Assembly (NCBI GenBank): GCA_041490525.1
Contig: JBGPTH010000001.1
Span: 44,115 to 108,114 of the forward strand
DNA length: 64,000 nucleotides
Direction: 5' to 3'
Source of the DNA: Nitrospiria bacterium
GTDB lineage: Bacteria; Nitrospirota; Nitrospiria; Nitrospirales; NS-4
This document shows positions 1 through 64,000 of the stretch, piece after piece; within the stretch, counting starts at the first letter, position 1; every line of letters begins with the position of its first letter. The translations under genes were made by a program, and so were the position numbers. A model generated the notes under the pieces. It saw only the letters and a program-made list of their open reading frames with translations. It did not search any database and was not told the origin of the DNA.

Positions 1-111
1 ATCGGGCAATACCTCGCGGGGCATGCGGTCAGAGTCGGGGCCACGCTCACGAGCCCGCCCCGGGGCGCCCCGGCCTAGACGTGCCGCATCCCTCTTGCGA
101 CCGTCCGGGCG

Positions 112-882
112 ATGGACTATAGTACGGTTTTGATGGAATCCCGACTCAAGATCGCCCCCTCCATCCTGTCCTCTGACTTTGCGCACCTGGCTGATGAGAT
201 CGCCGCCGTCGAGCAGGCCGGCGCGGATTTGGTGCACGTGGATGTCATGGACGGCCATTTCGTGCCGAACCTGACGATCGGCCCCCTCATCGTCGAAGCG
301 ATCCGCAAGGTGACCAAGCTCCCGCTCGACGTGCATCTGATGATGACCAACCCCGACGACTTCATCGAGGAATTTGCCCGGGCCGGGGCCACCTATCTGA
401 CGGTGCACGTCGAGACCTGCCCGCACCTGCATCGGACGATCCAGGCCATCAAGGAAAAGGGTGTCCGCGCGGGAGTCACGCTGAATCCCGCGACCCCGAT
501 CGACAGCGTGACGGCGATCCTCCCGGATGTCGATTTGTTGCTGATCATGTCCGTGAACCCCGGGTTCGGGGGCCAGCGCTTCATCCCCCGCAGCCTGGAC
601 AAGATCCGGCAGGCGCGCGCGATGATCGATCGGACGGACCGGCCGGTCCTGCTCGAAGTCGATGGCGGCGTCAAGGCGGACAATGCCGGCGCGATCGTGG
701 CCGCGGGCGCGGACATCCTGGTGGCGGGCTCCGCCATCTTCGAGGCGCCGGGAGGCGACTACCGGAAGGCGATCGCCGATCTGCGCGCGGCCGCCGCCCC
801 CAATCTGAAGCCGGGCGAAGGCAACGGTCAACCTGCCGCCTCCAAAACGCAGGCCGGCGCGTCCCGCAAGGCCCGCCGATGA
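112..882 (+). CDS. rpe: ribulose-phosphate 3-epimerase
   Basis: 256-aa ORF. 'KIAPSILSSDFAHLADEI', 'HVDVMDGHFVPNLTIGP' and 'MSVNPGFGGQRF' are hallmark Rpe motifs. Stop overlaps the next start (ATGA at 879-882). Confidence 0.95.
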   Translation: MDYSTVLMESRLKIAPSILSSDFAHLADEIAAVEQAGADLVHVDVMDGHFVPNLTIGPLIVEAIRKVTKLPLDVHLMMTNPDDFIEEFARAGATYLTVHVETCPHLHRTIQAIKEKGVRAGVTLNPATPIDSVTAILPDVDLLLIMSVNPGFGGQRFIPRSLDKIRQARAMIDRTDRPVLLEVDGGVKADNAGAIVAAGADILVAGSAIFEAPGGDYRKAIADLRAAAAPNLKPGEGNGQPAASKTQAGASRKARR

Positions 883-2450
883 CGGATTGGGCGGCCCTCG
901 CCGAAAGCCTTCACCCCCACGAGGTCAAAGTCCTCACCGAACTTGACGCCGCCCCGGGCGAGGAGGGCCTCACCGAGGAGGCCCTGGCCAAGGGGAGCGG
1001 TCTCGAAGTGGCCCAGGTCAGCGCCGCCCTCGGGCGATTACAGGTGAAGGGCCTGGTCGCGATCCGCTCCGAGGTCACCCGGCAACTCGTGTCCCTCACC
1101 GAGACCGGCGAGCTCTACTTCGAACGGTATGCCCCCATCGTGCGCATCATCTCGGCCTTGCGAACCGCCGCCGAGACCGCCACGCACCTGACGATCAAGG
1201 ACCTCCAGGCGCGCGAAGGACTCGATCCCGGCGAGCTCAGCGGGGCCGTCGGGGAACTGAAGCAGGAGAACGTGATCCGAATCGTGGCCGGCGGCGTCGT
1301 GGAGCTGACCGGAGCCGCCTCGCGCACGGCCGAATCGCTGCAACGGCTGATCCAGCGGGTCAAGGGCGTCCCCGCCCTGCTGTCCGAGTTCGACCCGTCG
1401 GACCGGGCCCTCATCGAAAAGTTCGCCCAGAAGCGTGGGAAGCCGAAGGAGCCGTTCCGCGTGGACGATCGGGTGCTCCGCACATACGCGTTGACGGCGG
1501 ACCTCGGCAAGGCGGTGGCGCAGCAGATTCAGCGGGCCGGCGTGCGGGAGGAGGTCGCCCGCCTCACACCGGAGATGCTCAAGGACGGAAGCTGGCGCAG
1601 CACGCGCTTTCGGAAGTACACGATCGGGCTCAAGCCGGCCCGCATCCCGGCCGGCAAGAAACACCCCTATCGGGAGTTCCTCGATCTCGTCAAGGCCAAG
1701 CTCGTCGGCATGGGGTTCGAGGAGATGCGCGGCAACCTGGTGGAGAACGAGTTCTGGAACATGGACGCGCTGTTCATGCCGCAGTTCCATCCCGCGCGCG
1801 ACATTCACGACGTGTACTTCGTCAAGGAGCCCCGGCACTCGGCGCCGATCCCGGAGCCCTTCCTCACGCAGGTCGCGCAGACCCATGAAAACGGCTGGAA
1901 GACCGGCTCCAGCGGCTGGGGCTACCGGTTCGACCCGATGCGGACGCGCCGCCTCGTGCTCCGCAGCCAGGGCACGGCCGTCTCCGCGCGCACGCTGGCC
2001 GCCGGACCGAAGATCCCGGGCAAGTACTTTTCCATCGCCCGGTGCTTTCGCTACGATCAAGTGGACGCCACCCACGCCACCGACTTCTTCCAGATCGAAG
2101 GCATCGTCCTGGGGCCGGACATCAACTTCTGCACGCTGCTGGGCCTGCTCGATTTGTTTGCCCGCGAGGTCGCCCAGGCGCAGGAAAGCCGCTTTCTCCC
2201 CGCGTACTTCCCGTTCACCGAGCCCTCCGTCGAGCTGCACGTGCGGCATCCCCGCCTCGGCTGGATGGAGCTCGGCGGCGCCGGTCTCTTCCGCCCGGAA
2301 GTCACCCGTCCGCTCGGGGTGGACGTCCCGGTGATCGCCTGGGGCCTCGGTCTCGACCGCATGGCGATGGTCGCGCTGGAGATTCACGATATTCGTGACC
2401 TCTTTTCGGCGGACCTGGAAATGATCCGATCCAAACGGGTGCAGTTCTGA
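879..2450 (+). CDS. pheS: phenylalanine--tRNA ligase alpha subunit, archaeal/eukaryotic-cytosolic type
   Basis: 523-aa ORF. C-terminal class-II core ('FMPQFHPARDIHDVYF', 'LRSQGTAVSART', 'GAGLFRPEV', 'AWGLGLDRMAM'). The ~250-aa N-terminal extension and total length fit the archaeal/eukaryotic form, not the ~340-aa bacterial PheS. Confidence 0.9.
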   Translation: MTDWAALAESLHPHEVKVLTELDAAPGEEGLTEEALAKGSGLEVAQVSAALGRLQVKGLVAIRSEVTRQLVSLTETGELYFERYAPIVRIISALRTAAETATHLTIKDLQAREGLDPGELSGAVGELKQENVIRIVAGGVVELTGAASRTAESLQRLIQRVKGVPALLSEFDPSDRALIEKFAQKRGKPKEPFRVDDRVLRTYALTADLGKAVAQQIQRAGVREEVARLTPEMLKDGSWRSTRFRKYTIGLKPARIPAGKKHPYREFLDLVKAKLVGMGFEEMRGNLVENEFWNMDALFMPQFHPARDIHDVYFVKEPRHSAPIPEPFLTQVAQTHENGWKTGSSGWGYRFDPMRTRRLVLRSQGTAVSARTLAAGPKIPGKYFSIARCFRYDQVDATHATDFFQIEGIVLGPDINFCTLLGLLDLFAREVAQAQESRFLPAYFPFTEPSVELHVRHPRLGWMELGGAGLFRPEVTRPLGVDVPVIAWGLGLDRMAMVALEIHDIRDLFSADLEMIRSKRVQF

Positions 2451-2468
2451 ACGCCTGAGCGGAGCGCC

Positions 2469-4163
2469 ATGCCGACCATCTCCATAAATCGTCAGGACCT
2501 CGAACAGCTGATCGGGCGGCGCGCCACGGACAAGGATCTCGAGGCGTGGCTCCCGCTGGTCAAGGGCGAGATCAAGGATTACGACGCCGCCACCGGCGAG
2601 ACCCGGATCGAACTTCAAGACTCCAACCGCCCCGACCTCTGGTGCGTGGAGGGCATCGCCCGGCAGATCCGCTGCAAGCTCGCCGGAACCCCGCCCGCCT
2701 ACCCATACCTGAAAGCCGCGAAAGGCCGCCGCGACCAGGTGGTGGTGGAGAAGGGCCTGGAGGGCGTCCGCCCGTTCATCGGCGCCTGCAAGGCCCGCGG
2801 GTACCGGGTGACGGACGAGGGCTTGGCCCAGCTCATCCAGACCCAGGAGAAACTCGCCGACATCTTCGGACGGAAACGCCGGACGGTCTCCATCGGCCTG
2901 TACCGGCTTCCCTCGATCACCTTTCCGGTCACCTATGCGCTCGCCGACCCGGAGCGGACGAAGTTTCGCCCCCTCGGGTTTGACGCCCGGATGAGCCTGC
3001 GGGAAATCCTGGACATCCATCCGAAAGGGGTCGAGTACGCCCCGATCGTGGCGGGCCTCGACCGCCTTCCCCTGCTGCGCGACGCCAAGGGCGAGGTGCT
3101 GTCCTTTCCCCCCATCATCAACAGCCGGGACATCGGCGAGGTCCGCGCGGGCGACGCCGAGCTGTTCATTGAAGTGACCGGCACCGATCTCCGGATGGTG
3201 ATGCTGGCCGTGAACATCTTTGCCGCCAACCTGCATGACCGCGGGGCGACCATCGAGCCCGTCGAGATCGTCTATCCCTCCAAGACGCCCCTCGGGCGCA
3301 CCGTGCGGATGCCGCAGGCCATCGCCGGGCCGCGCAAGGTGACCCGAGCCGCCATCGCCGCGGCGCTCGGGACGGACCTCTCCCTCAAGGACATGCGGGC
3401 CAGCCTCCTTTCGTACGGGTACGCGGCGACGGCCGCCGGCCAGAGCCTCACGGTCACCTTGCCCGCCTATCGGAACGATTGCATGCACCCCGTGGACGTC
3501 ATCGAGGACGTGGCCATCAGCCAAGGCTACGGCACGTTCCGCCCCCGCATGCCCTCGGCCTTCACGGTGGGCGGGCTGTCGCGGATCGAGCAGCTCTCGG
3601 ACAAGGTGCGCGAGCTGATGATCGGCTATGGGTTCCAGGAGATCATCTCGAACATCCTGGGCTCGCGGGAGGACCTGGTCTCCCGGATGCGTCTGACCGC
3701 CGAGCATCCCGACTCCCGCCTGGTGGAGATCGACAACGTGCTCTCGCTCAGCAACGAATGCGTCCGCCAATGGATTCTTCCGTCGCTCCTGCGCGTGGAG
3801 GCCGCCTCATCCCGCAGCTTCTATCCCCATGTGCTCTTCGAGGTGGGCGAGGTCGCCCTGCCGGATTCCGGGACCGAGACCGGAAGCCGCACGGAGATGC
3901 GCGTGGGGGCCTTGCAGGCCCACGCGGGGGCAAACTTCTCGGAGACCCACTCGTATCTCGATGTCCTCTTCTTCTACCTGGGCAGACCGTACTCCGTGGA
4001 GCCGGTCGCCCATCCCTCATTCATCGACGGGAGGGTCGGACGGATCGAGCTGGGAGGGAAACCCGTGGGTCTGATCGGGGAACTGCACCCGGAAGTGTTG
4101 GAGCGGTGGCAAATCGCCATGCCGTGCAGCATGTTCGAGCTGGCGATCGCCCCGCTCTTGTAA
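2469..4163 (+). CDS. pheT: phenylalanine--tRNA ligase beta subunit, archaeal type
   Basis: 564-aa ORF 18 nt after pheS. N-terminus 'MPTISINRQDLEQLIG...DSNRPDLWCVEGIARQIR' resembles archaeal PheRS beta. Far shorter than the ~800-aa bacterial PheT. Confidence 0.85.
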   Translation: MPTISINRQDLEQLIGRRATDKDLEAWLPLVKGEIKDYDAATGETRIELQDSNRPDLWCVEGIARQIRCKLAGTPPAYPYLKAAKGRRDQVVVEKGLEGVRPFIGACKARGYRVTDEGLAQLIQTQEKLADIFGRKRRTVSIGLYRLPSITFPVTYALADPERTKFRPLGFDARMSLREILDIHPKGVEYAPIVAGLDRLPLLRDAKGEVLSFPPIINSRDIGEVRAGDAELFIEVTGTDLRMVMLAVNIFAANLHDRGATIEPVEIVYPSKTPLGRTVRMPQAIAGPRKVTRAAIAAALGTDLSLKDMRASLLSYGYAATAAGQSLTVTLPAYRNDCMHPVDVIEDVAISQGYGTFRPRMPSAFTVGGLSRIEQLSDKVRELMIGYGFQEIISNILGSREDLVSRMRLTAEHPDSRLVEIDNVLSLSNECVRQWILPSLLRVEAASSRSFYPHVLFEVGEVALPDSGTETGSRTEMRVGALQAHAGANFSETHSYLDVLFFYLGRPYSVEPVAHPSFIDGRVGRIELGGKPVGLIGELHPEVLERWQIAMPCSMFELAIAPLL

Positions 4164-4171
4164 CCTCCCTC

Positions 4172-5506
4172 ATGAAGACACCGCTGCTCGCCGGTCTCGC
4201 CGGCCTGGTCCTCCTCATCGTCATCCTCCTTTTCGCCCTCCCCTACCTCACGAACCTCGACACCATCCGGGGTCAGGTGGCCACGATCGCCTCCGAGACC
4301 CTCCATCGCCCAGTCGCCCTCCAACGCCTGAGCCTGCGGGCGATCCCCCGGCCAGGCCTCCAGATCGAGCGCCTGGGCATCGCTGATCACGATGGCACGC
4401 CCCTCGCGACGGTGGGCGCCATTCTCCTGGAGGTGAAACCTGTGCCACTGCTGTGGCGGGAAGTCATCGTGGACCGGGTCATCATCAAGCAGCCCGTCAT
4501 GACCCTGACCCGCCACCCCGATGGATCATTGAACCTCACACTCCCGCCGGCCGGTCCTTACGCCCCGACACCCCCCCAGGCCCTCCCACCGGTGACCGTA
4601 GCCCTGAGGGAAGCCCGTATCGAGGACGGTGAGGTGACGATCCAAGAACAGGCCCATCCCGGAGGCACCCCGTGGGTCCACCTCCAGGGACTGTCCATCG
4701 TCATGGACGAGGTGTCCATCGCGCCGGATGTCCCCAAGCCTGGCGGTGCTCCGACGCCGTTCTTTCACCTCCTGACCGTCCGAGGCATCCTGGCGGTTCG
4801 AGAGGGGCGGTACCGGTCCGTCACGGCGGAGAGCCTCAACTCCAATCTCGTATTGAAGGACGGGGTGGCGCGTCTGGAGGGAATCTCGGTCAAGGTGCTC
4901 GGCGGGAAAGGCAACGGGCGGGTGGTCGCCAACATGAGCGGGAACGTTCCTGAGTACGAGACGGCCCTCAGGCTGGACGGGCTCCAGTTGGACCGACTCT
5001 ATGACACGACGGGCCTCCCGCCCGGTCTTCTCTCCGGCACCGCCAGCACGCAGGAAGCGCTCACCACGCGCGGGCGCACCACGGACGAGTTTAAGCGTAC
5101 CCTGACGGGCTCCATCCGCTTCGAGGTCAAGGACGGAGGGGTCCGAAAGATGGACGCGCTCGGGAAGATCCTCTCGATCCTGAACGTCAGGCGCTTGCTG
5201 AGCGGCCGACTGCCGGACCTCACGCGCGAGGGCTTGCCGTTCGACCTCCTCTCGGGAACCCTCCGGTTCAAGAACGGGCTCATGACGACCGACGACATCA
5301 TGCTCCACGGGCCGGCCCTGGACGTGGCCGTCCGAGGCACCTTCAGCTTGCCAGACAACCACGCCCGGATGGTCGCCTCGGCCCTGGGGGTAGACTTCGA
5401 CGTGGAAGGCCCCGCCGACAACCTGGCGGTGTCGTCCCGGGCGGGCAAAGGGCTCTCAGAGGGCATCGGCAGCCTGCTGGAGAAAGGACTGGGACTGTTC
5501 CGATGA
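4172..5506 (+). CDS. AsmA family protein (outer-membrane assembly/lipid-transport-like)
   Basis: The listed ORF 3479-5506 overlaps pheT in another frame. The plausible start is ATG 4172 ('MKTPLLAGLAGLVLLIVILLFALPYL' signal-anchor). AsmA-like N-terminal ('RLSLRAIPRPGLQIERLGI') and C-terminal ('LRFKNGLMTTDDIMLHGPALDVAVRGTFSL') regions follow. Confidence 0.7.
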   Translation: MKTPLLAGLAGLVLLIVILLFALPYLTNLDTIRGQVATIASETLHRPVALQRLSLRAIPRPGLQIERLGIADHDGTPLATVGAILLEVKPVPLLWREVIVDRVIIKQPVMTLTRHPDGSLNLTLPPAGPYAPTPPQALPPVTVALREARIEDGEVTIQEQAHPGGTPWVHLQGLSIVMDEVSIAPDVPKPGGAPTPFFHLLTVRGILAVREGRYRSVTAESLNSNLVLKDGVARLEGISVKVLGGKGNGRVVANMSGNVPEYETALRLDGLQLDRLYDTTGLPPGLLSGTASTQEALTTRGRTTDEFKRTLTGSIRFEVKDGGVRKMDALGKILSILNVRRLLSGRLPDLTREGLPFDLLSGTLRFKNGLMTTDDIMLHGPALDVAVRGTFSLPDNHARMVASALGVDFDVEGPADNLAVSSRAGKGLSEGIGSLLEKGLGLFR

Positions 5507-5511
5507 AGTGG

Positions 5512-5533
5512 GGGGCACGGCATGCCGTGCCCC
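5512..5533. terminator. GC-rich perfect palindrome between convergent genes (candidate bidirectional terminator)
   Basis: ggggcacggcatgccgtgcccc is a perfect 22-nt palindrome. It lies between the AsmA-like stop (5506) and the rplT stop (5543). No clear U-tract on either strand. Confidence 0.5.
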
Positions 5534-5542
5534 TACAAGGCA

Positions 5543-5905
5543 TTACGCTCTCGCCATCTGTCCCTTAGCCGAGTCGATGAGCTTCGTGAACCCGGCGGGA
5601 TCGCGGATGGCCATGTCGGACAGCACCTTGCGATCCAGGGTAATCCCCGCCCCCTTGAGGGCGTGTATGAACCGGGAGTAGAGCAGACCGTGCGCCCGGC
5701 AGGCGGCGGTGATACGCGCAATCCACAGGCGCCGGAAGTCGCGCTTGCGGTTGCGGCGATCGCGATAGGCGTACTGCTGGGCCTTGTCCACCGCCTCGGT
5801 TGCGGTCCGGAACAGCTTGCTCTTGGCCCCATAGTAGCCCTTGGCGAGCTTGAGTCTCTTCTTGTGACGTGCGCGGGTCTTGGTCCCGCCTTTGGCCCGT
5901 GGCAT
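5543..5905 (-). CDS. rplT: 50S ribosomal protein L20
   Basis: '[33 protein letters not shown]...[18 protein letters not shown]' is the bL20 signature. Confidence 0.97.
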
Positions 5906-5932
5906 GGTGACGTTCTCCCTTTTCTCAGATGA

Positions 5933-6133
5933 TCAGTTCGGCAAGAGCGCAGAGATCCGGTACACATCGCCCGGCGCGACATGAACCGGTTTGCTAAGCC
6001 GGCGCTTGCGGCCCGGCCGTTTGCTGGTCAGGATGTGCCGCTTGTTGGATTGATGGCGCATGAGCTTTCCCGTTCCCGTCCGCCGAAACCGCTTCTTGAC
6101 GCCCTTGTGAGTCTTGAGTTTCTGCCTGGCCAT
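5933..6133 (-). CDS. rpmI: 50S ribosomal protein L35
   Basis: 'MARQKLKTHKGVKKRFRRTGTGKLMRHQSNKRHILTSK' matches bL35. Sits between infC and rplT as in the canonical operon. Confidence 0.95.
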   Translation of the reverse strand: MARQKLKTHKGVKKRFRRTGTGKLMRHQSNKRHILTSKRPGRKRRLSKPVHVAPGDVYRISALLPN

Positions 6134-6180
6134 GACGTTCTCCTACCTGATGATTGTCCGCACGGAATACGGTGAGGCGA

Positions 6181-6690
6181 TCACTTGGGCGCGATCACCA
6201 TGACCAGAAGGCGTCCCTCGAACCGGGGCGGCTGTTCGATCTGCCCGACCCCTCCCAACGAGGCGATCACCTTCTCCAACATCGTCCGGCCCATCTCTTG
6301 GTATGCCATCTCCCGCCCCCGAAACATCACCGTGACTTTGGTTTTGTTCCCCTCGGCCAGGAATTCCCTCATCTGCCGGACCTTCGTCTCCAGGTCGTGA
6401 CGATCGGTCCGGGGCCGCAGCTTGACCTCCTTGAGATGGGTCCCTTTCTGGTGCTGCTTAGCGGTATGAGCCTTCTTGCTGAGTTCGTACTTGTACTTTC
6501 CGAAGTCCATGATCTTGCACACCGGAGGCTGCGCCGTGGGGGCCACCTCGACAAGATCATAACCCATTTCTTCGGCCTTCTTTAACGCATCCGGCGTGGC
6601 CAGAATGCCGAGTTGCTCGCTCTCCGGCCCGATGACGCGCACCGGCGTGATCCGGATCTCCTTATTGATTCTCAGCTTTGGAATTGCGAT
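6181..6690 (-). CDS. infC: translation initiation factor IF-3 (non-AUG start)
   Basis: The ORF track begins at an internal GTG (6642, 'VRVIGPESEQLGI'). The conserved IF-3 N-terminus 'IAIPKLRINKEIRITPVRVIG' continues upstream in frame with no ATG/GTG/TTG. Candidate starts are ATC at 6690 or ATT at 6684, behind an AAGGAG Shine-Dalgarno at 6700-6705. C-terminal part 'VTVMFRGREMAY' is typical IF-3. Confidence 0.85.
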   Translation of the reverse strand: MAIPKLRINKEIRITPVRVIGPESEQLGILATPDALKKAEEMGYDLVEVAPTAQPPVCKIMDFGKYKYELSKKAHTAKQHQKGTHLKEVKLRPRTDRHDLETKVRQMREFLAEGNKTKVTVMFRGREMAYQEMGRTMLEKVIASLGGVGQIEQPPRFEGRLLVMVIAPK

Positions 6691-6705
6691 TGGATTCCAC
6701 TCCTT

Positions 6706-8697
6706 TCAATCGGGTTTAGGGCTTGGCGGGGGCGTCACGGCCCCTCGCCGCGAGACGTCGTCCTTCAAATGGTCCAGGACCGCCTCCACCGTCATGGCAC
6801 CGAGCGTCGCCCCGCCGCGGTTGCGGACCGACAGCGTCCCCGTCTGCACCTCGCGGTCCCCTGCGACGAGCATGTACGGCACCTTGGCCCGCTCGGCTTC
6901 CCGGATCTTCAACCCCAGTTTTTCGCTGCGGAGGTCGGCTTCGACCCGGTACCCGGCCTCTCTCAACCGACGCCCGACGGCGGCGGCGTACTCCGCCTGT
7001 TTGTCCGTGATCGCAAGGACCACGGCCTGGACCGGGGCCAGCCAGGTGGGGAAGGCGCCGGCGTAATGCTCGATCAGGATCCCGAAGAAGCGTTCGATCG
7101 ATCCCATTAAAGCGCGGTGAATCATGATCGGCCGGTGCGCCCGGCCGTCCTCCCCCATAAATTCCAATCCGAAGCGTTCGGGGTTGTTAAAGTCCACCTG
7201 AACGGTGGAGCACTGCCACGCGCGACCCAACACATCCTTGATTTTGATGTCGATCTTGGGGCCGTAGAAGACCCCTTCGCCGGGATCGATGCTGTAAGCA
7301 ACCCCACGGCTTTTCAGCGCCGACTCCAAGGCGCGGGTCGCCTGCTCCCATGCCGTTTCAGAGCCCACGGCTTTGGCGGGCCGGGTCGAGACGTACACCT
7401 GGTATTCATCGAATCCGAAGGTTTTCAGCACGAAGAAGGTGAAGTCCAGGACTCGGGCGACTTCCTCCTCAATCTGATCGGGCCGGCAGAACAGATGCGC
7501 GTCGTCCTGGGTGAACCCCCGCACGCGCATCAATCCGTGGAGGACCCCCGACCGCTCGTACCGGTACACCGTGCCCAGTTCGGCATAGCGAAGCGGCAGA
7601 TCCCGGTAGCTGCGCAGGCGGGAGGCGTAAATCATGACGTGAAAGGGACAGTTCATCGGCTTGAGCTGATAGTCGCTCCCTTCCACCTGCATCGGCGCGA
7701 ACATGTTCTCGCGGTAATACTCGGTGTGGCCGCTGGTCTTCCAGAGGTCCAGGCGGGCGACGTGGGGAGAATAGACCAGCTCGTAGCCGTGCTGCTGGTG
7801 CTGGTCCCGCCAGAAATTCTCGATCTGCAGCCGCACCGCGGCGCCCTTGGGAAGCCACAGGATCAGACCGGGACCCACCTCGTCGCTCACCGAGATCAGT
7901 TCCAGCTCCTTGCCGAGCTTACGGTGGTCCCGTTTCTTGATCTCCTCCAATTTGTGGAGATAGGCGTCCAGCTCCTGCTTGGTGGGAAAGGAGGTCCCAT
8001 AGATTCGCTGGAGCATGGGGTTGCGCTCGTTGCCCCGCCAATAGGCTCCGCCGGAGGTCAGCAACTTGATGGCGTGGATGCGGCCGGTGGAGGGCACGTG
8101 CGGCCCACGGCAGAGATCCACGAACTCCCCCTGGGTGTATAGGGAGACACGCTCGTCCGTGAACCCCTGGATCATCTCGCACTTAAAATCCTCTCCCCGC
8201 TCCTTGAAGAACGCGACGGCCCGTTCCCGGCTCATGTCGGTCCGCTGGAAGGGCCGGTCCGCCCTGAGGATTTCCTGAATGCGCGCTTCGATCTTTTCCA
8301 GATCCTCCGGCGTGAACGAGCGGTGATAGGCAAAATCGTAATAAAACCCGTCTTCAATGGAGGGGCCGATCGTGAGTTTGGCGGTCGGGAACAACTCCTT
8401 GACCGCCTGGGCCATGATGTGGGCGCTGCTGTGGCGGTAGACCTCTTTCCCTTCCGGCATTTCAAAGGTCACGGGCGCGATGGCCGCGTCCGTCTCGAGC
8501 CGGCGGGCCAGATCCACCGGGTTGCCGTCCACAAGGGCGGCAATCACCCCCTCCGGCACCGTCCCGCCCGCAAGAGCCAGCGCTTCCCCCGCCGTGAGGC
8601 CCTGCGGCGCCGTTCTCCGGCTCCCGTCAGGAAACTGCACCACGATGGATGACGAGATCGGCTCTTCCGACACGACGGCCATTGCGACTCCGAACAA
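6706..8697 (-). CDS. thrS: threonine--tRNA ligase
   Basis: 663-aa ORF. TGS domain ('IVVQFPDGS'), editing-domain 'HSSAHIMAQAV', class-II core ('RGFTQDDAHLF', 'FYGPKIDIK') and a C-terminal anticodon-binding region. An alternative start is M6 (8682). Confidence 0.95.
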   Translation of the reverse strand: MFGVAMAVVSEEPISSSIVVQFPDGSRRTAPQGLTAGEALALAGGTVPEGVIAALVDGNPVDLARRLETDAAIAPVTFEMPEGKEVYRHSSAHIMAQAVKELFPTAKLTIGPSIEDGFYYDFAYHRSFTPEDLEKIEARIQEILRADRPFQRTDMSRERAVAFFKERGEDFKCEMIQGFTDERVSLYTQGEFVDLCRGPHVPSTGRIHAIKLLTSGGAYWRGNERNPMLQRIYGTSFPTKQELDAYLHKLEEIKKRDHRKLGKELELISVSDEVGPGLILWLPKGAAVRLQIENFWRDQHQQHGYELVYSPHVARLDLWKTSGHTEYYRENMFAPMQVEGSDYQLKPMNCPFHVMIYASRLRSYRDLPLRYAELGTVYRYERSGVLHGLMRVRGFTQDDAHLFCRPDQIEEEVARVLDFTFFVLKTFGFDEYQVYVSTRPAKAVGSETAWEQATRALESALKSRGVAYSIDPGEGVFYGPKIDIKIKDVLGRAWQCSTVQVDFNNPERFGLEFMGEDGRAHRPIMIHRALMGSIERFFGILIEHYAGAFPTWLAPVQAVVLAITDKQAEYAAAVGRRLREAGYRVEADLRSEKLGLKIREAERAKVPYMLVAGDREVQTGTLSVRNRGGATLGAMTVEAVLDHLKDDVSRRGAVTPPPSPKPD

Positions 8698-8749
8698 AAA
8701 AGGACCCCCTCTCTGGATTCCGTCGGATGGGAGGGCCCTCGAATAAACG

Positions 8750-8824
8750 TGGTAGGCGCGGACGGTCTTGAACCGTCGACCTCTACCGTGTCAAGGTAGC
8801 GCTCTCCCCCTGAGCTACGCGCCT
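8750..8824 (-). tRNA. tRNA-Val (anticodon GAC)
   Basis: Minus-strand sequence AGGCGCG-TA-GCTC-AGGGGGA-GAGC-G-CTACC-TTGACAC-GGTAG-AGGTC-GACGG-TTCAAGA-CCGTC-CGCGCCT-A-CCA folds by hand into a full cloverleaf. It has a 7-bp acceptor stem, a GAC anticodon in a 7-nt loop, a TTCAAGA T-loop and an encoded CCA. Confidence 0.9.
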
Positions 8825-8987
8825 AAACTGAGGGCTCATGCTAATATGCGGGCGGCAGGATTGTCAAGGTCTAACCCTGCATGGAACCAGCAAGATTTGC
8901 GCACGATCGGCGGGTTTGTCACCGCACAAGTCGGCCCCGCGCGCCCGGATTTGTCGGCAGGGGACCCCGGTGGCAGGTGTCACTCGG

Positions 8988-9563
8988 CTAGGCTCTCTTT
9001 GAAACGGGGATCTTGAGGTCTTTGATCTTCTTGCGGAGGGTATTCCGGTTGAGACCCAGAAGAGCTGCAGCCTGAATCTGGTTCCCGCCGGTTTCTTCCA
9101 AGACGAGCGAGATCAGCGGTTTCTCGACCGCCTTGATCAGCAGAGGATGCAGATCGGACCCCGCTCCCAGCTTCATCCGCCGCACAAAATCCCGAAGTTT
9201 GGTCCCGAAATATTCATCGAAGCCGAGCCCCTGAGGCAGCCGTATAGCTCCCCCGGCGGCCCGGTGGCCGTTGGACAGGCCCTTCACCGTCTCGGTCGCC
9301 CTGCGCAGGAAGGCTTTCGTCCCCACCAGCGTCATCTGAGGAGAAGAGTCTGCCGCTTCGTCCAGCGTCTTCATCTCGTTCATCCAGTCCTTCCGCGCCT
9401 CGACAATCACGGCATCAAATCCATGCTTGGGAGCTTTCCGGACAGCGGCGTCGGCATCCTTGGCGATGGTGACGACGCATTCAGGGCAGTCCTGGCGATA
9501 GAGTTCGACCAGGTCTGGATCAGCGGTGAGCAAGAGCAGCTGAACAATATGTCGGGCAGGCAT
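8988..9563 (-). CDS. Fis-family HTH protein with degenerate receiver-like N-terminus
   Basis: The C-terminus '[25 protein letters not shown]' is a Fis-type HTH. The N-terminal ~110 aa has receiver-like strand/helix periodicity ('[11 protein letters not shown]', 'FDAVIVEA') but lacks the usual acidic pocket. Confidence 0.6.
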
Positions 9564-9683
9564 GAAGGCTCCGGACGTTCCTGCAGGAGAGCGGCGTACT
9601 AATACCAGTCCGACCGGAGCGTGTCAAGTAGACGGCGACCTCGGGGAAAATTTTTCACGCCGCCAAAGAAGATGAGGGACGGG

Positions 9684-12272
9684 TCAAGAAAACACCAGCC
9701 GGTCATCCTCCGCATCCACATGGACCGTCTGCCCCTCCTTGAGGGTTCCCTCGAGAAGGCGAAGGGCCAATGGGTTCAGGATCTCCTTCTGGATGACCCG
9801 CTTGAGCGGACGGGCGCCATACACGACGTCATACCCGGCCCAGGCCAGGTGGTGCTTGGCCCGGTCCGTCAGCTCCAACTCGATGTGCTTCTCCTTGAGG
9901 CGAGCGCTCACTTGCCGGACTTGCAACTCCACGATCGCCGCCAGTTGATCCGGGGTGAGTGAATGGAAGATCACGATGTCGTCGATTCGGTTCAAGAACT
10001 CCGGGCGAAAGGTGTCCCGTAAGATTTCGAGGGCACGGCTCCGCACCTCCGCCGCCGTCCCGGTGGCGGCCGTCTCCTGAATCTCCCGGCTCCCGACATT
10101 GGACGTCATGATGATGACCGCGTTTTTGAAGTCCACGGTTCGGCCCTTGCCGTCGGTGAGCCGTCCATCATCCAGCAATTGGAGAAGCACGTTGAGCACA
10201 TCCTGATGCGCCTTCTCAATTTCGTCGAACAGGATCACCGAATACGGCCGCCGGCGCACGGCCTCGCTGAGCTGGCCGCCCTCTTCGTAGCCCACATACC
10301 CGGGAGGGGCTCCGATGAGCCTGGCGACCGCGTGCTTTTCCATGTACTCCGACATGTCCAGCCGGACCATCGCCTGCTCGTCATCGAAGAGAAATTCCGC
10401 CAAGGCCCGCGCCACTTCGGTCTTCCCCACGCCGGTCGGCCCCAAAAAGATGAAGGAGCCCATCGGCCGATTGGGATCCTGGATCCCCGCCCGCGCGCGC
10501 CGGACGGCATTCGAGACCGCCACGATCGCTTCGTCCTGCCCGACGACCCGCTGCCGGAGGCGATCTTCCATCTGCAAGAGCTTCTTCGTCTCCGCCTCGA
10601 TGAGCCGGGTCACGGGGATCCCGGTCCACTTCGCGACGATCCGGCAGATGTCCTCATCGTCCACTTCCTCCTTCAGCAGCCTCGTCTCACCGGGCACCTG
10701 CTGCAGGCGCGCGTTTTCTTCCTCCATGCGCTTCGTCAGCTCCAGGATTCGTCCATAGCGCAGCTCCGCCGCCCGGCCCAGGTCCCCCTCGCGCTCGGCG
10801 CGTTCGGCCTCCTGCTTGGCGTTCTCCATCTCCTCCTTGATCTCGCGGAGCTTTTTGATGGACTCCTTTTCGGCCTGCCACTGGGACGTGAGGGTGTCGG
10901 TCTCCGCCCGCAATTGCGCGAGCTCGTGTTCGAGCTTCTCCAGACGGTCCTGGGCGGACGGGTCCTTGTCCCGGCGGAGCCCTTCCCGTTCGATCTCGAT
11001 CTGCCGGATGCGGCGCATGCGTTCGTCCAACGGGGTGGGCATGCTGTCGATCTCCATCCGCAGGCGGGAGGCCGACTCGTCGACGAGATCAATCGCTTTG
11101 TCCGGCAGGAACCGGTCCTTGATGTAGCGTTTCGACAGTGTGGCCGCGGCCACAAGGGCCGCGTCCTTGATCCGGACCCCATGGTGGACCTCGTACCGCT
11201 CCTTGAGGCCGCGCAGGATCGAGATCGTATCCTCCACCGAGGGTTCCGTCACCAGAACCGGTTGGAAGCGGCGCTCCAGTGCGGGGTCTTTCTCGATCCG
11301 TTTGCGATATTCGTCGATCGTCGTCGCTCCGACGCACCGGAGATCGCCCCTGGCCAGCGCCGGCTTCAGCATGTTGGAGGCATCCATGGCGCCCTCGGCC
11401 GCCCCGGCGCCCACCAGGGTGTGGAGTTCGTCGATGAAGAGAATGATCGTGCCGGCACCTTGTTCGACCTCTCGCAACACGGCCTTCAGCCGGTCCTCGA
11501 ATTCTCCGCGAAACTTGCTGCCGGCGATCAGCGCCCCCATGTCCAGCGCCACCACGCGCCGATTCTTGAGGCCCTCCGGGACGTCCCCGTTGACGATCCG
11601 CTGCGCCAATCCCTCCGCAATCGCCGTCTTCCCCACGCCAGGCTCGCCGATCAGGCAGGGGTTGTTTTTCGTCCGCCGGGAGAGGACCTGGATCACACGC
11701 CGAATCTCCTCGTCCCGACCGATGACCGGATCCAGTTTGCCCTTTCGGGCCAGCTCGGTCAGGTCGCGGCTGTACCGTGCCAGGGCTTGATATTTCTCTT
11801 CCGGCTCCTGGTCGGTCACGCGTTGAGTGCCCCGGATCGAGGAGAGTGCCGCGAAGATGCCGTCCTTGGTCACACCCTGCCGCTTGAACACGCCGGCAGC
11901 GGACCCCCCCGCGTCGGCGATGGCGAGCAAGACATGTTCCGTGCTGAGGTATTCGTCCTTGAAGCGTTCCGCCTCCTGCTCGGCTGCGCTGAATACGGCC
12001 TGGAGGCGCGGCGTGGCGGTGAGTTGGCCGGTCATCCCGGACCCAGAGACCTGCGGAATCTTCCGAAGCTCCTGCTCGAGGTCACGCCCAAGGGCGGCGG
12101 GGTCGGCCCCCAACTTGTGGAGGAGACGGGGGATCAGCCCGTCCTGTTGGCGAACCAGGGCGACCGCCAGATGCTCCACATCGAGTTGCTGGTGCCCATC
12201 CCGTTCAGCGAGCTTTTGAGCCTCGATCAGGGCTTCCTGGGCTTTGATGGTCAGCCGGTCAAACCGAATCAT
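9684..12272 (-). CDS. clpB: ATP-dependent chaperone ClpB
   Basis: 862 aa. Clp N-domain, two AAA+ modules (Walker A '[10 protein letters not shown]' and '[10 protein letters not shown]'), and a long coiled-coil middle domain between them that is typical of ClpB. Confidence 0.95.
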
Positions 12273-12367
12273 GGACTCTCCTTTTTGAGGGTAGCATTAA
12301 AATGGGAATAAGGCGGAGGGAGCAGAAGTCAAGGAATTGGACCAGTTTTTCAATAGCATTTTCCCTC

Positions 12368-12397
12368 TTGACAAGGCCCCCAGGTTCAGGGTATAAA
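12368..12397 (+). promoter_or_regulatory. candidate sigma-70 promoter for the Rrf2/sulfate-assimilation operon
   Basis: TTGACA (12368-12373), 18-nt spacer, TATAAA (12392-12397). About 45 nt upstream of ATG 12440, in an AT-rich clpB/rrf2 divergent spacer. Confidence 0.35.
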
Positions 12398-12439
12398 TTC
12401 AATACCCATGTTTTCCTATCGATGAAGTAGGAAATACAA

Positions 12440-12895
12440 ATGCACATCTCAGCAAAAGGGGAATACGGCATTATGGCTGCCCTGGATCTGGCGCTGGCCA
12501 ACGGGACGGCCCCAATCCAGGCAAAGACCATTGCCGAGCGGCAAGGGATCCCGGTACGGTTTCTCGAACACGTTTTGAGAGAGCTACGCCATGCAGGCTT
12601 GGTCCAAAGCGCACGCGGGGCCCACGGGGGCTACCGGTTGGCCCTCCCGGCCAGCAAGATCCGACTGGGGGATGTAATTCAGGCGGTCGAGGGCCCCATC
12701 GCGCTGACGATCCATGGGGCCCCACGAGGGAGAAACGGAAACGGCCGTCACACCTTGCACGGGTCCTTGGTCCAGGGTGTCTGGGATGAGGTTAAAGTGT
12801 CGGTTCTGGAGACGCTCAACCGCACGACGCTTGCCGATCTATGCCGGCAAGCCCGTGACCTCGAAGAGCAACGCGTCCTGATGTATCACATCTGA
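12440..12895 (+). CDS. Rrf2 family transcriptional regulator (CymR-like, no Fe-S Cys triad)
   Basis: 'MHISAKGEYGIMAALDLAL...IQAKTIAERQGIPVRFLEHVLRELRHAGLVQSARGAHGGYRLA' is the Rrf2 wHTH. There is only one Cys, so no IscR/NsrR-type cluster ligands. It sits directly upstream of the sulfate-reduction genes. Confidence 0.85.
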   Translation: MHISAKGEYGIMAALDLALANGTAPIQAKTIAERQGIPVRFLEHVLRELRHAGLVQSARGAHGGYRLALPASKIRLGDVIQAVEGPIALTIHGAPRGRNGNGRHTLHGSLVQGVWDEVKVSVLETLNRTTLADLCRQARDLEEQRVLMYHI

Positions 12896-12942
12896 TGACG
12901 TAGGGGCGGGGGGTTGACCCCGCCCTCTTAGGAGCCCTGACC

Positions 12943-15393
12943 ATGAAGACGCTATCCACCCAGACCATACAGACGGCCCCGATTCCGCCGGAGATCCTTG
13001 GTGAAATCGAGTCCTTTGAGGACGAAGTCGCTAAGCTGCTGAAGGGCGACGTGTCACTGGATATGTTCCGACCCTTCCGCCTCCAACACGGGATTTACGG
13101 CCAGCGCCAACCCGGCGTTCAGATGGTCCGCATCAAGATCCCCTTCGGCGGCCTGAACTCCAACCAGCTCCGCGTCATCGCCGAGCTGGCCGACCGGTAC
13201 GCCACCGGCGTGGGCCACGTCACCACCCGCCAGGACATCCAGCTGCACTTCGCGCCAATCGAGGATTGCGGCACGATCATGCGGCGGCTGGCCGCGGTCG
13301 GCGTCACGACCCGCGAGGCCTGCGGGAACACCGTCCGGAACGTCACCGCCTGTCATCTGGCCGGCGTCTGCCAAGGGGAAGTCTTCGACGTGACCCCTTA
13401 CGCCAAGGCGGTGTCCGCCCATCTCTTGCGCAACCCGCTGAATCAGAGCCTGCCGCGCAAGTTCAAGATCGCGTTCTCCGGGTGCCGGCATGATTGCGCC
13501 ATGACGCCCATCCATGACCTCGGCTTCCTGGCGGCGAAGAAGGCGGACGGGACCATCGGCTTCCGTGTGACGGCGGGCGGCGGGCTGGGCTCCGCCCCAC
13601 GGATCGCGCATCTCCTGCACGAATTCATGCCCATGGAGGACCTGCTCCCCACCTGCGATGCGATCATCAAGGTCTTCGACAACCTGGGCAATCGGAAGAA
13701 CCGCAACAAGGCCCGCATGAAGTTCGTAATCGAAAAACTCGGGTTCGAGGAATTCAAGCGCCGGTTCGAGACCGAGTACGCTGTCATCCGCAAGAGCTAT
13801 AACGGGAACCTGGACTTGCCGACGATCGCCGACGTCGCGCCCCAACTGATTCAGCCAGTCAAACCGAACGGCGGTAACGGCGCCAAAGGCAACGGCGGCC
13901 CGAGCAGCGAGTCCGAGACCCCGTACGAAATGTGGCGGCGCACGAACGTCGTCCCGCAGCGGCAGACGGGGTTCTCGGCCGCCTTCATCCGGCTGCCCAT
14001 GGGGGACATCACCTCCGCCCAGATGCTCGCGGTGGCCGACCTCATTGACGAGTTCGCCAACGGAAACATCCGGACCACGATCCAGCAAAACCTCTGCATC
14101 CGCTGGGTGCCCGACGGGAAGGTCCAGGATCTGTACCACCGGCTCGTCGCCGCCAACCTGGGCGACCCCGGCGCCGAACTCGTCGAAGACATCATCGCCT
14201 GCCCCGGCACCGACACGTGCGGCTTGGGGATCACCTCTTCCAAAGGACTGGCCCGGGCCCTGGCCGAGGTCTTCCCCGCCGGTAAGGTTCCGGAGGAGCT
14301 CCGGAACGAGTCGGTGAAGATCAGCGGCTGCCACAATTCGTGCGCCCAGCACCATATCGCCACCATCGGACTCCACGGGGTCGGCAAGCGGATCGGCAAG
14401 CACGTGGCCCCGCATTACGAACTGCATCTCGGCGGCCGGATCGACGGCCAACCCCGGATCGGCCAGATGACCGTCAAGCTGCCGGCCAAGAATGTCCCGG
14501 CGGCCGTCTCGCATCTCCTGGAGGTGTGGCGGCGGGACCGCCGCGAGGGGGAACGGCTCCTGGACTTCATAGTCCGCGCCGGCAAGGTCACGCTCAAAGA
14601 CGAACTCATTCCCTTCACCATCGTTCCGGGCTTCGAGGCGGATCCCTCCTACTACTACGACTGGGAGGGGGAAGAAGAATTCATCCTGGAGGACCTTGGC
14701 CCCGGTGAGTGCGCGGGAGGCGCCCTGGAGATGATCGAAAACCGAATCCTCGAAGCCGACCAGGAGCTGTACCAGGCCCGACTGCTCGAGGGGAAGGCGC
14801 AGCATGGAGCGGCGGTGAACAAGGCGTATCGGGCGGTGCTGGCCGCCGCCAAGGCGGTCCTGGTCACGGAAGGGATCGATCCGAACACCGATGCCGATAC
14901 GTTCGTTGAATTCGAACGGCGTTTCGGCGCTTCAGGGAAGGCCCCCTCCGCATACGCACGACCCACGGCCGGCATCGGCGACCTCGGCCCCAAGGAGACG
15001 ACGGCCGCGTTCGCGGCTGAGAAGATCACCTACGCCAAGGGCTTTGTGGAGGCGTGCCGGACCCTCTCGGAGGAGAAGAGCCAGGACCTCAAGCTCAAAG
15101 AGGCGTCCGCAGGCTTCCCCGCCCCGGAGACCGCTCCCCCCGCACCCGCGGCCGTCGCGGCCGGAAAGCCCGTCTCGACGCTGGACCTGCGCGGGGTAAT
15201 GTGCCCGATTAACTACGTCAAGACGAAGCTCAAGCTCGAACTGATGGAGCCGGGCGAACTCCTGGAGGTTTGGCTGGACGCGGGCGATCCAATCAGGAAC
15301 GTGCCCATGTCCTTGCGGAACGACGGCCAGAAGGTCCTGTCCGAGGTCCCCTCGGACACCTTCTTCAAAGTCACCGTGGAGAAGGTGGGATGA
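12943..15393 (+). CDS. assimilatory sulfite reductase (NirA/Sir type) fused to a helical domain and a C-terminal TusA/SirA-like domain
   Basis: 816 aa. Siroheme-[4Fe-4S] Cys motifs 'CPGTDTCGLG' and 'SGCHNSCAQH' lie in a duplicated nitrite/sulfite-reductase core (aa ~1-570). A helical insert covers aa ~585-700 (nt ~14695-15042). The last ~72 aa, 'LDLRGVMCPINYVKTKLKLELMEPGELLEVWLDAGDPIRNVPMSLRNDGQKV' (nt ~15175-15390), match the TusA fold with its reactive Cys. Confidence 0.85.
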   Translation: MKTLSTQTIQTAPIPPEILGEIESFEDEVAKLLKGDVSLDMFRPFRLQHGIYGQRQPGVQMVRIKIPFGGLNSNQLRVIAELADRYATGVGHVTTRQDIQLHFAPIEDCGTIMRRLAAVGVTTREACGNTVRNVTACHLAGVCQGEVFDVTPYAKAVSAHLLRNPLNQSLPRKFKIAFSGCRHDCAMTPIHDLGFLAAKKADGTIGFRVTAGGGLGSAPRIAHLLHEFMPMEDLLPTCDAIIKVFDNLGNRKNRNKARMKFVIEKLGFEEFKRRFETEYAVIRKSYNGNLDLPTIADVAPQLIQPVKPNGGNGAKGNGGPSSESETPYEMWRRTNVVPQRQTGFSAAFIRLPMGDITSAQMLAVADLIDEFANGNIRTTIQQNLCIRWVPDGKVQDLYHRLVAANLGDPGAELVEDIIACPGTDTCGLGITSSKGLARALAEVFPAGKVPEELRNESVKISGCHNSCAQHHIATIGLHGVGKRIGKHVAPHYELHLGGRIDGQPRIGQMTVKLPAKNVPAAVSHLLEVWRRDRREGERLLDFIVRAGKVTLKDELIPFTIVPGFEADPSYYYDWEGEEEFILEDLGPGECAGGALEMIENRILEADQELYQARLLEGKAQHGAAVNKAYRAVLAAAKAVLVTEGIDPNTDADTFVEFERRFGASGKAPSAYARPTAGIGDLGPKETTAAFAAEKITYAKGFVEACRTLSEEKSQDLKLKEASAGFPAPETAPPAPAAVAAGKPVSTLDLRGVMCPINYVKTKLKLELMEPGELLEVWLDAGDPIRNVPMSLRNDGQKVLSEVPSDTFFKVTVEKVG

Positions 15394-16088
15394 CGACGCC
15401 GGCGGGATCAGCAGATCTCAAAGCGCTCAGCGACTCGTTCGAGGCACAGGCCCCCCACGAGATCCTCGCCTACGCCCTCGAGACCTACTTTCCCGACATC
15501 GTGCTGGCCAGCAGCTTCGGCGCCGAGGACGTAGTCTTGATCGATATGGTGCATCGGATCAACCCAGGGACGCCGATCCTCTACCTGGACACGGATTTTC
15601 TCTTCAAGGAGACCTACGAGACCAGGGACCGGCTGATCCAGAAATACGGGATCGCCCCCATCCAGGTGAAATCCCTCCTCACGCCGGAGCACCAGGCCGA
15701 GCGGTTCGGCGACAAACTCTGGGAGCGTCACCCGAACGAGTGCTGCAACCAGCGCAAGGTCGAGCCGCTGACACGGGCGCTGAAGGGCTACAAGGCTTGG
15801 ATCTCGGGGATCCGGCGGGATCAATCGCCCGCGCGGGCGCATGCCGGGCTGGTCGAGTGGGACAGCCGGTTCGGGCTGGTGAAGTTCAACCCGCTGGCCC
15901 GGTGGAAGGTCGAGGACGTCTGGGGGTACATCAAGCTCCACGACGTCCCCTACAATCCGCTCCACGACCAAAACTATCCGAGCATCGGCTGCACGTACTG
16001 CACCCGTCCGGTCCAGCCCGGCGAGGACCCCCGGGCGGGGCGCTGGGCCGGCATGGCCAAAACCGAGTGCGGCCTGCATCCCAAATAA
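15390..16088 (+). CDS. cysH: adenylyl-sulfate (APS)/PAPS reductase, Fe-S subclass
   Basis: ATG 15390 overlaps the upstream stop (ATGA); the listed ORF start 15270 is an in-frame overrun. '[15 protein letters not shown]', the Cys pairs 'NECCNQRK' and 'GCTYCT', and the C-terminal 'KTECGLH' fit the [4Fe-4S] APS-reductase type. Confidence 0.9.
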
Positions 16089-16095
16089 TAACGTT

Positions 16096-16896
16096 ATGGA
16101 CACCCATCTCCGCCAGCTCGAAGATCAGAGCGTCTATATCTTTCGGGAGGCCTACAAGCATTTCGATCATCTTGCGATGCTGTGGTCCATGGGCAAGGAC
16201 TCCACAGTGCTCCTATGGCTCGCCCGCAAGGCCTTCTTCGGGCACGTCCCGTTTCCGCTGATCCACATCGACACCAGCTTCAAGATTCCCGCCATGATCG
16301 AATACCGTGACCGCATCGTCCGGGAATGGCGCCTGAACTTGATTATCGGCCAGAACAAGGAGGCCCTCGCAAACGGGATGAACCACACCATGGGACGGGT
16401 CACCTGCTGCACGGCCCTCAAGACGAACGGCCTCAAGAACCTCCTCGCCGAGAAGGGCTACACCGGCGTGATCCTGGGGGTGCGAGCCGACGAGGAAGGG
16501 ACGCGGGCCAAGGAACGGTATTTCTCCCCGCGCGACAAGCACGGCGACTGGAATTTTCGCGAGCAGCCGCCCGAACTCTGGGACCAGTTCAAGACCACCT
16601 TCCCCGAAGGGACGCACATCCGCATCCACCCGCTGCTGGACTGGACCGAGGTCAACATCTGGGAATACATCAAGGCCGAATCCATCCCGATCATCGACCT
16701 GTATTTCGATAAGGGTGAGGGCATCCGCTACCGGAGCCTTGGGTGCGCCCCCTGCACCGCTCCGATCAAGTCCACCGCCAGGACCGTCGACGAGATCATC
16801 GAGGAGCTGCGCCATACCACCGTCGCGGAGCGCTCCGGGCGCGCGCAGGACGAGGGGCGCGGGATGGAGCTGCTCCGCAAAGACGGCTACATGTGA
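16096..16896 (+). CDS. cysD: sulfate adenylyltransferase subunit 2
   Basis: PP-loop '[16 protein letters not shown]'. 266 aa. Immediately followed by cysN. Confidence 0.93.
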
Positions 16897-16904
16897 CGAA
16901 CGCC

Positions 16905-18740
16905 ATGCCGACCCTCACCCCACCCGCCGCGCGCGCCGGCGACCATCTCAATATCGTCATCGTCGGCCACGTGGATCACGGAAAATCGACGCTGCTCGGC
17001 CGCCTGTACGCCGACACCAACTCGCTCCCGGAAGGGAAGCTGGACAAGGTGCGGGACATCTGCCGCCGCCAGGGCAAGGAATTCGAGTACGCCTTCCTGT
17101 TCGACGCGTTCCTGGAGGAGCAGGAACAGGGCATCACGATCGATACCGCCCGCACCTTCTTTGCCTGGCGGGACCGGCACTACATCATCATTGATGCCCC
17201 CGGGCACAAGGAATTCCTCAAGAACATGATCTCCGGCGCGGCGCGCGCCGAAGCCGCGCTGCTGGTCATCGACGCCCAGGAGGGCGTCAAGGAACAGTCC
17301 AAGAAGCACGGGCATCTCCTATCCCTGCTCGGCGTCCGGCAGGTGGCCGTGGTGGTCAACAAGATGGACCTGGTCGGGTACCGACAGGACGTGTACGGGG
17401 CGATCGAGGCCGAATACCGGGCCTTCCTGGCCCAGTTTAACGTGACCCCGGAGCGGTTCGTCCCGGTCAGCGCGAAACTCGGTGACAACATCGCGAGTCC
17501 CAGCGTCCACATGCCCTGGTACACCGGTCCGACGGTGCTGGACACCCTCGGCCTGTTCCGGAAGGAGACGGCGCGGGAGCACCAGCCCCTGCGGTTTCCC
17601 GTGCAGGACGTGTACAAATTCGACGCCCGCCGGATCATCGCCGGGCGCATCGCCGCCGGGCGCATCAAGGTCGGCGACCGGCTCGTGTTCTCCCCGTCCA
17701 ACAAGTCCGCCAACGTCAAGTCGATCGAGGGATTCAACGTGGAACCGGTCCCGACCGAGGCGAAAGCCGGCCAGTCCACCGGGATTACGCTTGACGAGCA
17801 GATCTTCATCGAGCGGGGCGAGATTGCCTCGCTCGAGGACTCGGCCCCGCTGGTGTCCACCACCTTCCGGTGCAACCTCTTCTGGATGGGCCGACGCCCG
17901 CTGGAGGCCGGCAAGAAGTATCTCCTCCGGCTGGCGACCCGCGAGGTGGAATGCGAAGTGGCCATCATCCACCGGATCATTGATGCCGCCGACCTGGCCG
18001 CCCGCCAGACCCAGTCGATCGTGGGGCGGAACGAAGTGGCCGAACTCACGATCCGCGCCAAGGCCCCTCTCGCTTTCGACTTGTATGGCGACTTAGAGAC
18101 CACCGGCCGGTTCGTCCTGGTGGACCAGTACGACGTGTCCGGCGGCGGCATCGTCACCGAAGCGGTCCGGGACGAACAGACGGTGCTTCGCGAGGAGGCC
18201 CGCCGGCGGGACATCGCCTGGGTCAAGGGCGACGTCGGGCCCGATGATCGGGCCCGGCATTTCGGCCATCGCGCCGCCCTGGTGCTCATCACCGGCGATC
18301 GGCACACGGGCAAGTCCTTCCTGGCCCGGCGATTGGAGATCCGGCTGGTGGCCGACGGGCGCCACACCTATCTGTTGGACGGCGCCAATCTCAGGCGGGG
18401 CTTGGACACCGACTTGGTGGATGAGGACACGAAGGAGATGGTGCGTCGGTTCGGGGAAGTCGCCCGCCTGCTGATCGATACGGGGCTGATCGTGGTGTCG
18501 ACCACCAACACCTTCGGGCAAGCGGACCACCAGGCGATCCGGACTCTCGTACACCCCGCCCCGGTGATCGCCGTGCACATGAGCAAGACCGAGGACGCGC
18601 CTCCCCCCAACACCGACCTGGCCTTCGCCGGGCCCAAAGACTTTGAAGCCATCGCGGATCGGATCGTCGAGGAGTTGAAGCGGCAGGGCGTCCTGGCCCA
18701 GGCCATCGGCGCGAAACAGCAGTTCCACTACTCGATCTAA
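16905..18740 (+). CDS. cysN: sulfate adenylyltransferase subunit 1 fused to an APS-kinase-like domain
   Basis: Start ATG 16905 ('MPTLTPPAARAGDHLNIVIVGHVDHGKSTLLGRL'); the listed start 16743 overlaps cysD. GTPase motifs 'GHVDHGKS', 'DAPGHKEF' and 'NKMD' are present. The C-terminal ~170 aa are APS-kinase-like (Walker A 'GDRHTGKS', 'LLDGANLRRGL') with diverged substrate motifs. Confidence 0.9.
   Translation: MPTLTPPAARAGDHLNIVIVGHVDHGKSTLLGRLYADTNSLPEGKLDKVRDICRRQGKEFEYAFLFDAFLEEQEQGITIDTARTFFAWRDRHYIIIDAPGHKEFLKNMISGAARAEAALLVIDAQEGVKEQSKKHGHLLSLLGVRQVAVVVNKMDLVGYRQDVYGAIEAEYRAFLAQFNVTPERFVPVSAKLGDNIASPSVHMPWYTGPTVLDTLGLFRKETAREHQPLRFPVQDVYKFDARRIIAGRIAAGRIKVGDRLVFSPSNKSANVKSIEGFNVEPVPTEAKAGQSTGITLDEQIFIERGEIASLEDSAPLVSTTFRCNLFWMGRRPLEAGKKYLLRLATREVECEVAIIHRIIDAADLAARQTQSIVGRNEVAELTIRAKAPLAFDLYGDLETTGRFVLVDQYDVSGGGIVTEAVRDEQTVLREEARRRDIAWVKGDVGPDDRARHFGHRAALVLITGDRHTGKSFLARRLEIRLVADGRHTYLLDGANLRRGLDTDLVDEDTKEMVRRFGEVARLLIDTGLIVVSTTNTFGQADHQAIRTLVHPAPVIAVHMSKTEDAPPPNTDLAFAGPKDFEAIADRIVEELKRQGVLAQAIGAKQQFHYSI
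18720..18739. repeat. direct repeat copy 1 (native 3' end of cysN)
   Basis: cagttccactactcgatcta encodes the last codons of cysN ('QFHYSI'). An identical 20-mer recurs at 19083-19102. Imperfect similarity extends upstream (18708-18719 vs 19072-19082). Confidence 0.9.
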
Positions 18741-18790
18741 CGGCTCCTCTGCACCGGGCACGCTCACAGCCGAAACCCCCACCGTCCGCG

Positions 18791-19063
18791 AAACGGCGCT
18801 ACTGGTCGGCGCAAGTCACGGAGCAGAGCAACGCGTTGGATCTGGAGCAAGGCGTCTTCACGCTGGCGACTCCAGAAGCGATCGCCCTTTCGCTCAAGCG
18901 ATCAGCTGAAGCCAGCGCGCGCCGTAAGGGCACACCCTATCAGTCGGCCATGTCCATGCTGAATTTCTACATCAATCGGGCGGGCAAGAATTTGAGCGAC
19001 AAGCGCATGCGCGTGCTCAAGCGTGCGAAGGTCGAGCTGCGGAAATTGTTCGCCCGGGACTAG
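18791..19063 (+). pseudogene. DUF3175-family gene, apparently 5'-truncated
   Basis: 'KRRYWSAQVTEQSNALDLEQGVFTLATPEAIALSLKRSAEASARRKGTPYQSAMSMLNFYINRAGKNLSDKRMRVLKRAKVELRKLF' matches my memory of the ~90-100-aa DUF3175 family. The frame is open back to 18647, but there is no ATG/GTG upstream of the conserved region. Only the internal TTG at 18836 is available. Confidence 0.5.
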
Positions 19064-19082
19064 AAGGAGCTGGCGCCAAGCC

Positions 19083-19102
19083 CAGTTCCACTACTCGATC
19101 TA
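19083..19102. repeat. direct repeat copy 2 (relic cysN 3' end)
   Basis: Identical 20-mer cagttccactactcgatcta. With the preceding ggcgccaagcc it would read 'GAKPQFHYSI*' if one missing base were restored. That makes it a relic of the cysN C-terminus. Confidence 0.85.
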
Positions 19103-19317
19103 GTTAGATCCAGCCGCGCACGTCAGGAAGAGCCCCGTGCTCCCGCATCGCGCACATCCTGGTATTAGAGGCGCGCTGGACGCACAAGTTCCGGTAGAGA
19201 TGTGCTCGCTTGACGGGCGCAGTTGAGGCTCGCCCTGTTGCTGTCGAAGAAGGTCGCAGATAAGAGTTTATTGGGTCGGACCTCATTTCCAGTGATCTGA
19301 TTTCTTGCCGCTCTGTT

Positions 19318-20223
19318 CTACTCCTCAATCGCCAACACTCGATGGAGCTGCCTCGCAACCTCTTCAATACCCACTTCCCAAATGACCGCCTTCTTGTTCG
19401 CCAGACTTGGGCTATATTTATATACTTCCTTTACATCGACACCATGCCAAACTGGTAAAACCACATTCGACCTTTCCAGTATTTCACGCGTGAACACTGA
19501 CTCAAATTCCGTTCTTGTCCACCCCGTGTTCGATAGAAAATTCGGAGTGACAACCAATATGCACCTCCGACACTCCTTAATACCCTTCCCAATACTTTCT
19601 CTGAGATTATCGCCAACCTTCAATGAGTACTCGTCAAACCACACAATGCATCCTGGTTACTTACTTAACTTGCCTGCTAAAGGTCACGCGATCAAATCCT
19701 TGTCACGCGAATCATGCGAAATGAATGCCGCTGGTTTCTCTAGGACAGAAACCTCTTTAGCCCATTCAGGGCCAAAATACTCGATACTCAGACCACGTTC
19801 TGTGCCGATTTTCTCAAGCGTTGCTAGTTCCTCTGCTGAAAGGGAATTCTCAGAATAAATAAAAATTCGCCCGCAGAATTTAAGGTTAGAAGCATTCAGC
19901 TCTTTGCTTCTAGGGAAAGCTGATTGAATGATAAATCCACCGCACCGAGATAAAACATCCTGGATAACGTTCTCGTGGATCGCTTCTAAGATATACCCAA
20001 GTGGGTTTGGTACTTTACCCATGTAGAACGCTAAATAGATCGCACCTGAAGAAAAATCTAAGTACATCCTTACCCGAACCTTTGTATTCCCTGTCTTAGA
20101 AGACAATTCAGTCGTTTGAGTTACGGTAACTGCAGGCCGCTGATGCAAGAAGAAATAATCCTTCACCGTTCCCATAACCGATGCTACCTTTGTTATTCCT
20201 AGGAACCCATGGGCTCTGACCAC
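19318..20223 (-). pseudogene. N-terminal unknown domain + C-terminal TIR domain protein, interrupted by two in-frame stops
   Basis: ORF 19684-20223 ends '...KPAAFISHDSRDKDLIA' and ORF 19318-19644 begins 'VWFDEYSLKVGDNLRESIGKGIKECRRCILVVTPNFLSNTGWTRTEFESV...LPVWHGV'. Read in the same frame, the gap gives LIA-TGA(19684-19686)-PLAGKLSK-TAA(19657-19659)-PGCI-VWFDEY. This is one continuous TIR domain ('FISH..D', 'VW.DE..L..GD', conserved Glu in 'TEFE'). The region is AT-rich. Confidence 0.75.
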
Positions 20224-20238
20224 ATTGCAAGCGATAAG

Positions 20239-20475
20239 TTAGCTAAGATACTTTTTTAGCTGCTCACATGCTTCTACTGAAACAATGTGGAAGTCTGGTC
20301 CGATCTTAGCAATTAGTAGCTCAGCTTCCTGCGGTAGAAAACACTTGTGTCCTGTGACAAGCAGAATCCTCGCACTTTGTAGCTCTGGGTAATGGCGGCG
20401 AATTTGGACAAGCTCATAGAGCGCTTCCTGCGCCTTCACGCATGTGATCATCGAGTATGCACGCTGCGGGAGCAC
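20239..20475 (-). CDS. hypothetical small protein (70-78 aa) at the edge of the AT-rich islet, possibly a gene fragment
   Basis: ORF 15 nt upstream of the TIR gene on the same strand, with the same AT-rich composition. The likely ATG is at 20451 ('MITCVKAQEALYELVQIRRHYPELQSARILLVTGHKCF...'). No family recognised. Confidence 0.35.
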   Translation of the reverse strand: MLPQRAYSMITCVKAQEALYELVQIRRHYPELQSARILLVTGHKCFLPQEAELLIAKIGPDFHIVSVEACEQLKKYLS

Positions 20476-20523
20476 AGGGCTCCCCTGTTGCCGACGTGCC
20501 CATTATGATATGTTGGTTAAATT

Positions 20524-21546
20524 ATGACAACCACGATGCAGGCCCTGATCGCCAAGGTCGGGAAAGGCGAGAAAGGGGCCAAGGACCTCACCCACGAAGA
20601 GGCCAAGGAAGCCATGCGGCTTCTGCTGGAGGGCCAGGCCACCCCGACACAGCTCGGGGCGTTTCTGCTCGCAATGCGGATCAAGTCGGAGTCGGTGAGC
20701 GAGTTGGCGGCGTTCACGGCGGTGGCCCGCACGTACGTGTCTCCCCTCGCGATCCCGGCCGATCTGAAACACGTGGACCTCCCCACCTACGCCGGCAAAC
20801 GGGACAGCTGGCACGTTCTGCTGCCCGCCGCGATCGTGGCCGCGGCCGCCGGCACGACGGTCCTCCTCCATGGTTACGACGGCGTGCCGGGCCGCCTCTC
20901 GACGGCCGCCGTCGCGGCGCGTCTGGGCATCCCTGTGGATCTGCCTCCCAAGGAGGTCGCGGAGCGCGTCATCGGGACGGGGCTGGGGTACCTGGATATC
21001 GCATTGCTCCATCCCCCCGTGTACCGCATGTTGGAATTGCGGAAAGAGCTCGGCGTGCGGACCTTCTTTCAGCCGGTCGCGCGGCTCCTGAATCCCGGAC
21101 GGGCACATGCTTCCATGATCGGCATGTCCCACCCGCCCTATTTCGAGAAGATCGCCGAGGCGATGCGGATGCTGGGAACGCCCCGGGCCCTGATCCTTCG
21201 CGGGCTCGAAGGGGAGCCGGAGGTGTCCCTGAGTTCGGTCACCAAGGCCATCGAAATAAGGGACGACCGGATCACCCCTATGACCCTGCAGCCGAAAGAC
21301 TTCGGCATGGCGGTCGAGCGGGTCGAGGATCTGGCCTCCCCAGGCCTCGACGGCGAGGCCGCCCTCATCAGGAAGATCCTGAGCAACGATCTCCGGGGCA
21401 GCAGGCAGGACTGGGTCGTCATGAACGCCGCGGCGATTCTCTACGTCGGCGGGAAATTCCCCTCCCTCCGCGCCGCCGTCCCCCCGGCCCGAGAAACCTT
21501 ACAGTCCGGCGCCGCCATAAAGAAACTCCTGGAGGTCGCCCAGTAA
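20524..21546 (+). CDS. anthranilate phosphoribosyltransferase family protein (TrpD paralogue, TrpD2-like)
   Basis: 340 aa. N-terminal helical bundle 'LTHEEAKEAMRLLLEGQATPTQLGAFLLAMRIKSES' plus a glycosyltransferase-family-3 body. The canonical PRPP loop 'GTGGD' seems replaced ('PTYAGKRDS'). No trp genes are nearby. Confidence 0.65.
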   Translation: MTTTMQALIAKVGKGEKGAKDLTHEEAKEAMRLLLEGQATPTQLGAFLLAMRIKSESVSELAAFTAVARTYVSPLAIPADLKHVDLPTYAGKRDSWHVLLPAAIVAAAAGTTVLLHGYDGVPGRLSTAAVAARLGIPVDLPPKEVAERVIGTGLGYLDIALLHPPVYRMLELRKELGVRTFFQPVARLLNPGRAHASMIGMSHPPYFEKIAEAMRMLGTPRALILRGLEGEPEVSLSSVTKAIEIRDDRITPMTLQPKDFGMAVERVEDLASPGLDGEAALIRKILSNDLRGSRQDWVVMNAAAILYVGGKFPSLRAAVPPARETLQSGAAIKKLLEVAQ

Positions 21547-21548
21547 GA

Positions 21549-21584
21549 GGCCGCGAGGCGCAGGCGGGCTGCCGGATCGCGGCC
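21549..21584. terminator. stem-loop between convergent genes
   Basis: ggccgcga (21549-21556) pairs with tcgcggcc (21577-21584) around a GC-rich 20-nt loop. Lies between the TrpD-like stop (21546) and the kinase stop (21614). Confidence 0.3.
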
Positions 21585-21613
21585 CTCTTCCCGGAAGATC
21601 ACGGCTCCCCGGT

Positions 21614-24574
21614 TCATCCCCGGCCGCCGGGACCCGTTCCTTCCAACGCCTCCCCTTCCCGCGGGCGTCGCTGGGTCTTCAAGGGGTTGATGGGCAGATT
21701 CACGAAGAAGGTCGTTCCGCGGCCCACCGTGCTCTCCACTTCCACGTAGCCCCCGTGCTCCTGGACAATTTGATGGACGATGGTCAGGCCCAGACCCGTC
21801 CCCTCCCGCTCCTCGCTTTCATGCTTGGTGGAGTAGAACGGGTCGAAGATGTGGTCCAGATCATCCGGAGCGATGCCGCACCCGGTGTCCCCCACCTCGA
21901 TCTGGACCCAGGACTCGCCGGCAGGTTTGGCCAGCGGGCGCGTTTTCACGACCAGCAGGCCGCCGCCCTCTCCCATGGCATCCATGGCGTTGAGGACCAG
22001 GTTGAGAACCACCTGTTTGATCTGCTGGCGGTCCAGCATCACCCGGGGGAGGTTCCCGGCCAGGTCCTTCTCCAGAGTCACGGACTTGCTGGTGGCCTTG
22101 ACCCCGACAAAATACACGCAGGAGTCGACAAGTTCGTTGACGTTTTCTTCGGTCAACTTGGGTTCCATGTACCGGGCATAGTCCAGGATCTCCTGGATCA
22201 GTCGCTCGATACGAGCCACATCCTCAGACACCACCGAACCGAAGCGGCCGATGAAGTCGGGGTCGTCCTTGCGTTCCGGCGTGAGCTGGATGAACGTCTT
22301 GATCGAGGTCAGCGGGTTCCGCACCTCGTGGGCGAACCCCCCGGCGATGGTCTCCAAAGACCGGAGCCGATCGGTCCGTCGCATGAGCGTCTTTTGCCGC
22401 CGAACATCCTCATGCAGCAGCGCGTTATCCAGCGCGATTGCCAGATTCTGCCCGAGGGCGGAGAGCAGTTCAAGATCCTCCTCCGAGTACATCTCGCGGT
22501 TGGATTTATGCCCGAGGTTCAGGAACCCGATCACTACTTCCTTGTTCACGAGGGGAATGCACAGCTCCGATTCGATTTGGGACAGGGTATCCAGGATCCC
22601 TTTGAGCTTGACGATATCCTGGACGGGGACGGCGTCCATATTGTGTTCCAATTCCTCTCGCAGGATGGGGCCGCTCGTGTCGAACAGGAATTGGACGAAG
22701 GGAACCCTTGAGAGGATCTTGACCTCCCGCAGGCGCTTCTCATCGACTCCGTGCCCAGCCGCGAGGAAAAAATATCCCCCCTCCTTATCCAGGAGAAACA
22801 GAGAGACCTTCTTGATCCCCATCACCTTCGACAGGGTCTCCATGATCTTCGCGTTCAGGGCCTGCAGGTCCAGGATGGCGACCATGGCCTTACTGAATTC
22901 CGTGAGCGTCTCATACGCATCATAGCGTTTCTTGAACAGGGCCTTCCCGATCGCCTTTTCCATCTTTTTCTGGAGATTCGCCAGCAGGTCTGCAAGGAGA
23001 GAAAAGGTGGCGACGAGGATCCCGGCCAACACGTACTGAGTCGTCCCGGTAAACAGGAAGATGAGCAAGAGCGTGAGAAAATAAAACGAACAAATGAGCG
23101 CCAGGGGACGGGTATAGGGCAGAAACTTCCGATTGGTGAGGGTCAGGGAGATGTCCAGCAGCTGGAATTTCAAAATCGCATAGGTGACCAGGCAGGCCCA
23201 CAGGCTCACGAAGAGATAGCCCATGGGATAGGACTCGAACCCGTAATTCTGAACGAAGTCCAGGGTGGCGCCAAAGCCGAGGACGAAGGACCAGAAGATA
23301 TATTTCAGCCTCCTCGCTTCCAGGGGGGCGCTCTGTTCCCTGGCTTTATACCCCTGATGAAGCCGGTGCAACGACAACCCGCTCACCATCGCGAAATAGA
23401 TCAAAAACGAAGGATGCAGCACACCGGCTTTGGGATAGTGACCCCAGAAGTACGAATACTGGCCGTCCAGGAGATAGGTCGTCGGGACGAGCGACAGGAA
23501 CGCCGTACTGATCAGGTAACACGCCCAGATCAGCCGGTTCCCTTCCTTGAGTCGGAGCACACTGACGGTGAAATGGTAGAAAAAGGCCGGGATATAGACC
23601 ACGCCGACATACACAAATTTCCCCCAGAACAGGGCCTCCGCCGGCTCCTTGGAGGAATAGACCATGAAGAAGCCGAACAGCCAGAGGCACGCTCCCAAGC
23701 AGACCAGCCCAAAGGTAATGTGGGCCACCTCCCGTGGACTCTTGAACAGAACCCAGAGGCCGCAGGCGAAAACCAGGGTCCCGACCAAGAGAGGGGGCAT
23801 CGAAGCGAGCATGGCCCGCTCGCTGATCACGATGGCCAGGTACGCCGGCACAAAGATCAGGCCGAGGAGCACGACGTACGTCAATCCCTTGTGGAGCACC
23901 ACCGTGATGTCCATGAGACGGTAACGGACGATGGCGTACGTCATGATAATGGGATAAAACATGATGCCGAAATTTCCATACGGGTAGAAATCTATTCCGT
24001 AGATGGGCAGGTAATCCAGCGACCCCGTAAAATAGCCCAGGGAGACGGCTGCAAAGAAATATTTATACTGATTCCGTTTGAGGCCCGAGGCGAACCGGAA
24101 GAGCTTGAAGACCTGGTAATGCGCGTAGATGACAAGCCAAACCCACCATATGAAAAAGAGATGAAACAAGGCGGAGCCAGGAATCGAATAATAAAAGGAG
24201 GAGAACACGAAGCGGACCCCGCCGAAAAACCAGGGCGAGACCAGAATCAGAGGAAAGAACACCGCCCCGACCGCATAATTGACGAGGAGGAGCTTTCGTT
24301 GCCGCAGTTCGCAAAACGTCGTCACGAAGTGGAAGAAGAGAATGGGGATCCACACGACGCCGAATGCGAAGGCCACCCGCCACGCGAGGAGGGCCATGGC
24401 CTCGTCCCTCTCCAGGGCAATCCACATGCCGCCGAAGCCCCACACCGCGACCGACCCGGTAAACAGGAACCACAGCCTCTTCAGGTTGCTGGACCGGTCC
24501 GTGGAAAGGACAAAGATCCCCATGGCCAAGGAGCTGAGCCCGGTCAACAGCCCGGATAGCGCAAAGAGGTTCAT
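21614..24574 (-). CDS. sensor histidine kinase with tandem 7TM modules, GAF, HisKA, HATPase
   Basis: 986 aa. The first ~530 aa are polytopic, with two homologous modules ending 'YAIVRYRLMDITVVL' and 'YAILKFQLLDISLTL'. A GAF-like region, the H-box 'GGFAHEVRNPLTSI' and an ATPase domain ('DTGCGI', 'GTGLGL') follow. Confidence 0.85.
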   Translation of the reverse strand: MNLFALSGLLTGLSSLAMGIFVLSTDRSSNLKRLWFLFTGSVAVWGFGGMWIALERDEAMALLAWRVAFAFGVVWIPILFFHFVTTFCELRQRKLLLVNYAVGAVFFPLILVSPWFFGGVRFVFSSFYYSIPGSALFHLFFIWWVWLVIYAHYQVFKLFRFASGLKRNQYKYFFAAVSLGYFTGSLDYLPIYGIDFYPYGNFGIMFYPIIMTYAIVRYRLMDITVVLHKGLTYVVLLGLIFVPAYLAIVISERAMLASMPPLLVGTLVFACGLWVLFKSPREVAHITFGLVCLGACLWLFGFFMVYSSKEPAEALFWGKFVYVGVVYIPAFFYHFTVSVLRLKEGNRLIWACYLISTAFLSLVPTTYLLDGQYSYFWGHYPKAGVLHPSFLIYFAMVSGLSLHRLHQGYKAREQSAPLEARRLKYIFWSFVLGFGATLDFVQNYGFESYPMGYLFVSLWACLVTYAILKFQLLDISLTLTNRKFLPYTRPLALICSFYFLTLLLIFLFTGTTQYVLAGILVATFSLLADLLANLQKKMEKAIGKALFKKRYDAYETLTEFSKAMVAILDLQALNAKIMETLSKVMGIKKVSLFLLDKEGGYFFLAAGHGVDEKRLREVKILSRVPFVQFLFDTSGPILREELEHNMDAVPVQDIVKLKGILDTLSQIESELCIPLVNKEVVIGFLNLGHKSNREMYSEEDLELLSALGQNLAIALDNALLHEDVRRQKTLMRRTDRLRSLETIAGGFAHEVRNPLTSIKTFIQLTPERKDDPDFIGRFGSVVSEDVARIERLIQEILDYARYMEPKLTEENVNELVDSCVYFVGVKATSKSVTLEKDLAGNLPRVMLDRQQIKQVVLNLVLNAMDAMGEGGGLLVVKTRPLAKPAGESWVQIEVGDTGCGIAPDDLDHIFDPFYSTKHESEEREGTGLGLTIVHQIVQEHGGYVEVESTVGRGTTFFVNLPINPLKTQRRPREGEALEGTGPGGRG

Positions 24575-24685
24575 GAATCCTCTTCCAGATTTCGAACGAG
24601 GGAGGGTGTCAAGGGAGGGGCGCCGGTCGGCCCCCTACGGGCCTGGGTGAGCTGGAGGGAAAGATCAGCCGCAAGGAAATATTTA

Positions 24686-26035
24686 TTAGGCGAATGCATG
24701 CTCAGGGGCGTATGCCCAATAACATGCCTCCAACGCCCTGAACAGATACTCCAAACTCCGTTGGGCTGCATGCTCGACTTTTTGCTGCAGCTCGACGGAG
24801 GTCGCATGAAGCTTCATGACCTCGAGGGCCTGAAACGGGTGAAGGTCGTCATAGGCGGCATGGGCTTCCACCCAATAGTAGGCCTTCCTATCGAGAAACA
24901 CCCCGTCCTTGCCGTGATATTTGTCAAACCCTTTGACCATAAACGTGGCAATCCCTTGAGTCACCCCCTCGATGGCGTAATTCGTGGCAGCGATCGCCTC
25001 GACAAAGCTGCCTCGGTTGGTGACGGACCACAACCAATGCGTGAGGGCCTCAACGTCAGGAAGGATGGGGGTCGTAAACAGCTCCTCCCTGGGCACGCCA
25101 AATCCCATCGCCATGTCAATCCATTGATCGGCATGTCTCTTTTCAACACGCAGATTATCAATGAGAAAGGCCCGGGAGACCGGGTCGGGGGCTTTCGCCA
25201 GAAACGTGGCCATGAACTGAGGGAAGTACTCGATGAAGGGATAGAGCTGGATATTCCATCCCTTGACTTGCCTGAGGCTTAATTGACCTGTCGAGGTCTC
25301 TTGAAGCAATTTCGTCTGCCAGACGGCCTGCCGGTAGGGCTCGAGGCGTTGGTCCATCTCGACGACCCACACGGGATCGGGAGTGAACTTCCGGCCTCTT
25401 GTGGATTTCCTCCTCTGAAGCTTGTAGACGGAGCCTGCGGTCGGCATCGGCCCGGAGACGGAGAACACCGGACGAGGCCAGCCCCGCCGTTCAGGAGCCT
25501 CGCCGGCGATATGGGCCGCCTCGACCGCCAAATGGTCCTCGGACACACGAAGCCGGAGCACCGACTGTTCCAACGTGGAGGCATTTTCTTTGAGTTCCTG
25601 AAGCGCTGAGCTTAAAATCCTTTCTTCCCAGTTGCGCAAGCTGGCAAATTTGATACCGGCGGCATAGGGGCCGGGCGAGGCAGATCCATTTGTTGAGTGA
25701 CAAAAGACGACCTGTCCAGAAAGGTTCAGGTGACACACCTCACCAAACGAACATTGAAGGGCCAGCGGAGTGCCAACCCGCAATGCCGTGTCGCTCAGGA
25801 CCAGCAGGCCTCCTCGAGTGATATCCCGGGTACAGCCTGAGACATTTTTCTCTTGTATCTGAAGGAGGACCGGAATGCGAAGGGCGTCCCGGTCATAGCG
25901 GCGCCCTTGAGACGCAAGACGGCGACGCTCCGGTGAAAAGGCGATCATCTGAGTCCGCCGCTTCGCGATTCGCTGATCCTTACATTCGATCGAAGCGGGC
26001 ACCCTCCGCCGTTCGAAGAAGCTAGATATACTCAT
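24686..26035 (-). CDS. PilZ domain fused to a heme-oxygenase-like (iron-containing redox enzyme / CADD-PqqC-TenA fold) domain
   Basis: 449 aa. PilZ spans aa ~36-140 (nt ~25616-25930) with 'RRYDR' (RxxxR) and 'DITRGG' (DxSxxG-like). The aa ~215-445 region (nt ~24701-25393) is all-helical with carboxylate/His motifs 'PFIEYF', 'VEKRH', 'AIEGV' and 'VEAHAAYDDLH', spaced as in heme-oxygenase-like diiron enzymes. Confidence 0.6.
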   Translation of the reverse strand: MSISSFFERRRVPASIECKDQRIAKRRTQMIAFSPERRRLASQGRRYDRDALRIPVLLQIQEKNVSGCTRDITRGGLLVLSDTALRVGTPLALQCSFGEVCHLNLSGQVVFCHSTNGSASPGPYAAGIKFASLRNWEERILSSALQELKENASTLEQSVLRLRVSEDHLAVEAAHIAGEAPERRGWPRPVFSVSGPMPTAGSVYKLQRRKSTRGRKFTPDPVWVVEMDQRLEPYRQAVWQTKLLQETSTGQLSLRQVKGWNIQLYPFIEYFPQFMATFLAKAPDPVSRAFLIDNLRVEKRHADQWIDMAMGFGVPREELFTTPILPDVEALTHWLWSVTNRGSFVEAIAATNYAIEGVTQGIATFMVKGFDKYHGKDGVFLDRKAYYWVEAHAAYDDLHPFQALEVMKLHATSVELQQKVEHAAQRSLEYLFRALEACYWAYAPEHAFA

Positions 26036-26289
26036 GGCGCTCCTCCACCCCCAATATTCTACAGGGAAGGCCCGGGAACACCCTTACTGCTCTGCCGCAA
26101 CTCAGGCGGGCGCCCCCTATGCCCCCCACAGGCCGGTCCTCCCGATCCAGGCATCAGGGCCGATCAGCCCAAATGCCTGAGCCTTGGGGTAAATGTGTGA
26201 GATGTCATTATGATTAAAAGCGTAGTGGAAAGTAAAGGAGAAAATCCGGAGGCGGCAGGACAGCCCTAAACGTTAGTGATGCGGGGGGA

Positions 26290-26315
26290 GCGCTTCCCAC
26301 GGAGGCGGGAAGCGC
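26290..26315 (-). terminator. hairpin immediately after the stop of the 1,197-aa gene
   Basis: gcgcttccc (26290-26298) pairs with gggaagcgc (26307-26315) around an 8-nt loop. It lies 5 nt past the stop at 26321. No U-tract, so it could be a terminator or an RNA-stability element. Confidence 0.3.
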
Positions 26316-26320
26316 GGCGC

Positions 26321-29300
26321 TTACCTTTTTCGCTTGTCCAAATCCATCACCATGGCCGCAATGGCGCTGTGCGCGATGCCCAGCAAGATGGTGGCTTCCT
26401 CGAGGGTCAGGACTTCCTCGGGGTGGATCATGGGGTTGCGGTGCAGGAGGCGCACCTGTTCGAGCACCGCCAGGATTTTGGGGTCGGCATCGCTCCGCTT
26501 CAGGGCTCTGAGGTACGCCCCCCAGTCCCGCGAGACAGGCTTCGGACGGGTTTTCATCACGACCGTGTAGTACTCACGAATTACCGCCTCGACAGCCCTG
26601 AGAATGTGGATCCCCGCCGCAGTGGGAATGTCGAAGGCCAGGCATCGGCCTGCCTGGCGCAGATCGGCCAGTGCCTCGCCGGGAACGTTGTTCCTCACCG
26701 ACTCCGGAAGGAGGTGCTCCGCCCGCTCGATGAGGTCGGGCGTCGAATAGATGCCCTTCCGGGGGACCAGGTAGGCGTCGAGGGCCTGGGCCTCGGCGGA
26801 CAAGATCGTCTCGAACTCCCGGATGGCGTTGGTGAGGCTGAAGGCCATCCCATGGTCCAACTCCTTCTCCTGGCCTTGGGGTTCGCGGTCCTTGGGAAGA
26901 GCCCGTAAGAGTTTCGTGATCTCGGCCAGCAGTTTAAGCCCTGCCGATTTGCTCTTGACGAGCGGGACGGTGCGGTCGTTGAGGAACGACTTCAACTCGG
27001 TTTGGGCCTGGATCAGGGGCAGGAAGACCTCCCTCAGACTCGTTCCTGTTTTGATCTCGGCCAGCGGGTGCAGCGTGGCGCCCAACCGATAAAACAGATT
27101 CTCATCGACTCGTTGCATGCCCCCCCGCATCTCCGGAATGACGGCCGGTCCCCGATGTTGGGGCAGCCCTCCGCCTGTGTCAAGGGCGGGTTCACCCAGG
27201 AGGATGCGCTCGGGGCTGACCTGGACGATGCCGATCTCAGCCATCGCCTCCGGTTTCTCCACCACGGCCAGGTAGGCCTGGTTGGCGAACGTGGAATAAA
27301 TTCTGGGGGGCACCGCGCCGCTGGCGATCAGCAACTGCGCCAGTTCCTGCTGATCGAAGGCTCGAAACACCCCTTCCCCTTCAGCCCGTTTCATTTTCCC
27401 CCACACGAACAGCAACTGCCTGGCTTCCTCGGCGACCTCCGGCCGGTCCGCTTTCTGCATAAGACCCCGATAGATCGAAAAGAACTCGGCGTGGGGTTTC
27501 AGGGTGGTGATGACCATCCGTCCTTTCGGGGAGAGCACCCGCATGAGCTCCCCCAGCGTGTACGAAGGATCTTGTACATGGCCGATGACCAGGTTGCAGA
27601 TGATCCGATCGAACTGGTGGCTGCGAAAGGGCAGGGGCATGTTGAGGTCCCCGCACACCAGCGAGGCGTCCAGGACCGACGGGGGCTTGGATTCGGCAGG
27701 GACCTTGCCGCGAATGGCGGCGGCGGTCTGCGCAAGATTGAGCCGGGTCTGGATGAGCGCGCTCGAAAGAAAGTCCATCCCCACATAGCGGAGCCGTTCA
27801 GTAGGCAGAACGGGGGCCTTCCGGTGATGATACGCTTGATTGATCAAGAGGAACATGCCGAAATTTCCATGGCCGCATCCCGCATCCAGTATCCGCCCCC
27901 CCCGCTCAAGCCCCCCTGCCACCCGATAGAGGTGGTCCAGCAGTTGCCAGTACTCGGGCACATTCGCGATGGTCTGAAAGTGGTCTAGGCAGTCTCTCCA
28001 AAACTCCATCGCGTCGGCTTTCGTCAGGCGATGGCGGGCCCTGGCGCGGTCATCCTCGATCCGGATCTGGCGGCCGATCGCCCGCTGCGAGGGCTCCAGC
28101 ATGCGCCCTCCCTGGGGCAGGCGAACCCGTTCCCGGCAGCAGGCGACGAGCTGCCGGCAGAGGGCCCGCGCCTGTCTCGAACGTTCACGGAAGGGAGGGA
28201 GCACGACCGACACGTGGGGGGCGTCGATCGCTTTGGCCCGGAGGACGGCCTGGACCTCTTTTACCGATTCCAGGCGAACCCAGGGATCACGGTCTGCCGT
28301 GAAGAAGGCGACCGGGACCGCGACCTGTTCCGCATCCCGGAGGGTCGCTCGCAAATCGGAATATCCCTCCTTGATCGCATCGCCCAGGAAGCGGTCCGCA
28401 TCCACGTTCACCCCGAGGACATTGAGCACGCCGCGCCGAACCCCGCGCAGGAAGGTGATGATTAGGTCTTCCTGGTGGGCCGCCAACAAGGTGGCCTGAA
28501 GATCCACGACCCCGGCCAGAAGGATCGCCAGGTCCACCCAGGTTGTCTGCGAGACTCTCTTCAAAGCGACCCGTCCTGCCAGCCCCCTGGCCACGAGCAC
28601 GATGGGGCTGGTCGGCCACATGCCCTTCGCATAATCGATGACGGCGCCGAGGTCCTGGTTCATCCCGCTCAAGGTCGCATTCACCGCATCGCCGTCACTG
28701 TCGCCCGGGTGATTAGTGTGGTCATAGCGCAGAACCTGAAACCCATTGCTGGCCAAGTAATACGCCAGCGCGACGTACTCCCGCTTCGTCTCTCCGAACC
28801 CGGGAGCGATGATGACGAGCGGAGTACCGGGTCCGGCCCCCTCGGGGCAGTCGTGGGAGGCATCGATGCGCTGCCCGGCGGCATTCCGACATTCCCTCTG
28901 CCCGCTGGTGACCGTGACGGGCTCAGGTTCTTCGCCCAACCCTTCCCGCGACGCCAGGAAATGCCCCACCAGGGCGACGAACCTTCTCTGGCTCTCGTAG
29001 TTGGGGTGGAGAAACCGCACTCCAAAGCAGAACATGCCGGACGAGGCAAGCCCGCCGCGGTCCTGCCGGGCCGTCGGATCGGGAGCGCTCCAGACGATTT
29101 CTCCCACGACGCTCCGGTCGCCGGCCTTCTCCGGTTCGTTCACCGCCCGGGGGACCGATTGCTCCGGCCAAGGGAGATACACGAGCACACGGCGGCCAAG
29201 CAGGTCCGGCGGCATATCCATCCGCAGGCAGACGCCGGTGACGCCCAGGTTCACGGTCAGGGCCTTGAGCGGTCCGATGTCGGGGAATGCTTCGAACGGT

Positions 29301-29914
29301 TCAAAGCTGAGGGGAACGGCCAGATTGACCCGAGGCACCAGCCGACGCTCGGGCAAGTCCGTTTCTTCCGCGCCTGGAGCCTCCGGCTGGCTGGCCTCGG
29401 GAGCGACGGTGACCGGTCCGGGAGCGACGGCGTCCGGGAGAAGGGTCGTGGTCTCGGTGGGGCTCAGGACCCCGACGATCTTGACGGTAATGGCCCGCTC
29501 TCGGAGTCCTTCCAGGAGAGAGGCGAGGATCCGGGTCTTCGTCGAATCAAGAGGTTCAAACTCCACGGCAATGCCCAGTCTTGGTTTCAGGCTGGCAGCC
29601 CCCTCCGTCCCGGGGATCTCGCGGAGACTCCGAACCCTCCCTCGAATCTCCAACACCCCCGCCTCCGTCAGGAGACCCACTTGGACGGGTTGATTGTCAG
29701 TGGCCGGTCCGGCGCCATCGAAAGCCATGAAGACCCCGCCCCCGCTGATGGTCAGCGCGGTCCCGTGCCAGGAGGTTTCACGAAGGCTCAATTGGGCCTC
29801 CAGGCGAACTTCCAGGCGAGGCCACCGACGTCGTTCGGGACGCGGTCCGGGTATTTCAATTTTCGGCATAAGCGACCATCGCGGGCACACACCAAACGTT
29901 GGGAATGAGCGCAC
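26321..29914 (-). CDS. giant multidomain protein: PilZ - PilZ - LuxD-like alpha/beta fold (no nucleophile Ser) - class I SAM methyltransferase - unknown region - HEPN-like C-terminus
   Basis: 1,197-aa ORF from GTG 29914; the first ATG at 29869 gives 'MPKIEIPGP'. PilZ-1 spans aa 26-125 ('RRWPR', 'TISGGG'). PilZ-2 spans aa 188-310 ('RLVPR', 'NLGVTG'). The alpha/beta domain spans aa 340-590 ('LVIIAPGFGETKREYVALAYYLASNGFQVLRYDH', elbow 'VARGLAGRVAL'). The methyltransferase spans aa 640-885 ('ILDAGCGHGNFG', 'YVGMDF', 'LSPKGRMVITT'). The aa 1075-1190 helical domain carries 'HRNPMIH' (Rx4H). Confidence 0.7.
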   Translation of the reverse strand: MRSFPTFGVCPRWSLMPKIEIPGPRPERRRWPRLEVRLEAQLSLRETSWHGTALTISGGGVFMAFDGAGPATDNQPVQVGLLTEAGVLEIRGRVRSLREIPGTEGAASLKPRLGIAVEFEPLDSTKTRILASLLEGLRERAITVKIVGVLSPTETTTLLPDAVAPGPVTVAPEASQPEAPGAEETDLPERRLVPRVNLAVPLSFEPFEAFPDIGPLKALTVNLGVTGVCLRMDMPPDLLGRRVLVYLPWPEQSVPRAVNEPEKAGDRSVVGEIVWSAPDPTARQDRGGLASSGMFCFGVRFLHPNYESQRRFVALVGHFLASREGLGEEPEPVTVTSGQRECRNAAGQRIDASHDCPEGAGPGTPLVIIAPGFGETKREYVALAYYLASNGFQVLRYDHTNHPGDSDGDAVNATLSGMNQDLGAVIDYAKGMWPTSPIVLVARGLAGRVALKRVSQTTWVDLAILLAGVVDLQATLLAAHQEDLIITFLRGVRRGVLNVLGVNVDADRFLGDAIKEGYSDLRATLRDAEQVAVPVAFFTADRDPWVRLESVKEVQAVLRAKAIDAPHVSVVLPPFRERSRQARALCRQLVACCRERVRLPQGGRMLEPSQRAIGRQIRIEDDRARARHRLTKADAMEFWRDCLDHFQTIANVPEYWQLLDHLYRVAGGLERGGRILDAGCGHGNFGMFLLINQAYHHRKAPVLPTERLRYVGMDFLSSALIQTRLNLAQTAAAIRGKVPAESKPPSVLDASLVCGDLNMPLPFRSHQFDRIICNLVIGHVQDPSYTLGELMRVLSPKGRMVITTLKPHAEFFSIYRGLMQKADRPEVAEEARQLLFVWGKMKRAEGEGVFRAFDQQELAQLLIASGAVPPRIYSTFANQAYLAVVEKPEAMAEIGIVQVSPERILLGEPALDTGGGLPQHRGPAVIPEMRGGMQRVDENLFYRLGATLHPLAEIKTGTSLREVFLPLIQAQTELKSFLNDRTVPLVKSKSAGLKLLAEITKLLRALPKDREPQGQEKELDHGMAFSLTNAIREFETILSAEAQALDAYLVPRKGIYSTPDLIERAEHLLPESVRNNVPGEALADLRQAGRCLAFDIPTAAGIHILRAVEAVIREYYTVVMKTRPKPVSRDWGAYLRALKRSDADPKILAVLEQVRLLHRNPMIHPEEVLTLEEATILLGIAHSAIAAMVMDLDKRKR

Positions 29915-30244
29915 TCGTTCATATCACAGAGGTCGTACCTTGTCCATGGATATCCCGGCGCCGGCCGTGTGTAAATACTTGAAAAGGTAGGACATCCTTA
30001 GGGAGCGCGCGCGAGCAACTTGTGTCGGCTCCCCAGGATAGTCCAAGAGGAGCGGCTTGCTCTTCAGGGGCCCTCTGGGACCCCGTCGTGGGAGCTCATG
30101 GTCGGAAGGAAAGTTGGGGCCTCCCGGTGAAGGAGGCCGGGCAAATCTTCGTTGGTCCCGGCCACGAGAAAATTTTACTTACATTGTATCAAGGCCGTCA
30201 CATCAGGTAGGGACAGCGGTCGGTGGTCAAATAATAATTAGGTG

Positions 30245-30273
30245 TTGCAATTCATTATGGAAAAGGATATAGT
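30245..30273 (+). promoter_or_regulatory. candidate sigma-70 promoter for the REC-HD-GYP gene, overlapped by an inverted repeat
   Basis: TTGCAA (30245-30250), 17-nt spacer, TATAGT (30268-30273), about 80 nt upstream of ATG 30352. The inverted repeat GGATA-N7-TATCC (30265-30281) overlaps the -10 element. Confidence 0.4.
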
Positions 30274-30351
30274 TTCTATCCTGAGGACTGATTTGCTTAC
30301 CCGGTCCCGTCATCTGAGGGGTCTCTCCTAACCTCTTCTAAGGAGCGGACG

Positions 30352-31389
30352 ATGATTACTGATTCCGCGAAGTTGAGCATCCCCGACGAGCGCAAAGAGT
30401 CACTGGCCCGACAAGAGTCTCCCAAGCCCACCATCCTCATCGTAGAGGATGAGGCCGGCCCGCGAGAGGCCCTCAAGATGATTCTCCGGCCCTTCTTCAA
30501 TCTCTATGCGGTGGATAACGCCGAGGTCGCCTTGCAAATGCTCAAAGAGCGGCCGATCGACCTGGTCACCCTGGACCTGAAACTCCCGGCCCTGCAAGGA
30601 ACCGACCTATTACGGGAAATCAAGCGGGAGCATGAATTTGTGGAAGTGGTCATCATCACCGGGTATGGGAGCCTGCAGTCGGCCTTGGAAGGAATCCGGT
30701 GCGGGGCGGCGGCCTACCTGCTCAAGCCCTTCAACGTCACGGAACTGATCGACGTTATCAACAAGGCGCTCGAGAAAAAAAATCATCTCGACGGCTTGCG
30801 CGACACCCTCAGGACGTTCGGGAGCCTGTGGGCCACGGAACTGGATTCGACGACGGCCTGTAAGAATCTCGGGAGACTGCTCGAGGCCAAGGACCAGGAA
30901 CTGGTCCGCCATTCCCGCCGCGTCGCTTTCTACGCCTCCCTGCTGGCGGAGCACTTGGATCTGACCTCCGAGGACCGGGTGGCCCTGCAGATCGGTGCCT
31001 TTTTGCATGACATCGGGAAGGTCGGGATCGACGACCGTATCCTGATGAACCCTAGCAAGTTGAGCGACCGGGAATCCGAACTGGTCAAATGCCACCCCGA
31101 CATCGGCGCACGCATGGTGAGCACGCTGCCCTTGCCGGAAGCGGTGGCCCGGATCATCCGCCACCACCATGAGCAGTACGACGGCTCGGGCTATCCGGAC
31201 GGGTTGCAAGGCGAGGGGATCCCCTTTCTCGCCAGGATTGTCTGCCTGGCCAACGTGTTCGATAAGCTGATCACCAACCCTCCCTCCCAAGGCGCCCTGA
31301 CCATCGAAGAAGCCAGGCAATACGTGCGGCAACAGGCCGGGATCCTGTTTGACCCGAGGCTCGCTGAGCTGTTCGCGCAGGTCGTGTGA
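30352..31389 (+). CDS. response regulator with HD-GYP c-di-GMP phosphodiesterase domain (RpfG-like)
   Basis: Receiver ('ILIVEDE', 'IDLVTLDLKLP') followed by HD-GYP ('HDIGKVGI', 'HHHEQYDGSGYPDGL'). Confidence 0.9.
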   Translation: MITDSAKLSIPDERKESLARQESPKPTILIVEDEAGPREALKMILRPFFNLYAVDNAEVALQMLKERPIDLVTLDLKLPALQGTDLLREIKREHEFVEVVIITGYGSLQSALEGIRCGAAAYLLKPFNVTELIDVINKALEKKNHLDGLRDTLRTFGSLWATELDSTTACKNLGRLLEAKDQELVRHSRRVAFYASLLAEHLDLTSEDRVALQIGAFLHDIGKVGIDDRILMNPSKLSDRESELVKCHPDIGARMVSTLPLPEAVARIIRHHHEQYDGSGYPDGLQGEGIPFLARIVCLANVFDKLITNPPSQGALTIEEARQYVRQQAGILFDPRLAELFAQVV

Positions 31390-31611
31390 TGACCACGCCG
31401 GGCGGATCGTTCGCACGATAGGGCATCGGTCGTATTGCCCGCTTAGCCCTCCGCCCTACGACATAGCACCCGCGGTTTTGTAAGGGCCTCGCGCCATTCC
31501 CACCACCCCCACCACCTCCTGTGCTGGTTTGCCGCTCCGGGGACCGTTAAGGGCCCTGGCCGGTCGTCCTGACCCCGGAGCCGATGGGGGGACCGCCCTG
31601 GGAGGGTCTGC

Positions 31612-34128
31612 ATGAAAGGCCGACACGGCGACGCGAAGCGCTCTCCCGGTCCTCGCAAGGGCCGGATGGCAAAAAGCCGAACTCCTACCAAAGACCAGCT
31701 CCTCAAAGAACTGGCCGCCCTTCGAAAGCGGATGGCGGCCCTGGCCGCGTCGGAAACCCAGCAGGCCGAAGCCGCTCTCCGGACGGCCAAGGAGGAATGG
31801 GAACAGTCCTTCAACGCGCTGACGGACGATGTCTGCATCCTCGACCTTGCGGGTCTGATCCTCAGGGCCAACAAGGCCATGCGGGACCGGTTCGAGCACC
31901 TGCACGGAAACCTCATGGGCCTGGACTATCGCCTGGTGTACTACGGCACGGAGGCCCCGGACTACCATCCTCCGTGGGAGGCGGTCCTCTCGGGCGCCAG
32001 CTCCGTCGTGGTCGAACATTGGTTTCCGAAACTGGACGGGTGGTTTCAGGTCTCCTGCTATCCCCTCTACGATGTCGGGGGGAGACAATGGGGCGCCGTC
32101 TCGGTGGTCAAGGATATTACCGAGCGCAAGCGGATCGAAGAGGCCCTGCGCGACATCGCGCAACGGGCCCCCGCAGCCGGAAGCGCGGCCTTCTTCCGGT
32201 CGCTGGTCAAGCACCTGGCGAAGGCCTTGGAGGTCGATTACGCCTTCATCGCCGAGTTCACCGGCGGCGCGGGAGAGGACGTCCGCACGGTCGCGGTCTG
32301 TGCGCACGGCGAGATCAAAGAGAACTTCGTGTATCACCTGCCGGAGACCCCGGGCGCCAAGATCGTGAGCAGCAATCTGTGCTGCTACGCCAGTGGCGTC
32401 CGCCAGCAGTTTCCCAATGACCCCCTGCTGGCCGAATGGGAAGTTGAAAGTTTTATCGGCAGCCCGCTCTTCAACTCGGCCGGCCGGTCGGTGGGATTGG
32501 TCGTGGCGATGGACTCCGCACCCTTGCGCAACCGCCAGCTCGCGGAATCCATCCTGGGCGTGTTCACCGTGCGCGCGTCGGTCGAGCTGGAGCGCAAGCG
32601 GGCGGAGGAGGCCCTGCGCGACAGCGAGGAGCGGTACCGCGCCATTGCGGAAAACACGTACGATCTGATCTCGGAGACGAGCGAGACGGGCCAGTACCTC
32701 TACCTGAGCCCGAACCACAAGGATGTGCTGGGGTACGAGCCGCGCGAACTGCAGGGGCAATCCATCTTCGAGCGCGTCCATCCGGACGACCTTCCCGGGG
32801 TCCAGACGGAATTCGAGCACGGCATGAGAACCCTGAAACCGGGCCAGGCCGAATTCCGGTTGCGCACCAAGACCGGAGAGTGGCGCTGGTTTGACGGCAC
32901 CGGCAAGGCGTTTCGGACGGCGACCGGCGAGGTTCGGGCGGTCGTCGTGTCCCGGGACATCACCGACCGCAAACAGATCGAAGAGGAGCGCCTCCGCGCC
33001 AGCAAACTGGAATCCCTCGGGGTCTTCGCCGGCGGGATCGCCCATGATTTTAACAATCTCCTCGCCGCCATCATCGGCAATATCTCCCTGGCCAAGCTGT
33101 CGGTCGAACCCGGCAATGAGTTGCACAAAAGCCTGGCGGAGGCGGAAAAAGCGTCCCTCAAAGCCAAGGGGCTCACCCAGCAACTGCTCACCTTCGCCAA
33201 GGGCGGGGCGCCGGTGAAGAGGCCGACGTCGATCGGAGACTTACTGAGAGAGTCGGCCGGCTTTGCGCTGCGAGGGTCCAATGTCCGGCCCGAATTTTCG
33301 CTGCCGGACAATCTCTGGCCGGTGGAAGTCGATGAGGGCCAGATGAGCCAGGTCATCCATAACCTGGTGCTCAACGCGCAGCAGGCCATGCCGGAGGGGG
33401 GCATCATCACGATCGGGGGCGAGAACCTCACGGTCGGCGCCGACCGGGCGGAGCAGGCGCTCCCGCTCCGGGAAGGCAAGTACGTCAAGCTCGCCATCCG
33501 GGACCAGGGCAGCGGGATCGCCAAAGAACACCTGCCCAAGATCTTTGATCCGTATTTCACCACCAAACAGAAAGGCAGCGGCCTGGGCCTGGCGACCTCC
33601 TACTCCATCATCAAGAACCACGAGGGCCACATCTCGGTCGACTCGGAGGTGGGCGTGGGTACCACCTTCGTCCTCTATCTTCCGGCCTTCCCCCTCCCGC
33701 TCCCGGCTCCGGTGGAGATCGAGGAAAAACCGCGGACCGGCCGGGGGAAGATCCTGATCATGGATGACGAGGAACCCATTCGAGACCTGCTGGTGCGGAT
33801 CATGACCCATTGCGGGTACGAGGCCGAGACGGCCCGCGACGGCGCCGAAACGATCGCCCTGTATAAACAGGCCAAAGACGCCGGGCGCCCCTTCGAAGCC
33901 GTGATCATGGATTTGACCATTCCGGGCGGGATGGGCGGCAAGGACACGATCGCCAAACTGATCGAAATCGATTCTCAGGTGAAAGCCATCGTCTCGAGCG
34001 GGTACGCCCACGATCCGGTCATGGCCAACTACAAGCAATACGGGTTCAGGGGGGTGGTCGCCAAGCCCTATAAAATCACCGAACTGAGTGAAGTGCTTGA
34101 AACCGTCATCCTGGGCCGGGCCCAATAG
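31612..34128 (+). CDS. PAS-GAF-PAS hybrid sensor histidine kinase with C-terminal receiver
   Basis: 838 aa. PAS-like repeats, a GAF-like block, the H-box 'GGIAHDFNNLLAAI', an ATPase domain ('DQGSGI', 'GSGLGL') and a receiver ('ILIMDDE', 'FEAVIMDLTIPGG'). The start could be ATG 31666 instead. Confidence 0.85.
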   Translation: MKGRHGDAKRSPGPRKGRMAKSRTPTKDQLLKELAALRKRMAALAASETQQAEAALRTAKEEWEQSFNALTDDVCILDLAGLILRANKAMRDRFEHLHGNLMGLDYRLVYYGTEAPDYHPPWEAVLSGASSVVVEHWFPKLDGWFQVSCYPLYDVGGRQWGAVSVVKDITERKRIEEALRDIAQRAPAAGSAAFFRSLVKHLAKALEVDYAFIAEFTGGAGEDVRTVAVCAHGEIKENFVYHLPETPGAKIVSSNLCCYASGVRQQFPNDPLLAEWEVESFIGSPLFNSAGRSVGLVVAMDSAPLRNRQLAESILGVFTVRASVELERKRAEEALRDSEERYRAIAENTYDLISETSETGQYLYLSPNHKDVLGYEPRELQGQSIFERVHPDDLPGVQTEFEHGMRTLKPGQAEFRLRTKTGEWRWFDGTGKAFRTATGEVRAVVVSRDITDRKQIEEERLRASKLESLGVFAGGIAHDFNNLLAAIIGNISLAKLSVEPGNELHKSLAEAEKASLKAKGLTQQLLTFAKGGAPVKRPTSIGDLLRESAGFALRGSNVRPEFSLPDNLWPVEVDEGQMSQVIHNLVLNAQQAMPEGGIITIGGENLTVGADRAEQALPLREGKYVKLAIRDQGSGIAKEHLPKIFDPYFTTKQKGSGLGLATSYSIIKNHEGHISVDSEVGVGTTFVLYLPAFPLPLPAPVEIEEKPRTGRGKILIMDDEEPIRDLLVRIMTHCGYEAETARDGAETIALYKQAKDAGRPFEAVIMDLTIPGGMGGKDTIAKLIEIDSQVKAIVSSGYAHDPVMANYKQYGFRGVVAKPYKITELSEVLETVILGRAQ

Positions 34129-34145
34129 CGCCGCGAGTCGGTCCC

Positions 34146-34751
34146 TCAGGGCTTGAGCGTCACCCTCCGCATCACATCCTGCTCCTGGATCTTCCCCAGC
34201 ACCTCCAGCCCCTCCGCGACCTGCCCAAACACGGTGTACTTTCCGTCCAGGAACGGCTGGGCCTCCAAGCACAGATAAAACTGGCTGTCCGCGCTGTCCG
34301 GATCGCGGGTGCGGGCCATGCCCACTGTTCCGGCGACGTGCTTCCGTTCATTGAATTCCGCCGGGATCGTGCGCCCGGATCCCCCTGTCCCGTCGCCTGC
34401 GGGATCGCCCCCCAGGACCAGAAACCTCGGGATCACGCGGTGGAAGAGCAGGCCGTTGTAAAAACCCTTCTTCACCAGTTCGGTGAATCGGGCCACGGTC
34501 TTCGGCGCGACATCCGGGAACAGCTCGATGGTGATCTTGCCGCGGTCGGTCTCGATGAGGACTTGCGGGGAGGGTTTCGCCTGAGGGGTTCCGGAAGAGG
34601 ATCCGCCCTTCTCAGGTTTCGGGAGCGGGGCGGCGGGGAGCGGGGGGTTCTCGGCCGGCATCGCGGTTCGGGCCGACCACGGGCTCAGCACGGCCGCCAG
34701 CAGCACCAGGCAGGCCAGGCCGGTGAACCGGCTGCGCCGTGGCGGGGTCAT
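34146..34751 (-). CDS. peptidyl-prolyl cis-trans isomerase, cyclophilin type (secreted)
   Basis: Signal peptide 'GLACLVLLAAVLSPWSA'. 'FHRVIPRFLVLGGDP' and 'VGMARTRDPDSADSQFYLC' are cyclophilin motifs. Confidence 0.9.
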   Translation of the reverse strand: MTPPRRSRFTGLACLVLLAAVLSPWSARTAMPAENPPLPAAPLPKPEKGGSSSGTPQAKPSPQVLIETDRGKITIELFPDVAPKTVARFTELVKKGFYNGLLFHRVIPRFLVLGGDPAGDGTGGSGRTIPAEFNERKHVAGTVGMARTRDPDSADSQFYLCLEAQPFLDGKYTVFGQVAEGLEVLGKIQEQDVMRRVTLKP

Positions 34752-34777
34752 GGCTCGCCTCCGGCGTCCCCTGCCCC

Positions 34778-35365
34778 CTATTTCTCCACGATCGTTACGG
34801 TCATTTCAATCCGCTCGTTCGGCAAGTCATTCGCCCCGCGCGGCGCGTTGACGATCTTATCCGCCACCTCCAAACCTCGAATCACCTCCCCGAAGGCGGT
34901 GTACTGGCGGTCGAGAAAGGGAGAGTCCTTGACCACGATGAAGAACTGCGATCCGGCGCTGTCCGGATGATTGGAGCGGGCCATGGACACGATGCCGCGC
35001 TTGTGGGGCTTCTCGTTGAACTCGGCCTTCAGCTTGTGCGACGGGCCGCCCATTCCGTACTCGCTCTTCTTGTTGGGATCCTTGGTATTGGGATCCCCGC
35101 CCTGAATCATGAACCCCGGAATCACCCGGTGAAAGAGCGTCTCGTTGTAGAAGCCTGACTTGGCCAGCGTGATGAAATTCTCCATGTGCCTCGGCGCCAG
35201 CTCCGGGAAAAATTTGATCTCCATCTCGCCGAATTTGGTCTTGATGATCGCGTGGGGCTCCATTTTCCCTCCTCCGGTTGGCTTTTTGTCCTCGGCGGCA
35301 GATGCATTCCCCACGAAGGCCATGAGCAGCAACGCCAGCATGGCTAGACGGTTCTGGTATCGCAT
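34778..35365 (-). CDS. peptidyl-prolyl cis-trans isomerase, cyclophilin type (secreted), tandem paralogue
   Basis: Signal peptide 'LAMLALLLMAFVGNASA'. Motifs 'FHRVIPGFMIQGGDP' and 'VSMARSNHPDSAGSQFFIV'. Confidence 0.9.
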   Translation of the reverse strand: MRYQNRLAMLALLLMAFVGNASAAEDKKPTGGGKMEPHAIIKTKFGEMEIKFFPELAPRHMENFITLAKSGFYNETLFHRVIPGFMIQGGDPNTKDPNKKSEYGMGGPSHKLKAEFNEKPHKRGIVSMARSNHPDSAGSQFFIVVKDSPFLDRQYTAFGEVIRGLEVADKIVNAPRGANDLPNERIEMTVTIVEK

Positions 35366-36075
35366 GGGTCCTCCTTGTCTCGTTTCAACGCCTCGAGGGC
35401 TTGCCTCGCAGCCCTCTGCTCGGCGTCCTTCTTGGTCCTTCCGTGACCGACCCCGTACCGTTGGTTCCGGATCAGGATCTCGACCTCGAACCGCTTCTCG
35501 TGATCCGGGCCCGTTTCCCGGATCGTCCGGTAGTGCGGGAGGACCTCAAACTCACGCTGACACACTTCCTGGAGGTCGGTCTTGAAATCCGTCTTACCGA
35601 ACAGCGTCCGGTCACAGCCGAGCAGTTCCTCCCGGAACACGGCCGTCACGCACCCTCGCGCGGCCTCCAGCCCGCCGTCGAGGTACACCCCCGCAAGGAC
35701 CGCTTCGAGCGCGTCCGCCAGGATGGACGCCTTCTCGTGCCCCTGGGTGACCCGCTCCCCGCGTCCCAGGCGGAGCGCCTCGCCGAGCCCGATCCGGCGC
35801 GCCACCCCGGACAGGGTCTTCTCGCTGACCAGCCGTGACCGCAGCTTCGACAGCTCCCCCTCGGCGGCGTCAGGAAACGCCGCGAGGAGATAATCGCTCA
35901 CGACGAGATTTAAAACCGCGTCACCCAGAAACTCCAGCCGCTCGTTGTCGTGCTCCCCCGCTCCGCGCGCTTCATTGAGGTAGGAGGCGTGGGTGAGAGC
36001 CTCCACCAACAGGGGCTCCTGCCGAAACCGGTATCCGAGCCGGTGTTGAAGGGCCTCCAGCCCGCCCGCCGGCAT
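35344..36075 (-). CDS. rnc: ribonuclease III
   Basis: RNase III signature 'NERLEFLGDAVLNLVVSDYL' plus a C-terminal dsRBD ('HEKRFEVEILI...GHGRTKKDAEQRAA'). Confidence 0.95.
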   Translation of the reverse strand: MPAGGLEALQHRLGYRFRQEPLLVEALTHASYLNEARGAGEHDNERLEFLGDAVLNLVVSDYLLAAFPDAAEGELSKLRSRLVSEKTLSGVARRIGLGEALRLGRGERVTQGHEKASILADALEAVLAGVYLDGGLEAARGCVTAVFREELLGCDRTLFGKTDFKTDLQEVCQREFEVLPHYRTIRETGPDHEKRFEVEILIRNQRYGVGHGRTKKDAEQRAARQALEALKRDKEDPCDTRTV

Positions 36076-36081
36076 GGGCCG

Positions 36082-37335
36082 TTACACCGCACAACGGGTA
36101 AAGACGAGGCAGGCGTTGACGCCCCCGAACCCGAAGGAGTTGGACAGGACGGTGCGAACCTCGGTTCGTCGGGCGACATTGGGGATGTAGTCCAGGTCGC
36201 ACTCGGGATCGGGCACCTCCTGATTGATGGTGGGGGGCAGGACCCCGCGGTGGATGGCCAGGATGCTGAAGACCGCTTCGATCCCGCCGGCGGCGCCCAG
36301 GAGGTGCCCGGTCATGGACTTCGTCGAGCTGACCGGCAGGCGGCCCGCATGCTCCCCGAACACCTGCTTCAGGGCGACAGTCTCGATCCGGTCGGCCATC
36401 GTGGAGGTGGCGTGGGCATTGACGTACTCCACCGCCTCCGGCGAAAGGCCACCATCCGCCAGGGCCAGGCGCATGCACCGCACGGCCCCTCGGCCGTCCT
36501 CGGGAGGCGCCGTGATGTGATGGGCGTCGGCCGTCATCCCGTAGCCCACCACCTCGGCATAGATCCGGGCGCCGCGCCGGCGAGCCGACTCCAGCTCCTC
36601 CAGGACGACCACGCCGGCACCCTCCCCCAGCACGAACCCATCGCGTTCCTTGTCGAAGGGGCGGCTGGCGCGTTCCGGTTCGGCGTTCCGCGTCGAGAGG
36701 GCCTTGGCCGAGGCGAACCCCGCCACGCCCAGCGGGGTGATCGCCGCCTCCGCGCCGCCGGCGACCATCGCATCCGCCTCGCCATGCTGGATGATCCGGA
36801 AGGCATCCCCGATGCAGTGATTACCTGTGGCGCAGGCCGTGACCGCGCAGGAATTCGGTCCGCGCGCACCGAGCCGTATCGACACCTGGCCCGAGGCCAG
36901 GTTGATGATCACCATCGGAATGAAAAACGGGGAGACCCGACCGGGCCCCTTCTCGAGGAGAATTTTATGGTAATGCTCGATGGCCGGGAGCCCGCCGATC
37001 CCGGAACCGATATAGACGCCGACCCGATCTGCGTTCTCCTCAGTGATCTTGAGACCCGCGTCCTCCACCGCCATCAGGCTCGCCCCGACGGCAAAATGGA
37101 TGAAGGCGTCCATCTTCTTGATGTCCTTCTTATCCATGTAGTCGCCGGGTTCGAAATCCTTGACCTCACCGGCGATCTGGCAGTCCTGGTCGGCGGGATC
37201 GAATTTCGTGATGCGGGCGATCCCCGAGCGCCCGGCGCACAGCGCGCTCCACGTCTTCTCGACCCCCGTGCCCAGCGGCGTGATGAGGCCGAGGCCCGTG
37301 ACGACGACCCGTCTCTTCAGGATAGCGGTGCCCAT
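36082..37335 (-). CDS. fabF: 3-oxoacyl-ACP synthase II
   Basis: Start at '[22 protein letters not shown]' (37335); the longer listed ORF would overlap acpP. Active-site region '[15 protein letters not shown]' and '[14 protein letters not shown]'. Confidence 0.93.
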
Positions 37336-37360
37336 ACCGGCGTGAAGCGAGGCGGCCCCG

Positions 37361-37603
37361 TCAGATATTTTCTTGGATATATTCCACGGCATCCTTGACG
37401 GTCAGGATTTTCTCCGCCTTGTCGTCCGGGATCTCGATTTCGAAGGCCTCCTCGAAGCGCATCACCAGCTCCACGGTATCCAGCGAATCCGCGCCGAGGT
37501 CTTCAACGAACTTGGCGTCAGGGACTACATCCTCCTCATCGACGCCTAACTCCTCCGCAATGATCTTTTTGATGCGCCCCTCAACATCTGCCATAGATCT
37601 CAC
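37361..37603 (-). CDS. acpP: acyl carrier protein
   Basis: '[26 protein letters not shown]' carries the DSLD phosphopantetheine-attachment motif. Confidence 0.97.
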
Positions 37604-37649
37604 TCCCTCCTCCTTCCCGGCTCCTGCCAGCGCGAGGCCGAGACCGGCC

Positions 37650-38393
37650 TCACCCCATCATCATCCCGCCGTTCACGTGCAACACGTGCCCCGTGATATA
37701 CGCCGCCTCAGGCGACACCAGGAAGAGCACGGCGTGCGCCACCTCCAGTGGGCTCCCCAGCCGCCCGAGGGGAATCTGCTTGAGGAGAGCCTCCCTGACC
37801 TCCCCGCTGAGCCCCTGGGTCATGGCCGTCTCGATGAATCCCGGCGCCACCGCGTTCGCGGTGATCCCCCGGCTGGCGTATTCTCGGGCCACCGTCTTGG
37901 TGAATCCGATCACGGCCGCTTTCGAGGCCGCGTAATTGGCCTGCCCGGCATTGCCCATGACCCCGACGACCGAGGCGATATTGACCATCGCGCCCCCGCG
38001 CTGTTTGGACATCGCGGGGAGCACGGCCTTGGTGCAATGGAACGTCCCCTTGAGGTTGACGTCGAGCACCAGGTTCCAGTCCTCCTCCTTCATGCGCAGC
38101 AGCAGCCCATCGCGCGTGATGCCCGCATTGTTGACGAGGATGTCGATGCGTCCGAACTCGGCCAGGACCTGGTCGGCCATCGCCTTGACGTCCACCCAAT
38201 CGGCCACGTTGGCCTTGATCGCCAGGGCCCGGCGCCCGTAGCTCTTGACCGCCGACACCGTCTCCTGCGCGCGGGCCACATCCATGTCCACCACCGCCAC
38301 ATCCGCCCCCGCCCCGGCCAGGGTCTCGGCGATGGCCCGCCCGATCCCCTGGGCGGCCCCCGTCACGATCGCGATCTTGCCTTCAATTCGCAT
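37650..38393 (-). CDS. fabG: 3-oxoacyl-ACP reductase
   Basis: Start ATG 38393 ('[22 protein letters not shown]'); the listed 315-aa ORF is an upstream overrun. 'NNAGI' and 'YAASKAA' (YxxxK) are present. Confidence 0.92.
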
Positions 38394-38425
38394 GACAGGC
38401 CTGTCGCCGTCCCTCCCAAAGCCGC

Positions 38426-39364
38426 TCAGGCGGCCAGGGCCTCGACCGTCGCCGCCAGGCTGGCCGGGTCTTGCACGTTGAGCAGCCGCAGCTCCGGGTC
38501 GATCCGCTTCGCCAGCCCCGTCAGGACCTTTCCGGGCCCGACCTCGACCAGCGTGCGCACCCCGATCCTCCGGAGGCCCCGCACCGACTCCTCCCACAAG
38601 ACCGGTGAGGCAAGCTGCCGGACCAGGGAGGCCCGCACATCCGAGACCGTCCGGATCGGCTTCGCATCGGCATTATTGACCAGCGGGACGGTGAGGTCGT
38701 TCAACGGGACACACGCCACGTCGACCGCCAACCGATCGGCCGCCTCCCGCATGAGGCTCGTGTGGACCGGCACACTGACCGGCAAGAGCACGGTCTTCCG
38801 GCACCCTTTCGCCTTTGCCAGACGCACGGCCTCCTCGACCGCGGCCTTCTCTCCCGCAATGACGATCTGGCCGGGGCCATTGAAGTTCGCGGGCGCCACC
38901 ACGCCCAGCGCCGAGGCCTCCCGGCAGACCTCCGTCACCATGGTCCCGTCCACACCAAGGAGCGCATAGACCAACCCTCTCCCCGCGGGCACGGCCTCCT
39001 GCATGTAGCGCCCCCGCTTGCGGACCAGCACCACGGCATCCGGGAACGCCAATCCGCCGGCGGCCACGAGCGCGGAGAATTCCCCCAAGCTGTGCCCCGC
39101 CACGGCGATCGGCCGAATACCCGCCCGGTCGAGGCCCCGCAGGGCGATCACGCTGACCGTCAGCAGCGCGGGTTGCGTGAACTCGGTCAGGTTGAGCTGC
39201 TCGATCGGTCCGTTGAAGCACAGCGCCGCCAGATCGAAGCCCAGCGCTTGTCCGGCCTGGGCGAAGACCGCCCGCGCCTCCTGATCGCGCTCATAAAATT
39301 CCCGTCCCATCCCGACGCCCTGCGACCCCTGACCGGGAAAGATAAAGCCGATTCCCGAATTCAT
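38426..39364 (-). CDS. fabD: malonyl CoA-ACP transacylase
   Basis: Start ATG 39364 ('MNSGIGFIFPGQGSQGVGMG'). Active site 'GHSLGEFSALV'. Confidence 0.93.
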   Translation of the reverse strand: MNSGIGFIFPGQGSQGVGMGREFYERDQEARAVFAQAGQALGFDLAALCFNGPIEQLNLTEFTQPALLTVSVIALRGLDRAGIRPIAVAGHSLGEFSALVAAGGLAFPDAVVLVRKRGRYMQEAVPAGRGLVYALLGVDGTMVTEVCREASALGVVAPANFNGPGQIVIAGEKAAVEEAVRLAKAKGCRKTVLLPVSVPVHTSLMREAADRLAVDVACVPLNDLTVPLVNNADAKPIRTVSDVRASLVRQLASPVLWEESVRGLRRIGVRTLVEVGPGKVLTGLAKRIDPELRLLNVQDPASLAATVEALAA

Positions 39365-39453
39365 AGGGCTACCATATGATGGAATCCCGGTCCCCTTGTC
39401 AACAGCAAACTGGCCCTCGACGGTTCCCCGCGGACACCGGCCGGAGGATCGCG

Positions 39454-40278
39454 CTACACGATGAATTCCCCGCCATCCACGCAGATGACATTGCCCGTCA
39501 CCCACTGCGCCTTGGGATGGGCCAGCAGTCCGATCGCCTCGGCCACGTCCTGCGGGGTCGTGAGCCGTCCGGCCGGATTATTCCGCACCGCCGTCTGAAG
39601 CATCCCCTCCGACCCCGGAATCTTCCGGAGGGCCGGCGTGTCCGTGACCCCCGCCATGATGGCATTGACCGTGATTCCCAGCGGGCCCAACTCAAGCGTC
39701 AGTTGCCGGACGTGCGACTCCAGGGCCGCTTTGGCGGCGGACACCGCCCCGTACGTCTTCCAGACCCGCGCCCCGCCGGCGCTGGTCATGGCGAAGATCC
39801 GCCCTCCACGTCCCAGGAGCTTGCGCGCGACCAGATCCTGGGTCCAGTACACGAGACTGTTGGCCATCACGTCGAGCGTCATGTCCATCTGGGCCTTCGT
39901 GAGGCTGTCCTCCGGCACAGCCGCGATGAAGGGCTTCAGGGTTCCGAACGCCAGCGAATGAAGGAGGACCTGGATGGAGGTCCCCCCGCCGGGTCCGCCC
40001 CCCCGCCCCTGAAAGGCGTCCAGCACCTCTCGGCGCTTGTCGGGATCGGCGGCGTTCACATTGAAGAAGAGGGCCTCCTGCCCTTTCGCCCGAATGGCGG
40101 CGGTGATCCGTTCGACGTTTTCCACCGTCGACTTTCGGTCCAGGTGCACCCCCAGGATATGCATCCCTAGCCCGGCGAGTTCCAGCGAGACCGCCTCTCC
40201 GAACCCGCTGGAGGCCCCCAGAATCAACGCCCACTGCCCAGCCAACGGCGACACGCTTCGATCGACGTTCCCGGCCAT
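39454..40278 (-). CDS. SDR-family enoyl-ACP reductase candidate (FabL-like)
   Basis: 'LILGASSGFGEAV' dinucleotide loop. 'YGAVSAAK' has the Y-x6-K spacing of FabI/FabL-type enoyl reductases rather than Y-x3-K. The C-terminal 'VNAIMAGVTDTPALRKIP...NPAGRLTTPQDVAEAIGLL...WVTGNVICVDGG' resembles B. subtilis FabL from memory. The gene is embedded between fabH and fabD. Confidence 0.55.
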   Translation of the reverse strand: MAGNVDRSVSPLAGQWALILGASSGFGEAVSLELAGLGMHILGVHLDRKSTVENVERITAAIRAKGQEALFFNVNAADPDKRREVLDAFQGRGGGPGGGTSIQVLLHSLAFGTLKPFIAAVPEDSLTKAQMDMTLDVMANSLVYWTQDLVARKLLGRGGRIFAMTSAGGARVWKTYGAVSAAKAALESHVRQLTLELGPLGITVNAIMAGVTDTPALRKIPGSEGMLQTAVRNNPAGRLTTPQDVAEAIGLLAHPKAQWVTGNVICVDGGEFIV

Positions 40279-40288
40279 TACACCTCCC

Positions 40289-41269
40289 CTACCACTTCAC
40301 CACGGCGGAGGCCCAGGTCAGGCCGGACCCGAAGGCGGCCATGAGGATCCGGTTTCCCGGTTTGATCCGTCCCGCGCGCACCGCCTGATCCAACGCCAGC
40401 GGGATCGAGGCCGCCGAGGTGTTGCCGAATCGATCCAGGTTGGTGACCATCCGCTCCTTCTCCAGACCCAGCCGTTCCACCACGGCGTTGAGAATCCGCA
40501 CGTTGGCCTGATGGGGGATGAACAGGTCCACGTCCTTCACGTCCATCTGGTTGGCGGCCAGGGCCTCCCGCGCCGTCGCTTCCAGCGTCTTGACGGCCAC
40601 CTTGAAGGTCTCATGGCCCTTCATCTTCATGAACTGCTGCCGGTCGTCCAGCATCTGCTTCGACGCCGGCGCCCGGGAACCCCCGCCGGGCACGCAGACC
40701 AGATCCCACAGGTCCCCATCGGAGTGCAGGTGCGTGGAGAGGATGCCCCGGTCATCGGGCGAGAGTTCGATCAGGGCCGCCCCCGCGCCGTCCCCGAACA
40801 GGACGCAGGTGTTCCGGTCCGTCCAGTCAATGATCGCAGACATGACCTCGGTCCCGATCAACAGGACCCGCTGGTAGGTGCCGGAGCGGACATAGAGGTC
40901 GGCCACCGACAGGCCGAAGAGAAACCCGGAACAGGCCGCGGCCAGATCGAAGGCGCTCGCGCGGCGCGCGTTCAGATTGCGCTGGATCAGGCAGGCGGTG
41001 GAGGGCAGCGGCATGTCGGGCGTGCACGTGGCGACCAGGATGAGGTCGAGGTCGGCCGCGTCCCACCCACCCACCGCCAGGGCCTCCCGGGCCGCCTCGG
41101 TCCCGAGATCCGAGCTCGCCACGCCCTCGGCCACCACGCGGCGCTCCCGAATTCCGGTCCGTTCCGCGATCCACTCGTCCGAGGTGACGACCAGGCGCTC
41201 AAGGTCCGCATTACGCATGACGCGGGGGGGGACGGCCGACCCGGTGGCCACGATCCGGGCTCTCCTCAT
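40289..41269 (-). CDS. fabH: 3-oxoacyl-ACP synthase III
   Basis: Start ATG 41269 ('MRRARIVATGSAVPPRVMRNADLE'), overlapping the plsX stop by 4 nt. Motifs 'AACSGFLFGL', 'IPHQANVRI' and 'GNTSAASIPLAL'. Confidence 0.93.
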   Translation of the reverse strand: MRRARIVATGSAVPPRVMRNADLERLVVTSDEWIAERTGIRERRVVAEGVASSDLGTEAAREALAVGGWDAADLDLILVATCTPDMPLPSTACLIQRNLNARRASAFDLAAACSGFLFGLSVADLYVRSGTYQRVLLIGTEVMSAIIDWTDRNTCVLFGDGAGAALIELSPDDRGILSTHLHSDGDLWDLVCVPGGGSRAPASKQMLDDRQQFMKMKGHETFKVAVKTLEATAREALAANQMDVKDVDLFIPHQANVRILNAVVERLGLEKERMVTNLDRFGNTSAASIPLALDQAVRAGRIKPGNRILMAAFGSGLTWASAVVKW

Positions 41270-42297
41270 TGGGCCTCCTTGCCCTTGATCCCGTACAGCG
41301 CCACACTCTCCTCGATGTCCCGCTGGATACGCTCGTTGACGCGGCCTTCGTAGAATTCCTTCGCCACCCGGATCGCATTCTTGACGGCCCGCCCGGATGA
41401 GCGGCCGTGGGCGATGATGCAGATCCCGTTGACCCCCAGGAGGGGCGCACCCCCGAACTCCGCATAGTCCATTCGCCGCTTGTACCGGCCGAAGGCAGGC
41501 CGGAGCAGGGAATAGCCCATCCGGCTCAGGAACGATCCCGCGGCGATCTCCTTGATGAGCATCTTCTTCAGAGCCTCGGCTACGCCCTCCGTGATCTTGA
41601 GCGCCACGTTGCCGATGAAGCCGTCGCACACAACCACGTCAGCCGCGCCGGTAAAGATCTCACGCCCTTCGACGTTGCCCACGAAGTTCAGCGGGCTCTC
41701 CTTGAGTCGCTTGAAGGTTTCCTTCGTCACCTCGTTCCCCTTGGTGTCCTCCTCCCCGATGCTCAACAGGCCGATCGTGGGATGCGCCTTGTTCAGGACG
41801 TGCTGGGCATACTCGTGTCCCATGAGCGCGAACTGGATCAGATGGTGCGCGGTGCAGTCCACCGTCGCGCCCACGTCCAGGAGGATCGATTGTCCCGTCA
41901 GAGTCGGCAAGAGCGTCGCGATGGCCGGACGCTCCACCCCTTTCAGGACCCCGAGGAGGAAGAACGAAGTGATGACCGTCGCGCCCGTATTGCCGGCGCT
42001 GATGACCGCCACCGCCTCACCCTGCTTGACCAATTCGGCGGCGACCCAGATCGAAGAATCCCGTTTGCGGCGGACCACCTGGGACGGGCGCTCATGCATC
42101 TCGACCCGCTGCGAGGCGTGGTGCACACTCAGGCCGGGGAGACCGGTCAGGCCCTGGCGGCGCAGTTCTTCCGTGATCAGGCCTTCAACGCCGACGAGCA
42201 CGACCTCCACCCCGTACTCGCGCACCGCGAGCGCGGCCCCCTCGACCTCGGCGGCCGGGGCGTGATCGCCTCCCATGGCATCCAACGCGACCTTCAT
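41266..42297 (-). CDS. plsX: phosphate acyltransferase PlsX
   Basis: 'MKVALDAMGGDHAPAAEVEGA' and a 343-aa length in the conserved rpmF-plsX-fabH context. Confidence 0.93.
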   Translation of the reverse strand: MKVALDAMGGDHAPAAEVEGAALAVREYGVEVVLVGVEGLITEELRRQGLTGLPGLSVHHASQRVEMHERPSQVVRRKRDSSIWVAAELVKQGEAVAVISAGNTGATVITSFFLLGVLKGVERPAIATLLPTLTGQSILLDVGATVDCTAHHLIQFALMGHEYAQHVLNKAHPTIGLLSIGEEDTKGNEVTKETFKRLKESPLNFVGNVEGREIFTGAADVVVCDGFIGNVALKITEGVAEALKKMLIKEIAAGSFLSRMGYSLLRPAFGRYKRRMDYAEFGGAPLLGVNGICIIAHGRSSGRAVKNAIRVAKEFYEGRVNERIQRDIEESVALYGIKGKEAQ

Positions 42298-42314
42298 GCC
42301 CAGCGCAGACCTCG

Positions 42315-42500
42315 TCAGGACTCCTTGACGGCGATGACCTCTTGGCCCTTATAGGTCCCGCACGTCAGACAGGTAAAGTGCGGCGGCTTCGGCTGGTGGC
42401 ACTGGGGACACACGGACAGACTCTGCGGACGGATCCTGACCTTGGACGTGCGGCGCTTGTCACGCCGGGATTTGGAGTGCTTGTGTTTTGGGTTCGGCAT
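42315..42500 (-). CDS. rpmF: 50S ribosomal protein L32
   Basis: 'MPNPKHKHSKSRRDKRR...CPQCHQPKPPHFTCLTCGTYKG' is bL32 with a Zn ribbon. Confidence 0.95.
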   Translation of the reverse strand: MPNPKHKHSKSRRDKRRTSKVRIRPQSLSVCPQCHQPKPPHFTCLTCGTYKGQEVIAVKES

Positions 42501-42539
42501 AGGTCCTTCCTCTTGCCTCTTGGCATCGAACGGACGGGC

Positions 42540-43061
42540 TTATTTCTTCCTTAAATATTCCCGGAGCCCCGCCAGCCTCGGATCGGGCGGCGGTGCGCAC
42601 GCACAGGTCTCCACATTGAGGTCCTGGCCGCACTGGCCGCACAGCCCCCGACAATCCGACCGACACAGGGGGCTGAATGGAATCGCCAAGAGCACCTCCT
42701 GGCGCACGAGATCGTCCAGGACGACCACGTTATCCGTATAGTAGTAATCCTCCGCTTCATCTTCGGGCATCTGGTGCTCCCCGGGAGCCGGCGGAGGCGG
42801 CCCGGGAAGGAATTGGGCGGCCACGGGGATGTCCAGCGGGGCGTGAAACGGGCGCAGGCACCGCATGCACTCAAAGGTCACGGGCGCGGTGAGCCGGCCG
42901 GTCGCGCAGATGGCCTCCCCAGCTTTGGCCAAGTGCAGCTCGCCAGAGACCCGCTCCCGAAAGCGCGTCCCCGGAGCGCTCAGGTCCAGATCTTCCGCAT
43001 CCTCGGCGATGGAAACCCGGAGCCCTTCTTCCGGTATGTGAGTGACATCCACCTGGGTCAT
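42540..43061 (-). CDS. yceD: YceD/DUF177 family protein
   Basis: The C-terminal 'CRSDCRGLCGQCGQDLN' Cys cluster and the position upstream of rpmF are typical of DUF177. Confidence 0.8.
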   Translation of the reverse strand: MTQVDVTHIPEEGLRVSIAEDAEDLDLSAPGTRFRERVSGELHLAKAGEAICATGRLTAPVTFECMRCLRPFHAPLDIPVAAQFLPGPPPPAPGEHQMPEDEAEDYYYTDNVVVLDDLVRQEVLLAIPFSPLCRSDCRGLCGQCGQDLNVETCACAPPPDPRLAGLREYLRKK

Positions 43062-43127
43062 GGCCCCCCCTCATCAGAGAGTCACGACGAATTCGATCCC
43101 CTTGAGCCCAAACAGGGTGCGCCAAGC

Positions 43128-43355
43128 CTACCGCTCTTCAGCGAAAGCCACGAGCGCAATCGTCCGCGCGCGCTTGATGGCGATCGTCAACTCCCGTTGA
43201 TGCGCCATGCAATTGCCCGACACCCGGCGGGGAATGATCCGGCCCCGTTCGGTAAGGAAGTTCCGAATCAGGTTGACGTCCTTGTAATCAATCGCGATCT
43301 TGTCGTTACAAAACCGGCAGACCCGCCGGCGCTGAAAGAATCGTCCTCGCTCCAC
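43128..43355 (-). CDS. rpsR: 30S ribosomal protein S18
   Basis: '[55 protein letters not shown]' matches bS18. Confidence 0.96.
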
Positions 43356-43422
43356 CTACGTGACCTCCAAACCGGGCTTGCTTGACCCGGCGTGACCCAA
43401 CGCAATATGCGGAATGCCGAAT

Positions 43423-43827
43423 TCAGATCGCTTCGTCGGCCTCGACATGGCCGATTTCCTCGAGCGATTCCCTCGTGTCGCGCTCGCCGGCGTGGTCCGT
43501 CCGTTTCGGCAGGAACCGGACGTTCTCGGCGACGACCTCATGCTTCGTAACCTTCTGGCCCTCTTTGGTCTCGAATTTCCGCATCTGCAGGCGCCCCTCA
43601 ATCAGAGCCCCGTTGCCCTTACTGAGGTACTGGCCGCAAGTCTCGGCCTGCTTGCCGAACACCACGATGTCGACGAAACAGACATCCTCGCGGATCTCCT
43701 CCCCCTGCCGGTAGCGGCGGTTGACCGCCAGCCCGAAATTGGCCACAGGAGTCCCGTTGGGCGCGTACCGGATCTCCGGATCCCGCGTCAGGTTCCCCAT
43801 GAGGATGATCTTATTAAACCCTGCCAT
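43423..43827 (-). CDS. ssb: single-stranded DNA-binding protein (short form)
   Basis: OB-fold 'FNKIILMGNLTRDPEIRYAPNGTPVANFGLAVNRRY...GALIEGRLQMRKFETKEG'. 134 aa. The tail ends 'HVEADEAI' instead of the canonical acidic D-D-D-I-P-F tip. Confidence 0.88.
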   Translation of the reverse strand: MAGFNKIILMGNLTRDPEIRYAPNGTPVANFGLAVNRRYRQGEEIREDVCFVDIVVFGKQAETCGQYLSKGNGALIEGRLQMRKFETKEGQKVTKHEVVAENVRFLPKRTDHAGERDTRESLEEIGHVEADEAI

Positions 43828-44161
43828 GCTCCAGCGCTCGGGCGGGTTCGTGTCCGGACGGGCGAGGGGGAAACTCCTTGAGCTTAACGGTCAGGAACTT
43901 CATCACGGCATCGTCCAGCCGGAAGAACCGCTCCAGGTCCGCGACGACGGCCCCGTTCCCTCGGTAATTCAGTTGGACGAAGACGCCTTTTTTTTCGTGT
44001 TTGACCTCGTAAGCCAGCTTCCGCTTGCCCCAGCTTTCGAGGCCCTCCACCGTCCCCCCGGCCTTTTCCACCGTTCCTTTGACTTTCTCGAGGACTTGCT
44101 GGACCTCATCATCGGGCAGTGACGGTCGGATGATGAAGACAGACTCGTAAAACTGCGCCAT
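43814..44161 (-). CDS. rpsF: 30S ribosomal protein S6
   Basis: 'MAQFYESVFIIRPSL...VEGLESWGKRKLAYEV' matches bS6. First gene of rpsF-ssb-rpsR. Confidence 0.95.
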   Translation of the reverse strand: MAQFYESVFIIRPSLPDDEVQQVLEKVKGTVEKAGGTVEGLESWGKRKLAYEVKHEKKGVFVQLNYRGNGAVVADLERFFRLDDAVMKFLTVKLKEFPPRPSGHEPARALEHGRV

Positions 44162-44274
44162 GTCGGCTCGCCTCCCTCATGGATCTAAAGCCCCGGAACC
44201 GGGTCCGGAGCAAGGTACCGCCAAATGGGCCTCACCGTAGCACAGCCTTCCTGCATAATCAAGGTGACGCGGGG

Positions 44275-45363
44275 TTAGACATTAAATCGGAAGAACATCA
44301 CGTCTCCGTCCTTGACCATGTAGTCGCGCCCTTCCAACCGGAATAACCCCTTCTCCTTGACGGCCGCCTCGGATCCGCAGGCGATCAGGTCGTCGTAATG
44401 GTAGACCTCGGCCCGGATAAATCCCCGTTCCATATCGGAGTGGACCTTGCCGGCCGCCTGCGCCGCCTTCGTTCCCTGGCGAACGGTCCAAGCCCTCGAC
44501 TCGGTCTCCCCCGCCGTGAAGAAGGTAATCAGCCCCAACAAGTCATAGGCCGTTCGGACAAGCCGGACGAGGCCGGACTCTCCCATCCCGAGTTCCCGGA
44601 GGTATTCCGCGCGCTCGTCCGGGTCCAGCGCGGCCACCTCGGCCTCGATGCGCCCGCAGAGCTTCACCAATTTGGCCCCACGGGCGCGCGCCACCTCTTC
44701 GACCAGGCCGACGTTCGGGTCATTCATCTGGTCTTCGCTCACGTTGGCCGCATAGATCACGGGTTTGGACGTCAACAGTTGATAATCGCGCACCCAGGTC
44801 TGCTCCTCCACGGAGAATGTCCGGAGGCCGAGCCACTCCCCCTTCCCCAGGCCATCGATGAGGGAGTCGAGGAAGGTCTTCTCCTTGGCCGCCGGCGCCT
44901 CCCCGGCCCGCACCCTTTTCTCGAGCCGGTCGCGCCGCCGCTCCAGGGCCTCCAGGTCGGCCAGGATCAACTCGGTTTCAACCAACTCCATGTCGCGTTT
45001 GGGATCCACCGGGCCCACGACATGCATCACATCGGGATCATGAAAGCAGCGCACCACATGCACGAGGAGATCGGCCTCACGGACCTGGCTCAGGAACTGG
45101 TTGCCCAGCCCCTCCCCATGGCTCGCCCCCTGGACCAGGCCGGCGAGGTCACGGAATTCGATCGTGGTGGGGGTGATTTTCCTGGATTTGAAGATCTCCA
45201 CCAGCCGCGCCAACCGCTCATCGGGCACGGCCGCGACCCCTATGTTGGTCTCGATCGTGGAGAACGGGTAGTTGGCCACGGTGGCCTTTCCCCCCACCAG
45301 GGCGTTGAAGATGGTGGATTTGCCCACATTGGGCAACCCGATGATGCCGCAATTTAATGCCAT
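44275..45363 (-). CDS. ychF: redox-regulated ATPase YchF
   Basis: 'CGIIGLPNVGKSTIFNAL' P-loop. 362 aa. C-terminal TGS-like 'VHSDMERGFIRAEV'. Confidence 0.95.
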   Translation of the reverse strand: MALNCGIIGLPNVGKSTIFNALVGGKATVANYPFSTIETNIGVAAVPDERLARLVEIFKSRKITPTTIEFRDLAGLVQGASHGEGLGNQFLSQVREADLLVHVVRCFHDPDVMHVVGPVDPKRDMELVETELILADLEALERRRDRLEKRVRAGEAPAAKEKTFLDSLIDGLGKGEWLGLRTFSVEEQTWVRDYQLLTSKPVIYAANVSEDQMNDPNVGLVEEVARARGAKLVKLCGRIEAEVAALDPDERAEYLRELGMGESGLVRLVRTAYDLLGLITFFTAGETESRAWTVRQGTKAAQAAGKVHSDMERGFIRAEVYHYDDLIACGSEAAVKEKGLFRLEGRDYMVKDGDVMFFRFNV

Positions 45364-45394
45364 CGTGTGTCTCGAGTCAGGGAAAGCGGCATGG

Positions 45395-45964
45395 CTACTT
45401 GGCGGGCGGGCGGTTGAACCGGTTCATGGCGACCTTCAGCCCCTCGGTCGCCCAACACCCCAACGCCTGGGCGGCCAGTGCGACCGCCTCCTCCAGAATC
45501 GCGCGCTCGCTGGCGGGGACGGGGGCCAAAACGTAGTCCGCGGGGTCCTTCCCTGCCGGAGGGCGCCCCACGCCGATTTTTAGGCGGGCGAACCGGTCCG
45601 TTCCCAGTACGGTGATGATGGAGAGAACCCCGTTGTGCCCGCCGTGTCCCCCGCGGCCCTTGAGACGCACGCGGCCGGGGTCAAGATCGAGGTCGTCGTG
45701 AACAACGATGACGTCGGAGAGGGCCAGCCCAAGACCGTCGAGGAGGTCGGCCACGAGGGGCCCGCTACGGTTCATGAAGCCCTGGGGCTTAGCGAGGATG
45801 ACGTCCTCACCGGCCACGCGCCCCTGAGCCCTGGCGACCAGGCCGTGCCGCTTAAAGGTCAGCCCGGCCACGCCCGCCACCGAATCCACAACCCAAAACC
45901 CCATGTTGTGTCTGGTGTGGGCATAGGCTGGCCCCGGATTGCCGAGGCCGACGATCAGCCGCAA
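45395..45964 (-). CDS. pth: peptidyl-tRNA hydrolase
   Basis: 'MRLIVGLGNPGPAYAHTRHNMGFWV' and 'GGHGGHNGVLSI' are Pth motifs. Confidence 0.95.
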   Translation of the reverse strand: MRLIVGLGNPGPAYAHTRHNMGFWVVDSVAGVAGLTFKRHGLVARAQGRVAGEDVILAKPQGFMNRSGPLVADLLDGLGLALSDVIVVHDDLDLDPGRVRLKGRGGHGGHNGVLSIITVLGTDRFARLKIGVGRPPAGKDPADYVLAPVPASERAILEEAVALAAQALGCWATEGLKVAMNRFNRPPAK

Positions 45965-45966
45965 CG

Positions 45967-46770
45967 CTACTTCTTTTTCTCCACCTTGGATTCCTTACCT
46001 TCCTTCGCTTCTTTCTTCTCCTCTTTGCCTTCAGCCGCAGGGGCCGGCGCAGCCACAGCTTTGGCGCCCGGCTTGGCCGCTGCCGCTGCCGCACCCTCCT
46101 CCGTCACCTCCTCTTCCTTGCCCTTTCCGATAACCTCCGGCTCCACCGCCCCTTCCCCGGCCGGTGTCGTCGCCAGGAGGGCTTCAAGTTTGGCCTCGGA
46201 AATCGGCGCGGCAATGCTGATCACCATCATCTCGGGATCGTCCAGGATCCTGATCCCGGGAGGCAGCGCGATCTCCTTGACGTGAATGCCCTGGTTGATC
46301 TTGAGCGGGGTCGGATCCACCACAATGGACGAGGGGATCTGACTCGGCAGGCACTCGATGTGCAAGTCGCGCACGTTGTGCTGCAGGATGCCGCCCTCGG
46401 CGACACCCACCGGAATGCCTTCGGTCGCCGTCACCGGCACGCGGACGCGGACCGGCCGGTCCATCGCCACCTCAAAGAGGTCGGCGTGTAGGATCGTCCC
46501 GGTGATCGGGTCCACCTGGTAGTCGCGAAGCATGGCCGTCCGCTTCATGGGCGGGCCGTCTCCGGCAATGTTGAGATTGAGCAACGTATTGGACCCGGCC
46601 TTTGAATGGAGGACCTTGCGGATCTCCCCGGGTTCCATCGTCAAGGCCAGACATTCCCCCTGGCCGTAGAGGATCCCGGGAATCTTGCCCTCTCGCCGCA
46701 GGGTTCGGGCCACGCCCTTCCCCACCACCGTGCGGCGTTGCACCTTCATGTCATACTGCATGTGACCCAT
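45967..46770 (-). CDS. rplY: 50S ribosomal protein L25/general stress protein Ctc with Ala/Lys/Glu-rich tail
   Basis: Likely start ATG 46770 ('MGHMQYDMKVQRRTVVGKGVARTLRREGKIPGILYG') behind GGAGAGAA; the listed start 46890 is an overrun. The C-terminal low-complexity tail reads 'AAAAAAKPGAKAVAAPAPAAEGKEEKKEAKEGKESKVEKKK'. Confidence 0.88.
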   Translation of the reverse strand: MGHMQYDMKVQRRTVVGKGVARTLRREGKIPGILYGQGECLALTMEPGEIRKVLHSKAGSNTLLNLNIAGDGPPMKRTAMLRDYQVDPITGTILHADLFEVAMDRPVRVRVPVTATEGIPVGVAEGGILQHNVRDLHIECLPSQIPSSIVVDPTPLKINQGIHVKEIALPPGIRILDDPEMMVISIAAPISEAKLEALLATTPAGEGAVEPEVIGKGKEEEVTEEGAAAAAAKPGAKAVAAPAPAAEGKEEKKEAKEGKESKVEKKK

Positions 46771-46793
46771 TTCTCTCCCCTCGTCTCTCCGCG

Positions 46794-47732
46794 TTACACA
46801 AACAAGGAACTGACGGATTCCTCCTCGTGAATCCGCTTGATGGCCTCCCCCAGCAACGGCGCCACGGACAGGACCCGCAACATGGGACACGTGCGCTCCT
46901 TCCCGTTGAGGGGGATGGTATTGGTGACGACCACCTCCTCCAGCTTCGAGGCGTTCAACCGGTCCAGCGCGGGGCCCGAGAGCACGGGATGCGTGCAGGC
47001 CGCCCAGACGCGACGGGCTCCGTGCTCCATGCAGGCCCGCGCCCCCTGGGCGATCGTCCCAGCGGTGTCGATCATGTCGTCCAGCAGCAGGGCGTCGCGT
47101 CCGGAGACGTCGCCGATAATATACATTACGTGGGCTTCATTCGGCCCTTCCCGCCGCTTGTCGATGATCGCGAGGTTGGCCTGGAGGCGCTTGGCGAAGG
47201 CCCGGGCCCGCTCCACTCCTCCCGCATCCGGCGAGACCACGACCAGATCCTGCCCCCCCCGGCGCCCGACATAGTCCAACAGGACTGGGGCCGCGTAGAG
47301 ATGGTCCACGGGGATCTTGAAAAACCCCTGGATCTGGCCGGCATGAAGGTCCATGGTGAGCACCCGATCCGCCCCGGCGGTGGTGATCAGATCCGCCACG
47401 AGCTTCGCGGAGATCGGCACGCGCGGCTGGTCCTTGCGGTCCTGGCGCCCGTATCCGTAATATGGGATGACCGCCGTGATCCGGTAGGCCGACGACCGTT
47501 TCAAGGCATCGATCATGAGCAGCAGCTCCATCACATGCTTGTTGACCGGGTCGCAGCACGACTGGAACAGGAAGACATCCTTGCCCCGCACATTCTCGTT
47601 GATCTGGATCCGGATCTCGCCATCGCTGAAGGTGGTCACGAGGGCGTCCCCTTGCTCCACCCCCAGGTAGTCGCACACCTCCTTCAGGAGCCCCGGGTTC
47701 GACAGCCCCGCAAAGACTTTTAGTTCATACAC
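46794..47732 (-). CDS. prs: ribose-phosphate pyrophosphokinase
   Basis: '[13 protein letters not shown]', '[12 protein letters not shown]' and '[11 protein letters not shown]' are PRPP-synthetase motifs. Confidence 0.95.
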
Positions 47733-47784
47733 GGCGCCCCTCCGCCTGATGGGACCAGGCTCCTACCGGCTCCAGAAAAAATAC

Positions 47785-47814
47785 ATTATGAACATTCTTG
47801 AATTGGGAAGTCAA
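47785..47814 (-). promoter_or_regulatory. candidate sigma-70 promoter for prs
   Basis: Minus strand: TTGACT (47809-47814), 18-nt spacer, CATAAT (47785-47790). About 50 nt upstream of ATG 47732, in a locally AT-rich spacer. Confidence 0.3.
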
Positions 47815-47825
47815 ATGGAAGGCGC

Positions 47826-48734
47826 CTAGCTGCAGGGGACGGACCGTGTCTGCGTCACCCAGACACGCCAGCCCGACCGGCGATCCAATCCTTCGGCCGC
47901 CGCCCGGGCCGCCCTCTCCGAGGGAAACACCCCGAACACGGTTGAGCCGCTTCCTGAAAGCATGGCGGCCTGAGCGCCGCGATCAAGGAGCAGACGCCGG
48001 ATGTCGCCGAGCACCGGGTATTCCCGTTCCATGACCGGTGCGAAATCGTTGGCCGCCAAGGCGAGCAGATCGCTCCACTTCACCGCCGGAGGGCTGTCGG
48101 GTTCCTGGGTGGAAAAGAGTAGGGCCGGGCGAAAAAGCTGGCCGGGCTCCTCCCCTGTCCGTGAGGCCGCCAGCCGCGCATAGGCCCACGCCGTGGAGAT
48201 CGCGATGCCGGGATTCACCAGAACGAGCCAGCCTCCGCCCTCCAGGTGAAGCGGCAAGACCCGCTCTCCACGTCCCTCGACGAGCGCCGTGTGGCCGAAA
48301 AAAAAGAACGGCACATCGCTGCCGATCCCCTGCCCGAGGGCGGCCATGTCGGCCCGGGACCACCCCGTGTCGAAGAGGATTGCCAAGGCCCGGATGGTTG
48401 CGGCCGCATCGCTGCTGCCCCCGCCGACCCCGGCCGCCACGGGGAGCCGCTTGCGGAGGACGAGGCGAATGCCTCCCGGCCTCCCCACTTGTGTAAGGAC
48501 CCGCTCCGCCGCGCGGTAGGCCAGATTCCTCGCATCAGTCGGTAGGTCCGCCCCTTCGCAGAAGAATCGGATCCCCGGAGCGCCCCTGTCTTCCTCGGCC
48601 ACCACCGTATCCGCCAGGTCGATGGCCTGCATGATCGACCAGAGGTTATGGTAGCCGTCCGGCCGCCGGTCCAACACGCGAAGGACAAGATTGATTTTCC
48701 CGGGCGCGTCCACCGCGACACCGTGGCTACTCAC
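47826..48734 (-). CDS. ispE: 4-(cytidine 5'-diphospho)-2-C-methyl-D-erythritol kinase
   Basis: 'APGKINLVLRVLDRRPDGYHNL' and the GHMP motif 'PVAAGVGGGSSDAAA'. Confidence 0.92.
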   Translation of the reverse strand: MSSHGVAVDAPGKINLVLRVLDRRPDGYHNLWSIMQAIDLADTVVAEEDRGAPGIRFFCEGADLPTDARNLAYRAAERVLTQVGRPGGIRLVLRKRLPVAAGVGGGSSDAAATIRALAILFDTGWSRADMAALGQGIGSDVPFFFFGHTALVEGRGERVLPLHLEGGGWLVLVNPGIAISTAWAYARLAASRTGEEPGQLFRPALLFSTQEPDSPPAVKWSDLLALAANDFAPVMEREYPVLGDIRRLLLDRGAQAAMLSGSGSTVFGVFPSERAARAAAEGLDRRSGWRVWVTQTRSVPCS

Positions 48735-50166
48735 CCTCGTCCCCCTCGTCCTCCTCCGGAGGCTCGTCCGACCCGTTCCCGCGTTTGATCCCGTATTTCT
48801 CCAGGCGGTAGCGGAACGACCGGGTATTGAGCTTCAGCAGGCGTGCCGCCGCGTTCTTGCGGCCGCCGCTACGCTCCAACGCTTTGACCAGCAAGCCTCG
48901 CTCAAAGCCGTTCAGCAGGCCTTCGAGGTCGAGCCCCTCCTGAGGGAGACTCGTCGGGAGCGTCGTCCCTGCCTCGGACGAGGGCCGGAGCCAGTCCCCA
49001 AGATCAGCGAGGGTGATCTCGGGCCCCGGCGCCAGTGCCACCGCCCGTTCCATTACATTGACCAGCTCACGGACGTTGCCCTTCCACTCATACTGCTGGA
49101 GCGCTTTCATAGCCTCAGGCGCAATGGTCAAGCCGGGCTTGTTCGCCCGCCGGCCGAAGTGCCCCAGGAAGTGTTGGAGGAGCAAGGGGATATCCTCGGG
49201 GCGCGACCGAAGCGGGGGGAGCGTGATAGGGATCACCTCCAACCGATAGTAGAGGTCCTCGCGAAACAGCCCCTGGGCCACCGCCTTGTTCAAGTCCCGG
49301 TTCGTCGCCGCGATGATCCGAACGTCCACTTTGATGTTGCGGGTTCCACCGACCCGTCGGAACTCCCGCTCCTGGATCACGCGCAAGAGCTTGGCCTGGA
49401 TCCCCGGGGGAATCTCCCCGATCTCGTCAAGGAACAGGGTGCCTCCGCTGGCCACCTCGAAAAGCCCTTCCTTGTTGGACACCGCGCCCGTGAACGAGCC
49501 CCGCATGTGTCCGAACAGCTCGCTTTCCAGCAGGGGCTCCGGGAGCGCCGCACAACACACCGTCACGAAGGCGCGATCCCGGCGGAGGCTGTTGTTGTGG
49601 ATGGCGCGCGCGGCGAGCTCCTTCCCCGTGCCGCTCTCCCCGCAGAGCAGAACGGTGCTGTTGGTCTCCGCCACGCGGCGGATGATGGCGAAGACCTTGT
49701 GCATCGCCTCGCTCTCCCCGATGATGTTCTCGAAAGCGCCCCGCCCCTTCAACTCCCGCTTCAACAGGAGGTTTTCGGCCGTGAGCCGCTTGGCATCGAC
49801 GGCCTTGCGGACGATGAGCTCCACGTGGTCGTTGTTGAAGGGCTTGGGCAGGACATCGTAGGCCCCCAGCTTCATGGCCTCGATCCCGACATCGAACGTG
49901 GCGAAGGCGGTCAGCACCACGACCACCGTGTCTGGAGAGATTTCTTTCACCGTTTTGAGGACATCCATCCCCCCGATGGGGCCCGGCATTTTGAGGTCCG
50001 TGAGGACGACATCAAAGATGTCCGCTTCGATCATCCGGACGGCTTGCTCGCCGGTCTCGGCCAAGGCCACGCTGTGACCGGCACGCTCCAGGAAGGTACT
50101 CAAAACCTCGCGCATCCCTCTCTCGTCGTCCACGACCAGAATTTTCGCCGAGGCCGGTTCCATCAC
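48727..50166 (-). CDS. pilR: sigma-54-dependent response regulator (NtrC family, PilR-like by context)
   Basis: Receiver ('ILVVDDE', 'FDVVLTDLKMPG'), AAA+ domain ('GESGTGKELAARAIH', 'GSFTGA' sigma-54 contact loop) and a C-terminal Fis-type HTH ('GGRKNAAARLLKLNTRSFRYRLEK'). It follows a PilS-like kinase and pilB/pilC. Confidence 0.8.
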   Translation of the reverse strand: MMEPASAKILVVDDERGMREVLSTFLERAGHSVALAETGEQAVRMIEADIFDVVLTDLKMPGPIGGMDVLKTVKEISPDTVVVVLTAFATFDVGIEAMKLGAYDVLPKPFNNDHVELIVRKAVDAKRLTAENLLLKRELKGRGAFENIIGESEAMHKVFAIIRRVAETNSTVLLCGESGTGKELAARAIHNNSLRRDRAFVTVCCAALPEPLLESELFGHMRGSFTGAVSNKEGLFEVASGGTLFLDEIGEIPPGIQAKLLRVIQEREFRRVGGTRNIKVDVRIIAATNRDLNKAVAQGLFREDLYYRLEVIPITLPPLRSRPEDIPLLLQHFLGHFGRRANKPGLTIAPEAMKALQQYEWKGNVRELVNVMERAVALAPGPEITLADLGDWLRPSSEAGTTLPTSLPQEGLDLEGLLNGFERGLLVKALERSGGRKNAAARLLKLNTRSFRYRLEKYGIKRGNGSDEPPEEDEGDEGE

Positions 50167-51869
50167 GGCGTCTTCACCTCCGCGTGATCCCGGATCGGCA
50201 GCAGGAGCCGCACGCGCGTCCCCTGCCCCGGCGCCGTGTCCACGTGCACTGCGCCCTCATGCGCATCCATGATCCGGTGCACCACCGACAGGCCGAGCCC
50301 GGTGCCGCCCTCCTTCGTCGTGAAGAAGGGATAGAAGATTTTCCTGAGATGGTCCTCGGGGATACCGCAGCCGGTGTCCTCGAACACAATCTCGACCCGC
50401 TCCCCCTCCAGCGTGCCCGCCGGGGCCGTCGCCCGGCTGGTGGTCACCGTCAACGTCCCCCCTTGGGGCATGGCCTGACAGGCGTTCAGGCCGAGATTCC
50501 AGCACACCTGGCGCATCTGATCGGGGTCCAGCATGGTCGTCGTGACGCCCTTCTCGGCCAGGCGGCGGACAAACCGGATCGACGTGTCGTAAGGAGGCGT
50601 CTGCTCCAGCATCCGGATGGTCTCGTCGACGAACTCGCTGACGTGGCACGGCTTGAGGTTCAACGGGCGGGGCCGGGCGTACTGGAGAAAACCGTTCACG
50701 ATCCCGTTCAACCGCTCGGTTTCGCGCAGGACGAGGTCCAGCAGGGACCGGTTGGCATCCGCGGGGCGCAGATCCTTGCGGAGCACCTGGATCGCGCCGG
50801 ACAGGGAGGCAAGAGGATTCCGGACCTCATGTGCCATGCCCGCCGACATCTCCCCGATCGTCGCCAGCCACTGTTTGCGACGCACCTCTTCTTCCATCTT
50901 CTTGAGGGGGGTGAGGTCCTGGAAGACCCCGACGAGCCCGGTGCGCACGCCCCGCTGGTGCAGGGGTGAGAGGCTCATGCCCAGGATCAGGCGGCTGCCG
51001 TCCTTGCGGCGTCCCATCTCCTCGATCCGACCCGGAAGATTAGACGGCTGCAGGGCTTTCGTGCTGATGGAGGCGGGCCAGCCGAAGACCTCCCACCAGA
51101 GGCGATCGCGGACCTCGGCCTCTGTACACCCCATGATCTCCTCGGCCCTCCGATTGAATGAGGTGACCAGTCCCCCAGAGCTGGTCGTGAAGACCCCGCT
51201 CTCGATGCTTTCCAGAATGCATCGGTGAAACTCCTGCAGCCCCAAAATGTCGCGGTCCTTCTCCTCTAGGCGCTCCCCGGCGCTCTGGAGTTTCCGCGCC
51301 AGGGTCCCGCTCAGATACCCGACCATCACGAACCCGAGGAGATTGATTGACAGGTTGTAGAAAATCTCGGGCACCGCCAGGCTGGTCGTCGGCAGCCACG
51401 ACAGGGACGGGAAGAGATGATAGGTGACGCGATAATACTGCAGGTCGACGATCACCCCGTAGAGGATCCCGGCCGACGAGGCCACCACGAGGGTCCCGTT
51501 GTTGGACAGGAGCACGCTGGCAGAGATGATCGACAGGATATAGAGGAGCGAGAACGGGCTTTCCACTCCCCCGGTGACCGCCACCAGGGCGGTCTCAATC
51601 AGAATGTCGCCCGCAAGCTGGAAGTAGGCAAACGGCACCAGCGCCCGGATGCGGTTGATGACCAGGCCGTACACCGCGGTGAGCAAGGCGGTCCCGCCGA
51701 TCAGGGCATAATAGACGGGAATCGAATGGGGGTTCTTGCCGATCTGGAAATAGATCGACACCCCCAGCGTCAGGGTCACGATGAGGACCCGGATGCCCAT
51801 GAGCCATTTGAGCTTGCGGCGGAGAAGGTCCATACATTTCGTCGACCCGCACGGGCCCTCAGCCCACAA
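50163..51869 (-). CDS. pilS: sensor histidine kinase, PilS-like (polytopic N-terminus, PAS, HisKA, HATPase)
   Basis: Roughly six N-terminal TM helices, a PAS-like region, the H-box 'SAGMAHEVRNPLASL' and an ATPase domain ('DTGCGI', 'GTGLGL'). Overlaps pilR by 4 nt. Confidence 0.75.
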   Translation of the reverse strand: MWAEGPCGSTKCMDLLRRKLKWLMGIRVLIVTLTLGVSIYFQIGKNPHSIPVYYALIGGTALLTAVYGLVINRIRALVPFAYFQLAGDILIETALVAVTGGVESPFSLLYILSIISASVLLSNNGTLVVASSAGILYGVIVDLQYYRVTYHLFPSLSWLPTTSLAVPEIFYNLSINLLGFVMVGYLSGTLARKLQSAGERLEEKDRDILGLQEFHRCILESIESGVFTTSSGGLVTSFNRRAEEIMGCTEAEVRDRLWWEVFGWPASISTKALQPSNLPGRIEEMGRRKDGSRLILGMSLSPLHQRGVRTGLVGVFQDLTPLKKMEEEVRRKQWLATIGEMSAGMAHEVRNPLASLSGAIQVLRKDLRPADANRSLLDLVLRETERLNGIVNGFLQYARPRPLNLKPCHVSEFVDETIRMLEQTPPYDTSIRFVRRLAEKGVTTTMLDPDQMRQVCWNLGLNACQAMPQGGTLTVTTSRATAPAGTLEGERVEIVFEDTGCGIPEDHLRKIFYPFFTTKEGGTGLGLSVVHRIMDAHEGAVHVDTAPGQGTRVRLLLPIRDHAEVKTP

Positions 51870-53061
51870 CCGACGCCATCTTGAAAATAGGCAGGTACAT
51901 CGCGATCACGATGAACCCGATCACGACACCCAGGAACACCATCAGGGCCGGTTCCAGCAGGGAGGTCAGACCGGCCACGGCCGCATCGACCTCGTCGTCG
52001 TAAAATTCGGCGATCTTGATCAGCATGGAGTCCAAGGCGCCGGTCGCCTCACCGACCGAAATCATCTGGACCACCATGGGGGGAAACACGTCGGTTTTTC
52101 CGATCGGGTCGGCGAGGGTCTTTCCTTCGCCCACGCTGGTCCGGGCCGCCAGGATGGCGTTTTCCACGACCTTATTGCCGGAGGCCCGCGCCACGACCTC
52201 GAGGGCGTCCATGATCGGCACGCCACTCTGGAGCATGGTCCCCAGGGTCCGCGTAAACTGGGCCACGGCGACTTTACGGATCAGGTCGCCCACCACCGGT
52301 ATTTTGAGCGCATAGGTGTCGATCTTCAGCCGACCGTCTGGGGTGCCATAGTACCGCTTCAGCGCCCACAGGCCCACCGCGGCCCCCACGGCCATGAAGA
52401 TGATGTACCGCTGCAGGAATTCGCTGAGCGAAATCACGAACTGGGTCGGCCCCGGGAGGGTCCCCCCGACCTCCGTGAACATCTTCGCAAAGATCGGAAT
52501 CACCCAGACCATCAGGACCGCCACCACGATGACGGCCACGCTCACGATGGCGGCGGGATAATACATGGCCGCCTTGATCTGCGCCTTCAGCTTCAGCGCC
52601 TTTTCCATCTGCACGGCCAGCCGGTTCAGGATCGTATCCAGGATCCCGCCGATCTCGCCGGCCTGCACCATGTTGCAATACAGGTTGTCGAAGACCCGGG
52701 GGTGCTTCTTCAGGGCATCCGTGTAGGTCTTTCCGGACTCCACATCCATCCGCACGTCGGTCAACAGCTTGCCGAGGGACTTGTTGTCGCACTGCGTGGA
52801 GAGAATTTCGAGGCACTGCACCAGGGGCAGCCCGGCATCGATCATGGTGGCGAACTGACGGGTGAAGATCACCAGGTCCTTGTCCGTGATCTTCTGCTTC
52901 TTGTCGCCGAAAACCTTGGGCTTTTCCTTCTCTTCGATCGTGGCGACCGTGATACCCTGAGACCGGAGTTGGGAGATGGCCGCATCCCTGTCGGCCGCGC
53001 TGAGTTCCCCTCGGGCCGTCTGCCCCCCTCTGCCTCTCCCGGCGTACGCGAAAACTGCCAT
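51859..53061 (-). CDS. pilC: type IV pilus platform protein (GspF/PilC family)
   Basis: 400 aa with two T2SS-F repeats ('FTRQFATMIDAGLPLVQCL', 'FTRTLGTMLQSGVPIMDAL') and three TM segments. Confidence 0.9.
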   Translation of the reverse strand: MAVFAYAGRGRGGQTARGELSAADRDAAISQLRSQGITVATIEEKEKPKVFGDKKQKITDKDLVIFTRQFATMIDAGLPLVQCLEILSTQCDNKSLGKLLTDVRMDVESGKTYTDALKKHPRVFDNLYCNMVQAGEIGGILDTILNRLAVQMEKALKLKAQIKAAMYYPAAIVSVAVIVVAVLMVWVIPIFAKMFTEVGGTLPGPTQFVISLSEFLQRYIIFMAVGAAVGLWALKRYYGTPDGRLKIDTYALKIPVVGDLIRKVAVAQFTRTLGTMLQSGVPIMDALEVVARASGNKVVENAILAARTSVGEGKTLADPIGKTDVFPPMVVQMISVGEATGALDSMLIKIAEFYDDEVDAAVAGLTSLLEPALMVFLGVVIGFIVIAMYLPIFKMASVVG

Positions 53062-53096
53062 GAAGTCACCTCACTTGGTTGGCAACGGAACCCGGA

Positions 53097-54938
53097 TCAG
53101 TCGGCTGCGGAGCAGGCTTCCACTTCGGAGATCGTCGTGGTCCCTTCCGCGATTTTGGTCAGGCCGCTCATGCGAAGCGTCTTGACGCCGTCCTCGATCG
53201 AGATCTTCTTGATCTCGTCCTGCGAAAGTCCCTGGAGAATGCCCGCCCGGATCCGTTCCGTGATGGGCATCACCTGATAGAGCGCCACGCGCCCCTTGTA
53301 CCCCGTCTTGTTGCAATTCGCGCACCCTTGTCCTTTGTGGGGCTTGGCCACGGCGATCTCCGCATCCGTCATGCCGATCTTTCGCAGGACGTCCGGCGTC
53401 ACCTCCGGATCCGGAATCTTGCAGTCCTTGCAGATGCGCCGCGCCAGTCGTTGGGCGATGACCAGGACCACAGAGGAGGAAACCAGGAACGGCTCGATCC
53501 CCATGTTCAAGAGGCGGTTGATAGTGGACGGGGCGTCGTTGGTATGGAGCGAGGCCAGCACCAAATGGCCGGTCAGCGCCGCCTTGACCCCGATTTCCCC
53601 CGTCTCGTAGTCCCGGATCTCCCCGATCATGATGATGTCGGGGTCCTGGCGCAGGAAGGCCTTGAGCGCCGCCGAGAAGGTCAGGCCGATGTCCGGCAAC
53701 ACCTGCACCTGGTTGATCCCCATAAAGTTGAACTCGACCGGGTCCTCGGCGGTGCAGATGTTCACCTCGGGGGTATTGAGGGCCTGCAGGGCCGAATAGA
53801 GGGTGGTGGTCTTCCCGCTCCCCGTCGGCCCGGTCACCAGGATCATCCCGTACGGAGAGGCCAGGGCGCTATTGAACTCGTTCCGCTGCATGTTTTCCAG
53901 GCCGAGCTTGGTCATGTCGAGCTGGATGGTGGCCTTATCCAGGATGCGCATGCAGGCCTTCTCCCCGAATAGGGTTGGCATGACCGAGACGCGGAAGTCC
54001 ACATCGCGCTTGTGCCCCAGCTTCAGCTTGATGCGCCCGTCCTGGGGGAGGCGGCGCTCGGCGATGTCCAGCTTCGCCATGATCTTGACGCGGGACACGA
54101 TCGCGCTTTTGACCTTCAAGGGCAGGTTCATGACCGTCATCATGTTGCCGTCCAGCCGGTACCGGACCCGGAAGACGTTTTCGTACGGCTCGATATGGAT
54201 GTCGCTGGCCCCCGCCTTCAGGGCATTGATCAGAATGCCGTGGACCAGCTTGACGATCGGGGCCTCGACCTGGGTAAGGACCCCGGCGTCGTCCTGGTCC
54301 TCTGCCACCTCGACGGAGTCCAGGGCATCCCCGACGGTCTTATCGAAGTCCTCGACATCGACCATCATATTGTCGTCCTGCTGGCCGAGATCGGCCAGTT
54401 GGTCGTCCTGATCGATATCGGAGACCGTGTAGTCTTTGACCTCCAGGAGCTTGGACGCGGGCTTGGCCTCACCGCCCCCAAGCCCCATTGCGGCGCCCCC
54501 GCCGTAGTATTTCCTGATCGCTTCAACCAGCGCCGGTTCGCTGGCAATGACGGGCTCGATCGTGTAATTCGTCCGGAACTTCAAATCGTCGATGGCGAAC
54601 ACATTGGTAGGATCCGACATCGCCACGCTCAGTCGGGCTCCGACCCGCTTGAGCGGCAGAATCATGTGTTTCTTGACCAATTCGACGGGGACCAGCTTGA
54701 TGATGGTGGGATCGATCGGGGGATGCACCTTGAGGTCCACGGCCTGAACCCGGTACTGCTGGGCGAGGAACCAGAGAAGCGTGTCCTCCTCGATGAACCC
54801 CATCTTGACCAGCATAGCCCCCAGCTTGCCGGTCCCTTTCTGTTGTTTTTGAAGAGCAATCGCCTCGTTCAACTGCTTCTCGGTGATCAACTTCGCCCCG
54901 ACAAGCAGCCTGCCCATCCTGTCAGCAACTACGGCCAT
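53097..54938 (-). CDS. pilB: type IV pilus assembly ATPase (GspE/PilB family) with MshEN-type N-terminal domain
   Basis: Walker A 'GPTGSGKTTTLY', Asp/His boxes and the tetracysteine 'CKDCK...CANCNKTGYKGR'. N-terminal aa 7-61 carry two copies of the MshEN-like motif. Confidence 0.9.
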   Translation of the reverse strand: MAVVADRMGRLLVGAKLITEKQLNEAIALQKQQKGTGKLGAMLVKMGFIEEDTLLWFLAQQYRVQAVDLKVHPPIDPTIIKLVPVELVKKHMILPLKRVGARLSVAMSDPTNVFAIDDLKFRTNYTIEPVIASEPALVEAIRKYYGGGAAMGLGGGEAKPASKLLEVKDYTVSDIDQDDQLADLGQQDDNMMVDVEDFDKTVGDALDSVEVAEDQDDAGVLTQVEAPIVKLVHGILINALKAGASDIHIEPYENVFRVRYRLDGNMMTVMNLPLKVKSAIVSRVKIMAKLDIAERRLPQDGRIKLKLGHKRDVDFRVSVMPTLFGEKACMRILDKATIQLDMTKLGLENMQRNEFNSALASPYGMILVTGPTGSGKTTTLYSALQALNTPEVNICTAEDPVEFNFMGINQVQVLPDIGLTFSAALKAFLRQDPDIIMIGEIRDYETGEIGVKAALTGHLVLASLHTNDAPSTINRLLNMGIEPFLVSSSVVLVIAQRLARRICKDCKIPDPEVTPDVLRKIGMTDAEIAVAKPHKGQGCANCNKTGYKGRVALYQVMPITERIRAGILQGLSQDEIKKISIEDGVKTLRMSGLTKIAEGTTTISEVEACSAAD

Positions 54939-54973
54939 AGGACTCCCCAGTGATCAAAAACTTATCGGCTTTA

Positions 54974-54989
54974 TGAAAGGATTATGCCA
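54974..54989 (-). promoter_or_regulatory. sigma-54-like -24/-12 element upstream of pilB (weak -12)
   Basis: Minus strand TGGCAT-aatcc-TTTCA versus the consensus TGGCAC-N5-TTGCA. GG is intact but the -12 reads TC instead of GC. About 35 nt upstream of ATG 54938. A sigma-54 activator gene is in the same gene string. Confidence 0.25.
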
Positions 54990-54993
54990 GGGA

Positions 54994-55033
54994 TTTGTAA
55001 CATAATTTTATTACAAAGTGACAATTATTGTCA
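54994..55033. promoter_or_regulatory. two adjacent perfect palindromes in the AT-rich pilB upstream region
   Basis: TTTGTAA-N10-TTACAAA (54994-55017) and TGACAAT-T-ATTGTCA (55019-55033). Both were read directly from the sequence and lie just upstream of the promoter-like elements. Confidence 0.5.
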
Positions 55034-55106
55034 ATGAGAACCTACGAAGTCCCCTTCCATGCCCTGAGGCCCACCGGCCTTGCCCGCTTATGGCTCCGCT
55101 GGAGCA

Positions 55107-55643
55107 CTAGACCAGGTCGGGATGGTAGGCTCGGATTCCCCGGTAAATATAGTGAAGTCCCGACGCGACGGTCAGGGCCAGCATGAAGTGCCTCAGCAAG
55201 ATCAATTGGCCGAGGTCTTTCTGGAGGTAGATGAGGATGAGGGCCAGCACTAAGTAAGTGAGCTGGGCCATGGTGGTGCCTTTGCCGAGAACCGACGGAA
55301 CGACCTCGATCGGCGTCTGGGTCATATGCAGGACCAGTGTGCCGGCCACGATGATCAGGTCCCGGCTGACGATCACGATTGCCACCCACCCCGGCATGAG
55401 GTGGAGGATCGACAGGGTGGCGAAGGTCGTAGCCAGGAGGAACTTGTCGGCCAAAGGATCGAGATAGGCACCCAGCTTGGTGCGCTGGTTCGCCAGCCGG
55501 GCGATGACCCCGTCGAGAATGTCCGTCACGCCGGCGACGAGGAGCGTCACGAGAGCCCACCCATAAAACCCATACATGAGAAATCCGACCAGGAACGGGA
55601 TGAGCAGGATGCGGAGGATAGTGAGGGAATTGGGGAGATTCAT
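55107..55643 (-). CDS. pgsA: CDP-diacylglycerol--glycerol-3-phosphate 3-phosphatidyltransferase
   Basis: CDP-alcohol phosphatidyltransferase motif 'DILDGVIARLANQRTKLGAYLDPLADK'. The likely start is 'MNLPNSLTILRILLIPF' (ATG 55643); the listed ORF start is 55745. Confidence 0.88.
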   Translation of the reverse strand: MNLPNSLTILRILLIPFLVGFLMYGFYGWALVTLLVAGVTDILDGVIARLANQRTKLGAYLDPLADKFLLATTFATLSILHLMPGWVAIVIVSRDLIIVAGTLVLHMTQTPIEVVPSVLGKGTTMAQLTYLVLALILIYLQKDLGQLILLRHFMLALTVASGLHYIYRGIRAYHPDLV

Positions 55644-55738
55644 CAAGTCTTGGGGAGCGTTGTTCCTACGGCGCTGGTACTGGCTATTGTAGGGGAGCAT
55701 GCCTCCGGTGTCAACGTGGCTCTCGCTCCCTCGGTTCC

Positions 55739-55768
55739 TTGACAATCCGCGTCAATCTCCGATAAAGT
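55739..55768 (+). promoter_or_regulatory. candidate sigma-70 promoter for the sulfur-carrier cluster
   Basis: TTGACA (55739-55744), 18-nt spacer, TAAAGT (55763-55768). This placement makes ATG 55769 an unlikely start and favours ATG 55811 for the ThiS-like gene. Confidence 0.4.
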
Positions 55769-55810
55769 ATGGATTTTCTGAGGGTTCGCTATGGTTTGGG
55801 AACGGGAACG

Positions 55811-56011
55811 ATGCGCGTTGTGATCAATGGAAAGGCCGAAGAGGTACTTGGCGGCACCGTCCTGGAGATCCTCAAGGCCAAGGGTGTAGAGCCGCACATG
55901 GTGGCGGTGGAGCTCAACGCCAAGATTTTGGAACGGGAGGAGCTCAGCCGGACCACGGTCAAAGAGGGTGACGCCCTCGAACTCCTCTTTTATATGGGCG
56001 GAGGCCGGTAG
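55811..56011 (+). CDS. ThiS-family sulfur-carrier protein, C-terminus ...MGGGR
   Basis: 66 aa. 'MRVVINGKAEEVLGGTVLEILKAKGVEPHMVAVELNAKILEREELSRTTVKEGDALELLFYMGGGR' aligns along its whole length with ThiS (beta-grasp). The Gly-Gly is followed by one or two extra residues. Confidence 0.8.
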   Translation: MRVVINGKAEEVLGGTVLEILKAKGVEPHMVAVELNAKILEREELSRTTVKEGDALELLFYMGGGR

Positions 56012-56938
56012 GTGACTCCCCGGTATTCAACCATCACCGAGCTGATCGGCAACACCCCTCTCGTCCGCCTCAATAGGATCTCCAAGGAGGGATCCGCCAC
56101 CATCTATGCGAAGGTGGAATATTTCAATCCCGGCGGGTCGGTCAAGGACCGGATCTGCCTCAACATGATCAATGAGGCCGAGCGACAGGGGCGGCTCAAG
56201 CCGGGGGCCACGATCGTGGAGCCCACGAGCGGCAACACCGGCATCGGCCTGGCCCTCATCTCCGCCGTGCGCGGCTACAAGCTGATCCTCGTGATGCCGG
56301 AGAGCATGAGCATGGAACGGGCCAGCCTGCTTTCTTCCTACGGGGCGCAGCTCGTCCTGACCGCCGCCTGGGAAGGCATGAAGGGCTCCATCAAGGAAGC
56401 CGAGAGTCTGGCGGCCGCGAACCCGGAGTCCTTCATGCCGGATCAATTTTCGAATCCGGCGAATCCGGCCATGCACCGGAAGACCACGGCCGTCGAGATC
56501 TGGGAAGCGATGGAGGGCCAGATCGACGCCTTCGTGGCGGCCGTCGGGACCGGGGGAACGATCACGGGATGCGGCGAGGTCTTCAAGGAGAGAAACCCGA
56601 AGATCAAGGTCATCGCCGTGGAACCCGCCGGCTCGCCCGTCCTCTCAGGGGGCGACCCGGGTCCCCACCGGATTCAGGGGATCGGCGCGGGGTTCATTCC
56701 CAAGGTCCTGAACCGCTCGATCCTGGACGGCGTGATGACCGTCACCGACGAGGAGGCCTATCAGACCGCGAAGCTGCTGGCCAAGAAGGAAGGGCTCCTC
56801 GTCGGCATCTCCTCGGGGGCCAACGTCGCCGCCGCCCAGAAGGTGGCCGCGGAGCTTGGACCCGATAAGAATGTGGTCACGATCCTCTGCGACACCGGCG
56901 AGCGCTACATCAGCATCGAAAAATATTTTCATATCTAA
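56012..56938 (+). CDS. cysteine synthase family PLP enzyme (CysK/CysM)
   Basis: GTG start abutting the carrier gene's stop. 'ELIGNTPLVRLNRI', 'NPGGSVKDRI' (PLP Lys) and 'TSGNTGIGLA' are O-acetyl/O-phosphoserine sulfhydrylase motifs. Confidence 0.9.
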   Translation: MTPRYSTITELIGNTPLVRLNRISKEGSATIYAKVEYFNPGGSVKDRICLNMINEAERQGRLKPGATIVEPTSGNTGIGLALISAVRGYKLILVMPESMSMERASLLSSYGAQLVLTAAWEGMKGSIKEAESLAAANPESFMPDQFSNPANPAMHRKTTAVEIWEAMEGQIDAFVAAVGTGGTITGCGEVFKERNPKIKVIAVEPAGSPVLSGGDPGPHRIQGIGAGFIPKVLNRSILDGVMTVTDEEAYQTAKLLAKKEGLLVGISSGANVAAAQKVAAELGPDKNVVTILCDTGERYISIEKYFHI

Positions 56939-56952
56939 CGAAAGCATCTCGC

Positions 56953-57771
56953 ATGCCCTTCTCACCGGACTCGGAAGAACAGCTCACCCGCTACAGCCGG
57001 CACATTCTCCTTCCGGAGGTCGGCGGGAAAGGACAGCAAAAGATCAGCCAGGCCCGGGTGCTCATCGTCGGCGCCGGGGGGCTGGGGTCTCCGGCGGCCT
57101 TTTATCTGGCCGCGGCGGGCGTGGGGACGGTCGGTCTCATCGACGGCGACGTGGTGGACCTGTCCAACCTCCAGCGGCAGGTGATCCATCAGACCGACGA
57201 CGTCGGGCGGCCGAAGGTGGACTCGGCCCGGGCCAAGATTGAGGCCCTCAACCCCAACGTGGCGGTCGAGACCCATTACACGCGCCTCACGGCGGAGAAT
57301 GCGCTGAATCTCCTCGGCCGCTACGACATCGTCGTGGACGGCGTGGACAACTTCTCGTCGAAGTTCCTCATCAACGACGCGTGCTTCTTCGCCCAAAAGC
57401 CCCTCGTGCACGGCGGCATCATCCGATTTGACGGGCGGGTGTTCACCATCCTGCCCGGAAAGAGCGCGTGCTTCCGCTGCATCTTCAAGCAACCGCCGCC
57501 CCCGGGGACGGTCGCGAGCTGCCAGGAGGCCGGCGTGATCGGCGCGCTCGCGGGCGTCATCGGCACCATCCAGGCGACAGAAGTCCTGAAATGGATTCTG
57601 GGCCGGGGGCGCCTGCTCACCGACCGGCTCCTGGACTACGACGCGCGCCAGACCCGCTTCCGCGAAATCAAGGTCGCCAGGAACCCGCGATGCGCCTTGT
57701 GCGGGGAGCATCCCGAGATCACCCGGTTGTTCGAGTACGAACCGGAGGCCTGCGCGGTCAAGACCTCGTGA
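56953..57771 (+). CDS. ThiF/MoeB/HesA-family E1-like adenylyltransferase (copy 1, no rhodanese domain)
   Basis: 'RYSRHILLPEVGGKGQQKISQARVLIVGAGGLGSPAAFYLAAAGVG', 'DLSNLQRQ', and the Zn CxxC pairs 'CFRC' and 'CALCG'. 272 aa. Confidence 0.88.
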   Translation: MPFSPDSEEQLTRYSRHILLPEVGGKGQQKISQARVLIVGAGGLGSPAAFYLAAAGVGTVGLIDGDVVDLSNLQRQVIHQTDDVGRPKVDSARAKIEALNPNVAVETHYTRLTAENALNLLGRYDIVVDGVDNFSSKFLINDACFFAQKPLVHGGIIRFDGRVFTILPGKSACFRCIFKQPPPPGTVASCQEAGVIGALAGVIGTIQATEVLKWILGRGRLLTDRLLDYDARQTRFREIKVARNPRCALCGEHPEITRLFEYEPEACAVKTS

Positions 57772-57778
57772 GGATGCC

Positions 57779-59026
57779 ATGACTGCCGCCAAGATCAAAG
57801 GGCTGGTCTGCCGCGAATGCGGCAAGGAATACCCCCCGGTCTCCCTCCACGTCTGCGAGATGTGCTTCGGCCCCCTCGAGGTCCAATACGACTACGAGGC
57901 GATCAAGCGGAGCATCTCCCGAAAGAAGATCGAGGCGGGACCCAAAAGCCTCTGGCGCTACGTGGACCTCCTGCCCATTCAGGGGGAGCCCACGGTGGGG
58001 CTCTATGCCGGTTTCACCCCGCTCATCCACGCCAGAAACCTCGGCGATGAGCTGGGCCTGGACAAGCTGTACATCAAGAACGATACGGTGAACCATCCGA
58101 CCCTGTCGTTCAAGGACCGCGTGGTCTCGGTGGCGCTCACGCGCGCGCGCGAGCTGGGCTACGACACGGTCGCCTGCGCCTCGACCGGCAATCTCGCCAA
58201 CTCGGTCGCGGCTCATGCCGCCGCCGCCAAGATGCACTGCTACGTCTTCATCCCCCACGACCTGGAAGCCTCCAAGGTCCTAGGCAACCTCGTGTACCGG
58301 CCCCACGTCGTGGAGGTCGAGGGCAATTACGACGACGTCAACCGGCTCTGCAGCGAGATCGCGGGCGAGCACAAGTGGGCCTTCGTCAATGTCAACATCC
58401 GCCCCTATTACGCCGAAGGGTCCAAGACCCTGGCCTACGAGGTCGTCGAGCAGCTCGGCTGGGTGGCCCCGGATCAGATCGTCATCCCGATGGCCTCCGG
58501 TTCGCTGCTGACGAAGGTGTGGAAGGGCCTGAAGGAACTCCATAATCTGGGCCTCATCGACCGCCTGACCACCCGGATCCACGGGGCGCAGGCCGAGGGG
58601 TGTGCCCCCATCGCGACGGCCTACAAGCAGGGCCGTGACTACTTCAAGCCGGTCAAGCCCAAGACCATCGCCAAGTCGCTCGCCATCGGCAATCCCGCCG
58701 ATGGGTACTACGCGCTGAAAGCCACCGCCGAGAGCGGCGGGGCCATGGACGATGTGACGGATGAGGAGATCATCGAGGGCATGATGCTCCTGGCGCAAAC
58801 CGAGGGCATCTTCGCCGAGACGGCCGGGGGGGTGACGATCGGTGTGCTCAAGAAACTGGTGAAACACGGGATCATCAAGCGGTCCGATGTCACGGTGGCC
58901 CTGATCACCGGCAACGGCCTGAAGACCCAGGAAGCGGTCGTCAACGCCGTCGGCCGCCCCACGCGGATCACCCCCAGCCTGGTCCAATTTGAGCAGACGT
59001 TCAACCTCGGCAAACACGCGGAGTAA
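57779..59026 (+). CDS. threonine synthase-like PLP enzyme with N-terminal Zn ribbon
   Basis: 'CRECGKEYPPVSLHVCEMCFGPLEV' Zn ribbon. 'NHPTLSFKDRVVS' (PLP Lys) and 'ACASTGNLANS' fit the ThrC family. Immediately followed by a CysO-like carrier gene. Confidence 0.85.
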   Translation: MTAAKIKGLVCRECGKEYPPVSLHVCEMCFGPLEVQYDYEAIKRSISRKKIEAGPKSLWRYVDLLPIQGEPTVGLYAGFTPLIHARNLGDELGLDKLYIKNDTVNHPTLSFKDRVVSVALTRARELGYDTVACASTGNLANSVAAHAAAAKMHCYVFIPHDLEASKVLGNLVYRPHVVEVEGNYDDVNRLCSEIAGEHKWAFVNVNIRPYYAEGSKTLAYEVVEQLGWVAPDQIVIPMASGSLLTKVWKGLKELHNLGLIDRLTTRIHGAQAEGCAPIATAYKQGRDYFKPVKPKTIAKSLAIGNPADGYYALKATAESGGAMDDVTDEEIIEGMMLLAQTEGIFAETAGGVTIGVLKKLVKHGIIKRSDVTVALITGNGLKTQEAVVNAVGRPTRITPSLVQFEQTFNLGKHAE

Positions 59027-59032
59027 ACCGCC

Positions 59033-59335
59033 ATGGTGAAAGTCCGTATTCCCACTCCCCTGCGTCCGCTGACCGGCGGGAAGGGAGAAGTGGAGACCCA
59101 GGCCGGCGACATCGTCTCGATGATCGAGTCGCTGAACGGGCAATTCCCCGGCCTCAAGGACCGGGTCTGCGACGAGAAGGGCGAGATCCGACGGTTCGTG
59201 AACATCTACCTGAACGAGGAGGACATCCGGTTCATGAAAGGCAAGGACACGCCCCTCAAGGCGGGCGACGTGGTCTCCATCGTCCCCGCGATCGCCGGTG
59301 GAGCCCCGGCAGGCCGCCAGAGAGGATTCAATTGA
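59033..59335 (+). CDS. CysO/MoaD-family sulfur-carrier protein with 10-aa extension after Gly-Gly
   Basis: 'MVKVRIPTPLRPLTGGKGEVE...IRRFVNIYLNEEDIRF...GDVVSIVPAIAGG-APAGRQRGFN' closely resembles my memory of M. tuberculosis CysO ('IPTILRPHTGG...HRFVNIYVNDEDVRF...ILPAVAGG'). Confidence 0.85.
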   Translation: MVKVRIPTPLRPLTGGKGEVETQAGDIVSMIESLNGQFPGLKDRVCDEKGEIRRFVNIYLNEEDIRFMKGKDTPLKAGDVVSIVPAIAGGAPAGRQRGFN

Positions 59336-59577
59336 TGGCCCATCTGCGCTTTCATCTGCGGTTTCCCGAAGACAAGATCAAGGAGCCGGTCCTCTGCCAG
59401 ATCAATCGGGAGTTCCCCAAGGTCGACACCAACATCCGCCGGGCGGACGTTCGGGAGAAAACCGGCTGGATGGACGTGGAGTTCGCGGGTCCGACCGCGG
59501 AGATCGAGCGCGCCATCGAGGGCATCAGGAAGAAGGGGGTCATCGTGGACCCCATCGAGCTGAATGTCGTAGAATGA
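59335..59577 (+). CDS. NIL-domain (ferredoxin-fold) protein
   Basis: 80 aa from ATG 59335 (TGATG overlap with the carrier stop). 'HLRFHLRFPEDKIKEPVLCQINREFPKVDTNIRRADV...GWMDVEFAG' resembles the NIL domain found at MetN C-termini. Confidence 0.6.
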   Translation: MAHLRFHLRFPEDKIKEPVLCQINREFPKVDTNIRRADVREKTGWMDVEFAGPTAEIERAIEGIRKKGVIVDPIELNVVE

Positions 59578-59594
59578 TTGTGAGGAGGAGGAAA

Positions 59595-59611
59595 GGGTTA
59601 AACGTTAACCC
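59595..59611 (+). terminator. short hairpin after the NIL gene
   Basis: GGGTTAA-acg-TTAACCC, 18 nt after the stop at 59577. The flank is AT-rich but not a clean U-tract. Confidence 0.25.
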
Positions 59612-59678
59612 TTAAACGTAAAACTGAATCGGAATTTCGTCCGTTTAACGTATAACGATTCACGAATAACGAGCAACC

Positions 59679-60482
59679 ATGGAGTTCACGGACAAACAGA
59701 TCGAGCGGTACAGCCGCCACATCATCCTGCAGGAGGTGGGCGGGAAAGGCCAGAAGAAGCTGACCGCCTCGAAGGTGTTCATCATCGGCGCCGGCGGGCT
59801 CGGCTCCCCCGCCGCCCTCTATCTGGCCGCGGCGGGCATCGGGACGATCGGGCTCATTGACGGCGATGTCGTGGACCTGTCCAACCTTCAGCGGCAGATT
59901 CTCCACACCACCCAGAGCATCGGCAAATTAAAAGTCGAGTCCGGGCGCGAGATGCTCGCCGCGATCAACCCGGATGTCACGATCAAGACGTACCCGATGA
60001 CCCTCAATGCCGAGAACATCCTGGACCTCATCCAGGATTACGACGTCGTCCTGGACGGCTCGGACAACTTCACCACGCGTTATCTGGTGAACGACGCCTG
60101 TTTCTTCGCCCGAAAGCCGCTGATCTCCGGCAGCATCTTCCGGTTCGAGGGCCAGCTCACCACCATCAAGCCGCGGGAGGGCTTCCCCTGCTACCGGTGC
60201 CTGTATGCCGAACCCCCTCCGGCCGGCCTCGTCCCGAACTGCCAGGAAGCCGGCGTGCTCGGGGTCCTCGCCGGCACAATCGGCACGCTGCAGGCCGCCG
60301 AGGCGATCAAGGAGATCGTCGGGATCGGGACATCGCTGGCCGGTTTCATTCTGATCTATGACGCCCTGGAGATGACTTTCCGGAAGACCCGCATACCAAA
60401 AGATTCGTCCTGCCCGCTCTGCGGGCCCACCCCGCGCATCAAGGACCTGTCGGGCGACTACTCGGTGTCGTGCTCTCTCTGA
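59679..60482 (+). CDS. ThiF/MoeB/HesA-family E1-like adenylyltransferase (copy 2, no rhodanese domain)
   Basis: 'RYSRHIILQEVGGKGQKKLTASKVFIIGAGGLGSPAALYLAAAGIG', 'DLSNLQRQ', 'CYRC' and 'CPLCG'. A clear paralogue of 56953-57771. Confidence 0.88.
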   Translation: MEFTDKQIERYSRHIILQEVGGKGQKKLTASKVFIIGAGGLGSPAALYLAAAGIGTIGLIDGDVVDLSNLQRQILHTTQSIGKLKVESGREMLAAINPDVTIKTYPMTLNAENILDLIQDYDVVLDGSDNFTTRYLVNDACFFARKPLISGSIFRFEGQLTTIKPREGFPCYRCLYAEPPPAGLVPNCQEAGVLGVLAGTIGTLQAAEAIKEIVGIGTSLAGFILIYDALEMTFRKTRIPKDSSCPLCGPTPRIKDLSGDYSVSCSL

Positions 60483-60955
60483 CGATCCCCAAAAAGATCC
60501 TTGCGGAGATGGTGGAAGAGGCGAGGAAGCTCGTACCCCACGAGTGCTGCGGGCTGCTGGCGGGGAAGGACGGACGGGTCACGCACCACTACAAGATCAC
60601 GAACATCGTGGCAAGCCAGGACGCGGGGGTGCAGGAGATGTTCGACCAGGCAAAGGTGGCGCATCTGGAGCGCCTATCGCCTGAGGAACGCGCGGACATC
60701 GCCTTCTGGATGGACCCCAAGGACATGTTCGCCGCGCAAAAGGACATGCGCGCGCAGGGCACCGACATGCTCGCCAGCTATCACTCCCACCCGGTGTCCC
60801 CGGCTCGGCCCTCTCCCACCGATATCAAAGCGCTGGCCTCCTACCCGGACCTCGTCCACCTCATCGTGTCGCTTCAGGACGCCACCCAACCGGCCATCAA
60901 CGCCTTCCGCATCGCGGAGGACGCCGCCACGCCGGTGGCCTACCAGACGAGCTGA
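60470..60955 (+). CDS. JAMM/MPN+ metalloprotease (Mec+/CysO-hydrolase-like)
   Basis: GTG start overlapping the E1 gene by 13 nt. 'PHECCGLLAG' (catalytic Glu) and 'SYHSHPVSPARPSPTDI' (HxHx7Sx2D JAMM motif). Confidence 0.88.
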   Translation: MLSLTIPKKILAEMVEEARKLVPHECCGLLAGKDGRVTHHYKITNIVASQDAGVQEMFDQAKVAHLERLSPEERADIAFWMDPKDMFAAQKDMRAQGTDMLASYHSHPVSPARPSPTDIKALASYPDLVHLIVSLQDATQPAINAFRIAEDAATPVAYQTS

Positions 60956-60969
60956 GCCCCCCTCACCCT

Positions 60970-60997
60970 CCCCTCTCCCTCAGGGGGCGAGGGGTTT
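60970..60997 (+). terminator. rho-independent-type terminator after the JAMM gene
   Basis: CCCCTC-t-CCC-tca-GGG-ggc-GAGGGG followed by TTT. Starts 15 nt past the stop at 60955, in the convergent junction with modC. Confidence 0.45.
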
Positions 60998-61021
60998 GAT
61001 CAGCGCGGAATCAGCCGGAGC

Positions 61022-61065
61022 GCGGATTCTATCGCGGAATTAAGCGGATTCTATCGCGGAATTAA
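61022..61065. repeat. perfect 22-bp tandem duplication spanning the modC stop
   Basis: gcggattctatcgcggaattaa occurs twice back to back (61022-61043 and 61044-61065). The second copy contains the last modC codons and stop (minus strand ...ATT CCG CGA TAG). Confidence 0.9.
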
Positions 61066-62145
61066 ATGGATAGCGGAGGCTTTGATGGTGGCCGTGACGG
61101 GCGCGCCGGGGGCCAACCCCAGGTCCTGCGCAGACTGGCGGGTGACCAGCGCCGTCAGCGCAAAGCCGCAGTCGATGGACACGCGCGAGACCGGTCCGGC
61201 CGGATGGACGGCGGTGACCCGACCGGGCAGGTGGTTCCGGGCGCTGCTGCTCGGACCGGCGCCGGTCTCGACGGTCACGTCCTCGGCCCGAATGCACATG
61301 TAAAACTCCTCGCCCTTCCCGGAGGTCTCCAGGGCCCACAGCCGTACGCCCCCCACCTCCAGCCCCACCAGGTCCTCCTTGCGGTCGGCGAGCCGCCCCA
61401 TCATCACCGTCTCCACCCCGACGATGGCGGCTACCTCGGTATCGACCGGCCGGCTGAAGACCTCCTCCGGAGACCCGGTCTGAAGCACGCGCCCGCCGGC
61501 CATGACCGCCACCTCGTCCGCCAAGGCCAGCACCTCGACCCAGTCATGGGTGACGCAGATGGCCGGGGTGCCCTGCCCGCGCAACAGTCCCCGCAACTCC
61601 CCCCGCACCTGCTCGCGGGTCGGCGCATCCAGGGCGGACAACGGCTCGTCCAGCAGCAACAGCCGCGGGCGGCGCATCAGCACCCTCGCGAGCGCCACGC
61701 GCTGCTGCTGACCCCCGGAGAGCTGGCTCGGGCGACGCTCTTCCAATCCCTTCAGGCGCAGGAGCCTGAGCAGGTCCTCCAGCCGGGCCTCGCGTTCCTT
61801 TCCGGAAATCCCCGTCCGCGAATAGGTGATGTTGCGGGCGACGGTGAGATGGGGAAAGAGCGCGTACTCCTGGAAGAGATAGCCGATGGCGCGGGCCTGC
61901 GGCGGCCTCATGACCCCGGATTCCGTGTCGAACCAGGTCTCGCCGCCAAAGCTGATCCGCCCGCGCGCGGGGCGTTCCAGGCCGGCCAGGCAGCGCAGCA
62001 CCGTCGTCTTGCCGGCCCCCGACGGGCCGAACAGGACCGTCACGTGCGGCCGCCCGACCGGCATTCGAAGGGCCGCCCGGATGGTCTGGCCCCCGCCGTA
62101 CACCATCTCGAAGTCGGCCGTTATCTCATCGGCCATACGGCCCAC
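61051..62145 (-). CDS. modC: molybdate ABC transporter ATP-binding protein with C-terminal TOBE domains
   Basis: 'GPSGAGKTTVLRCLAGL', 'LSGGQQQRVALARVL' and 'LLLLDEPLSALD'. The ~130-aa C-terminal TOBE/Mop-like region and the modA-modB-modC order support the call. Confidence 0.85.
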   Translation of the reverse strand: MGRMADEITADFEMVYGGGQTIRAALRMPVGRPHVTVLFGPSGAGKTTVLRCLAGLERPARGRISFGGETWFDTESGVMRPPQARAIGYLFQEYALFPHLTVARNITYSRTGISGKEREARLEDLLRLLRLKGLEERRPSQLSGGQQQRVALARVLMRRPRLLLLDEPLSALDAPTREQVRGELRGLLRGQGTPAICVTHDWVEVLALADEVAVMAGGRVLQTGSPEEVFSRPVDTEVAAIVGVETVMMGRLADRKEDLVGLEVGGVRLWALETSGKGEEFYMCIRAEDVTVETGAGPSSSARNHLPGRVTAVHPAGPVSRVSIDCGFALTALVTRQSAQDLGLAPGAPVTATIKASAIHLIPR

Positions 62146-62795
62146 ACGTTCCGGTTGATCGCATAGACGACCGACAGCACGAGAAACGAAAATACCAGCA
62201 GCACGAGGGCCGTCTGCGCGGCGCCGGCATAGTTGAGCGCCTGCACCTCGTCATAGATGTCGATGGAGACGGTGCGGGTCGCGCCGGGAATATTCCCGCC
62301 CACCATCAGGACCACGCCGAATTCGCCCAACGTATGGGCGAAGCTGAGGACGACGCCGCTCACCACGCCCGCGACCGACATCGGGAGCGTCACCCGGACG
62401 AACGTCGCCAGCCGGGACACCCCGAGCGTCCACGAGGCCTCGACGAGCTTCGGGTCCACCGCCCCGAACGCGGCGGTGAAGGGCTGGACGGCGAAGGGAA
62501 GACTGTAGAGGACGGAGGCGACCACGAGCCCCTCGAACGTGAAGACCAGGGGGTGGCCGACGGCCGCCTGGTACCATTCCCCGATCGGGCTCCTCGGGCC
62601 GATCGCCACGAGCAGGTAGAAGCCCAGAACCGTGGGCGGAAGGACCAGCGGCAGCGCGACGACCGATTCCACGAGAAACTTCCAACGCCGGCGCGAGTAG
62701 GTCAGCCAGTACGCGATCGGTAGCCCCACCACGATGAGAATCACGGCGGTCAGGGCCGCCAGCTTCAGCGTCAGGACGATCGCGCCCCAGTTCAT
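62121..62795 (-). CDS. modB: molybdate ABC transporter permease
   Basis: 224 aa with five or six TM helices and an EAA-like loop ('EASWTLGVSRLATFVRVTLP'). Overlaps both modA and modC. Confidence 0.85.
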   Translation of the reverse strand: MNWGAIVLTLKLAALTAVILIVVGLPIAYWLTYSRRRWKFLVESVVALPLVLPPTVLGFYLLVAIGPRSPIGEWYQAAVGHPLVFTFEGLVVASVLYSLPFAVQPFTAAFGAVDPKLVEASWTLGVSRLATFVRVTLPMSVAGVVSGVVLSFAHTLGEFGVVLMVGGNIPGATRTVSIDIYDEVQALNYAGAAQTALVLLVFSFLVLSVVYAINRNVWAVWPMR

Positions 62796-63589
62796 GACGG
62801 AGGCTTTTCCGGCAGCAGGAAGCCGTACCGTTTGAGGACGGCGGCCCCGACCGGGCCTTTCACGAACTCCAGGAAGTCCTGCGCCCCTTTCGGGTTCTTC
62901 GCGCTTTTCAAGATCACCGCGCCCTGCTCGATCGCGGGGTAAGCCTCCTGCGGAACCTCATAGAAGTTCCCGAGTGGCTTGATCATCGGCGACACGGCCA
63001 GCGACATGGCGAGGATCCCGATTTCGGCCGAGCCGGACTGGACGAAATGCGCCGTCTGCACGATGTTCTCTCCCAGGAGGAGTTTGTTTTTCACCGCGTC
63101 GTAGATCTTATAGTGTTCCATCGCCGCTACCGCGGACTGGCCGTAGGGCGCCTGCTTTGGGTTCGCGATGGCGATTTTTTTGACCGACGAATGCTGGAGC
63201 GCCTTCATCCCCATGTACCGGACATCGATCGGCGACCCCTTGGGCACCCACAGCACGATCCGCCCGGTCGCATACGAGTAAAGAGACTTGGGATCGGCCC
63301 GCCCGGCCTCCACCAGCTTCTTCGGGTAGGCCGTGTTCGCCGAGAAAAAGAGGTCGAACCGCGCGCCGGTCGAGATCAGCAGGAAGAAGTTTCCGGAGGA
63401 GCCCAAGGAGAGCTTGACCTGATCGCCGGTGATCTGTTCGTACTCCGCCGCCAGGTCCTTGAACGCGAAATTCAAATCCGCCGCCGCCGCGACGGTGATC
63501 TCCCCCGCCTGGGCGCCGCTGCCCCCTGCGCCGACGAGGAGCGCGCTCAGCACGAGGGCCCCCAGAATGCCGTCAATCCATGTCCGCAT
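62792..63589 (-). CDS. modA: molybdate ABC transporter substrate-binding protein
   Basis: Signal peptide, then 'ITVAAAADLNFAFKDLAAEYEQITGDQVKLSLGSSGNFF...DLFFSAN', the typical ModA pattern. Confidence 0.85.
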   Translation of the reverse strand: MRTWIDGILGALVLSALLVGAGGSGAQAGEITVAAAADLNFAFKDLAAEYEQITGDQVKLSLGSSGNFFLLISTGARFDLFFSANTAYPKKLVEAGRADPKSLYSYATGRIVLWVPKGSPIDVRYMGMKALQHSSVKKIAIANPKQAPYGQSAVAAMEHYKIYDAVKNKLLLGENIVQTAHFVQSGSAEIGILAMSLAVSPMIKPLGNFYEVPQEAYPAIEQGAVILKSAKNPKGAQDFLEFVKGPVGAAVLKRYGFLLPEKPPS

Positions 63590-63609
63590 GCATCCCCCTG
63601 CCGGCCCCT

Positions 63610-64000
63610 TCAGCGCTCCTTGATCACCATCACCTCCGTCGCCTTCATGAGGGCCACGGCCGTGTCCCCGACCTTGAGCCCCAGGTCATCCAGCGCGTCG
63701 CGGGTGATCACCGCCGTGATCTTGTGTTCGCCCACGTCGAGATTGACCTGGGCCAGGATCGCGTCCCGCTTGATCGACGAGACCCTGCCCACCAGCTTGT
63801 TCCGCCCGCTGACGCCTTCGCCCTCGGCCTTCTTCCCCAGCCACTTGTCAAGCAGGGACTTCTTGAATCGGTACCGGCCCCCGATCTTCGAGCTCGGGAC
63901 CTTCCCCTGCCACAGGTAGCGGTAAAAGGTCGGCAGGCCCAGGCGCAAATACTTGGCGGCCTCCCGCGCGGTCAGGACGTCCTGGGGACCCTCGGGGACA
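63610..64000 (-). CDS. excisionase/MerR-type HTH + TOBE (Mop) domain protein, 5' end beyond the window
   Basis: The frame is open to the window edge ('...VLTAREAAKYLRLGLPTFYRYLWQGKVPSSKIGGRYRF' is the HTH). C-terminal 'NKLVGRVSSIKRDAILAQVNLDVGEHKITAVITRDALDDLGLKVGDTAVALMKATEVMV' is a TOBE domain. Upstream of modABC, so a ModE-like regulator is plausible. Confidence 0.7.
   Translation of the reverse strand, partial: VPEGPQDVLTAREAAKYLRLGLPTFYRYLWQGKVPSSKIGGRYRFKKSLLDKWLGKKAEGEGVSGRNKLVGRVSSIKRDAILAQVNLDVGEHKITAVITRDALDDLGLKVGDTAVALMKATEVMVIKER

Follow-up and report, generated by a model that had tools for sequence, protein, structure and literature searches.

A c-di-GMP-linked locus of Nitrospirota in which genes for PilZ-tagged UndA-like and LuxD-like proteins precede a tandem-7TM sensor kinase gene

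c-di-GMP gates exopolysaccharide synthases, motility and transcription, and in the BcsA (cellulose synthase) and Alg44 (alginate) systems a PilZ domain, either fused or acting as a partner, lets c-di-GMP control the catalysis of a biosynthetic enzyme post-translationally. In the Rpf/DSF system of Xanthomonas (RpfF, RpfC, RpfG), a fatty-acid-related enzyme gene is combined with a polytopic membrane kinase and a c-di-GMP-lowering REC-HD-GYP protein, with PilZ readers downstream; Leptospirillum, likewise of Nitrospirota, has an rpfFCG cluster for fatty-acid signalling that includes HD-GYP (PMC8357829). The CqsA/CqsS system of Vibrio and the LqsA/LqsS system of Legionella place the gene of a lipid-derived-signal synthase beside that of a multi-TM histidine kinase receptor. 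UndA of Pseudomonas (PDB 4WWJ, 4WX0, 6P5Q) is a heme-oxygenase-like diiron fatty-acid decarboxylase making 1-undecene. Its chemistry and ligand set have been described, with a volatile hydrocarbon as product, and the HDOs studied to date require no protein-based effector (PMC13108848); Pseudomonas fluorescens uses 1-undecene as an intraspecific signal (PMC10614000).

The locus analyzed here lies in a 64-kb stretch of DNA (the window) and comprises five genes. Three are on the minus strand, namely A, encoding a giant multidomain protein (26321..29914; ORF of 1197 aa), B, a PilZ-UndA-like protein (24686..26035; 449 aa), and C, a sensor histidine kinase (21614..24574; 986 aa); two are on the plus strand, D, a REC-HD-GYP response regulator (30352..31389; 345 aa), and E, a soluble hybrid histidine kinase (31612..34128; 838 aa). 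The gaps calculated from ORF bounds were 285 nt (A–B), 111 nt (B–C) and 437 nt (A–D), and the coordinates and Pfam calls agreed with the genes, domains and gaps described in the earlier note. The most likely start of A is the ATG at 29869, for a product of 1182 aa (1156 or 1182 aa in gene-caller predictions), so that the divergent non-coding A–D spacer extends to about 482 nt (29870..30351). Consensus matching revealed sigma-70-like hexamer pairs in both directions in this spacer, one on the minus strand (30201-30172) and two on the plus strand (30210-30238 and 30245-30273). In the A–B gap (26036..26320), the minus strand had a single sigma-70-like site (26236-26207); this consensus match fits a B-C transcription unit separate from that of A. 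Since relatives of the locus carry an NtrC partner, sigma-54 promoters (-24/-12) were also sought; none was found in the intergenic regions of the locus, and window-wide matches were below chance. No regulatory RNA in the spacers was matched by Rfam at E<=1 across 19000-36000. An identical B protein was present on 6 contigs (among the matches listed, one JGI, one NCBI MAG and three Logan runs), and homologues numbered at least 210 for B and at least 125 for A, which argues that the genes are real.

Pfam analysis of B revealed PilZ (3e-8) and Haem_oxygenas_2/TENA (3e-12) domains. The N-terminal module (residues 1-180) consists of an Arg-rich leader, the PilZ domain (residues 44-141; nt 25613-25906) and a helix, and is joined through a disordered linker (residues 181-214) to the heme-oxygenase-like diiron domain (residues 220-439; nt 24719-25378). 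The PilZ barrel was modelled at pLDDT 84–90 and carries the motifs RRYDR and DITRGG, the latter with Ser replaced by Thr. In a profile search of the PDB, UndA structures (4wwj/6p5q/3oql) scored E of about 2e-44, compared with 1.5e-9 for CADD and 2e-4 for PqqC, and Foldseek comparison of the AF2 model also placed UndA/3oql at the top, with TM(target) of 0.79–0.83. Assignments of B as PqqC (the JGI name), CADD or TenA were rejected, as the score of UndA is better by 35 orders of magnitude. UndA, the best solved homologue of B by both sequence and fold, is 31.6% identical to it over 234 aa. The ligand spacing ExxH...E...HxxxDxxH is identical in the two proteins: E298, H301, E356, H392, D396 and H399 of B align with E101, H104, E159, H194, D198 and H201 of UndA, W388 corresponds to the conserved Trp190, and all seven residues were invariant in 18 family members. 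The 3His/3carboxylate pattern was present in 101 of the 114 full-length B homologues. Judged from these comparisons, B is a clear UndA relative, for which formation of 1-alkenes and CO2 from medium-chain fatty acids is a candidate activity; because identity is only about 32%, substrate and reaction could differ from those of UndA. B also differs from UndA in its 215-residue N-terminal PilZ module and linker and in having a sensor kinase as genomic partner.

The domains of A comprised PilZ (E 3e-14), LuxD-type Acyl_transf_2 (1e-24) and SAM methyltransferase (4e-13). Pfam places PilZ-1 at ORF residues 27-134 (nt 29513-29836), whereas the PilZ-2-like region (ORF residues about 191-316; nt 28967-29344) reached 20.3 bits against the Pfam cut-off of 22.5 and was recognized from its alignment with the conserved second PilZ of relatives. 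Thus, among the three PilZ domains that had been proposed for the locus, PilZ-1 of A and that of B were confirmed, while the third falls below threshold but has counterparts in the family. Measured against RxxxR and (D/N)xSxxG, both signatures in A, and hence two of the three, read as deviating or degenerate: RRRWPR and TISGGG in PilZ-1 (D/N to Thr), and RRLVPR and NLGVTG in PilZ-2 (Ser to Gly). The subsequent LuxD-like alpha/beta-hydrolase domain (ORF residues 367-561; nt 28232-28816) has the LuxD myristoyl-ACP acyltransferase as its best solved homologue (PDB 1THT; A residues 365-559, E 3e-17). This call agreed with the earlier note, but the catalytic triad Ser114-Asp211-His241 is not intact in the window copy: alignment with 1THT showed Asp211 to be kept and Ser114 to be replaced by Gly (ARGLAGR vs AASLSAR in 1THT), and His241 is replaced by Pro. 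The family alignment gave the consensus ATSLAGR / EALHRLxENP, where the window copy instead has ARGLAGR / VLPPFRERS. Since the nucleophile Ser and catalytic His are lost, acyltransferase activity cannot be taken for granted in this copy. Across the family, the nucleophile position was occupied by S in 71, D in 12, N in 10 and G in 10 of 105 members, about one third being without Ser, and most members retained both the Ser-Asp-His triad and the SAM motif. The NCBIfam LuxD model scored 85.7 bits against a cut-off of 420; unlike in LuxD, the domain shares its polypeptide with PilZ domains and a methyltransferase, and no lux operon is present. The class I SAM methyltransferase domain (ORF residues 660-866; nt 27317-27937) is followed by a helical C-terminal domain (ORF residues 900-1197) with a weak DUF4145 match. 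A BioC/BioH-like pair was rejected as an identity for A, with BioC models reaching 25 bits against a cut-off of 185.

Kinase C contained two HisKA_7TM matches, which make it a 14-helix membrane sensor, GAF, HisKA and HATPase, and neither REC nor HPt. Pfam and hydropathy delimit 7TM module a (residues 1-259; nt 23798-24574) and module b (residues 262-479; nt 23138-23791), followed by GAF (residues 569-717; nt 22424-22870) and HisKA/HATPase (residues 744-962; nt 21689-22345), with the H-box FAHEVRNPL. The single-7TM kinase of a related locus, L037, aligned to residues 262-986 of C at 48% identity. The extra N-terminal module a was restricted to B-linked kinases, and at 57–77% identity across all of them it was their most conserved part, a pattern of co-evolution with B that we count in favor of an enzyme–kinase cassette. 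Identification of C as the PEP-CTERM kinase PrsK was rejected (136 bits against a cut-off of 300, the match being limited to GAF-HK). A literature search for a ligand of any HisKA_7TM domain returned census papers only.

Response regulator D contained REC (E 7.5e-23) and HD_5 (E 2.3e-35) domains and the motifs TLDLKLP, HDIGK and HHEQYDGSGYPDG (GSGYP), which mark it as a canonical, RpfG-like HD-GYP c-di-GMP phosphodiesterase response regulator. Pfam assigned PAS, a weak GAF, PAS, HisKA, HATPase and REC to E, and detected no HPt; hydropathy revealed no TM segments. The absence of a GGDEF or EAL gene was borne out by a motif scan, in which all six frames of the 64-kb window proved free of GG[DE]EF and EAL-type motifs.

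Comparison with related loci (L numbers) revealed a B homologue followed by a C homologue on the same strand in about 22 of 26 species-level loci, and likewise in L033-L035. A PilZ-module enzyme gene lay directly upstream of that for a HisKA_7TM-GAF kinase in the window (A-B-C), L006-L035, L036-L039 and L043-L045, often separated by very short gaps. The conserved core is this PilZ-tagged enzyme with the HisKA_7TM-GAF kinase downstream, not the five genes. Of about 15 informative B loci, only 3 had D adjacent, in addition to the window, and most B-C loci contained no HD-GYP within 7–10 kb. D and E recurred in a minority of loci (L011, L015, L033, L036 and L037), there after an NtrC-type regulator, and the flanks of these five loci were otherwise unrelated. 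In L036 and L037, the genes downstream of the A-family member encode a single-7TM-GAF kinase, NtrC, REC-HD-GYP and, in some cases, a PAS hybrid kinase; L037 contains A, a 7TM kinase and NtrC together with D and E, the last two about 70% identical to those of the window, and in L011 all five genes were colinear with an NtrC-type regulator. D orthologues were 62–71% identical in L011, L015 and L037, and E orthologues 69–70% identical in L011 and L037. The NtrC-type sigma-54 regulator was 62–81% identical in L011, L015, L033 and L036, with the L037 copy as reference. No NtrC gene directly follows the kinase in the window, where tblastn gave only the REC of D and a distant PilR (48787-50145; 45% identity, beside a PilS-like kinase), the sole NtrC homologue in the window; a decayed ntrC was rejected, as tblastn showed no remnant at the locus. 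The suggestion that the five genes form a linked module is accordingly upheld in part: a functional link is supported by the recurrence of all five in L011 and of A, a 7TM kinase, D and E in L037, and the proposed survey of gene neighborhoods did reveal co-occurrence in related genomes, but in most of these the five are not conserved as one unit. The description of the module as self-contained does not hold, given that no cyclase lies in the window and the NtrC partner of the relatives is missing.

The B-type PilZ module was also found on KAS I/II, KAS III, ACP, an SPT/AONS-like enzyme, HMG-CoA reductase and LuxD-MT, in a census of 10 Pfam-scanned proteins sampled from the dozens that an exhaustive search found (a word-indexed protein search returned only 3). 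Alignment of the module showed R45 and R49 (RxxxR) and G76 to be invariant. All fusions with an examined neighborhood (L039, L043, L044 and L045) were encoded directly upstream of a 7TM kinase, and the enzyme genes of L039 and L044 form mini-pathways (ACP, reductase or thioesterase, KS) instead of specifying just one synthase. The PilZ-tagged P0267 matched SPT/AONS/KBL at E of 1e-87 to 1e-89, against 1e-34 for CqsA.

With respect to Rpf/DSF, the locus is analogous but not a member. The enzymes are UndA-like and LuxD-like/methyltransferase, and no crotonase-family RpfF gene was found among the five genes, their immediate neighbors (trpD, PPIases, rnc, fabF) or the annotated related loci. RpfC combines TM sensor, HisKA, HATPase, REC and HPt, whereas C is a 2x7TM-GAF kinase without REC or HPt, and E is soluble and lacks HPt; the putative PilZ readers are here fused to enzymes, and the cassette of the relatives includes an NtrC-type regulator. 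The likeness of D and E to RpfG/RpfC pointed out in the earlier note is therefore formal, as E has neither TM segments nor HPt and RpfF is missing, while its idea of a lipid-derived signal gains strength from the specifically UndA-like nature of B and the presence of the same PilZ module on other acyl/lipid enzymes. P0267 shares the alpha-oxoamine synthase superfamily with CqsA but is much closer to SPT/AONS/KBL; the sensor domains of the kinases are unrelated to those of CqsS and LqsS, and CqsA has no c-di-GMP link. BcsA and Alg44 belong to exopolysaccharide synthesis at the membrane, whereas the module here is N-terminal on soluble lipid/redox enzymes.

Our preferred reading, held tentatively as possible but somewhat short of probable, is that the locus encodes a lipid-product/sensor-kinase cassette gated by c-di-GMP, with feedback through HD-GYP; we infer its mechanism as follows. 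A and B, both PilZ-tagged, are stacked before a kinase with two 7TM modules; B would turn a free fatty acid, by oxidative decarboxylation or another oxidation, into a hydrophobic product, e.g. a 1-alkene, and C would detect this product or the substrate within the membrane via its 7TM modules. Phosphoryl groups would then flow to response regulators, in the relatives an NtrC-type activator and the REC-HD-GYP protein; in the window, the NtrC gene is absent and D-E are inverted. Phosphorylated D would hydrolyze c-di-GMP, and the PilZ modules of A and B would read c-di-GMP and tune enzyme output, closing a loop between lipid cue and second messenger, with soluble E (PAS-GAF-PAS) possibly giving D a second, cytoplasmic input. 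Coupling of C to D is conjecture, because no response regulator gene adjoins C in the window and D-E lie on the other strand. Gene content, domain identities, the intact UndA-type ligands of B and synteny are thus what is shown, whereas the substrate and product of B, the cue for C, the phosphodonor of D and an effect of c-di-GMP binding on enzyme activity belong to the proposal. The 1-undecene signal of P. fluorescens and the rpfFCG cluster of Leptospirillum serve as precedents. A broader proposition, which we regard as unlikely, is that Nitrospirota possess interchangeable synthase–receptor cassettes, in which a c-di-GMP-gated lipid enzyme (UndA-like alkene synthase, LuxD-like/methyltransferase, KS/ACP, SPT-like or HMG-CoA reductase) makes a hydrophobic cue for the adjacent HisKA_7TM kinase and HD-GYP feeds back via the PilZ tag.

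Against the cassette reading stand the low identity of B to UndA, the catalytically degenerate LuxD domain and deviating PilZ signatures of A, the adjacency of NtrC/HD-GYP genes in a minority of B loci and the lack of a cyclase gene in the window; in addition, the PilZ-tagged KS, ACP, SPT-like and HMGR proteins seem to resemble bulk or specialized lipid synthesis more than signal synthesis. The locus could instead serve membrane-lipid remodelling or homeostasis with DesK/DesR-like logic, the 7TM kinase sensing a physical or compositional membrane property with no diffusible signal, while PilZ-tagged enzymes build structural lipids (olefinic, sphingolipid-like, isoprenoid) that c-di-GMP coordinates with the sessile/biofilm state; we consider this rather doubtful. 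It would account for the PilZ module on such core lipid-building enzymes as KAS I/II, KAS III, ACP, the SPT-like alpha-oxoamine synthase and HMG-CoA reductase, for the mini-pathways, and for the very large membrane-embedded sensor of C. However, each enzyme type has its own kinase paralogue beside it and the extra 7TM module tracks B, which suggests chemical rather than purely physical sensing; moreover, the only characterized UndA chemistry gives a volatile hydrocarbon and not a membrane lipid (PMC13108848), and simple homeostasis needs no HD-GYP output.

A role of the PilZ-tagged proteins as trigger enzymes or co-sensors, docking on the 7TM-GAF kinase to report acyl/fatty-acid and c-di-GMP status with catalysis secondary or dispensable, appears quite unlikely, since the ligands of B are invariant across its family and the triad and SAM motif are kept by most A-family members, both arguing for catalysis. 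It would nevertheless suit the third of the A family without the nucleophile Ser, the window A that lost Ser and His yet kept an intact ORF (with an identical B on the five contigs shown), the tight enzyme-then-kinase order with its often very short gaps, and the conserved helix after the PilZ barrel, an element for partner binding in PilZ proteins (10.1101/814665). We give little credence to the notion that A, B-C and D-E are separate units, neighbors here only, whose PilZ domains read the global c-di-GMP pool: D and E do run in the other direction and have promoter-like sites of their own, HD-GYP is missing near most B-C loci, the window has no cyclase, and the flanking trpD, PPIases, rnc and fab are not conserved neighbors, but A-family or B genes occur together with the 7TM kinase, NtrC and a D orthologue in L011, L015, L033, L036 and L037, and E recurs at about 70% identity in L011 and L037 within otherwise unrelated flanks.

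As far as we found, a PilZ-tagged lipid enzyme with a 7TM kinase has not been described in the literature: searches for fusions of PilZ to UndA, HDO or ketoacyl enzymes returned nothing relevant, and control of fatty-acid/lipid enzymes through fused PilZ is absent from two PilZ censuses and from the 2026 HDO review (PMC13108848). If PilZ gates an UndA-type oxidase, an effector-based regulatory mode would be added to the HDO superfamily, and hydrocarbon/lipid production would be tied to the biofilm switch. The cassette may couple c-di-GMP to signalling by lipid-derived cues or to the remodelling of lipids, and its tight enzyme–kinase pairing offers a concrete route to ligands for the HisKA_7TM sensor family. 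Were the interchangeable-cassette proposition true, a second messenger would for the first time be seen to gate a heme-oxygenase-like diiron enzyme, HisKA_7TM sensors would receive their first ligand class, and nitrifying bacteria would have a novel kind of cell–cell or self-signalling circuit. Nitrospirota is the phylum of the nitrite oxidizer Nitrospira, and the cassette hosts were almost all Nitrospirota MAGs (Nitrospirales/Nitrospiraceae); by this ecological link, the cassette may bear on nitrifier aggregation, which is relevant to wastewater treatment.

None of the genes flanking the locus (trpD, PPIases, rnc and fabF of the fab operon) was conserved as a neighbor in related loci, and a functional meaning of the fab-operon adjacency was rejected, such adjacency being conserved in no related locus. 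A GC dip at 22–26 kb hinted at a possible horizontally acquired island; no mobility genes were seen, the low GC of C (GC3 0.79) reflects its TM-rich composition, and only B was mildly atypical, with a GC3 of 0.66.

The earlier note had described five open reading frames at 21614–34128 as looking like a self-contained c-di-GMP module; on re-check all five coordinates were exact, and Pfam bore out the domain content assigned to them. On the minus strand, A (26321–29914) carries PilZ, LuxD-type Acyl_transf_2 and class I SAM methyltransferase domains, B (24686–26035) PilZ and Haem_oxygenas_2/TENA, and C (21614–24574) two HisKA_7TM matches, GAF, HisKA and HATPase. On the plus strand, D (30352–31389) consists of REC and HD-GYP domains with HDIGK and GSGYP motifs, and E (31612–34128) of PAS, a weak GAF, PAS, HisKA, HATPase and REC. 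A probably starts at ATG 29869 and not at GTG 29914. The third PilZ domain claimed (A, residues ~191–316) scored 20.3 bits, below the Pfam cut-off of 22.5, but matched the conserved second PilZ of relatives. None of the five proteins attained the cut-off of any NCBIfam model. The claimed lack of a cyclase or EAL gene held, as a scan of all six frames of the entire 64-kb window returned zero GG[DE]EF and zero EAL-type motifs; no Rfam element, ntrC remnant or sigma-54 promoter was found within the locus. The flanks are housekeeping genes, with cysI/H/D/NC and trpD on one side and two cyclophilins, rnc, fabF, fabD, fabH and plsX on the other. An identical B protein occurred on one JGI metagenome contig, in the NCBI MAG GCA_041498675.1 and in three Logan run assemblies. 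Third-position GC of B was 0.66, compared with 0.78–0.85 in all neighbouring genes, and B may be a later arrival or be under different codon pressure; the GC dip over C reflects its transmembrane-rich composition.

Comparison of a profile of 18 B homologues with known structures revealed a strong match to Pseudomonas UndA, the fatty-acid decarboxylase that makes 1-undecene (4WWJ, 6P5Q and 3OQL; E ~2e-44), ahead of CADD (1.5e-9) and PqqC (2e-4), and the single B sequence also matched UndA (E ~2e-31; 31.6% identity over 234 residues). The AlphaFold2 model of B (mean pLDDT 76; ~90 in the helical domain) gave UndA/3OQL as the best PDB matches in Foldseek (TM 0.79–0.83). All six UndA-type metal ligands (E298, H301, E356, H392, D396 and H399) are invariant across the B family, as is W388, which corresponds to UndA Trp190; both W190 and the 3His/3carboxylate set of UndA have been described (PMC13108848). 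B is therefore a heme-oxygenase-like diiron oxidase (HDO) of the UndA branch, with an N-terminal extension of 215 residues ahead of the HDO domain. Nearly all of at least 210 B homologues share the PilZ+HDO architecture, and relatives among GTDB species representatives were almost exclusively Nitrospirota.

The N-terminal part of B proved to be a module shared with other enzymes. An exhaustive profile search showed that residues 5–180, comprising an Arg-rich leader, the PilZ barrel, a helix, a strand and a second helix, match many proteins with different C-termini (E 1e-30 to 1e-62); dozens of representatives were recovered at E<1e-30, compared with three proteins in a word-indexed search. Pfam analysis of a sample of ten such proteins identified KAS I/II (P0255), KAS III (P0264, P0269), class I/II aminotransferase (P0267, P0304), acyl carrier protein (P0289), HMG-CoA reductase (P0332) and LuxD-methyltransferase (P0277) domains, and no recognised C-terminal domain in two of the ten. 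The catalytic domain of P0267 is an alpha-oxoamine synthase (AOS) nearest to AONS/KBL and bacterial serine palmitoyltransferase (E 1e-87 to 1e-89; CqsA, 1e-34). Every fusion with a readable neighbourhood lay directly upstream of a HisKA_7TM kinase, in four related loci with the orders PilZ-ACP, reductase, KS, kinase (L039); PilZ-AOS, kinase (L043); PilZ-KS, ACP-thioesterase, kinase (L044); and A-like gene, PilZ-HMG-CoA reductase, kinase (L045). Set beside the window, the last order identifies the site between A and the kinase as a slot for an UndA-like enzyme or an HMG-CoA reductase. On Nitrospirota MAG contigs, L039/L040 (L040 named Nitrospiria) and L044 share a chromosomal position after gyrB-gyrA-dciA-smpB, where, depending on the lineage, either PilZ-ACP, reductase and KS or PilZ-KS and ACP-thioesterase precede orthologous 7TM kinases (56% identity), which suggests cassette-like swapping of the enzyme part.

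The family of A has at least 125 members; wherever a source name or a GTDB record title is given, the member comes from Nitrospirota. All share a core in which a LuxD-like alpha/beta-hydrolase is joined to a SAM methyltransferase, and ahead of this core stand one or two PilZ domains, REC, PAS, a kinase-like region or nothing; only window A and two relatives also have a helical C-terminal domain, which matches DUF4145 weakly. When aligned with LuxD (1THT) and with its own family, window A shows replacement of the nucleophile Ser114 by Gly and of His241 by Pro, with Asp211 kept; SAM motif I (LDAGCGHGNFG) is intact and the PilZ signatures are partly degenerate (TISGGG, NLGVTG). At the nucleophile position, a rough motif count over 105 members found 71 with Ser, 12 with Asp and 10 each with Asn and Gly. 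About one third of the family (family alignment A2; P0121–P0240) has Asp, Asn or Gly in place of Ser with methyltransferase motifs intact, a replacement that represents either repeated pseudo-enzyme evolution or a changed mechanism.

Where an A-family gene stands alone, the next gene encodes a single-7TM kinase, which aligns to residues 262–986 of C at 48% identity. The extra N-terminal module (C 1–259) was present in every B-linked kinase, where it is the best-conserved part (57–77% identity), and absent from kinases paired with other enzymes. The kinase core of C most closely resembles AtoS/ZraS. AtoS and ZraS pair with NtrC-family regulators, and the likeness fits the NtrC partner found in relatives.

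Mapping of window proteins by tblastn onto 26 species-level loci encoding B relatives, and several metagenome loci, placed a C homologue next after B on the same strand in ~22 of the 26. In most loci lacking this order the available sequence ends at or just past B; C is divergent and upstream of B in L014 and ~7 kb downstream in L030, and was undetected by tblastn in L025 and L031. Five loci (L007, L008, L011, L022 and L024) have A upstream of B, and none of the window flanking genes was conserved among the compared loci. In L011, L015, L033, L036 and L037 the gene after the kinase encodes an NtrC-type sigma-54 regulator (62–81% identity, measured against the L037 copy), in each case with a D orthologue directly after it; in L011 and L037, D is in turn followed by E (~70% identity). 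All six genes (A, B, C, NtrC, D, E) are colinear in L011. The window has no cassette NtrC gene, its sole NtrC homologue being PilR, beside a PilS-like kinase and pilC/pilB, and its D-E orientation is inverted relative to L011.

Beyond the domain architecture, the intact B active site, the canonical D-type HD-GYP domain and the recurring gene order, all observed directly, the likeliest inference, held tentatively, is a circuit with precedents in 1-undecene signalling in Pseudomonas fluorescens (PMC10614000) and in Rpf/DSF logic, with an rpfFCG cluster known in Leptospirillum (PMC8357829). B would make a hydrophobic product from a fatty acid; the membrane-embedded 7TM modules of C would sense this product or its precursor; phosphoryl groups would pass to the HD-GYP regulator and, in relatives, also to the NtrC-type regulator; and the PilZ tags carried by the enzymes would detect the ensuing change in c-di-GMP. 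The same enzymes and kinases could form a DesK-like module for membrane-lipid homeostasis, which we regard as rather unlikely. That the PilZ-enzymes act as co-sensors docking on the kinase they precede is improbable, and that the genes are separate units, merely co-located, seems slightly more improbable still. In the comparison of gene neighbourhoods, which the earlier note had proposed as a check, the conserved unit was the enzyme-kinase pair and not the full set of five; neither NtrC nor D lay nearby in 12 B-C loci with enough downstream DNA. The layout claimed for the locus stands, and its interpretation stands in part.

The locus resembles Rpf/DSF in outline, and the earlier note had called the pairing of REC-HD-GYP with a hybrid kinase formally RpfG/RpfC-like, but it is not a member of that system: RpfF is absent, E shows neither a TM segment nor an HPt match, and C has neither REC nor HPt. 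PilZ-HDO or PilZ-lipid-enzyme fusions are unmentioned in two PilZ censuses and in a 2026 HDO review, according to which no HDO studied so far requires a protein-based effector (PMC13108848). What appears new is the fusion of PilZ to an UndA-like enzyme, the wider set of lipid enzymes with a PilZ tag, the pairing of these enzymes with HisKA_7TM kinases (constant in the neighbourhoods read), the extra 7TM module specific to B-linked kinases and the degenerate LuxD domain of window A.

Elsewhere in the window, a type IV pilus block (48727–54938, minus) encodes a PilS-like 6TM-PAS kinase, PilR (NtrC-type), PilC (T2SSF) and a PilB-type ATPase whose N-terminus carries an MshEN domain. MshEN is a c-di-GMP-binding domain type in other bacteria, and therefore the PilZ domains may not be the sole candidate c-di-GMP readers in the window. 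A 108-aa TIR-domain ORF (19318–19644, minus; TIR_2, 1e-9), weakly matching the C-terminal end of an anti-phage retron-TIR protein, adjoins an unannotated ORF of 163–179 aa (19684–20223, minus) between a DUF3175 gene and trpD; the pair, called on JGI and Logan contigs and uncalled on the NCBI MAG contig, may be a defence-gene fragment. Upstream of cysH/cysD-like and cysNC genes lies a sulfite/nitrite reductase gene (12943–15393, plus) with two NIR_SIR plus ferredoxin-like half-domains, its product ending in a TusA sulfurtransferase domain. Two consecutive pairs of a PALP-family (cysteine synthase/threonine synthase-like) gene and a ThiF-family E1-like gene (56012–60482, plus) may be duplicated sulfur-carrier-dependent biosynthesis modules. 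In L036 (Nitrospira sp. Nam74, OZ224220.1), a gene at 21809–23125 near the A/kinase/NtrC/HD-GYP cassette combines FeeM/Acetyltransf_5 (N-acyl amino acid synthase-like) with a cNMP-binding domain, making its product a candidate for another nucleotide-gated acyl enzyme.

What the first reader, a model, noticed from the sequence alone, without database searches (positions are those of the whole stretch)
24686..26035. PilZ domain fused to a heme-oxygenase-like putative diiron enzyme
The N-terminal PilZ domain ('RRYDR...DITRGG') is joined by a ~70-aa linker to an all-helical domain. That domain carries carboxylate/histidine motifs ('PFIEYF', 'VEKRH' = ExxH, 'AIEGV', 'VEAHAAYDDLH'). Their spacing recalls the heme-oxygenase-like diiron oxidase/oxygenase superfamily (CADD, UndA, SznF-type, also the PqqC/TenA fold). 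Members of this fold perform unusual oxidations such as fatty-acid decarboxylation, N-oxygenation and C-C cleavage. A c-di-GMP receptor fused directly to such an enzyme would be direct second-messenger control of an oxidative biosynthetic step. The gene lies between the giant PilZ protein and the 7TM-GAF kinase on the same strand.
Basis: inference. Interest (0 to 1): 0.7.

Follow-up and report, generated by a model that had tools for sequence, protein, structure and literature searches.

The report
c-di-GMP receptor fused to UndA-like enzyme
This Nitrospirota gene joins a c-di-GMP-sensing PilZ module to a two-iron enzyme related to UndA, which turns fatty acids into terminal alkenes; the same module sits on many other lipid enzymes, nearly always beside one type of membrane sensor kinase, suggesting unreported second-messenger control of lipid or hydrocarbon chemistry.

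Summary
ORF 24686-26035 (-) encodes 449 aa. Residues 1-178 are an Arg-rich leader plus a canonical PilZ barrel (RRYDR, DITRGG). Residues 179-213 are a disordered linker. Residues 214-449 are a heme-oxygenase-like diiron (HDO) domain.

The closest solved relative is UndA (E 2e-31, 32% identity, Foldseek TM 0.8). All six UndA metal ligands are invariant in 120/120 homologues. TenA, PqqC and CADD are far weaker matches.

The fusion is a conserved family: more than 120 clusters at 90% identity and 21 species genomes, almost all Nitrospirota. Wherever flanking DNA exists, a HisKA_7TM-GAF histidine kinase lies next to it. A PilZ-less member of the clade lacks the kinase.

Beyond the finding, the same ~175-aa PilZ cassette (30-47% identical) is fused to ketoacyl synthases, an alpha-oxoamine-synthase-like enzyme, acyl-CoA dehydrogenase, HMG-CoA reductase, aldehyde dehydrogenase and LuxD-like/methyltransferase proteins. 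For five enzyme types a 7TM kinase is encoded beside or close to them. An RR-HD-GYP c-di-GMP phosphodiesterase is often nearby, and is present in this window.

Best reading: a local c-di-GMP module gating a fatty-acid-oxidising, probably alkene-forming, enzyme. Substrate, product and c-di-GMP binding are inferred. I found no literature on it.

The parts
24686..26035 (-). Complete gene for the PilZ-cassette/UndA-like HDO fusion protein (449 aa plus stop)
   Evidence: ORF. RBS. Domains. A 100% identical protein occurs in a JGI metagenome, and there are more than 120 homologous clusters.
25502..26035 (-). N-terminal PilZ cassette, aa 1-178: Arg-rich leader (FFERRR, KRR, ERRRLASQGRRYDR), six-strand PilZ barrel, and a conserved tail (helix 135-150, helix 152-157, strand 159-164, helix 168-178)
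   Evidence: AF2 pLDDT is above 90 for residues 50-165. The cassette aligns end to end, at 27-46% identity, with the N-termini of other enzyme fusions.
25613..25906 (-). PilZ domain proper (aa 44-141)
   Evidence: Pfam PF07238 at 34.2 bits against a cut-off of 22.5. The profile hits MotI/DgrA 5vx6 (E 7e-6) and the BcsA PilZ domain. Foldseek best hits are c-di-GMP-bound PilZ domains of YcgR, 4xrn, Alg44, MotI, BcsA and MapZ.
25889..25903 (-). RxxxR c-di-GMP motif (R45-R-Y-D-R49)
   Evidence: R45 is present in 90/120 and R49 in 97/120 of the fusion family. Both are invariant in the 21-sequence cassette alignment across enzyme types.
25808..25825 (-). [D/N]hSxxG c-di-GMP motif, here D71-I-T-R-G-G76 (Thr in place of Ser)
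   Evidence: D/N in 103/120, S/T in 94/120 (S 77, T 17) and G76 in 114/120. The motif definition comes from 10.1101/814665.
25397..25501 (-). Disordered, poorly conserved interdomain linker (aa 179-213)
   Evidence: pLDDT is below 50 for residues 178-213. No conservation.
24686..25396 (-). UndA-like heme-oxygenase-like diiron oxidase domain (aa 214-449)
   Evidence: phmmer E 2.4e-31 to UndA 6p5q/4wwj. Foldseek TMt 0.79-0.83 to UndA/PSPTO1738. 32% identical to Pf-5 UndA.
25133..25144 (-). Core helix 1 ligands E298-x-x-H301 (= UndA E101/H104)
   Evidence: Aligned to UndA VELNH. Invariant in 120/120.
24968..24970 (-). Core helix 2 ligand E356 (= UndA E159) in NYAIEG
   Evidence: 120/120.
24839..24862 (-). 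Core helix 3 ligands H392, D396 and H399 (= UndA H194/D198/H201). W388, just upstream, corresponds to UndA W190
   Evidence: 120/120. W388 is invariant. The role of W190 in UndA is described in PMC13108848.
21614..24574 (-). Partner sensor kinase: two HisKA_7TM repeats, GAF, HisKA and HATPase (986 aa), starting 111 bp downstream on the same strand
   Evidence: Pfam. A homologue lies adjacent to the fusion in every relative with flanking DNA.
26321..29914 (-). Upstream accessory protein (1197 aa): two PilZ domains, a LuxD-like acyltransferase domain, a SAM methyltransferase and a DUF4145-like C-terminus. In this window the acyltransferase has lost its nucleophile Ser and catalytic His
   Evidence: Pfam/NCBIfam. 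Alignment to LuxD 1tht. Present in only a subset of relatives.
30352..31389 (+). Response regulator with an HD-GYP domain (putative c-di-GMP phosphodiesterase), divergently transcribed from the accessory gene
   Evidence: Pfam Response_reg plus HD_5 (E 2e-35). The HD...GYP motif is seen. Orthologues at 49-68% identity lie beside the module in L003, L010/L071, L014 and L070.
31612..34128 (+). PAS-PAS-HisKA-HATPase-REC hybrid kinase following the RR-HD-GYP gene
   Evidence: Pfam. The same gene follows RR-HD-GYP in L070 and L071.

Best explanation
The gene encodes a two-part protein.

**C-terminal enzyme.** It is an UndA-type heme-oxygenase-like diiron oxidase. It most likely binds a free fatty-acid-type carboxylate on Fe1, activates O2 at a 3-His/3-carboxylate diiron site and carries out an oxidative C-C cleavage. 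The default product is a terminal alkene plus CO2.

[quoted passage not shown] It thereby switches the enzyme's activity, or its association with partners.

**The module.** The protein works with the adjacent 7TM-GAF histidine kinase and the nearby response-regulator HD-GYP phosphodiesterase. The membrane kinase senses a membrane, lipid or hydrophobic cue. It signals to the phosphodiesterase, which sets local c-di-GMP. The PilZ cassette reads that level and passes it to the enzyme.

**Shown here:** domain identities, ligand and motif conservation, the fusion as a conserved Nitrospirota family, the kinase adjacency, and the cassette's reuse on other lipid enzymes.

**Inferred:** c-di-GMP binding, the direction of regulation, the kinase-to-HD-GYP phosphotransfer, and the substrate and product.
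For: **Enzyme.** UndA is the best sequence match (E 2.4e-31) and the best fold match. The six ligand positions and the W190 equivalent are invariant. UndA is an established diiron fatty-acid decarboxylase with a 3H/3C site, and its substrate carboxylate sits on Fe1 (PMC13108848). The window's domain is as far from Pf-5 UndA (32%) as the Myxococcus homologues are (33-39%). Those homologues are counted in the UndA family in the literature.

**PilZ.** The domain passes Pfam's gathering score. The profile hits c-di-GMP-binding MotI and BcsA with both motifs aligned. The fold matches c-di-GMP-bound PilZ structures. The motifs are conserved in 75-95% of the family and invariant across cassette types.

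**Module.**
- Of 21 Nitrospirota species loci carrying the HDO clade (20 of them with the PilZ part), 18 have the 7TM-GAF kinase adjacent. Two of the other three end at the contig edge. The third (L024) lacks both the PilZ cassette and the kinase.
- Gene gaps of 11-47 bp, or a 4-bp overlap, indicate operons.
- An RR-HD-GYP lies next to the module in the window, L003, L010/L071, L014 and L070.

**Lipid context.**
- The same cassette is fused to KAS I/II, KAS III, alpha-oxoamine-synthase-like, acyl-CoA dehydrogenase, HMG-CoA reductase, aldehyde dehydrogenase and LuxD-like/methyltransferase enzymes.
- The UndA-like slot is replaced by PilZ-aldehyde dehydrogenase in L070.
- A FadL/TodX hydrophobic-compound channel follows the kinase in Nitrospira sp. 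Nam74.
Against: - No biochemical data exist for any family member.
- Identity to UndA is only 32%, and HDO enzymes change reaction type at such distances.
- The window protein has Thr, not Ser, in the second PilZ motif. About 10-25% of family members lack one motif residue.
- No diguanylate cyclase is encoded in the window.
- The RR-HD-GYP is seen beside the module in only about 5 of about 20 loci within 10 kb.
- In this window the LuxD-like domain, which might have supplied free fatty acid, has lost its Ser and His.
- AF2 gives no confident interdomain contact (pTM 0.57).
Confidence: 0.55

Rival explanations
1. Signal synthase and receptor pair. The UndA-like enzyme, and in other genomes the swapped-in enzymes, makes a hydrophobic fatty-acid-derived signal. 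The 7TM domain of the adjacent kinase is its receptor, and c-di-GMP gates signal output through the PilZ cassette. This would be a quorum-sensing-like circuit. It extends the best explanation rather than excluding it.
For: - Enzyme-kinase adjacency is strict across five enzyme types.
- The alpha-oxoamine-synthase-like variant sits next to a multi-TM kinase (L073). This mirrors CqsA/CqsS and LqsA/LqsS (my own knowledge).
- A fatty-acid-derived signal, a kinase and an RR-HD-GYP together mirror RpfF/RpfC/RpfG (my own knowledge).
- 1-Undecene made by UndA is a reported intraspecific aerial signal affecting biofilm maturation in P. fluorescens MFE01 (PMC10614000).
- A FadL/TodX channel follows the kinase in L069.
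- Kinase 7TM regions are 45-70% identical in UndA and ALDH loci, but only 28-33% identical in KAS, AOS and HMGR loci. Cassettes stay at about 39-47% identity throughout.
Against: - There is no evidence for a ligand of HisKA_7TM domains.
- HMG-CoA reductase and KAS are unlikely dedicated signal synthases.
- The 7TM divergence may simply reflect phylogenetic distance, or the single versus double 7TM architectures.
- Adjacency is equally explained by the kinase regulating c-di-GMP or gene expression.
Confidence: 0.25
2. Membrane-lipid homeostasis circuit. The 7TM kinase senses a bilayer property. The PilZ-cassette enzymes (KAS, KAS III, HMGR, ACAD, ALDH, UndA-like, methyltransferase) remodel membrane lipids or hydrocarbons under c-di-GMP control. 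The UndA-like member makes an alkene, or an oxidised acyl chain, that stays in the membrane.
For: - Every enzyme partner found belongs to acyl-lipid or isoprenoid metabolism.
- The kinase sensor is entirely membrane-embedded, with 7 or 14 TM helices.
- Hopanoid-type radical SAM/DUF3463 genes and dxs/ispG lie beside some loci.
Against: - Known UndA products are volatile C9-C13 alkenes, not membrane constituents.
- One genome usually shows only one or two cassette enzymes next to the kinase, not a full remodelling set.
- No direct evidence exists.
Confidence: 0.2
3. The HDO domain catalyses a different oxidation from fatty-acid decarboxylation, while still being PilZ-linked. Candidates are desaturation, hydroxylation or N-oxygenation, cleavage of a hydroxy-acid or amino-acid substrate, or a self-sacrificing CADD-type reaction.
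For: - Identity to UndA is only 32%.
- Only about a dozen HDOs are characterised, and their reactions are very diverse (PMC13108848).
- There is a weak NCBIfam hit to the CADD family (65.9 bits).
- The fusion clade is a separate branch: 53-77% identical within itself and 27-40% identical to all stand-alone homologues.
Against: - UndA is a much better match than CADD, PqqC or BesC: E 1e-31 against 1e-6, and BesC is not detected by sequence.
- The CADD hit is far below its cut-off of 200 bits.
- The genomic company is acyl-lipid enzymes, not amino-acid or folate genes.
Confidence: 0.3
4. The PilZ cassette is chiefly a docking adaptor to the kinase, in the manner of HapZ-SagS, or a degenerate PilZ that does not bind c-di-GMP. 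On this view it does not act as an allosteric switch on the enzyme.
For: - The cassette and the kinase are the constant pair, while the enzyme varies.
- The one clade member without a cassette also lacks the kinase.
- The cassette has extra conserved elements beyond PilZ: an Arg-rich leader and a helical tail.
- PilZ adaptors that act on histidine kinases are known: HapZ acts with SagS (PMC12564702).
- The window has Thr at the Ser position.
Against: - RxxxR and G76 are invariant across cassette types, and D/N and S/T are largely kept. That pattern is not expected for a PilZ that has lost ligand binding (10.1101/814665).
- Docking and c-di-GMP binding are not mutually exclusive.
Confidence: 0.2
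5. The helical domain is a non-metal TenA thiaminase or PqqC-type protein, and the resemblance to diiron enzymes is superficial.
For: Pfam TENA_THI-4 hit (E 2e-11). The JGI automatic name is 'PQQ biosynthesis protein C'.
Against: - PqqC scores 30 bits against a cut-off of 240.
- TenA and PqqC structures match at only 11-22% identity, with much weaker E-values than UndA.
- The full 3H/3C ligand set is invariant.
Confidence: 0.03

Closest known systems
UndA (Pseudomonas fluorescens Pf-5 PFL_4321; PDB 4WWJ, 4WX0, 6P5Q), a heme-oxygenase-like diiron fatty-acid decarboxylase that makes 1-undecene
   Same: - Seven-helix HDO fold (Foldseek TMt 0.79-0.83).
- E-x-x-H, E and H-x3-D-x2-H ligand set at aligned positions.
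- W190 equivalent.
- It is the best sequence match in the PDB (E 2.4e-31).
   Different: - Only 32% identical, and a separate clade.
- It carries a ~213-aa N-terminal extension: the PilZ cassette plus a linker.
- It is encoded in an operon-like arrangement with a 7TM kinase, whereas stand-alone UndA homologues in my loci have no such kinase.
- Substrate and product are untested.
PilZ-domain enzyme fusions such as cellulose synthase BcsA and the alginate co-polymerase Alg44
   Same: A canonical PilZ barrel with RxxxR and [D/N]hSxxG is covalently attached to a biosynthetic protein, so that c-di-GMP acts directly on the enzyme.
   Different: - Those are membrane exopolysaccharide synthases with the PilZ domain C-terminal or internal.
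- Here PilZ is N-terminal and has its own Arg-rich leader and helical tail.
- It is attached to a soluble O2-activating metalloenzyme, and in paralogous families to fatty-acid and isoprenoid enzymes.
HapZ-SagS (P. aeruginosa), a PilZ adaptor acting on a histidine kinase
   Same: A PilZ protein is functionally tied to a sensor kinase of a two-component system.
   Different: HapZ is a single-domain adaptor. Here PilZ is part of an enzyme, and the kinase link rests on gene adjacency only.
Rpf/DSF signalling (RpfF synthase, RpfC kinase, RpfG RR-HD-GYP) and the CqsA/CqsS and PhcB/PhcS systems. The comparison is from my own knowledge
   Same: - A fatty-acid-derived small-molecule enzyme is encoded with a multi-TM sensor kinase and, as in Rpf, a response regulator with an HD-GYP c-di-GMP phosphodiesterase.
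- A paralogous cassette protein carries an alpha-oxoamine-synthase-like domain, the enzyme class of CqsA.
   Different: - There is no homology between the synthases, or between the sensor domains, and those systems.
- There the synthase has no c-di-GMP receptor.
- Signal production and sensing are not shown here.
CADD/CT610 pABA synthase and PqqC (other heme-oxygenase-fold proteins)
   Same: Same fold. CADD shares the 3H/3C site.
   Different: The matches are much weaker (E 1e-6 to 1e-7, 16-22% identity). NCBIfam scores are far below the cut-offs: 65.9 against 200, and 30.4 against 240.

Membership tests
[quoted passage not shown] | Seven-helix heme-oxygenase-like bundle | tested here: met
   AF2 pLDDT is above 90 over residues 220-441. 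Foldseek gives probability 1.0 to UndA, CADD, PqqC, TenA and BesC.
[quoted passage not shown] | 3-His/3-carboxylate primary ligand set on core helices 1-3 | tested here: met
   E298, H301, E356, H392, D396 and H399 align with UndA E101, H104, E159, H194, D198 and H201. They are invariant in 120/120 homologues. The definition comes from PMC13108848.
[quoted passage not shown] | Binds two Fe (or Fe/Mn) ions and activates O2 | not testable with these tools
   Needs metal analysis, Mossbauer spectroscopy or stopped-flow kinetics.
UndA family (fatty-acid decarboxylase forming 1-alkenes) | Closest characterised relative is UndA, at family-level similarity | tested here: met
   E 2.4e-31 and 32% identity over 220 aa. 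This is comparable to the Myxococcus homologues' 33-39% identity to Pf-5 UndA.
UndA family (fatty-acid decarboxylase forming 1-alkenes) | Trp equivalent to W190 near the cluster | tested here: met
   W388 aligns with W190 and is invariant.
UndA family (fatty-acid decarboxylase forming 1-alkenes) | Hydrophobic channel that holds a C10-C14 acyl chain, with the carboxylate on Fe1 | not tested
UndA family (fatty-acid decarboxylase forming 1-alkenes) | Converts free fatty acids to 1-alkenes plus CO2 | not testable with these tools
   Needs an enzyme assay or headspace GC-MS.
Canonical PilZ c-di-GMP receptor domain | Six-strand beta-barrel followed by a long alpha-helix | tested here: met
   Strands 55-60, 63-72, 76-81, 90-97, 101-114 and 124-131, then helix 135-150. 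Foldseek best hits are c-di-GMP-bound PilZ domains.
Canonical PilZ c-di-GMP receptor domain | RxxxR motif in the N-terminal loop | tested here: met
   R45-RYD-R49. Invariant in the cassette alignment and present in 75-81% of the fusion family.
Canonical PilZ c-di-GMP receptor domain | [D/N]hSxxG motif | tested here: inconclusive
   The window has D71-I-T73-R-G-G76, with Thr replacing Ser. The family has S in 77, T in 17 and G in 17 of 120. D/N is in 103/120 and G76 in 114/120.
Canonical PilZ c-di-GMP receptor domain | Binds c-di-GMP | not testable with these tools
   Needs DRaCALA, ITC or MST.
TenA/thiaminase II and PqqC (non-metal members of the fold) | Scores as a member with curated models, and lacks the metal ligand set | tested here: not met
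   PqqC TIGR02111 scores 30.4 bits against a cut-off of 240. TenA structures match at 11-16% identity. The full 3H/3C set is present. The catalytic Cys of TenA was not mapped.
CADD family (TIGR04305; self-sacrificing pABA synthase) | Curated family score | tested here: not met
   65.9 bits against a cut-off of 200. PDB CADD E 1.6e-6, against 2.4e-31 for UndA.

The most novel reading that the evidence does not exclude
Nitrospirota carry an undescribed signalling system built from three parts. The first is a portable ~175-aa PilZ cassette (Arg-rich leader, PilZ barrel, helical tail). The second is a dedicated 7TM-GAF histidine kinase. The third, often present, is an RR-HD-GYP phosphodiesterase. 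Together they place a swappable set of lipid, hydrocarbon and isoprenoid enzymes under direct c-di-GMP control: UndA-like oxidase, aldehyde dehydrogenase, KAS I/II/III, alpha-oxoamine synthase, acyl-CoA dehydrogenase, HMG-CoA reductase and LuxD-like/methyltransferase proteins. In its boldest form, each enzyme makes a lipid-derived signal, here a terminal alkene, that the neighbouring 7TM kinase senses. That would be a family of synthase-receptor pairs for cell-cell communication in nitrifiers.
Probability: 0.25. Interest if true: 0.88.

Novelty: new variant of a known kind. Interest (0 to 1): 0.72.

Why it matters
- **A regulated HDO enzyme.** HDO enzymes are a young superfamily with only about a dozen characterised members. 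None that I found is reported to carry a regulatory receptor domain.
- **A new kind of PilZ target.** PilZ-enzyme fusions are known mainly for exopolysaccharide synthases. A c-di-GMP receptor welded to an O2-activating diiron enzyme would extend direct second-messenger control to oxidative lipid and hydrocarbon chemistry.
- **A broader pattern.** The same cassette sits on a series of fatty-acid and isoprenoid enzymes. This suggests that c-di-GMP directly governs lipid metabolism, or lipid-derived signalling, in Nitrospirota. That phylum includes the main nitrite oxidisers of soils and wastewater biofilms.
- **Testable handles.** The finding offers one soluble protein, one ligand and one volatile product. 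It also gives a candidate input for the uncharacterised HisKA_7TM sensor domain, and a possible switchable alkene-forming enzyme for biotechnology.

Tried and rejected
1. **Sigma-54 promoters.** I searched upstream of the fusion, accessory, kinase and HD-GYP genes in the window, and upstream of 16 relatives (TGGCAC-N5-TTGCW, up to 3 mismatches, GG/GC fixed). Nothing convincing turned up, although some loci encode an NtrC-type regulator.
2. **Riboswitch or other Rfam RNA.** Only a tRNA at 8753-8824 was found in the window.
3. **Diguanylate cyclase.** A motif scan of all ORFs of at least 120 aa in the window found no GGDEF motif.
4. **Word-indexed search with the cassette alone (aa 30-183).** It returned nothing, a limit of the tool's sensitivity. 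The exhaustive representative search had already found the cassette relatives.
5. **LuxD-like domain as a fatty-acid supplier.** The idea was that the upstream LuxD-like domain is an acyl-ACP thioesterase feeding the UndA-like enzyme. For this window it is weakened, because Ser114 is Gly and the catalytic His position is Phe. Ser and His are kept in L002 and L010.
6. **AFDB fold search.** The library was not available.
7. **Zhang et al. 2019 UndA paper (PMC6800569).** It is not held. Ligand numbering was derived from the PDB chain alignment, with an offset of 2.
8. **TenA, PqqC or CADD identity.** Rejected on scores.
9. **Literature.** No paper holds both 'heme oxygenase-like' and 'PilZ'. 'PilZ' with 'UndA' gave only author-name noise. 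PilZ surveys and a 2025 effector review do not mention such fusions.
Full report
**1. The observation**

The ORF 24686-26035 on the minus strand encodes 449 aa. A GGAGGA ribosome-binding site lies 6 nt upstream of the ATG. The first residues (MSISSFFERRR...) match a conserved leader in relatives, so the annotated start is right.

Pfam finds PilZ at aa 44-141 (34.2 bits, gathering score 22.5). It also finds Haem_oxygenas_2 at 260-429 (47.2 bits, gathering score 28.9) and TENA_THI-4 at 242-351.
- Upstream on the same strand is a 1197-aa protein with two PilZ domains.
- Downstream is a 986-aa HisKA_7TM(x2)-GAF-HisKA-HATPase kinase.

**2. The C-terminal domain**

A phmmer search of all PDB sequences gives UndA as by far the best match: 6p5q, 4wwj and the P. 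syringae orthologue 3oql, E about 3e-31, covering aa 220-439. PqqC and CADD follow at E 1e-6 to 1e-7, and TenA at 0.06.

An AlphaFold2 model built on 68 homologues is confident for both domains, with pLDDT above 90 for residues 50-165 and 220-441. Foldseek against the PDB again ranks UndA/PSPTO1738 first (TM 0.79-0.83 on the target, E 1e-12). CADD, PqqC, TenA and BesC come after.

In the alignment, UndA's ligands fall on query residues as follows:
- E101 and H104 on E298 and H301
- E159 on E356
- H194, D198 and H201 on H392, D396 and H399

The PDB chain index is offset by 2 from native UndA numbering. All six positions are invariant in 120 of 120 family members. W388, the equivalent of UndA W190, is invariant too.

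A 2026 review defines this 3-His/3-carboxylate set on three core helices as the hallmark of diiron HDOs. It describes UndA as the substrate-triggered decarboxylase of C10-C14 fatty acids, with the carboxylate bound to Fe1 (PMC13108848; chain-length range from PMC12344977).

NCBIfam's CADD and PqqC models score far below their cut-offs: 65.9 against 200 and 30.4 against 240. So the domain is an HDO of the UndA branch, not a TenA, PqqC or CADD protein.

It is 32% identical to Pf-5 UndA. That distance is like the one separating Myxococcus UndA-like proteins from Pf-5 UndA (33-39%). The fusion proteins form their own clade: 53-77% identical to one another and 27-40% identical to all stand-alone homologues. 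The literature counts Myxococcus homologues in the UndA family (PMC11776017).

**3. The N-terminal part**

The model shows six strands followed by a long helix, which is the canonical PilZ topology (10.1101/814665).

R45-x3-R49 and D71-I-T-R-G-G76 fit RxxxR and [D/N]hSxxG, with Thr for Ser. Across 120 homologues the counts are:
- R45: 90
- R49: 97
- D/N71: 103
- S/T73: 94
- G76: 114

A profile of the module hits the c-di-GMP receptor MotI/DgrA (5vx6, E 7e-6) and the BcsA PilZ domain, with both motifs aligned. A separate model of aa 1-182 has c-di-GMP-bound PilZ domains as its best PDB fold matches: YcgR, 4xrn, Alg44, MotI, BcsA, MapZ and MrkH.

Residues 135-178 form a conserved helix-helix-strand-helix tail. 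Only about 179-213 is a disordered linker.

**4. A conserved family with a fixed partner**

The word-indexed search returned more than 120 full-length clusters at 45-91% identity, nearly all carrying PilZ plus the HDO domains. The source names given are Nitrospirales, Nitrospiraceae, Thermodesulfobacteriota and 'Deltaproteobacteria' MAGs.

A scan of one genome per species found 21 loci of this clade, 20 of which carry the PilZ part. Twenty are labelled Nitrospirota and one Deltaproteobacteria MAG. It also found about 43 stand-alone UndA-like genes in Rhodanobacter, Myxococcus, Acidovorax and some Nitrospirales.

tblastn with the window's neighbours shows a close homologue of the 7TM-GAF kinase directly beside the fusion in 18 of the 21 loci. 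The other three are:
- L011 and L021, which end at the contig edge.
- L024, which encodes a member of the same HDO clade without the PilZ cassette and has no such kinase in 12 kb.

None of the stand-alone UndA loci has the 7TM kinase.

Gene gaps are short: 111 bp in the window, 47 bp in L003 and 11 bp in L071. The kinase family itself seems confined to this lineage. There are about 170 hits, with Nitrospirota names for all but one partial sequence labelled Candidatus Brocadi..., and both single-7TM and double-7TM forms occur.

**5. The rest of the neighbourhood**

The large PilZ-LuxD-like-methyltransferase protein is present in only some loci. In the window its LuxD-like domain has Gly at the position of the LuxD nucleophile Ser114, and Phe where relatives have the catalytic His. 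Ser and His are kept in L002 and L010. So in this genome it is probably not an active acyltransferase. Its methyltransferase motif I (LDAGCGHG) is intact.

A response regulator with an intact HD-GYP domain (30352-31389, +) and a PAS hybrid kinase (31612-34128, +) lie divergently from it. Orthologues of both follow the kinase in L070 and L071. RR-HD-GYP is also found in L003 and L014. L003 and L071 add an NtrC-type regulator.

In Nitrospira sp. Nam74 there are two PilZ-UndA paralogues, and a FadL/TodX-type outer-membrane channel for hydrophobic compounds follows the kinase directly.

**6. The unexpected part: a shared cassette**

The exhaustive search of 1.84 billion representatives found many proteins of 530-1070 aa that match only aa 1-180 of the query, at 33-50% identity. 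Pfam shows their C-terminal parts to be:
- beta-ketoacyl synthase I/II
- KAS III
- class I/II aminotransferase, named glycine C-acetyltransferase by JGI; I read this as the alpha-oxoamine synthase class
- acyl-CoA dehydrogenase
- HMG-CoA reductase
- aldehyde dehydrogenase
- LuxD-like acyltransferase plus methyltransferase
- domains with no Pfam match

The N-terminal 175 residues align end to end. They share the leader F-Y-E-R-R-K...D-R-R...E-R-R-R-L-A-S-Q-x-R-x-x-x-R, the PilZ motifs, and the tail G-I-K-F-S-x-I-R-x-x-E-Q-K-I-L...K-S-L-L-x-I-x-V. R45, R49 and G76 are invariant.

Their contexts repeat the pattern:

| Locus | Gene order |
|---|---|
| L072 (Nitrospirota) | PilZ-KAS, ACP-PilZ-thioesterase, 7TM-like GAF kinase |
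| L073 | PilZ-aminotransferase, HisKA_7TM-GAF kinase |
| L074 | PilZ-HMG-CoA reductase, HisKA_7TM-GAF kinase |
| L070 | PilZ-LuxD-MT, PilZ-aldehyde dehydrogenase (4-bp overlap with the kinase), 7TM kinase, RR-HD-GYP, PAS hybrid kinase |
| L075 | PilZ-acyl-CoA dehydrogenase, a PilZ-methyltransferase protein, a hybrid kinase with no recognisable 7TM part |

So the constant elements are the cassette and the kinase. The enzyme is interchangeable, and it always comes from acyl-lipid or isoprenoid metabolism.

**7. How it most likely works**

Shown here:
- a canonical PilZ with its ligand-binding motifs
- an UndA-type diiron site
- a fixed kinase partner
- a frequently linked HD-GYP phosphodiesterase
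- a lipid-enzyme theme

Inferred: the 7TM-GAF kinase senses a membrane or hydrophobic cue and controls local c-di-GMP, plausibly through the RR-HD-GYP. The PilZ cassette reads c-di-GMP and switches the attached enzyme, by allostery or by docking. The enzyme oxidatively decarboxylates a free fatty acid to a terminal alkene. I put about 0.55 on this composite.

Extensions and rivals:
- The product is itself the kinase's ligand, a synthase-receptor pair. From my own knowledge this resembles CqsA/CqsS, RpfF/RpfC/RpfG and PhcB/PhcS. There is also a precedent for 1-undecene as an intraspecific signal affecting biofilm maturation (PMC10614000).
- The module is a membrane-lipid homeostasis circuit.
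- The HDO domain performs a different oxidation.
- The cassette is mainly a kinase adaptor, as HapZ is for SagS.

Weak points:
- There is no biochemistry.
- Identity to UndA is 32%.
- The substrate channel was not examined.
- The window has Thr for Ser in the second PilZ motif.
- No diguanylate cyclase is encoded nearby.
- The HD-GYP gene is adjacent in only a minority of loci.

**8. Novelty**

- No held paper contains both 'heme oxygenase-like' and 'PilZ'.
- 'PilZ' with 'UndA' gives only author-name noise.
- The PilZ structural survey lists fusions to signalling domains, Alg44 and cellulose synthase only.
- The PilZ sequence-network study left multidomain proteins aside.
- A 2025 effector review mentions no fatty-acid or metabolic-enzyme targets.
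- The 2026 HDO review mentions no fusions.
- Database names are generic: 'iron-containing redox enzyme family protein', 'PilZ domain-containing protein', 'PQQ biosynthesis protein C'.

The parts are known kinds. The combination and the cassette-kinase system appear undescribed, so I rate it a new variant of a known kind.

**9. Dead ends**

- No sigma-54 promoters.
- No riboswitch.
- The cassette-only word search failed.
- The AFDB library was unavailable.
- The UndA structure paper is not held.

Noticed in passing
window 25502-26035 (-); proteins P0256, P0262, P0268, P0270, P0274, P0276, P0279, P0296, P0300, P0311, P0322, P0324, P0344, P0359, P0386: The ~175-aa N-terminal PilZ cassette is shared at 30-47% identity. 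Its partners are KAS I/II, KAS III, alpha-oxoamine-synthase-like, acyl-CoA dehydrogenase, HMG-CoA reductase, aldehyde dehydrogenase and LuxD-like/methyltransferase proteins. It is a portable regulatory module on lipid and isoprenoid enzymes.
   Followed up: partly
L070 5800-10928; L072 8001-14851; L073 218-3875; L074 8381-12666: Four other cassette-enzyme types (ALDH, KAS, aminotransferase, HMGR) are each followed by a 7TM-GAF histidine kinase: directly in three loci, and after an ACP-PilZ-thioesterase gene in L072. In L070 PilZ-ALDH occupies exactly the slot held by PilZ-UndA in the window.
   Followed up: partly
window 26321-29914 (-), aa ~365-590: The LuxD-like acyltransferase domain of the 1197-aa neighbour has Gly at the LuxD Ser114 nucleophile position, and Phe where relatives keep the catalytic His. 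Relatives vary at the Ser position: Ser in L002 and L010, Gly in L006, Asn in L021. It is probably a dead or repurposed domain here.
   Followed up: yes
window 25903-26035 (-), aa 1-45: The low-confidence N-terminal leader carries three conserved Arg-rich motifs: F-x-E-R-R, D/Q-R-R and E-R-R-R-L-A-S-Q. They lie ahead of the RxxxR motif and are conserved across all cassette types. Their function is unknown. Extra c-di-GMP contacts, membrane binding or kinase binding are possibilities.
   Followed up: no
L069 (Nitrospira sp. Nam74, OZ224220.1) 3018-11668: There are two PilZ-UndA paralogues, one divergent from the 7TM kinase. An extra GAF-HK-REC hybrid kinase lies between them. A FadL/TodX-type outer-membrane channel gene follows the kinase, and transposase genes lie nearby.
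   Followed up: partly
L024 2114-3076: This member of the fusion's HDO clade (50% identical) has no PilZ cassette, and there is no 7TM kinase anywhere in its 12-kb contig. It is a single natural control linking the cassette to the kinase.
   Followed up: partly
window 21614-24574 (-) and P0121-P0240: The partner kinase exists in two forms: about 960-975 aa with two HisKA_7TM repeats (as in the window) and about 716-720 aa with one. The family has only about 170 detectable members, with Nitrospirota names for all but one partial sequence labelled Candidatus Brocadi....
   Followed up: no
window 22001-26000 and 18001-20000: G+C falls to 0.565-0.572 over the kinase and PilZ-UndA genes, and again around 18-20 kb. 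Most of the window is at 0.61-0.68. This may reflect membrane-protein composition or foreign origin.
   Followed up: no
window 19684-20223 (-): This 179-aa ORF has no Pfam match. Its C-terminus reads ...AAFISHDSRDKDLIA, which resembles the start of a bacterial TIR-type domain, and is then cut by a stop. It may be a gene remnant or a frameshift.
   Followed up: no
L072 10289-11329: A single 346-aa protein combines an acyl-carrier (PP-binding) domain, a PilZ domain and a 4HBT thioesterase domain. It sits right after PilZ-KAS, so a second PilZ sits inside a carrier-thioesterase protein.
   Followed up: no
window 12943-18740 (+) and 35344-37392 (-): The surroundings are housekeeping genes. They include a sulfite/nitrite reductase-TusA fusion, PAPS reductase, CysN/CysC, a TrpD-like gene at 20524-21546, RNase III and FabF. 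The module is therefore chromosomal, not on an obvious mobile element.
   Followed up: no
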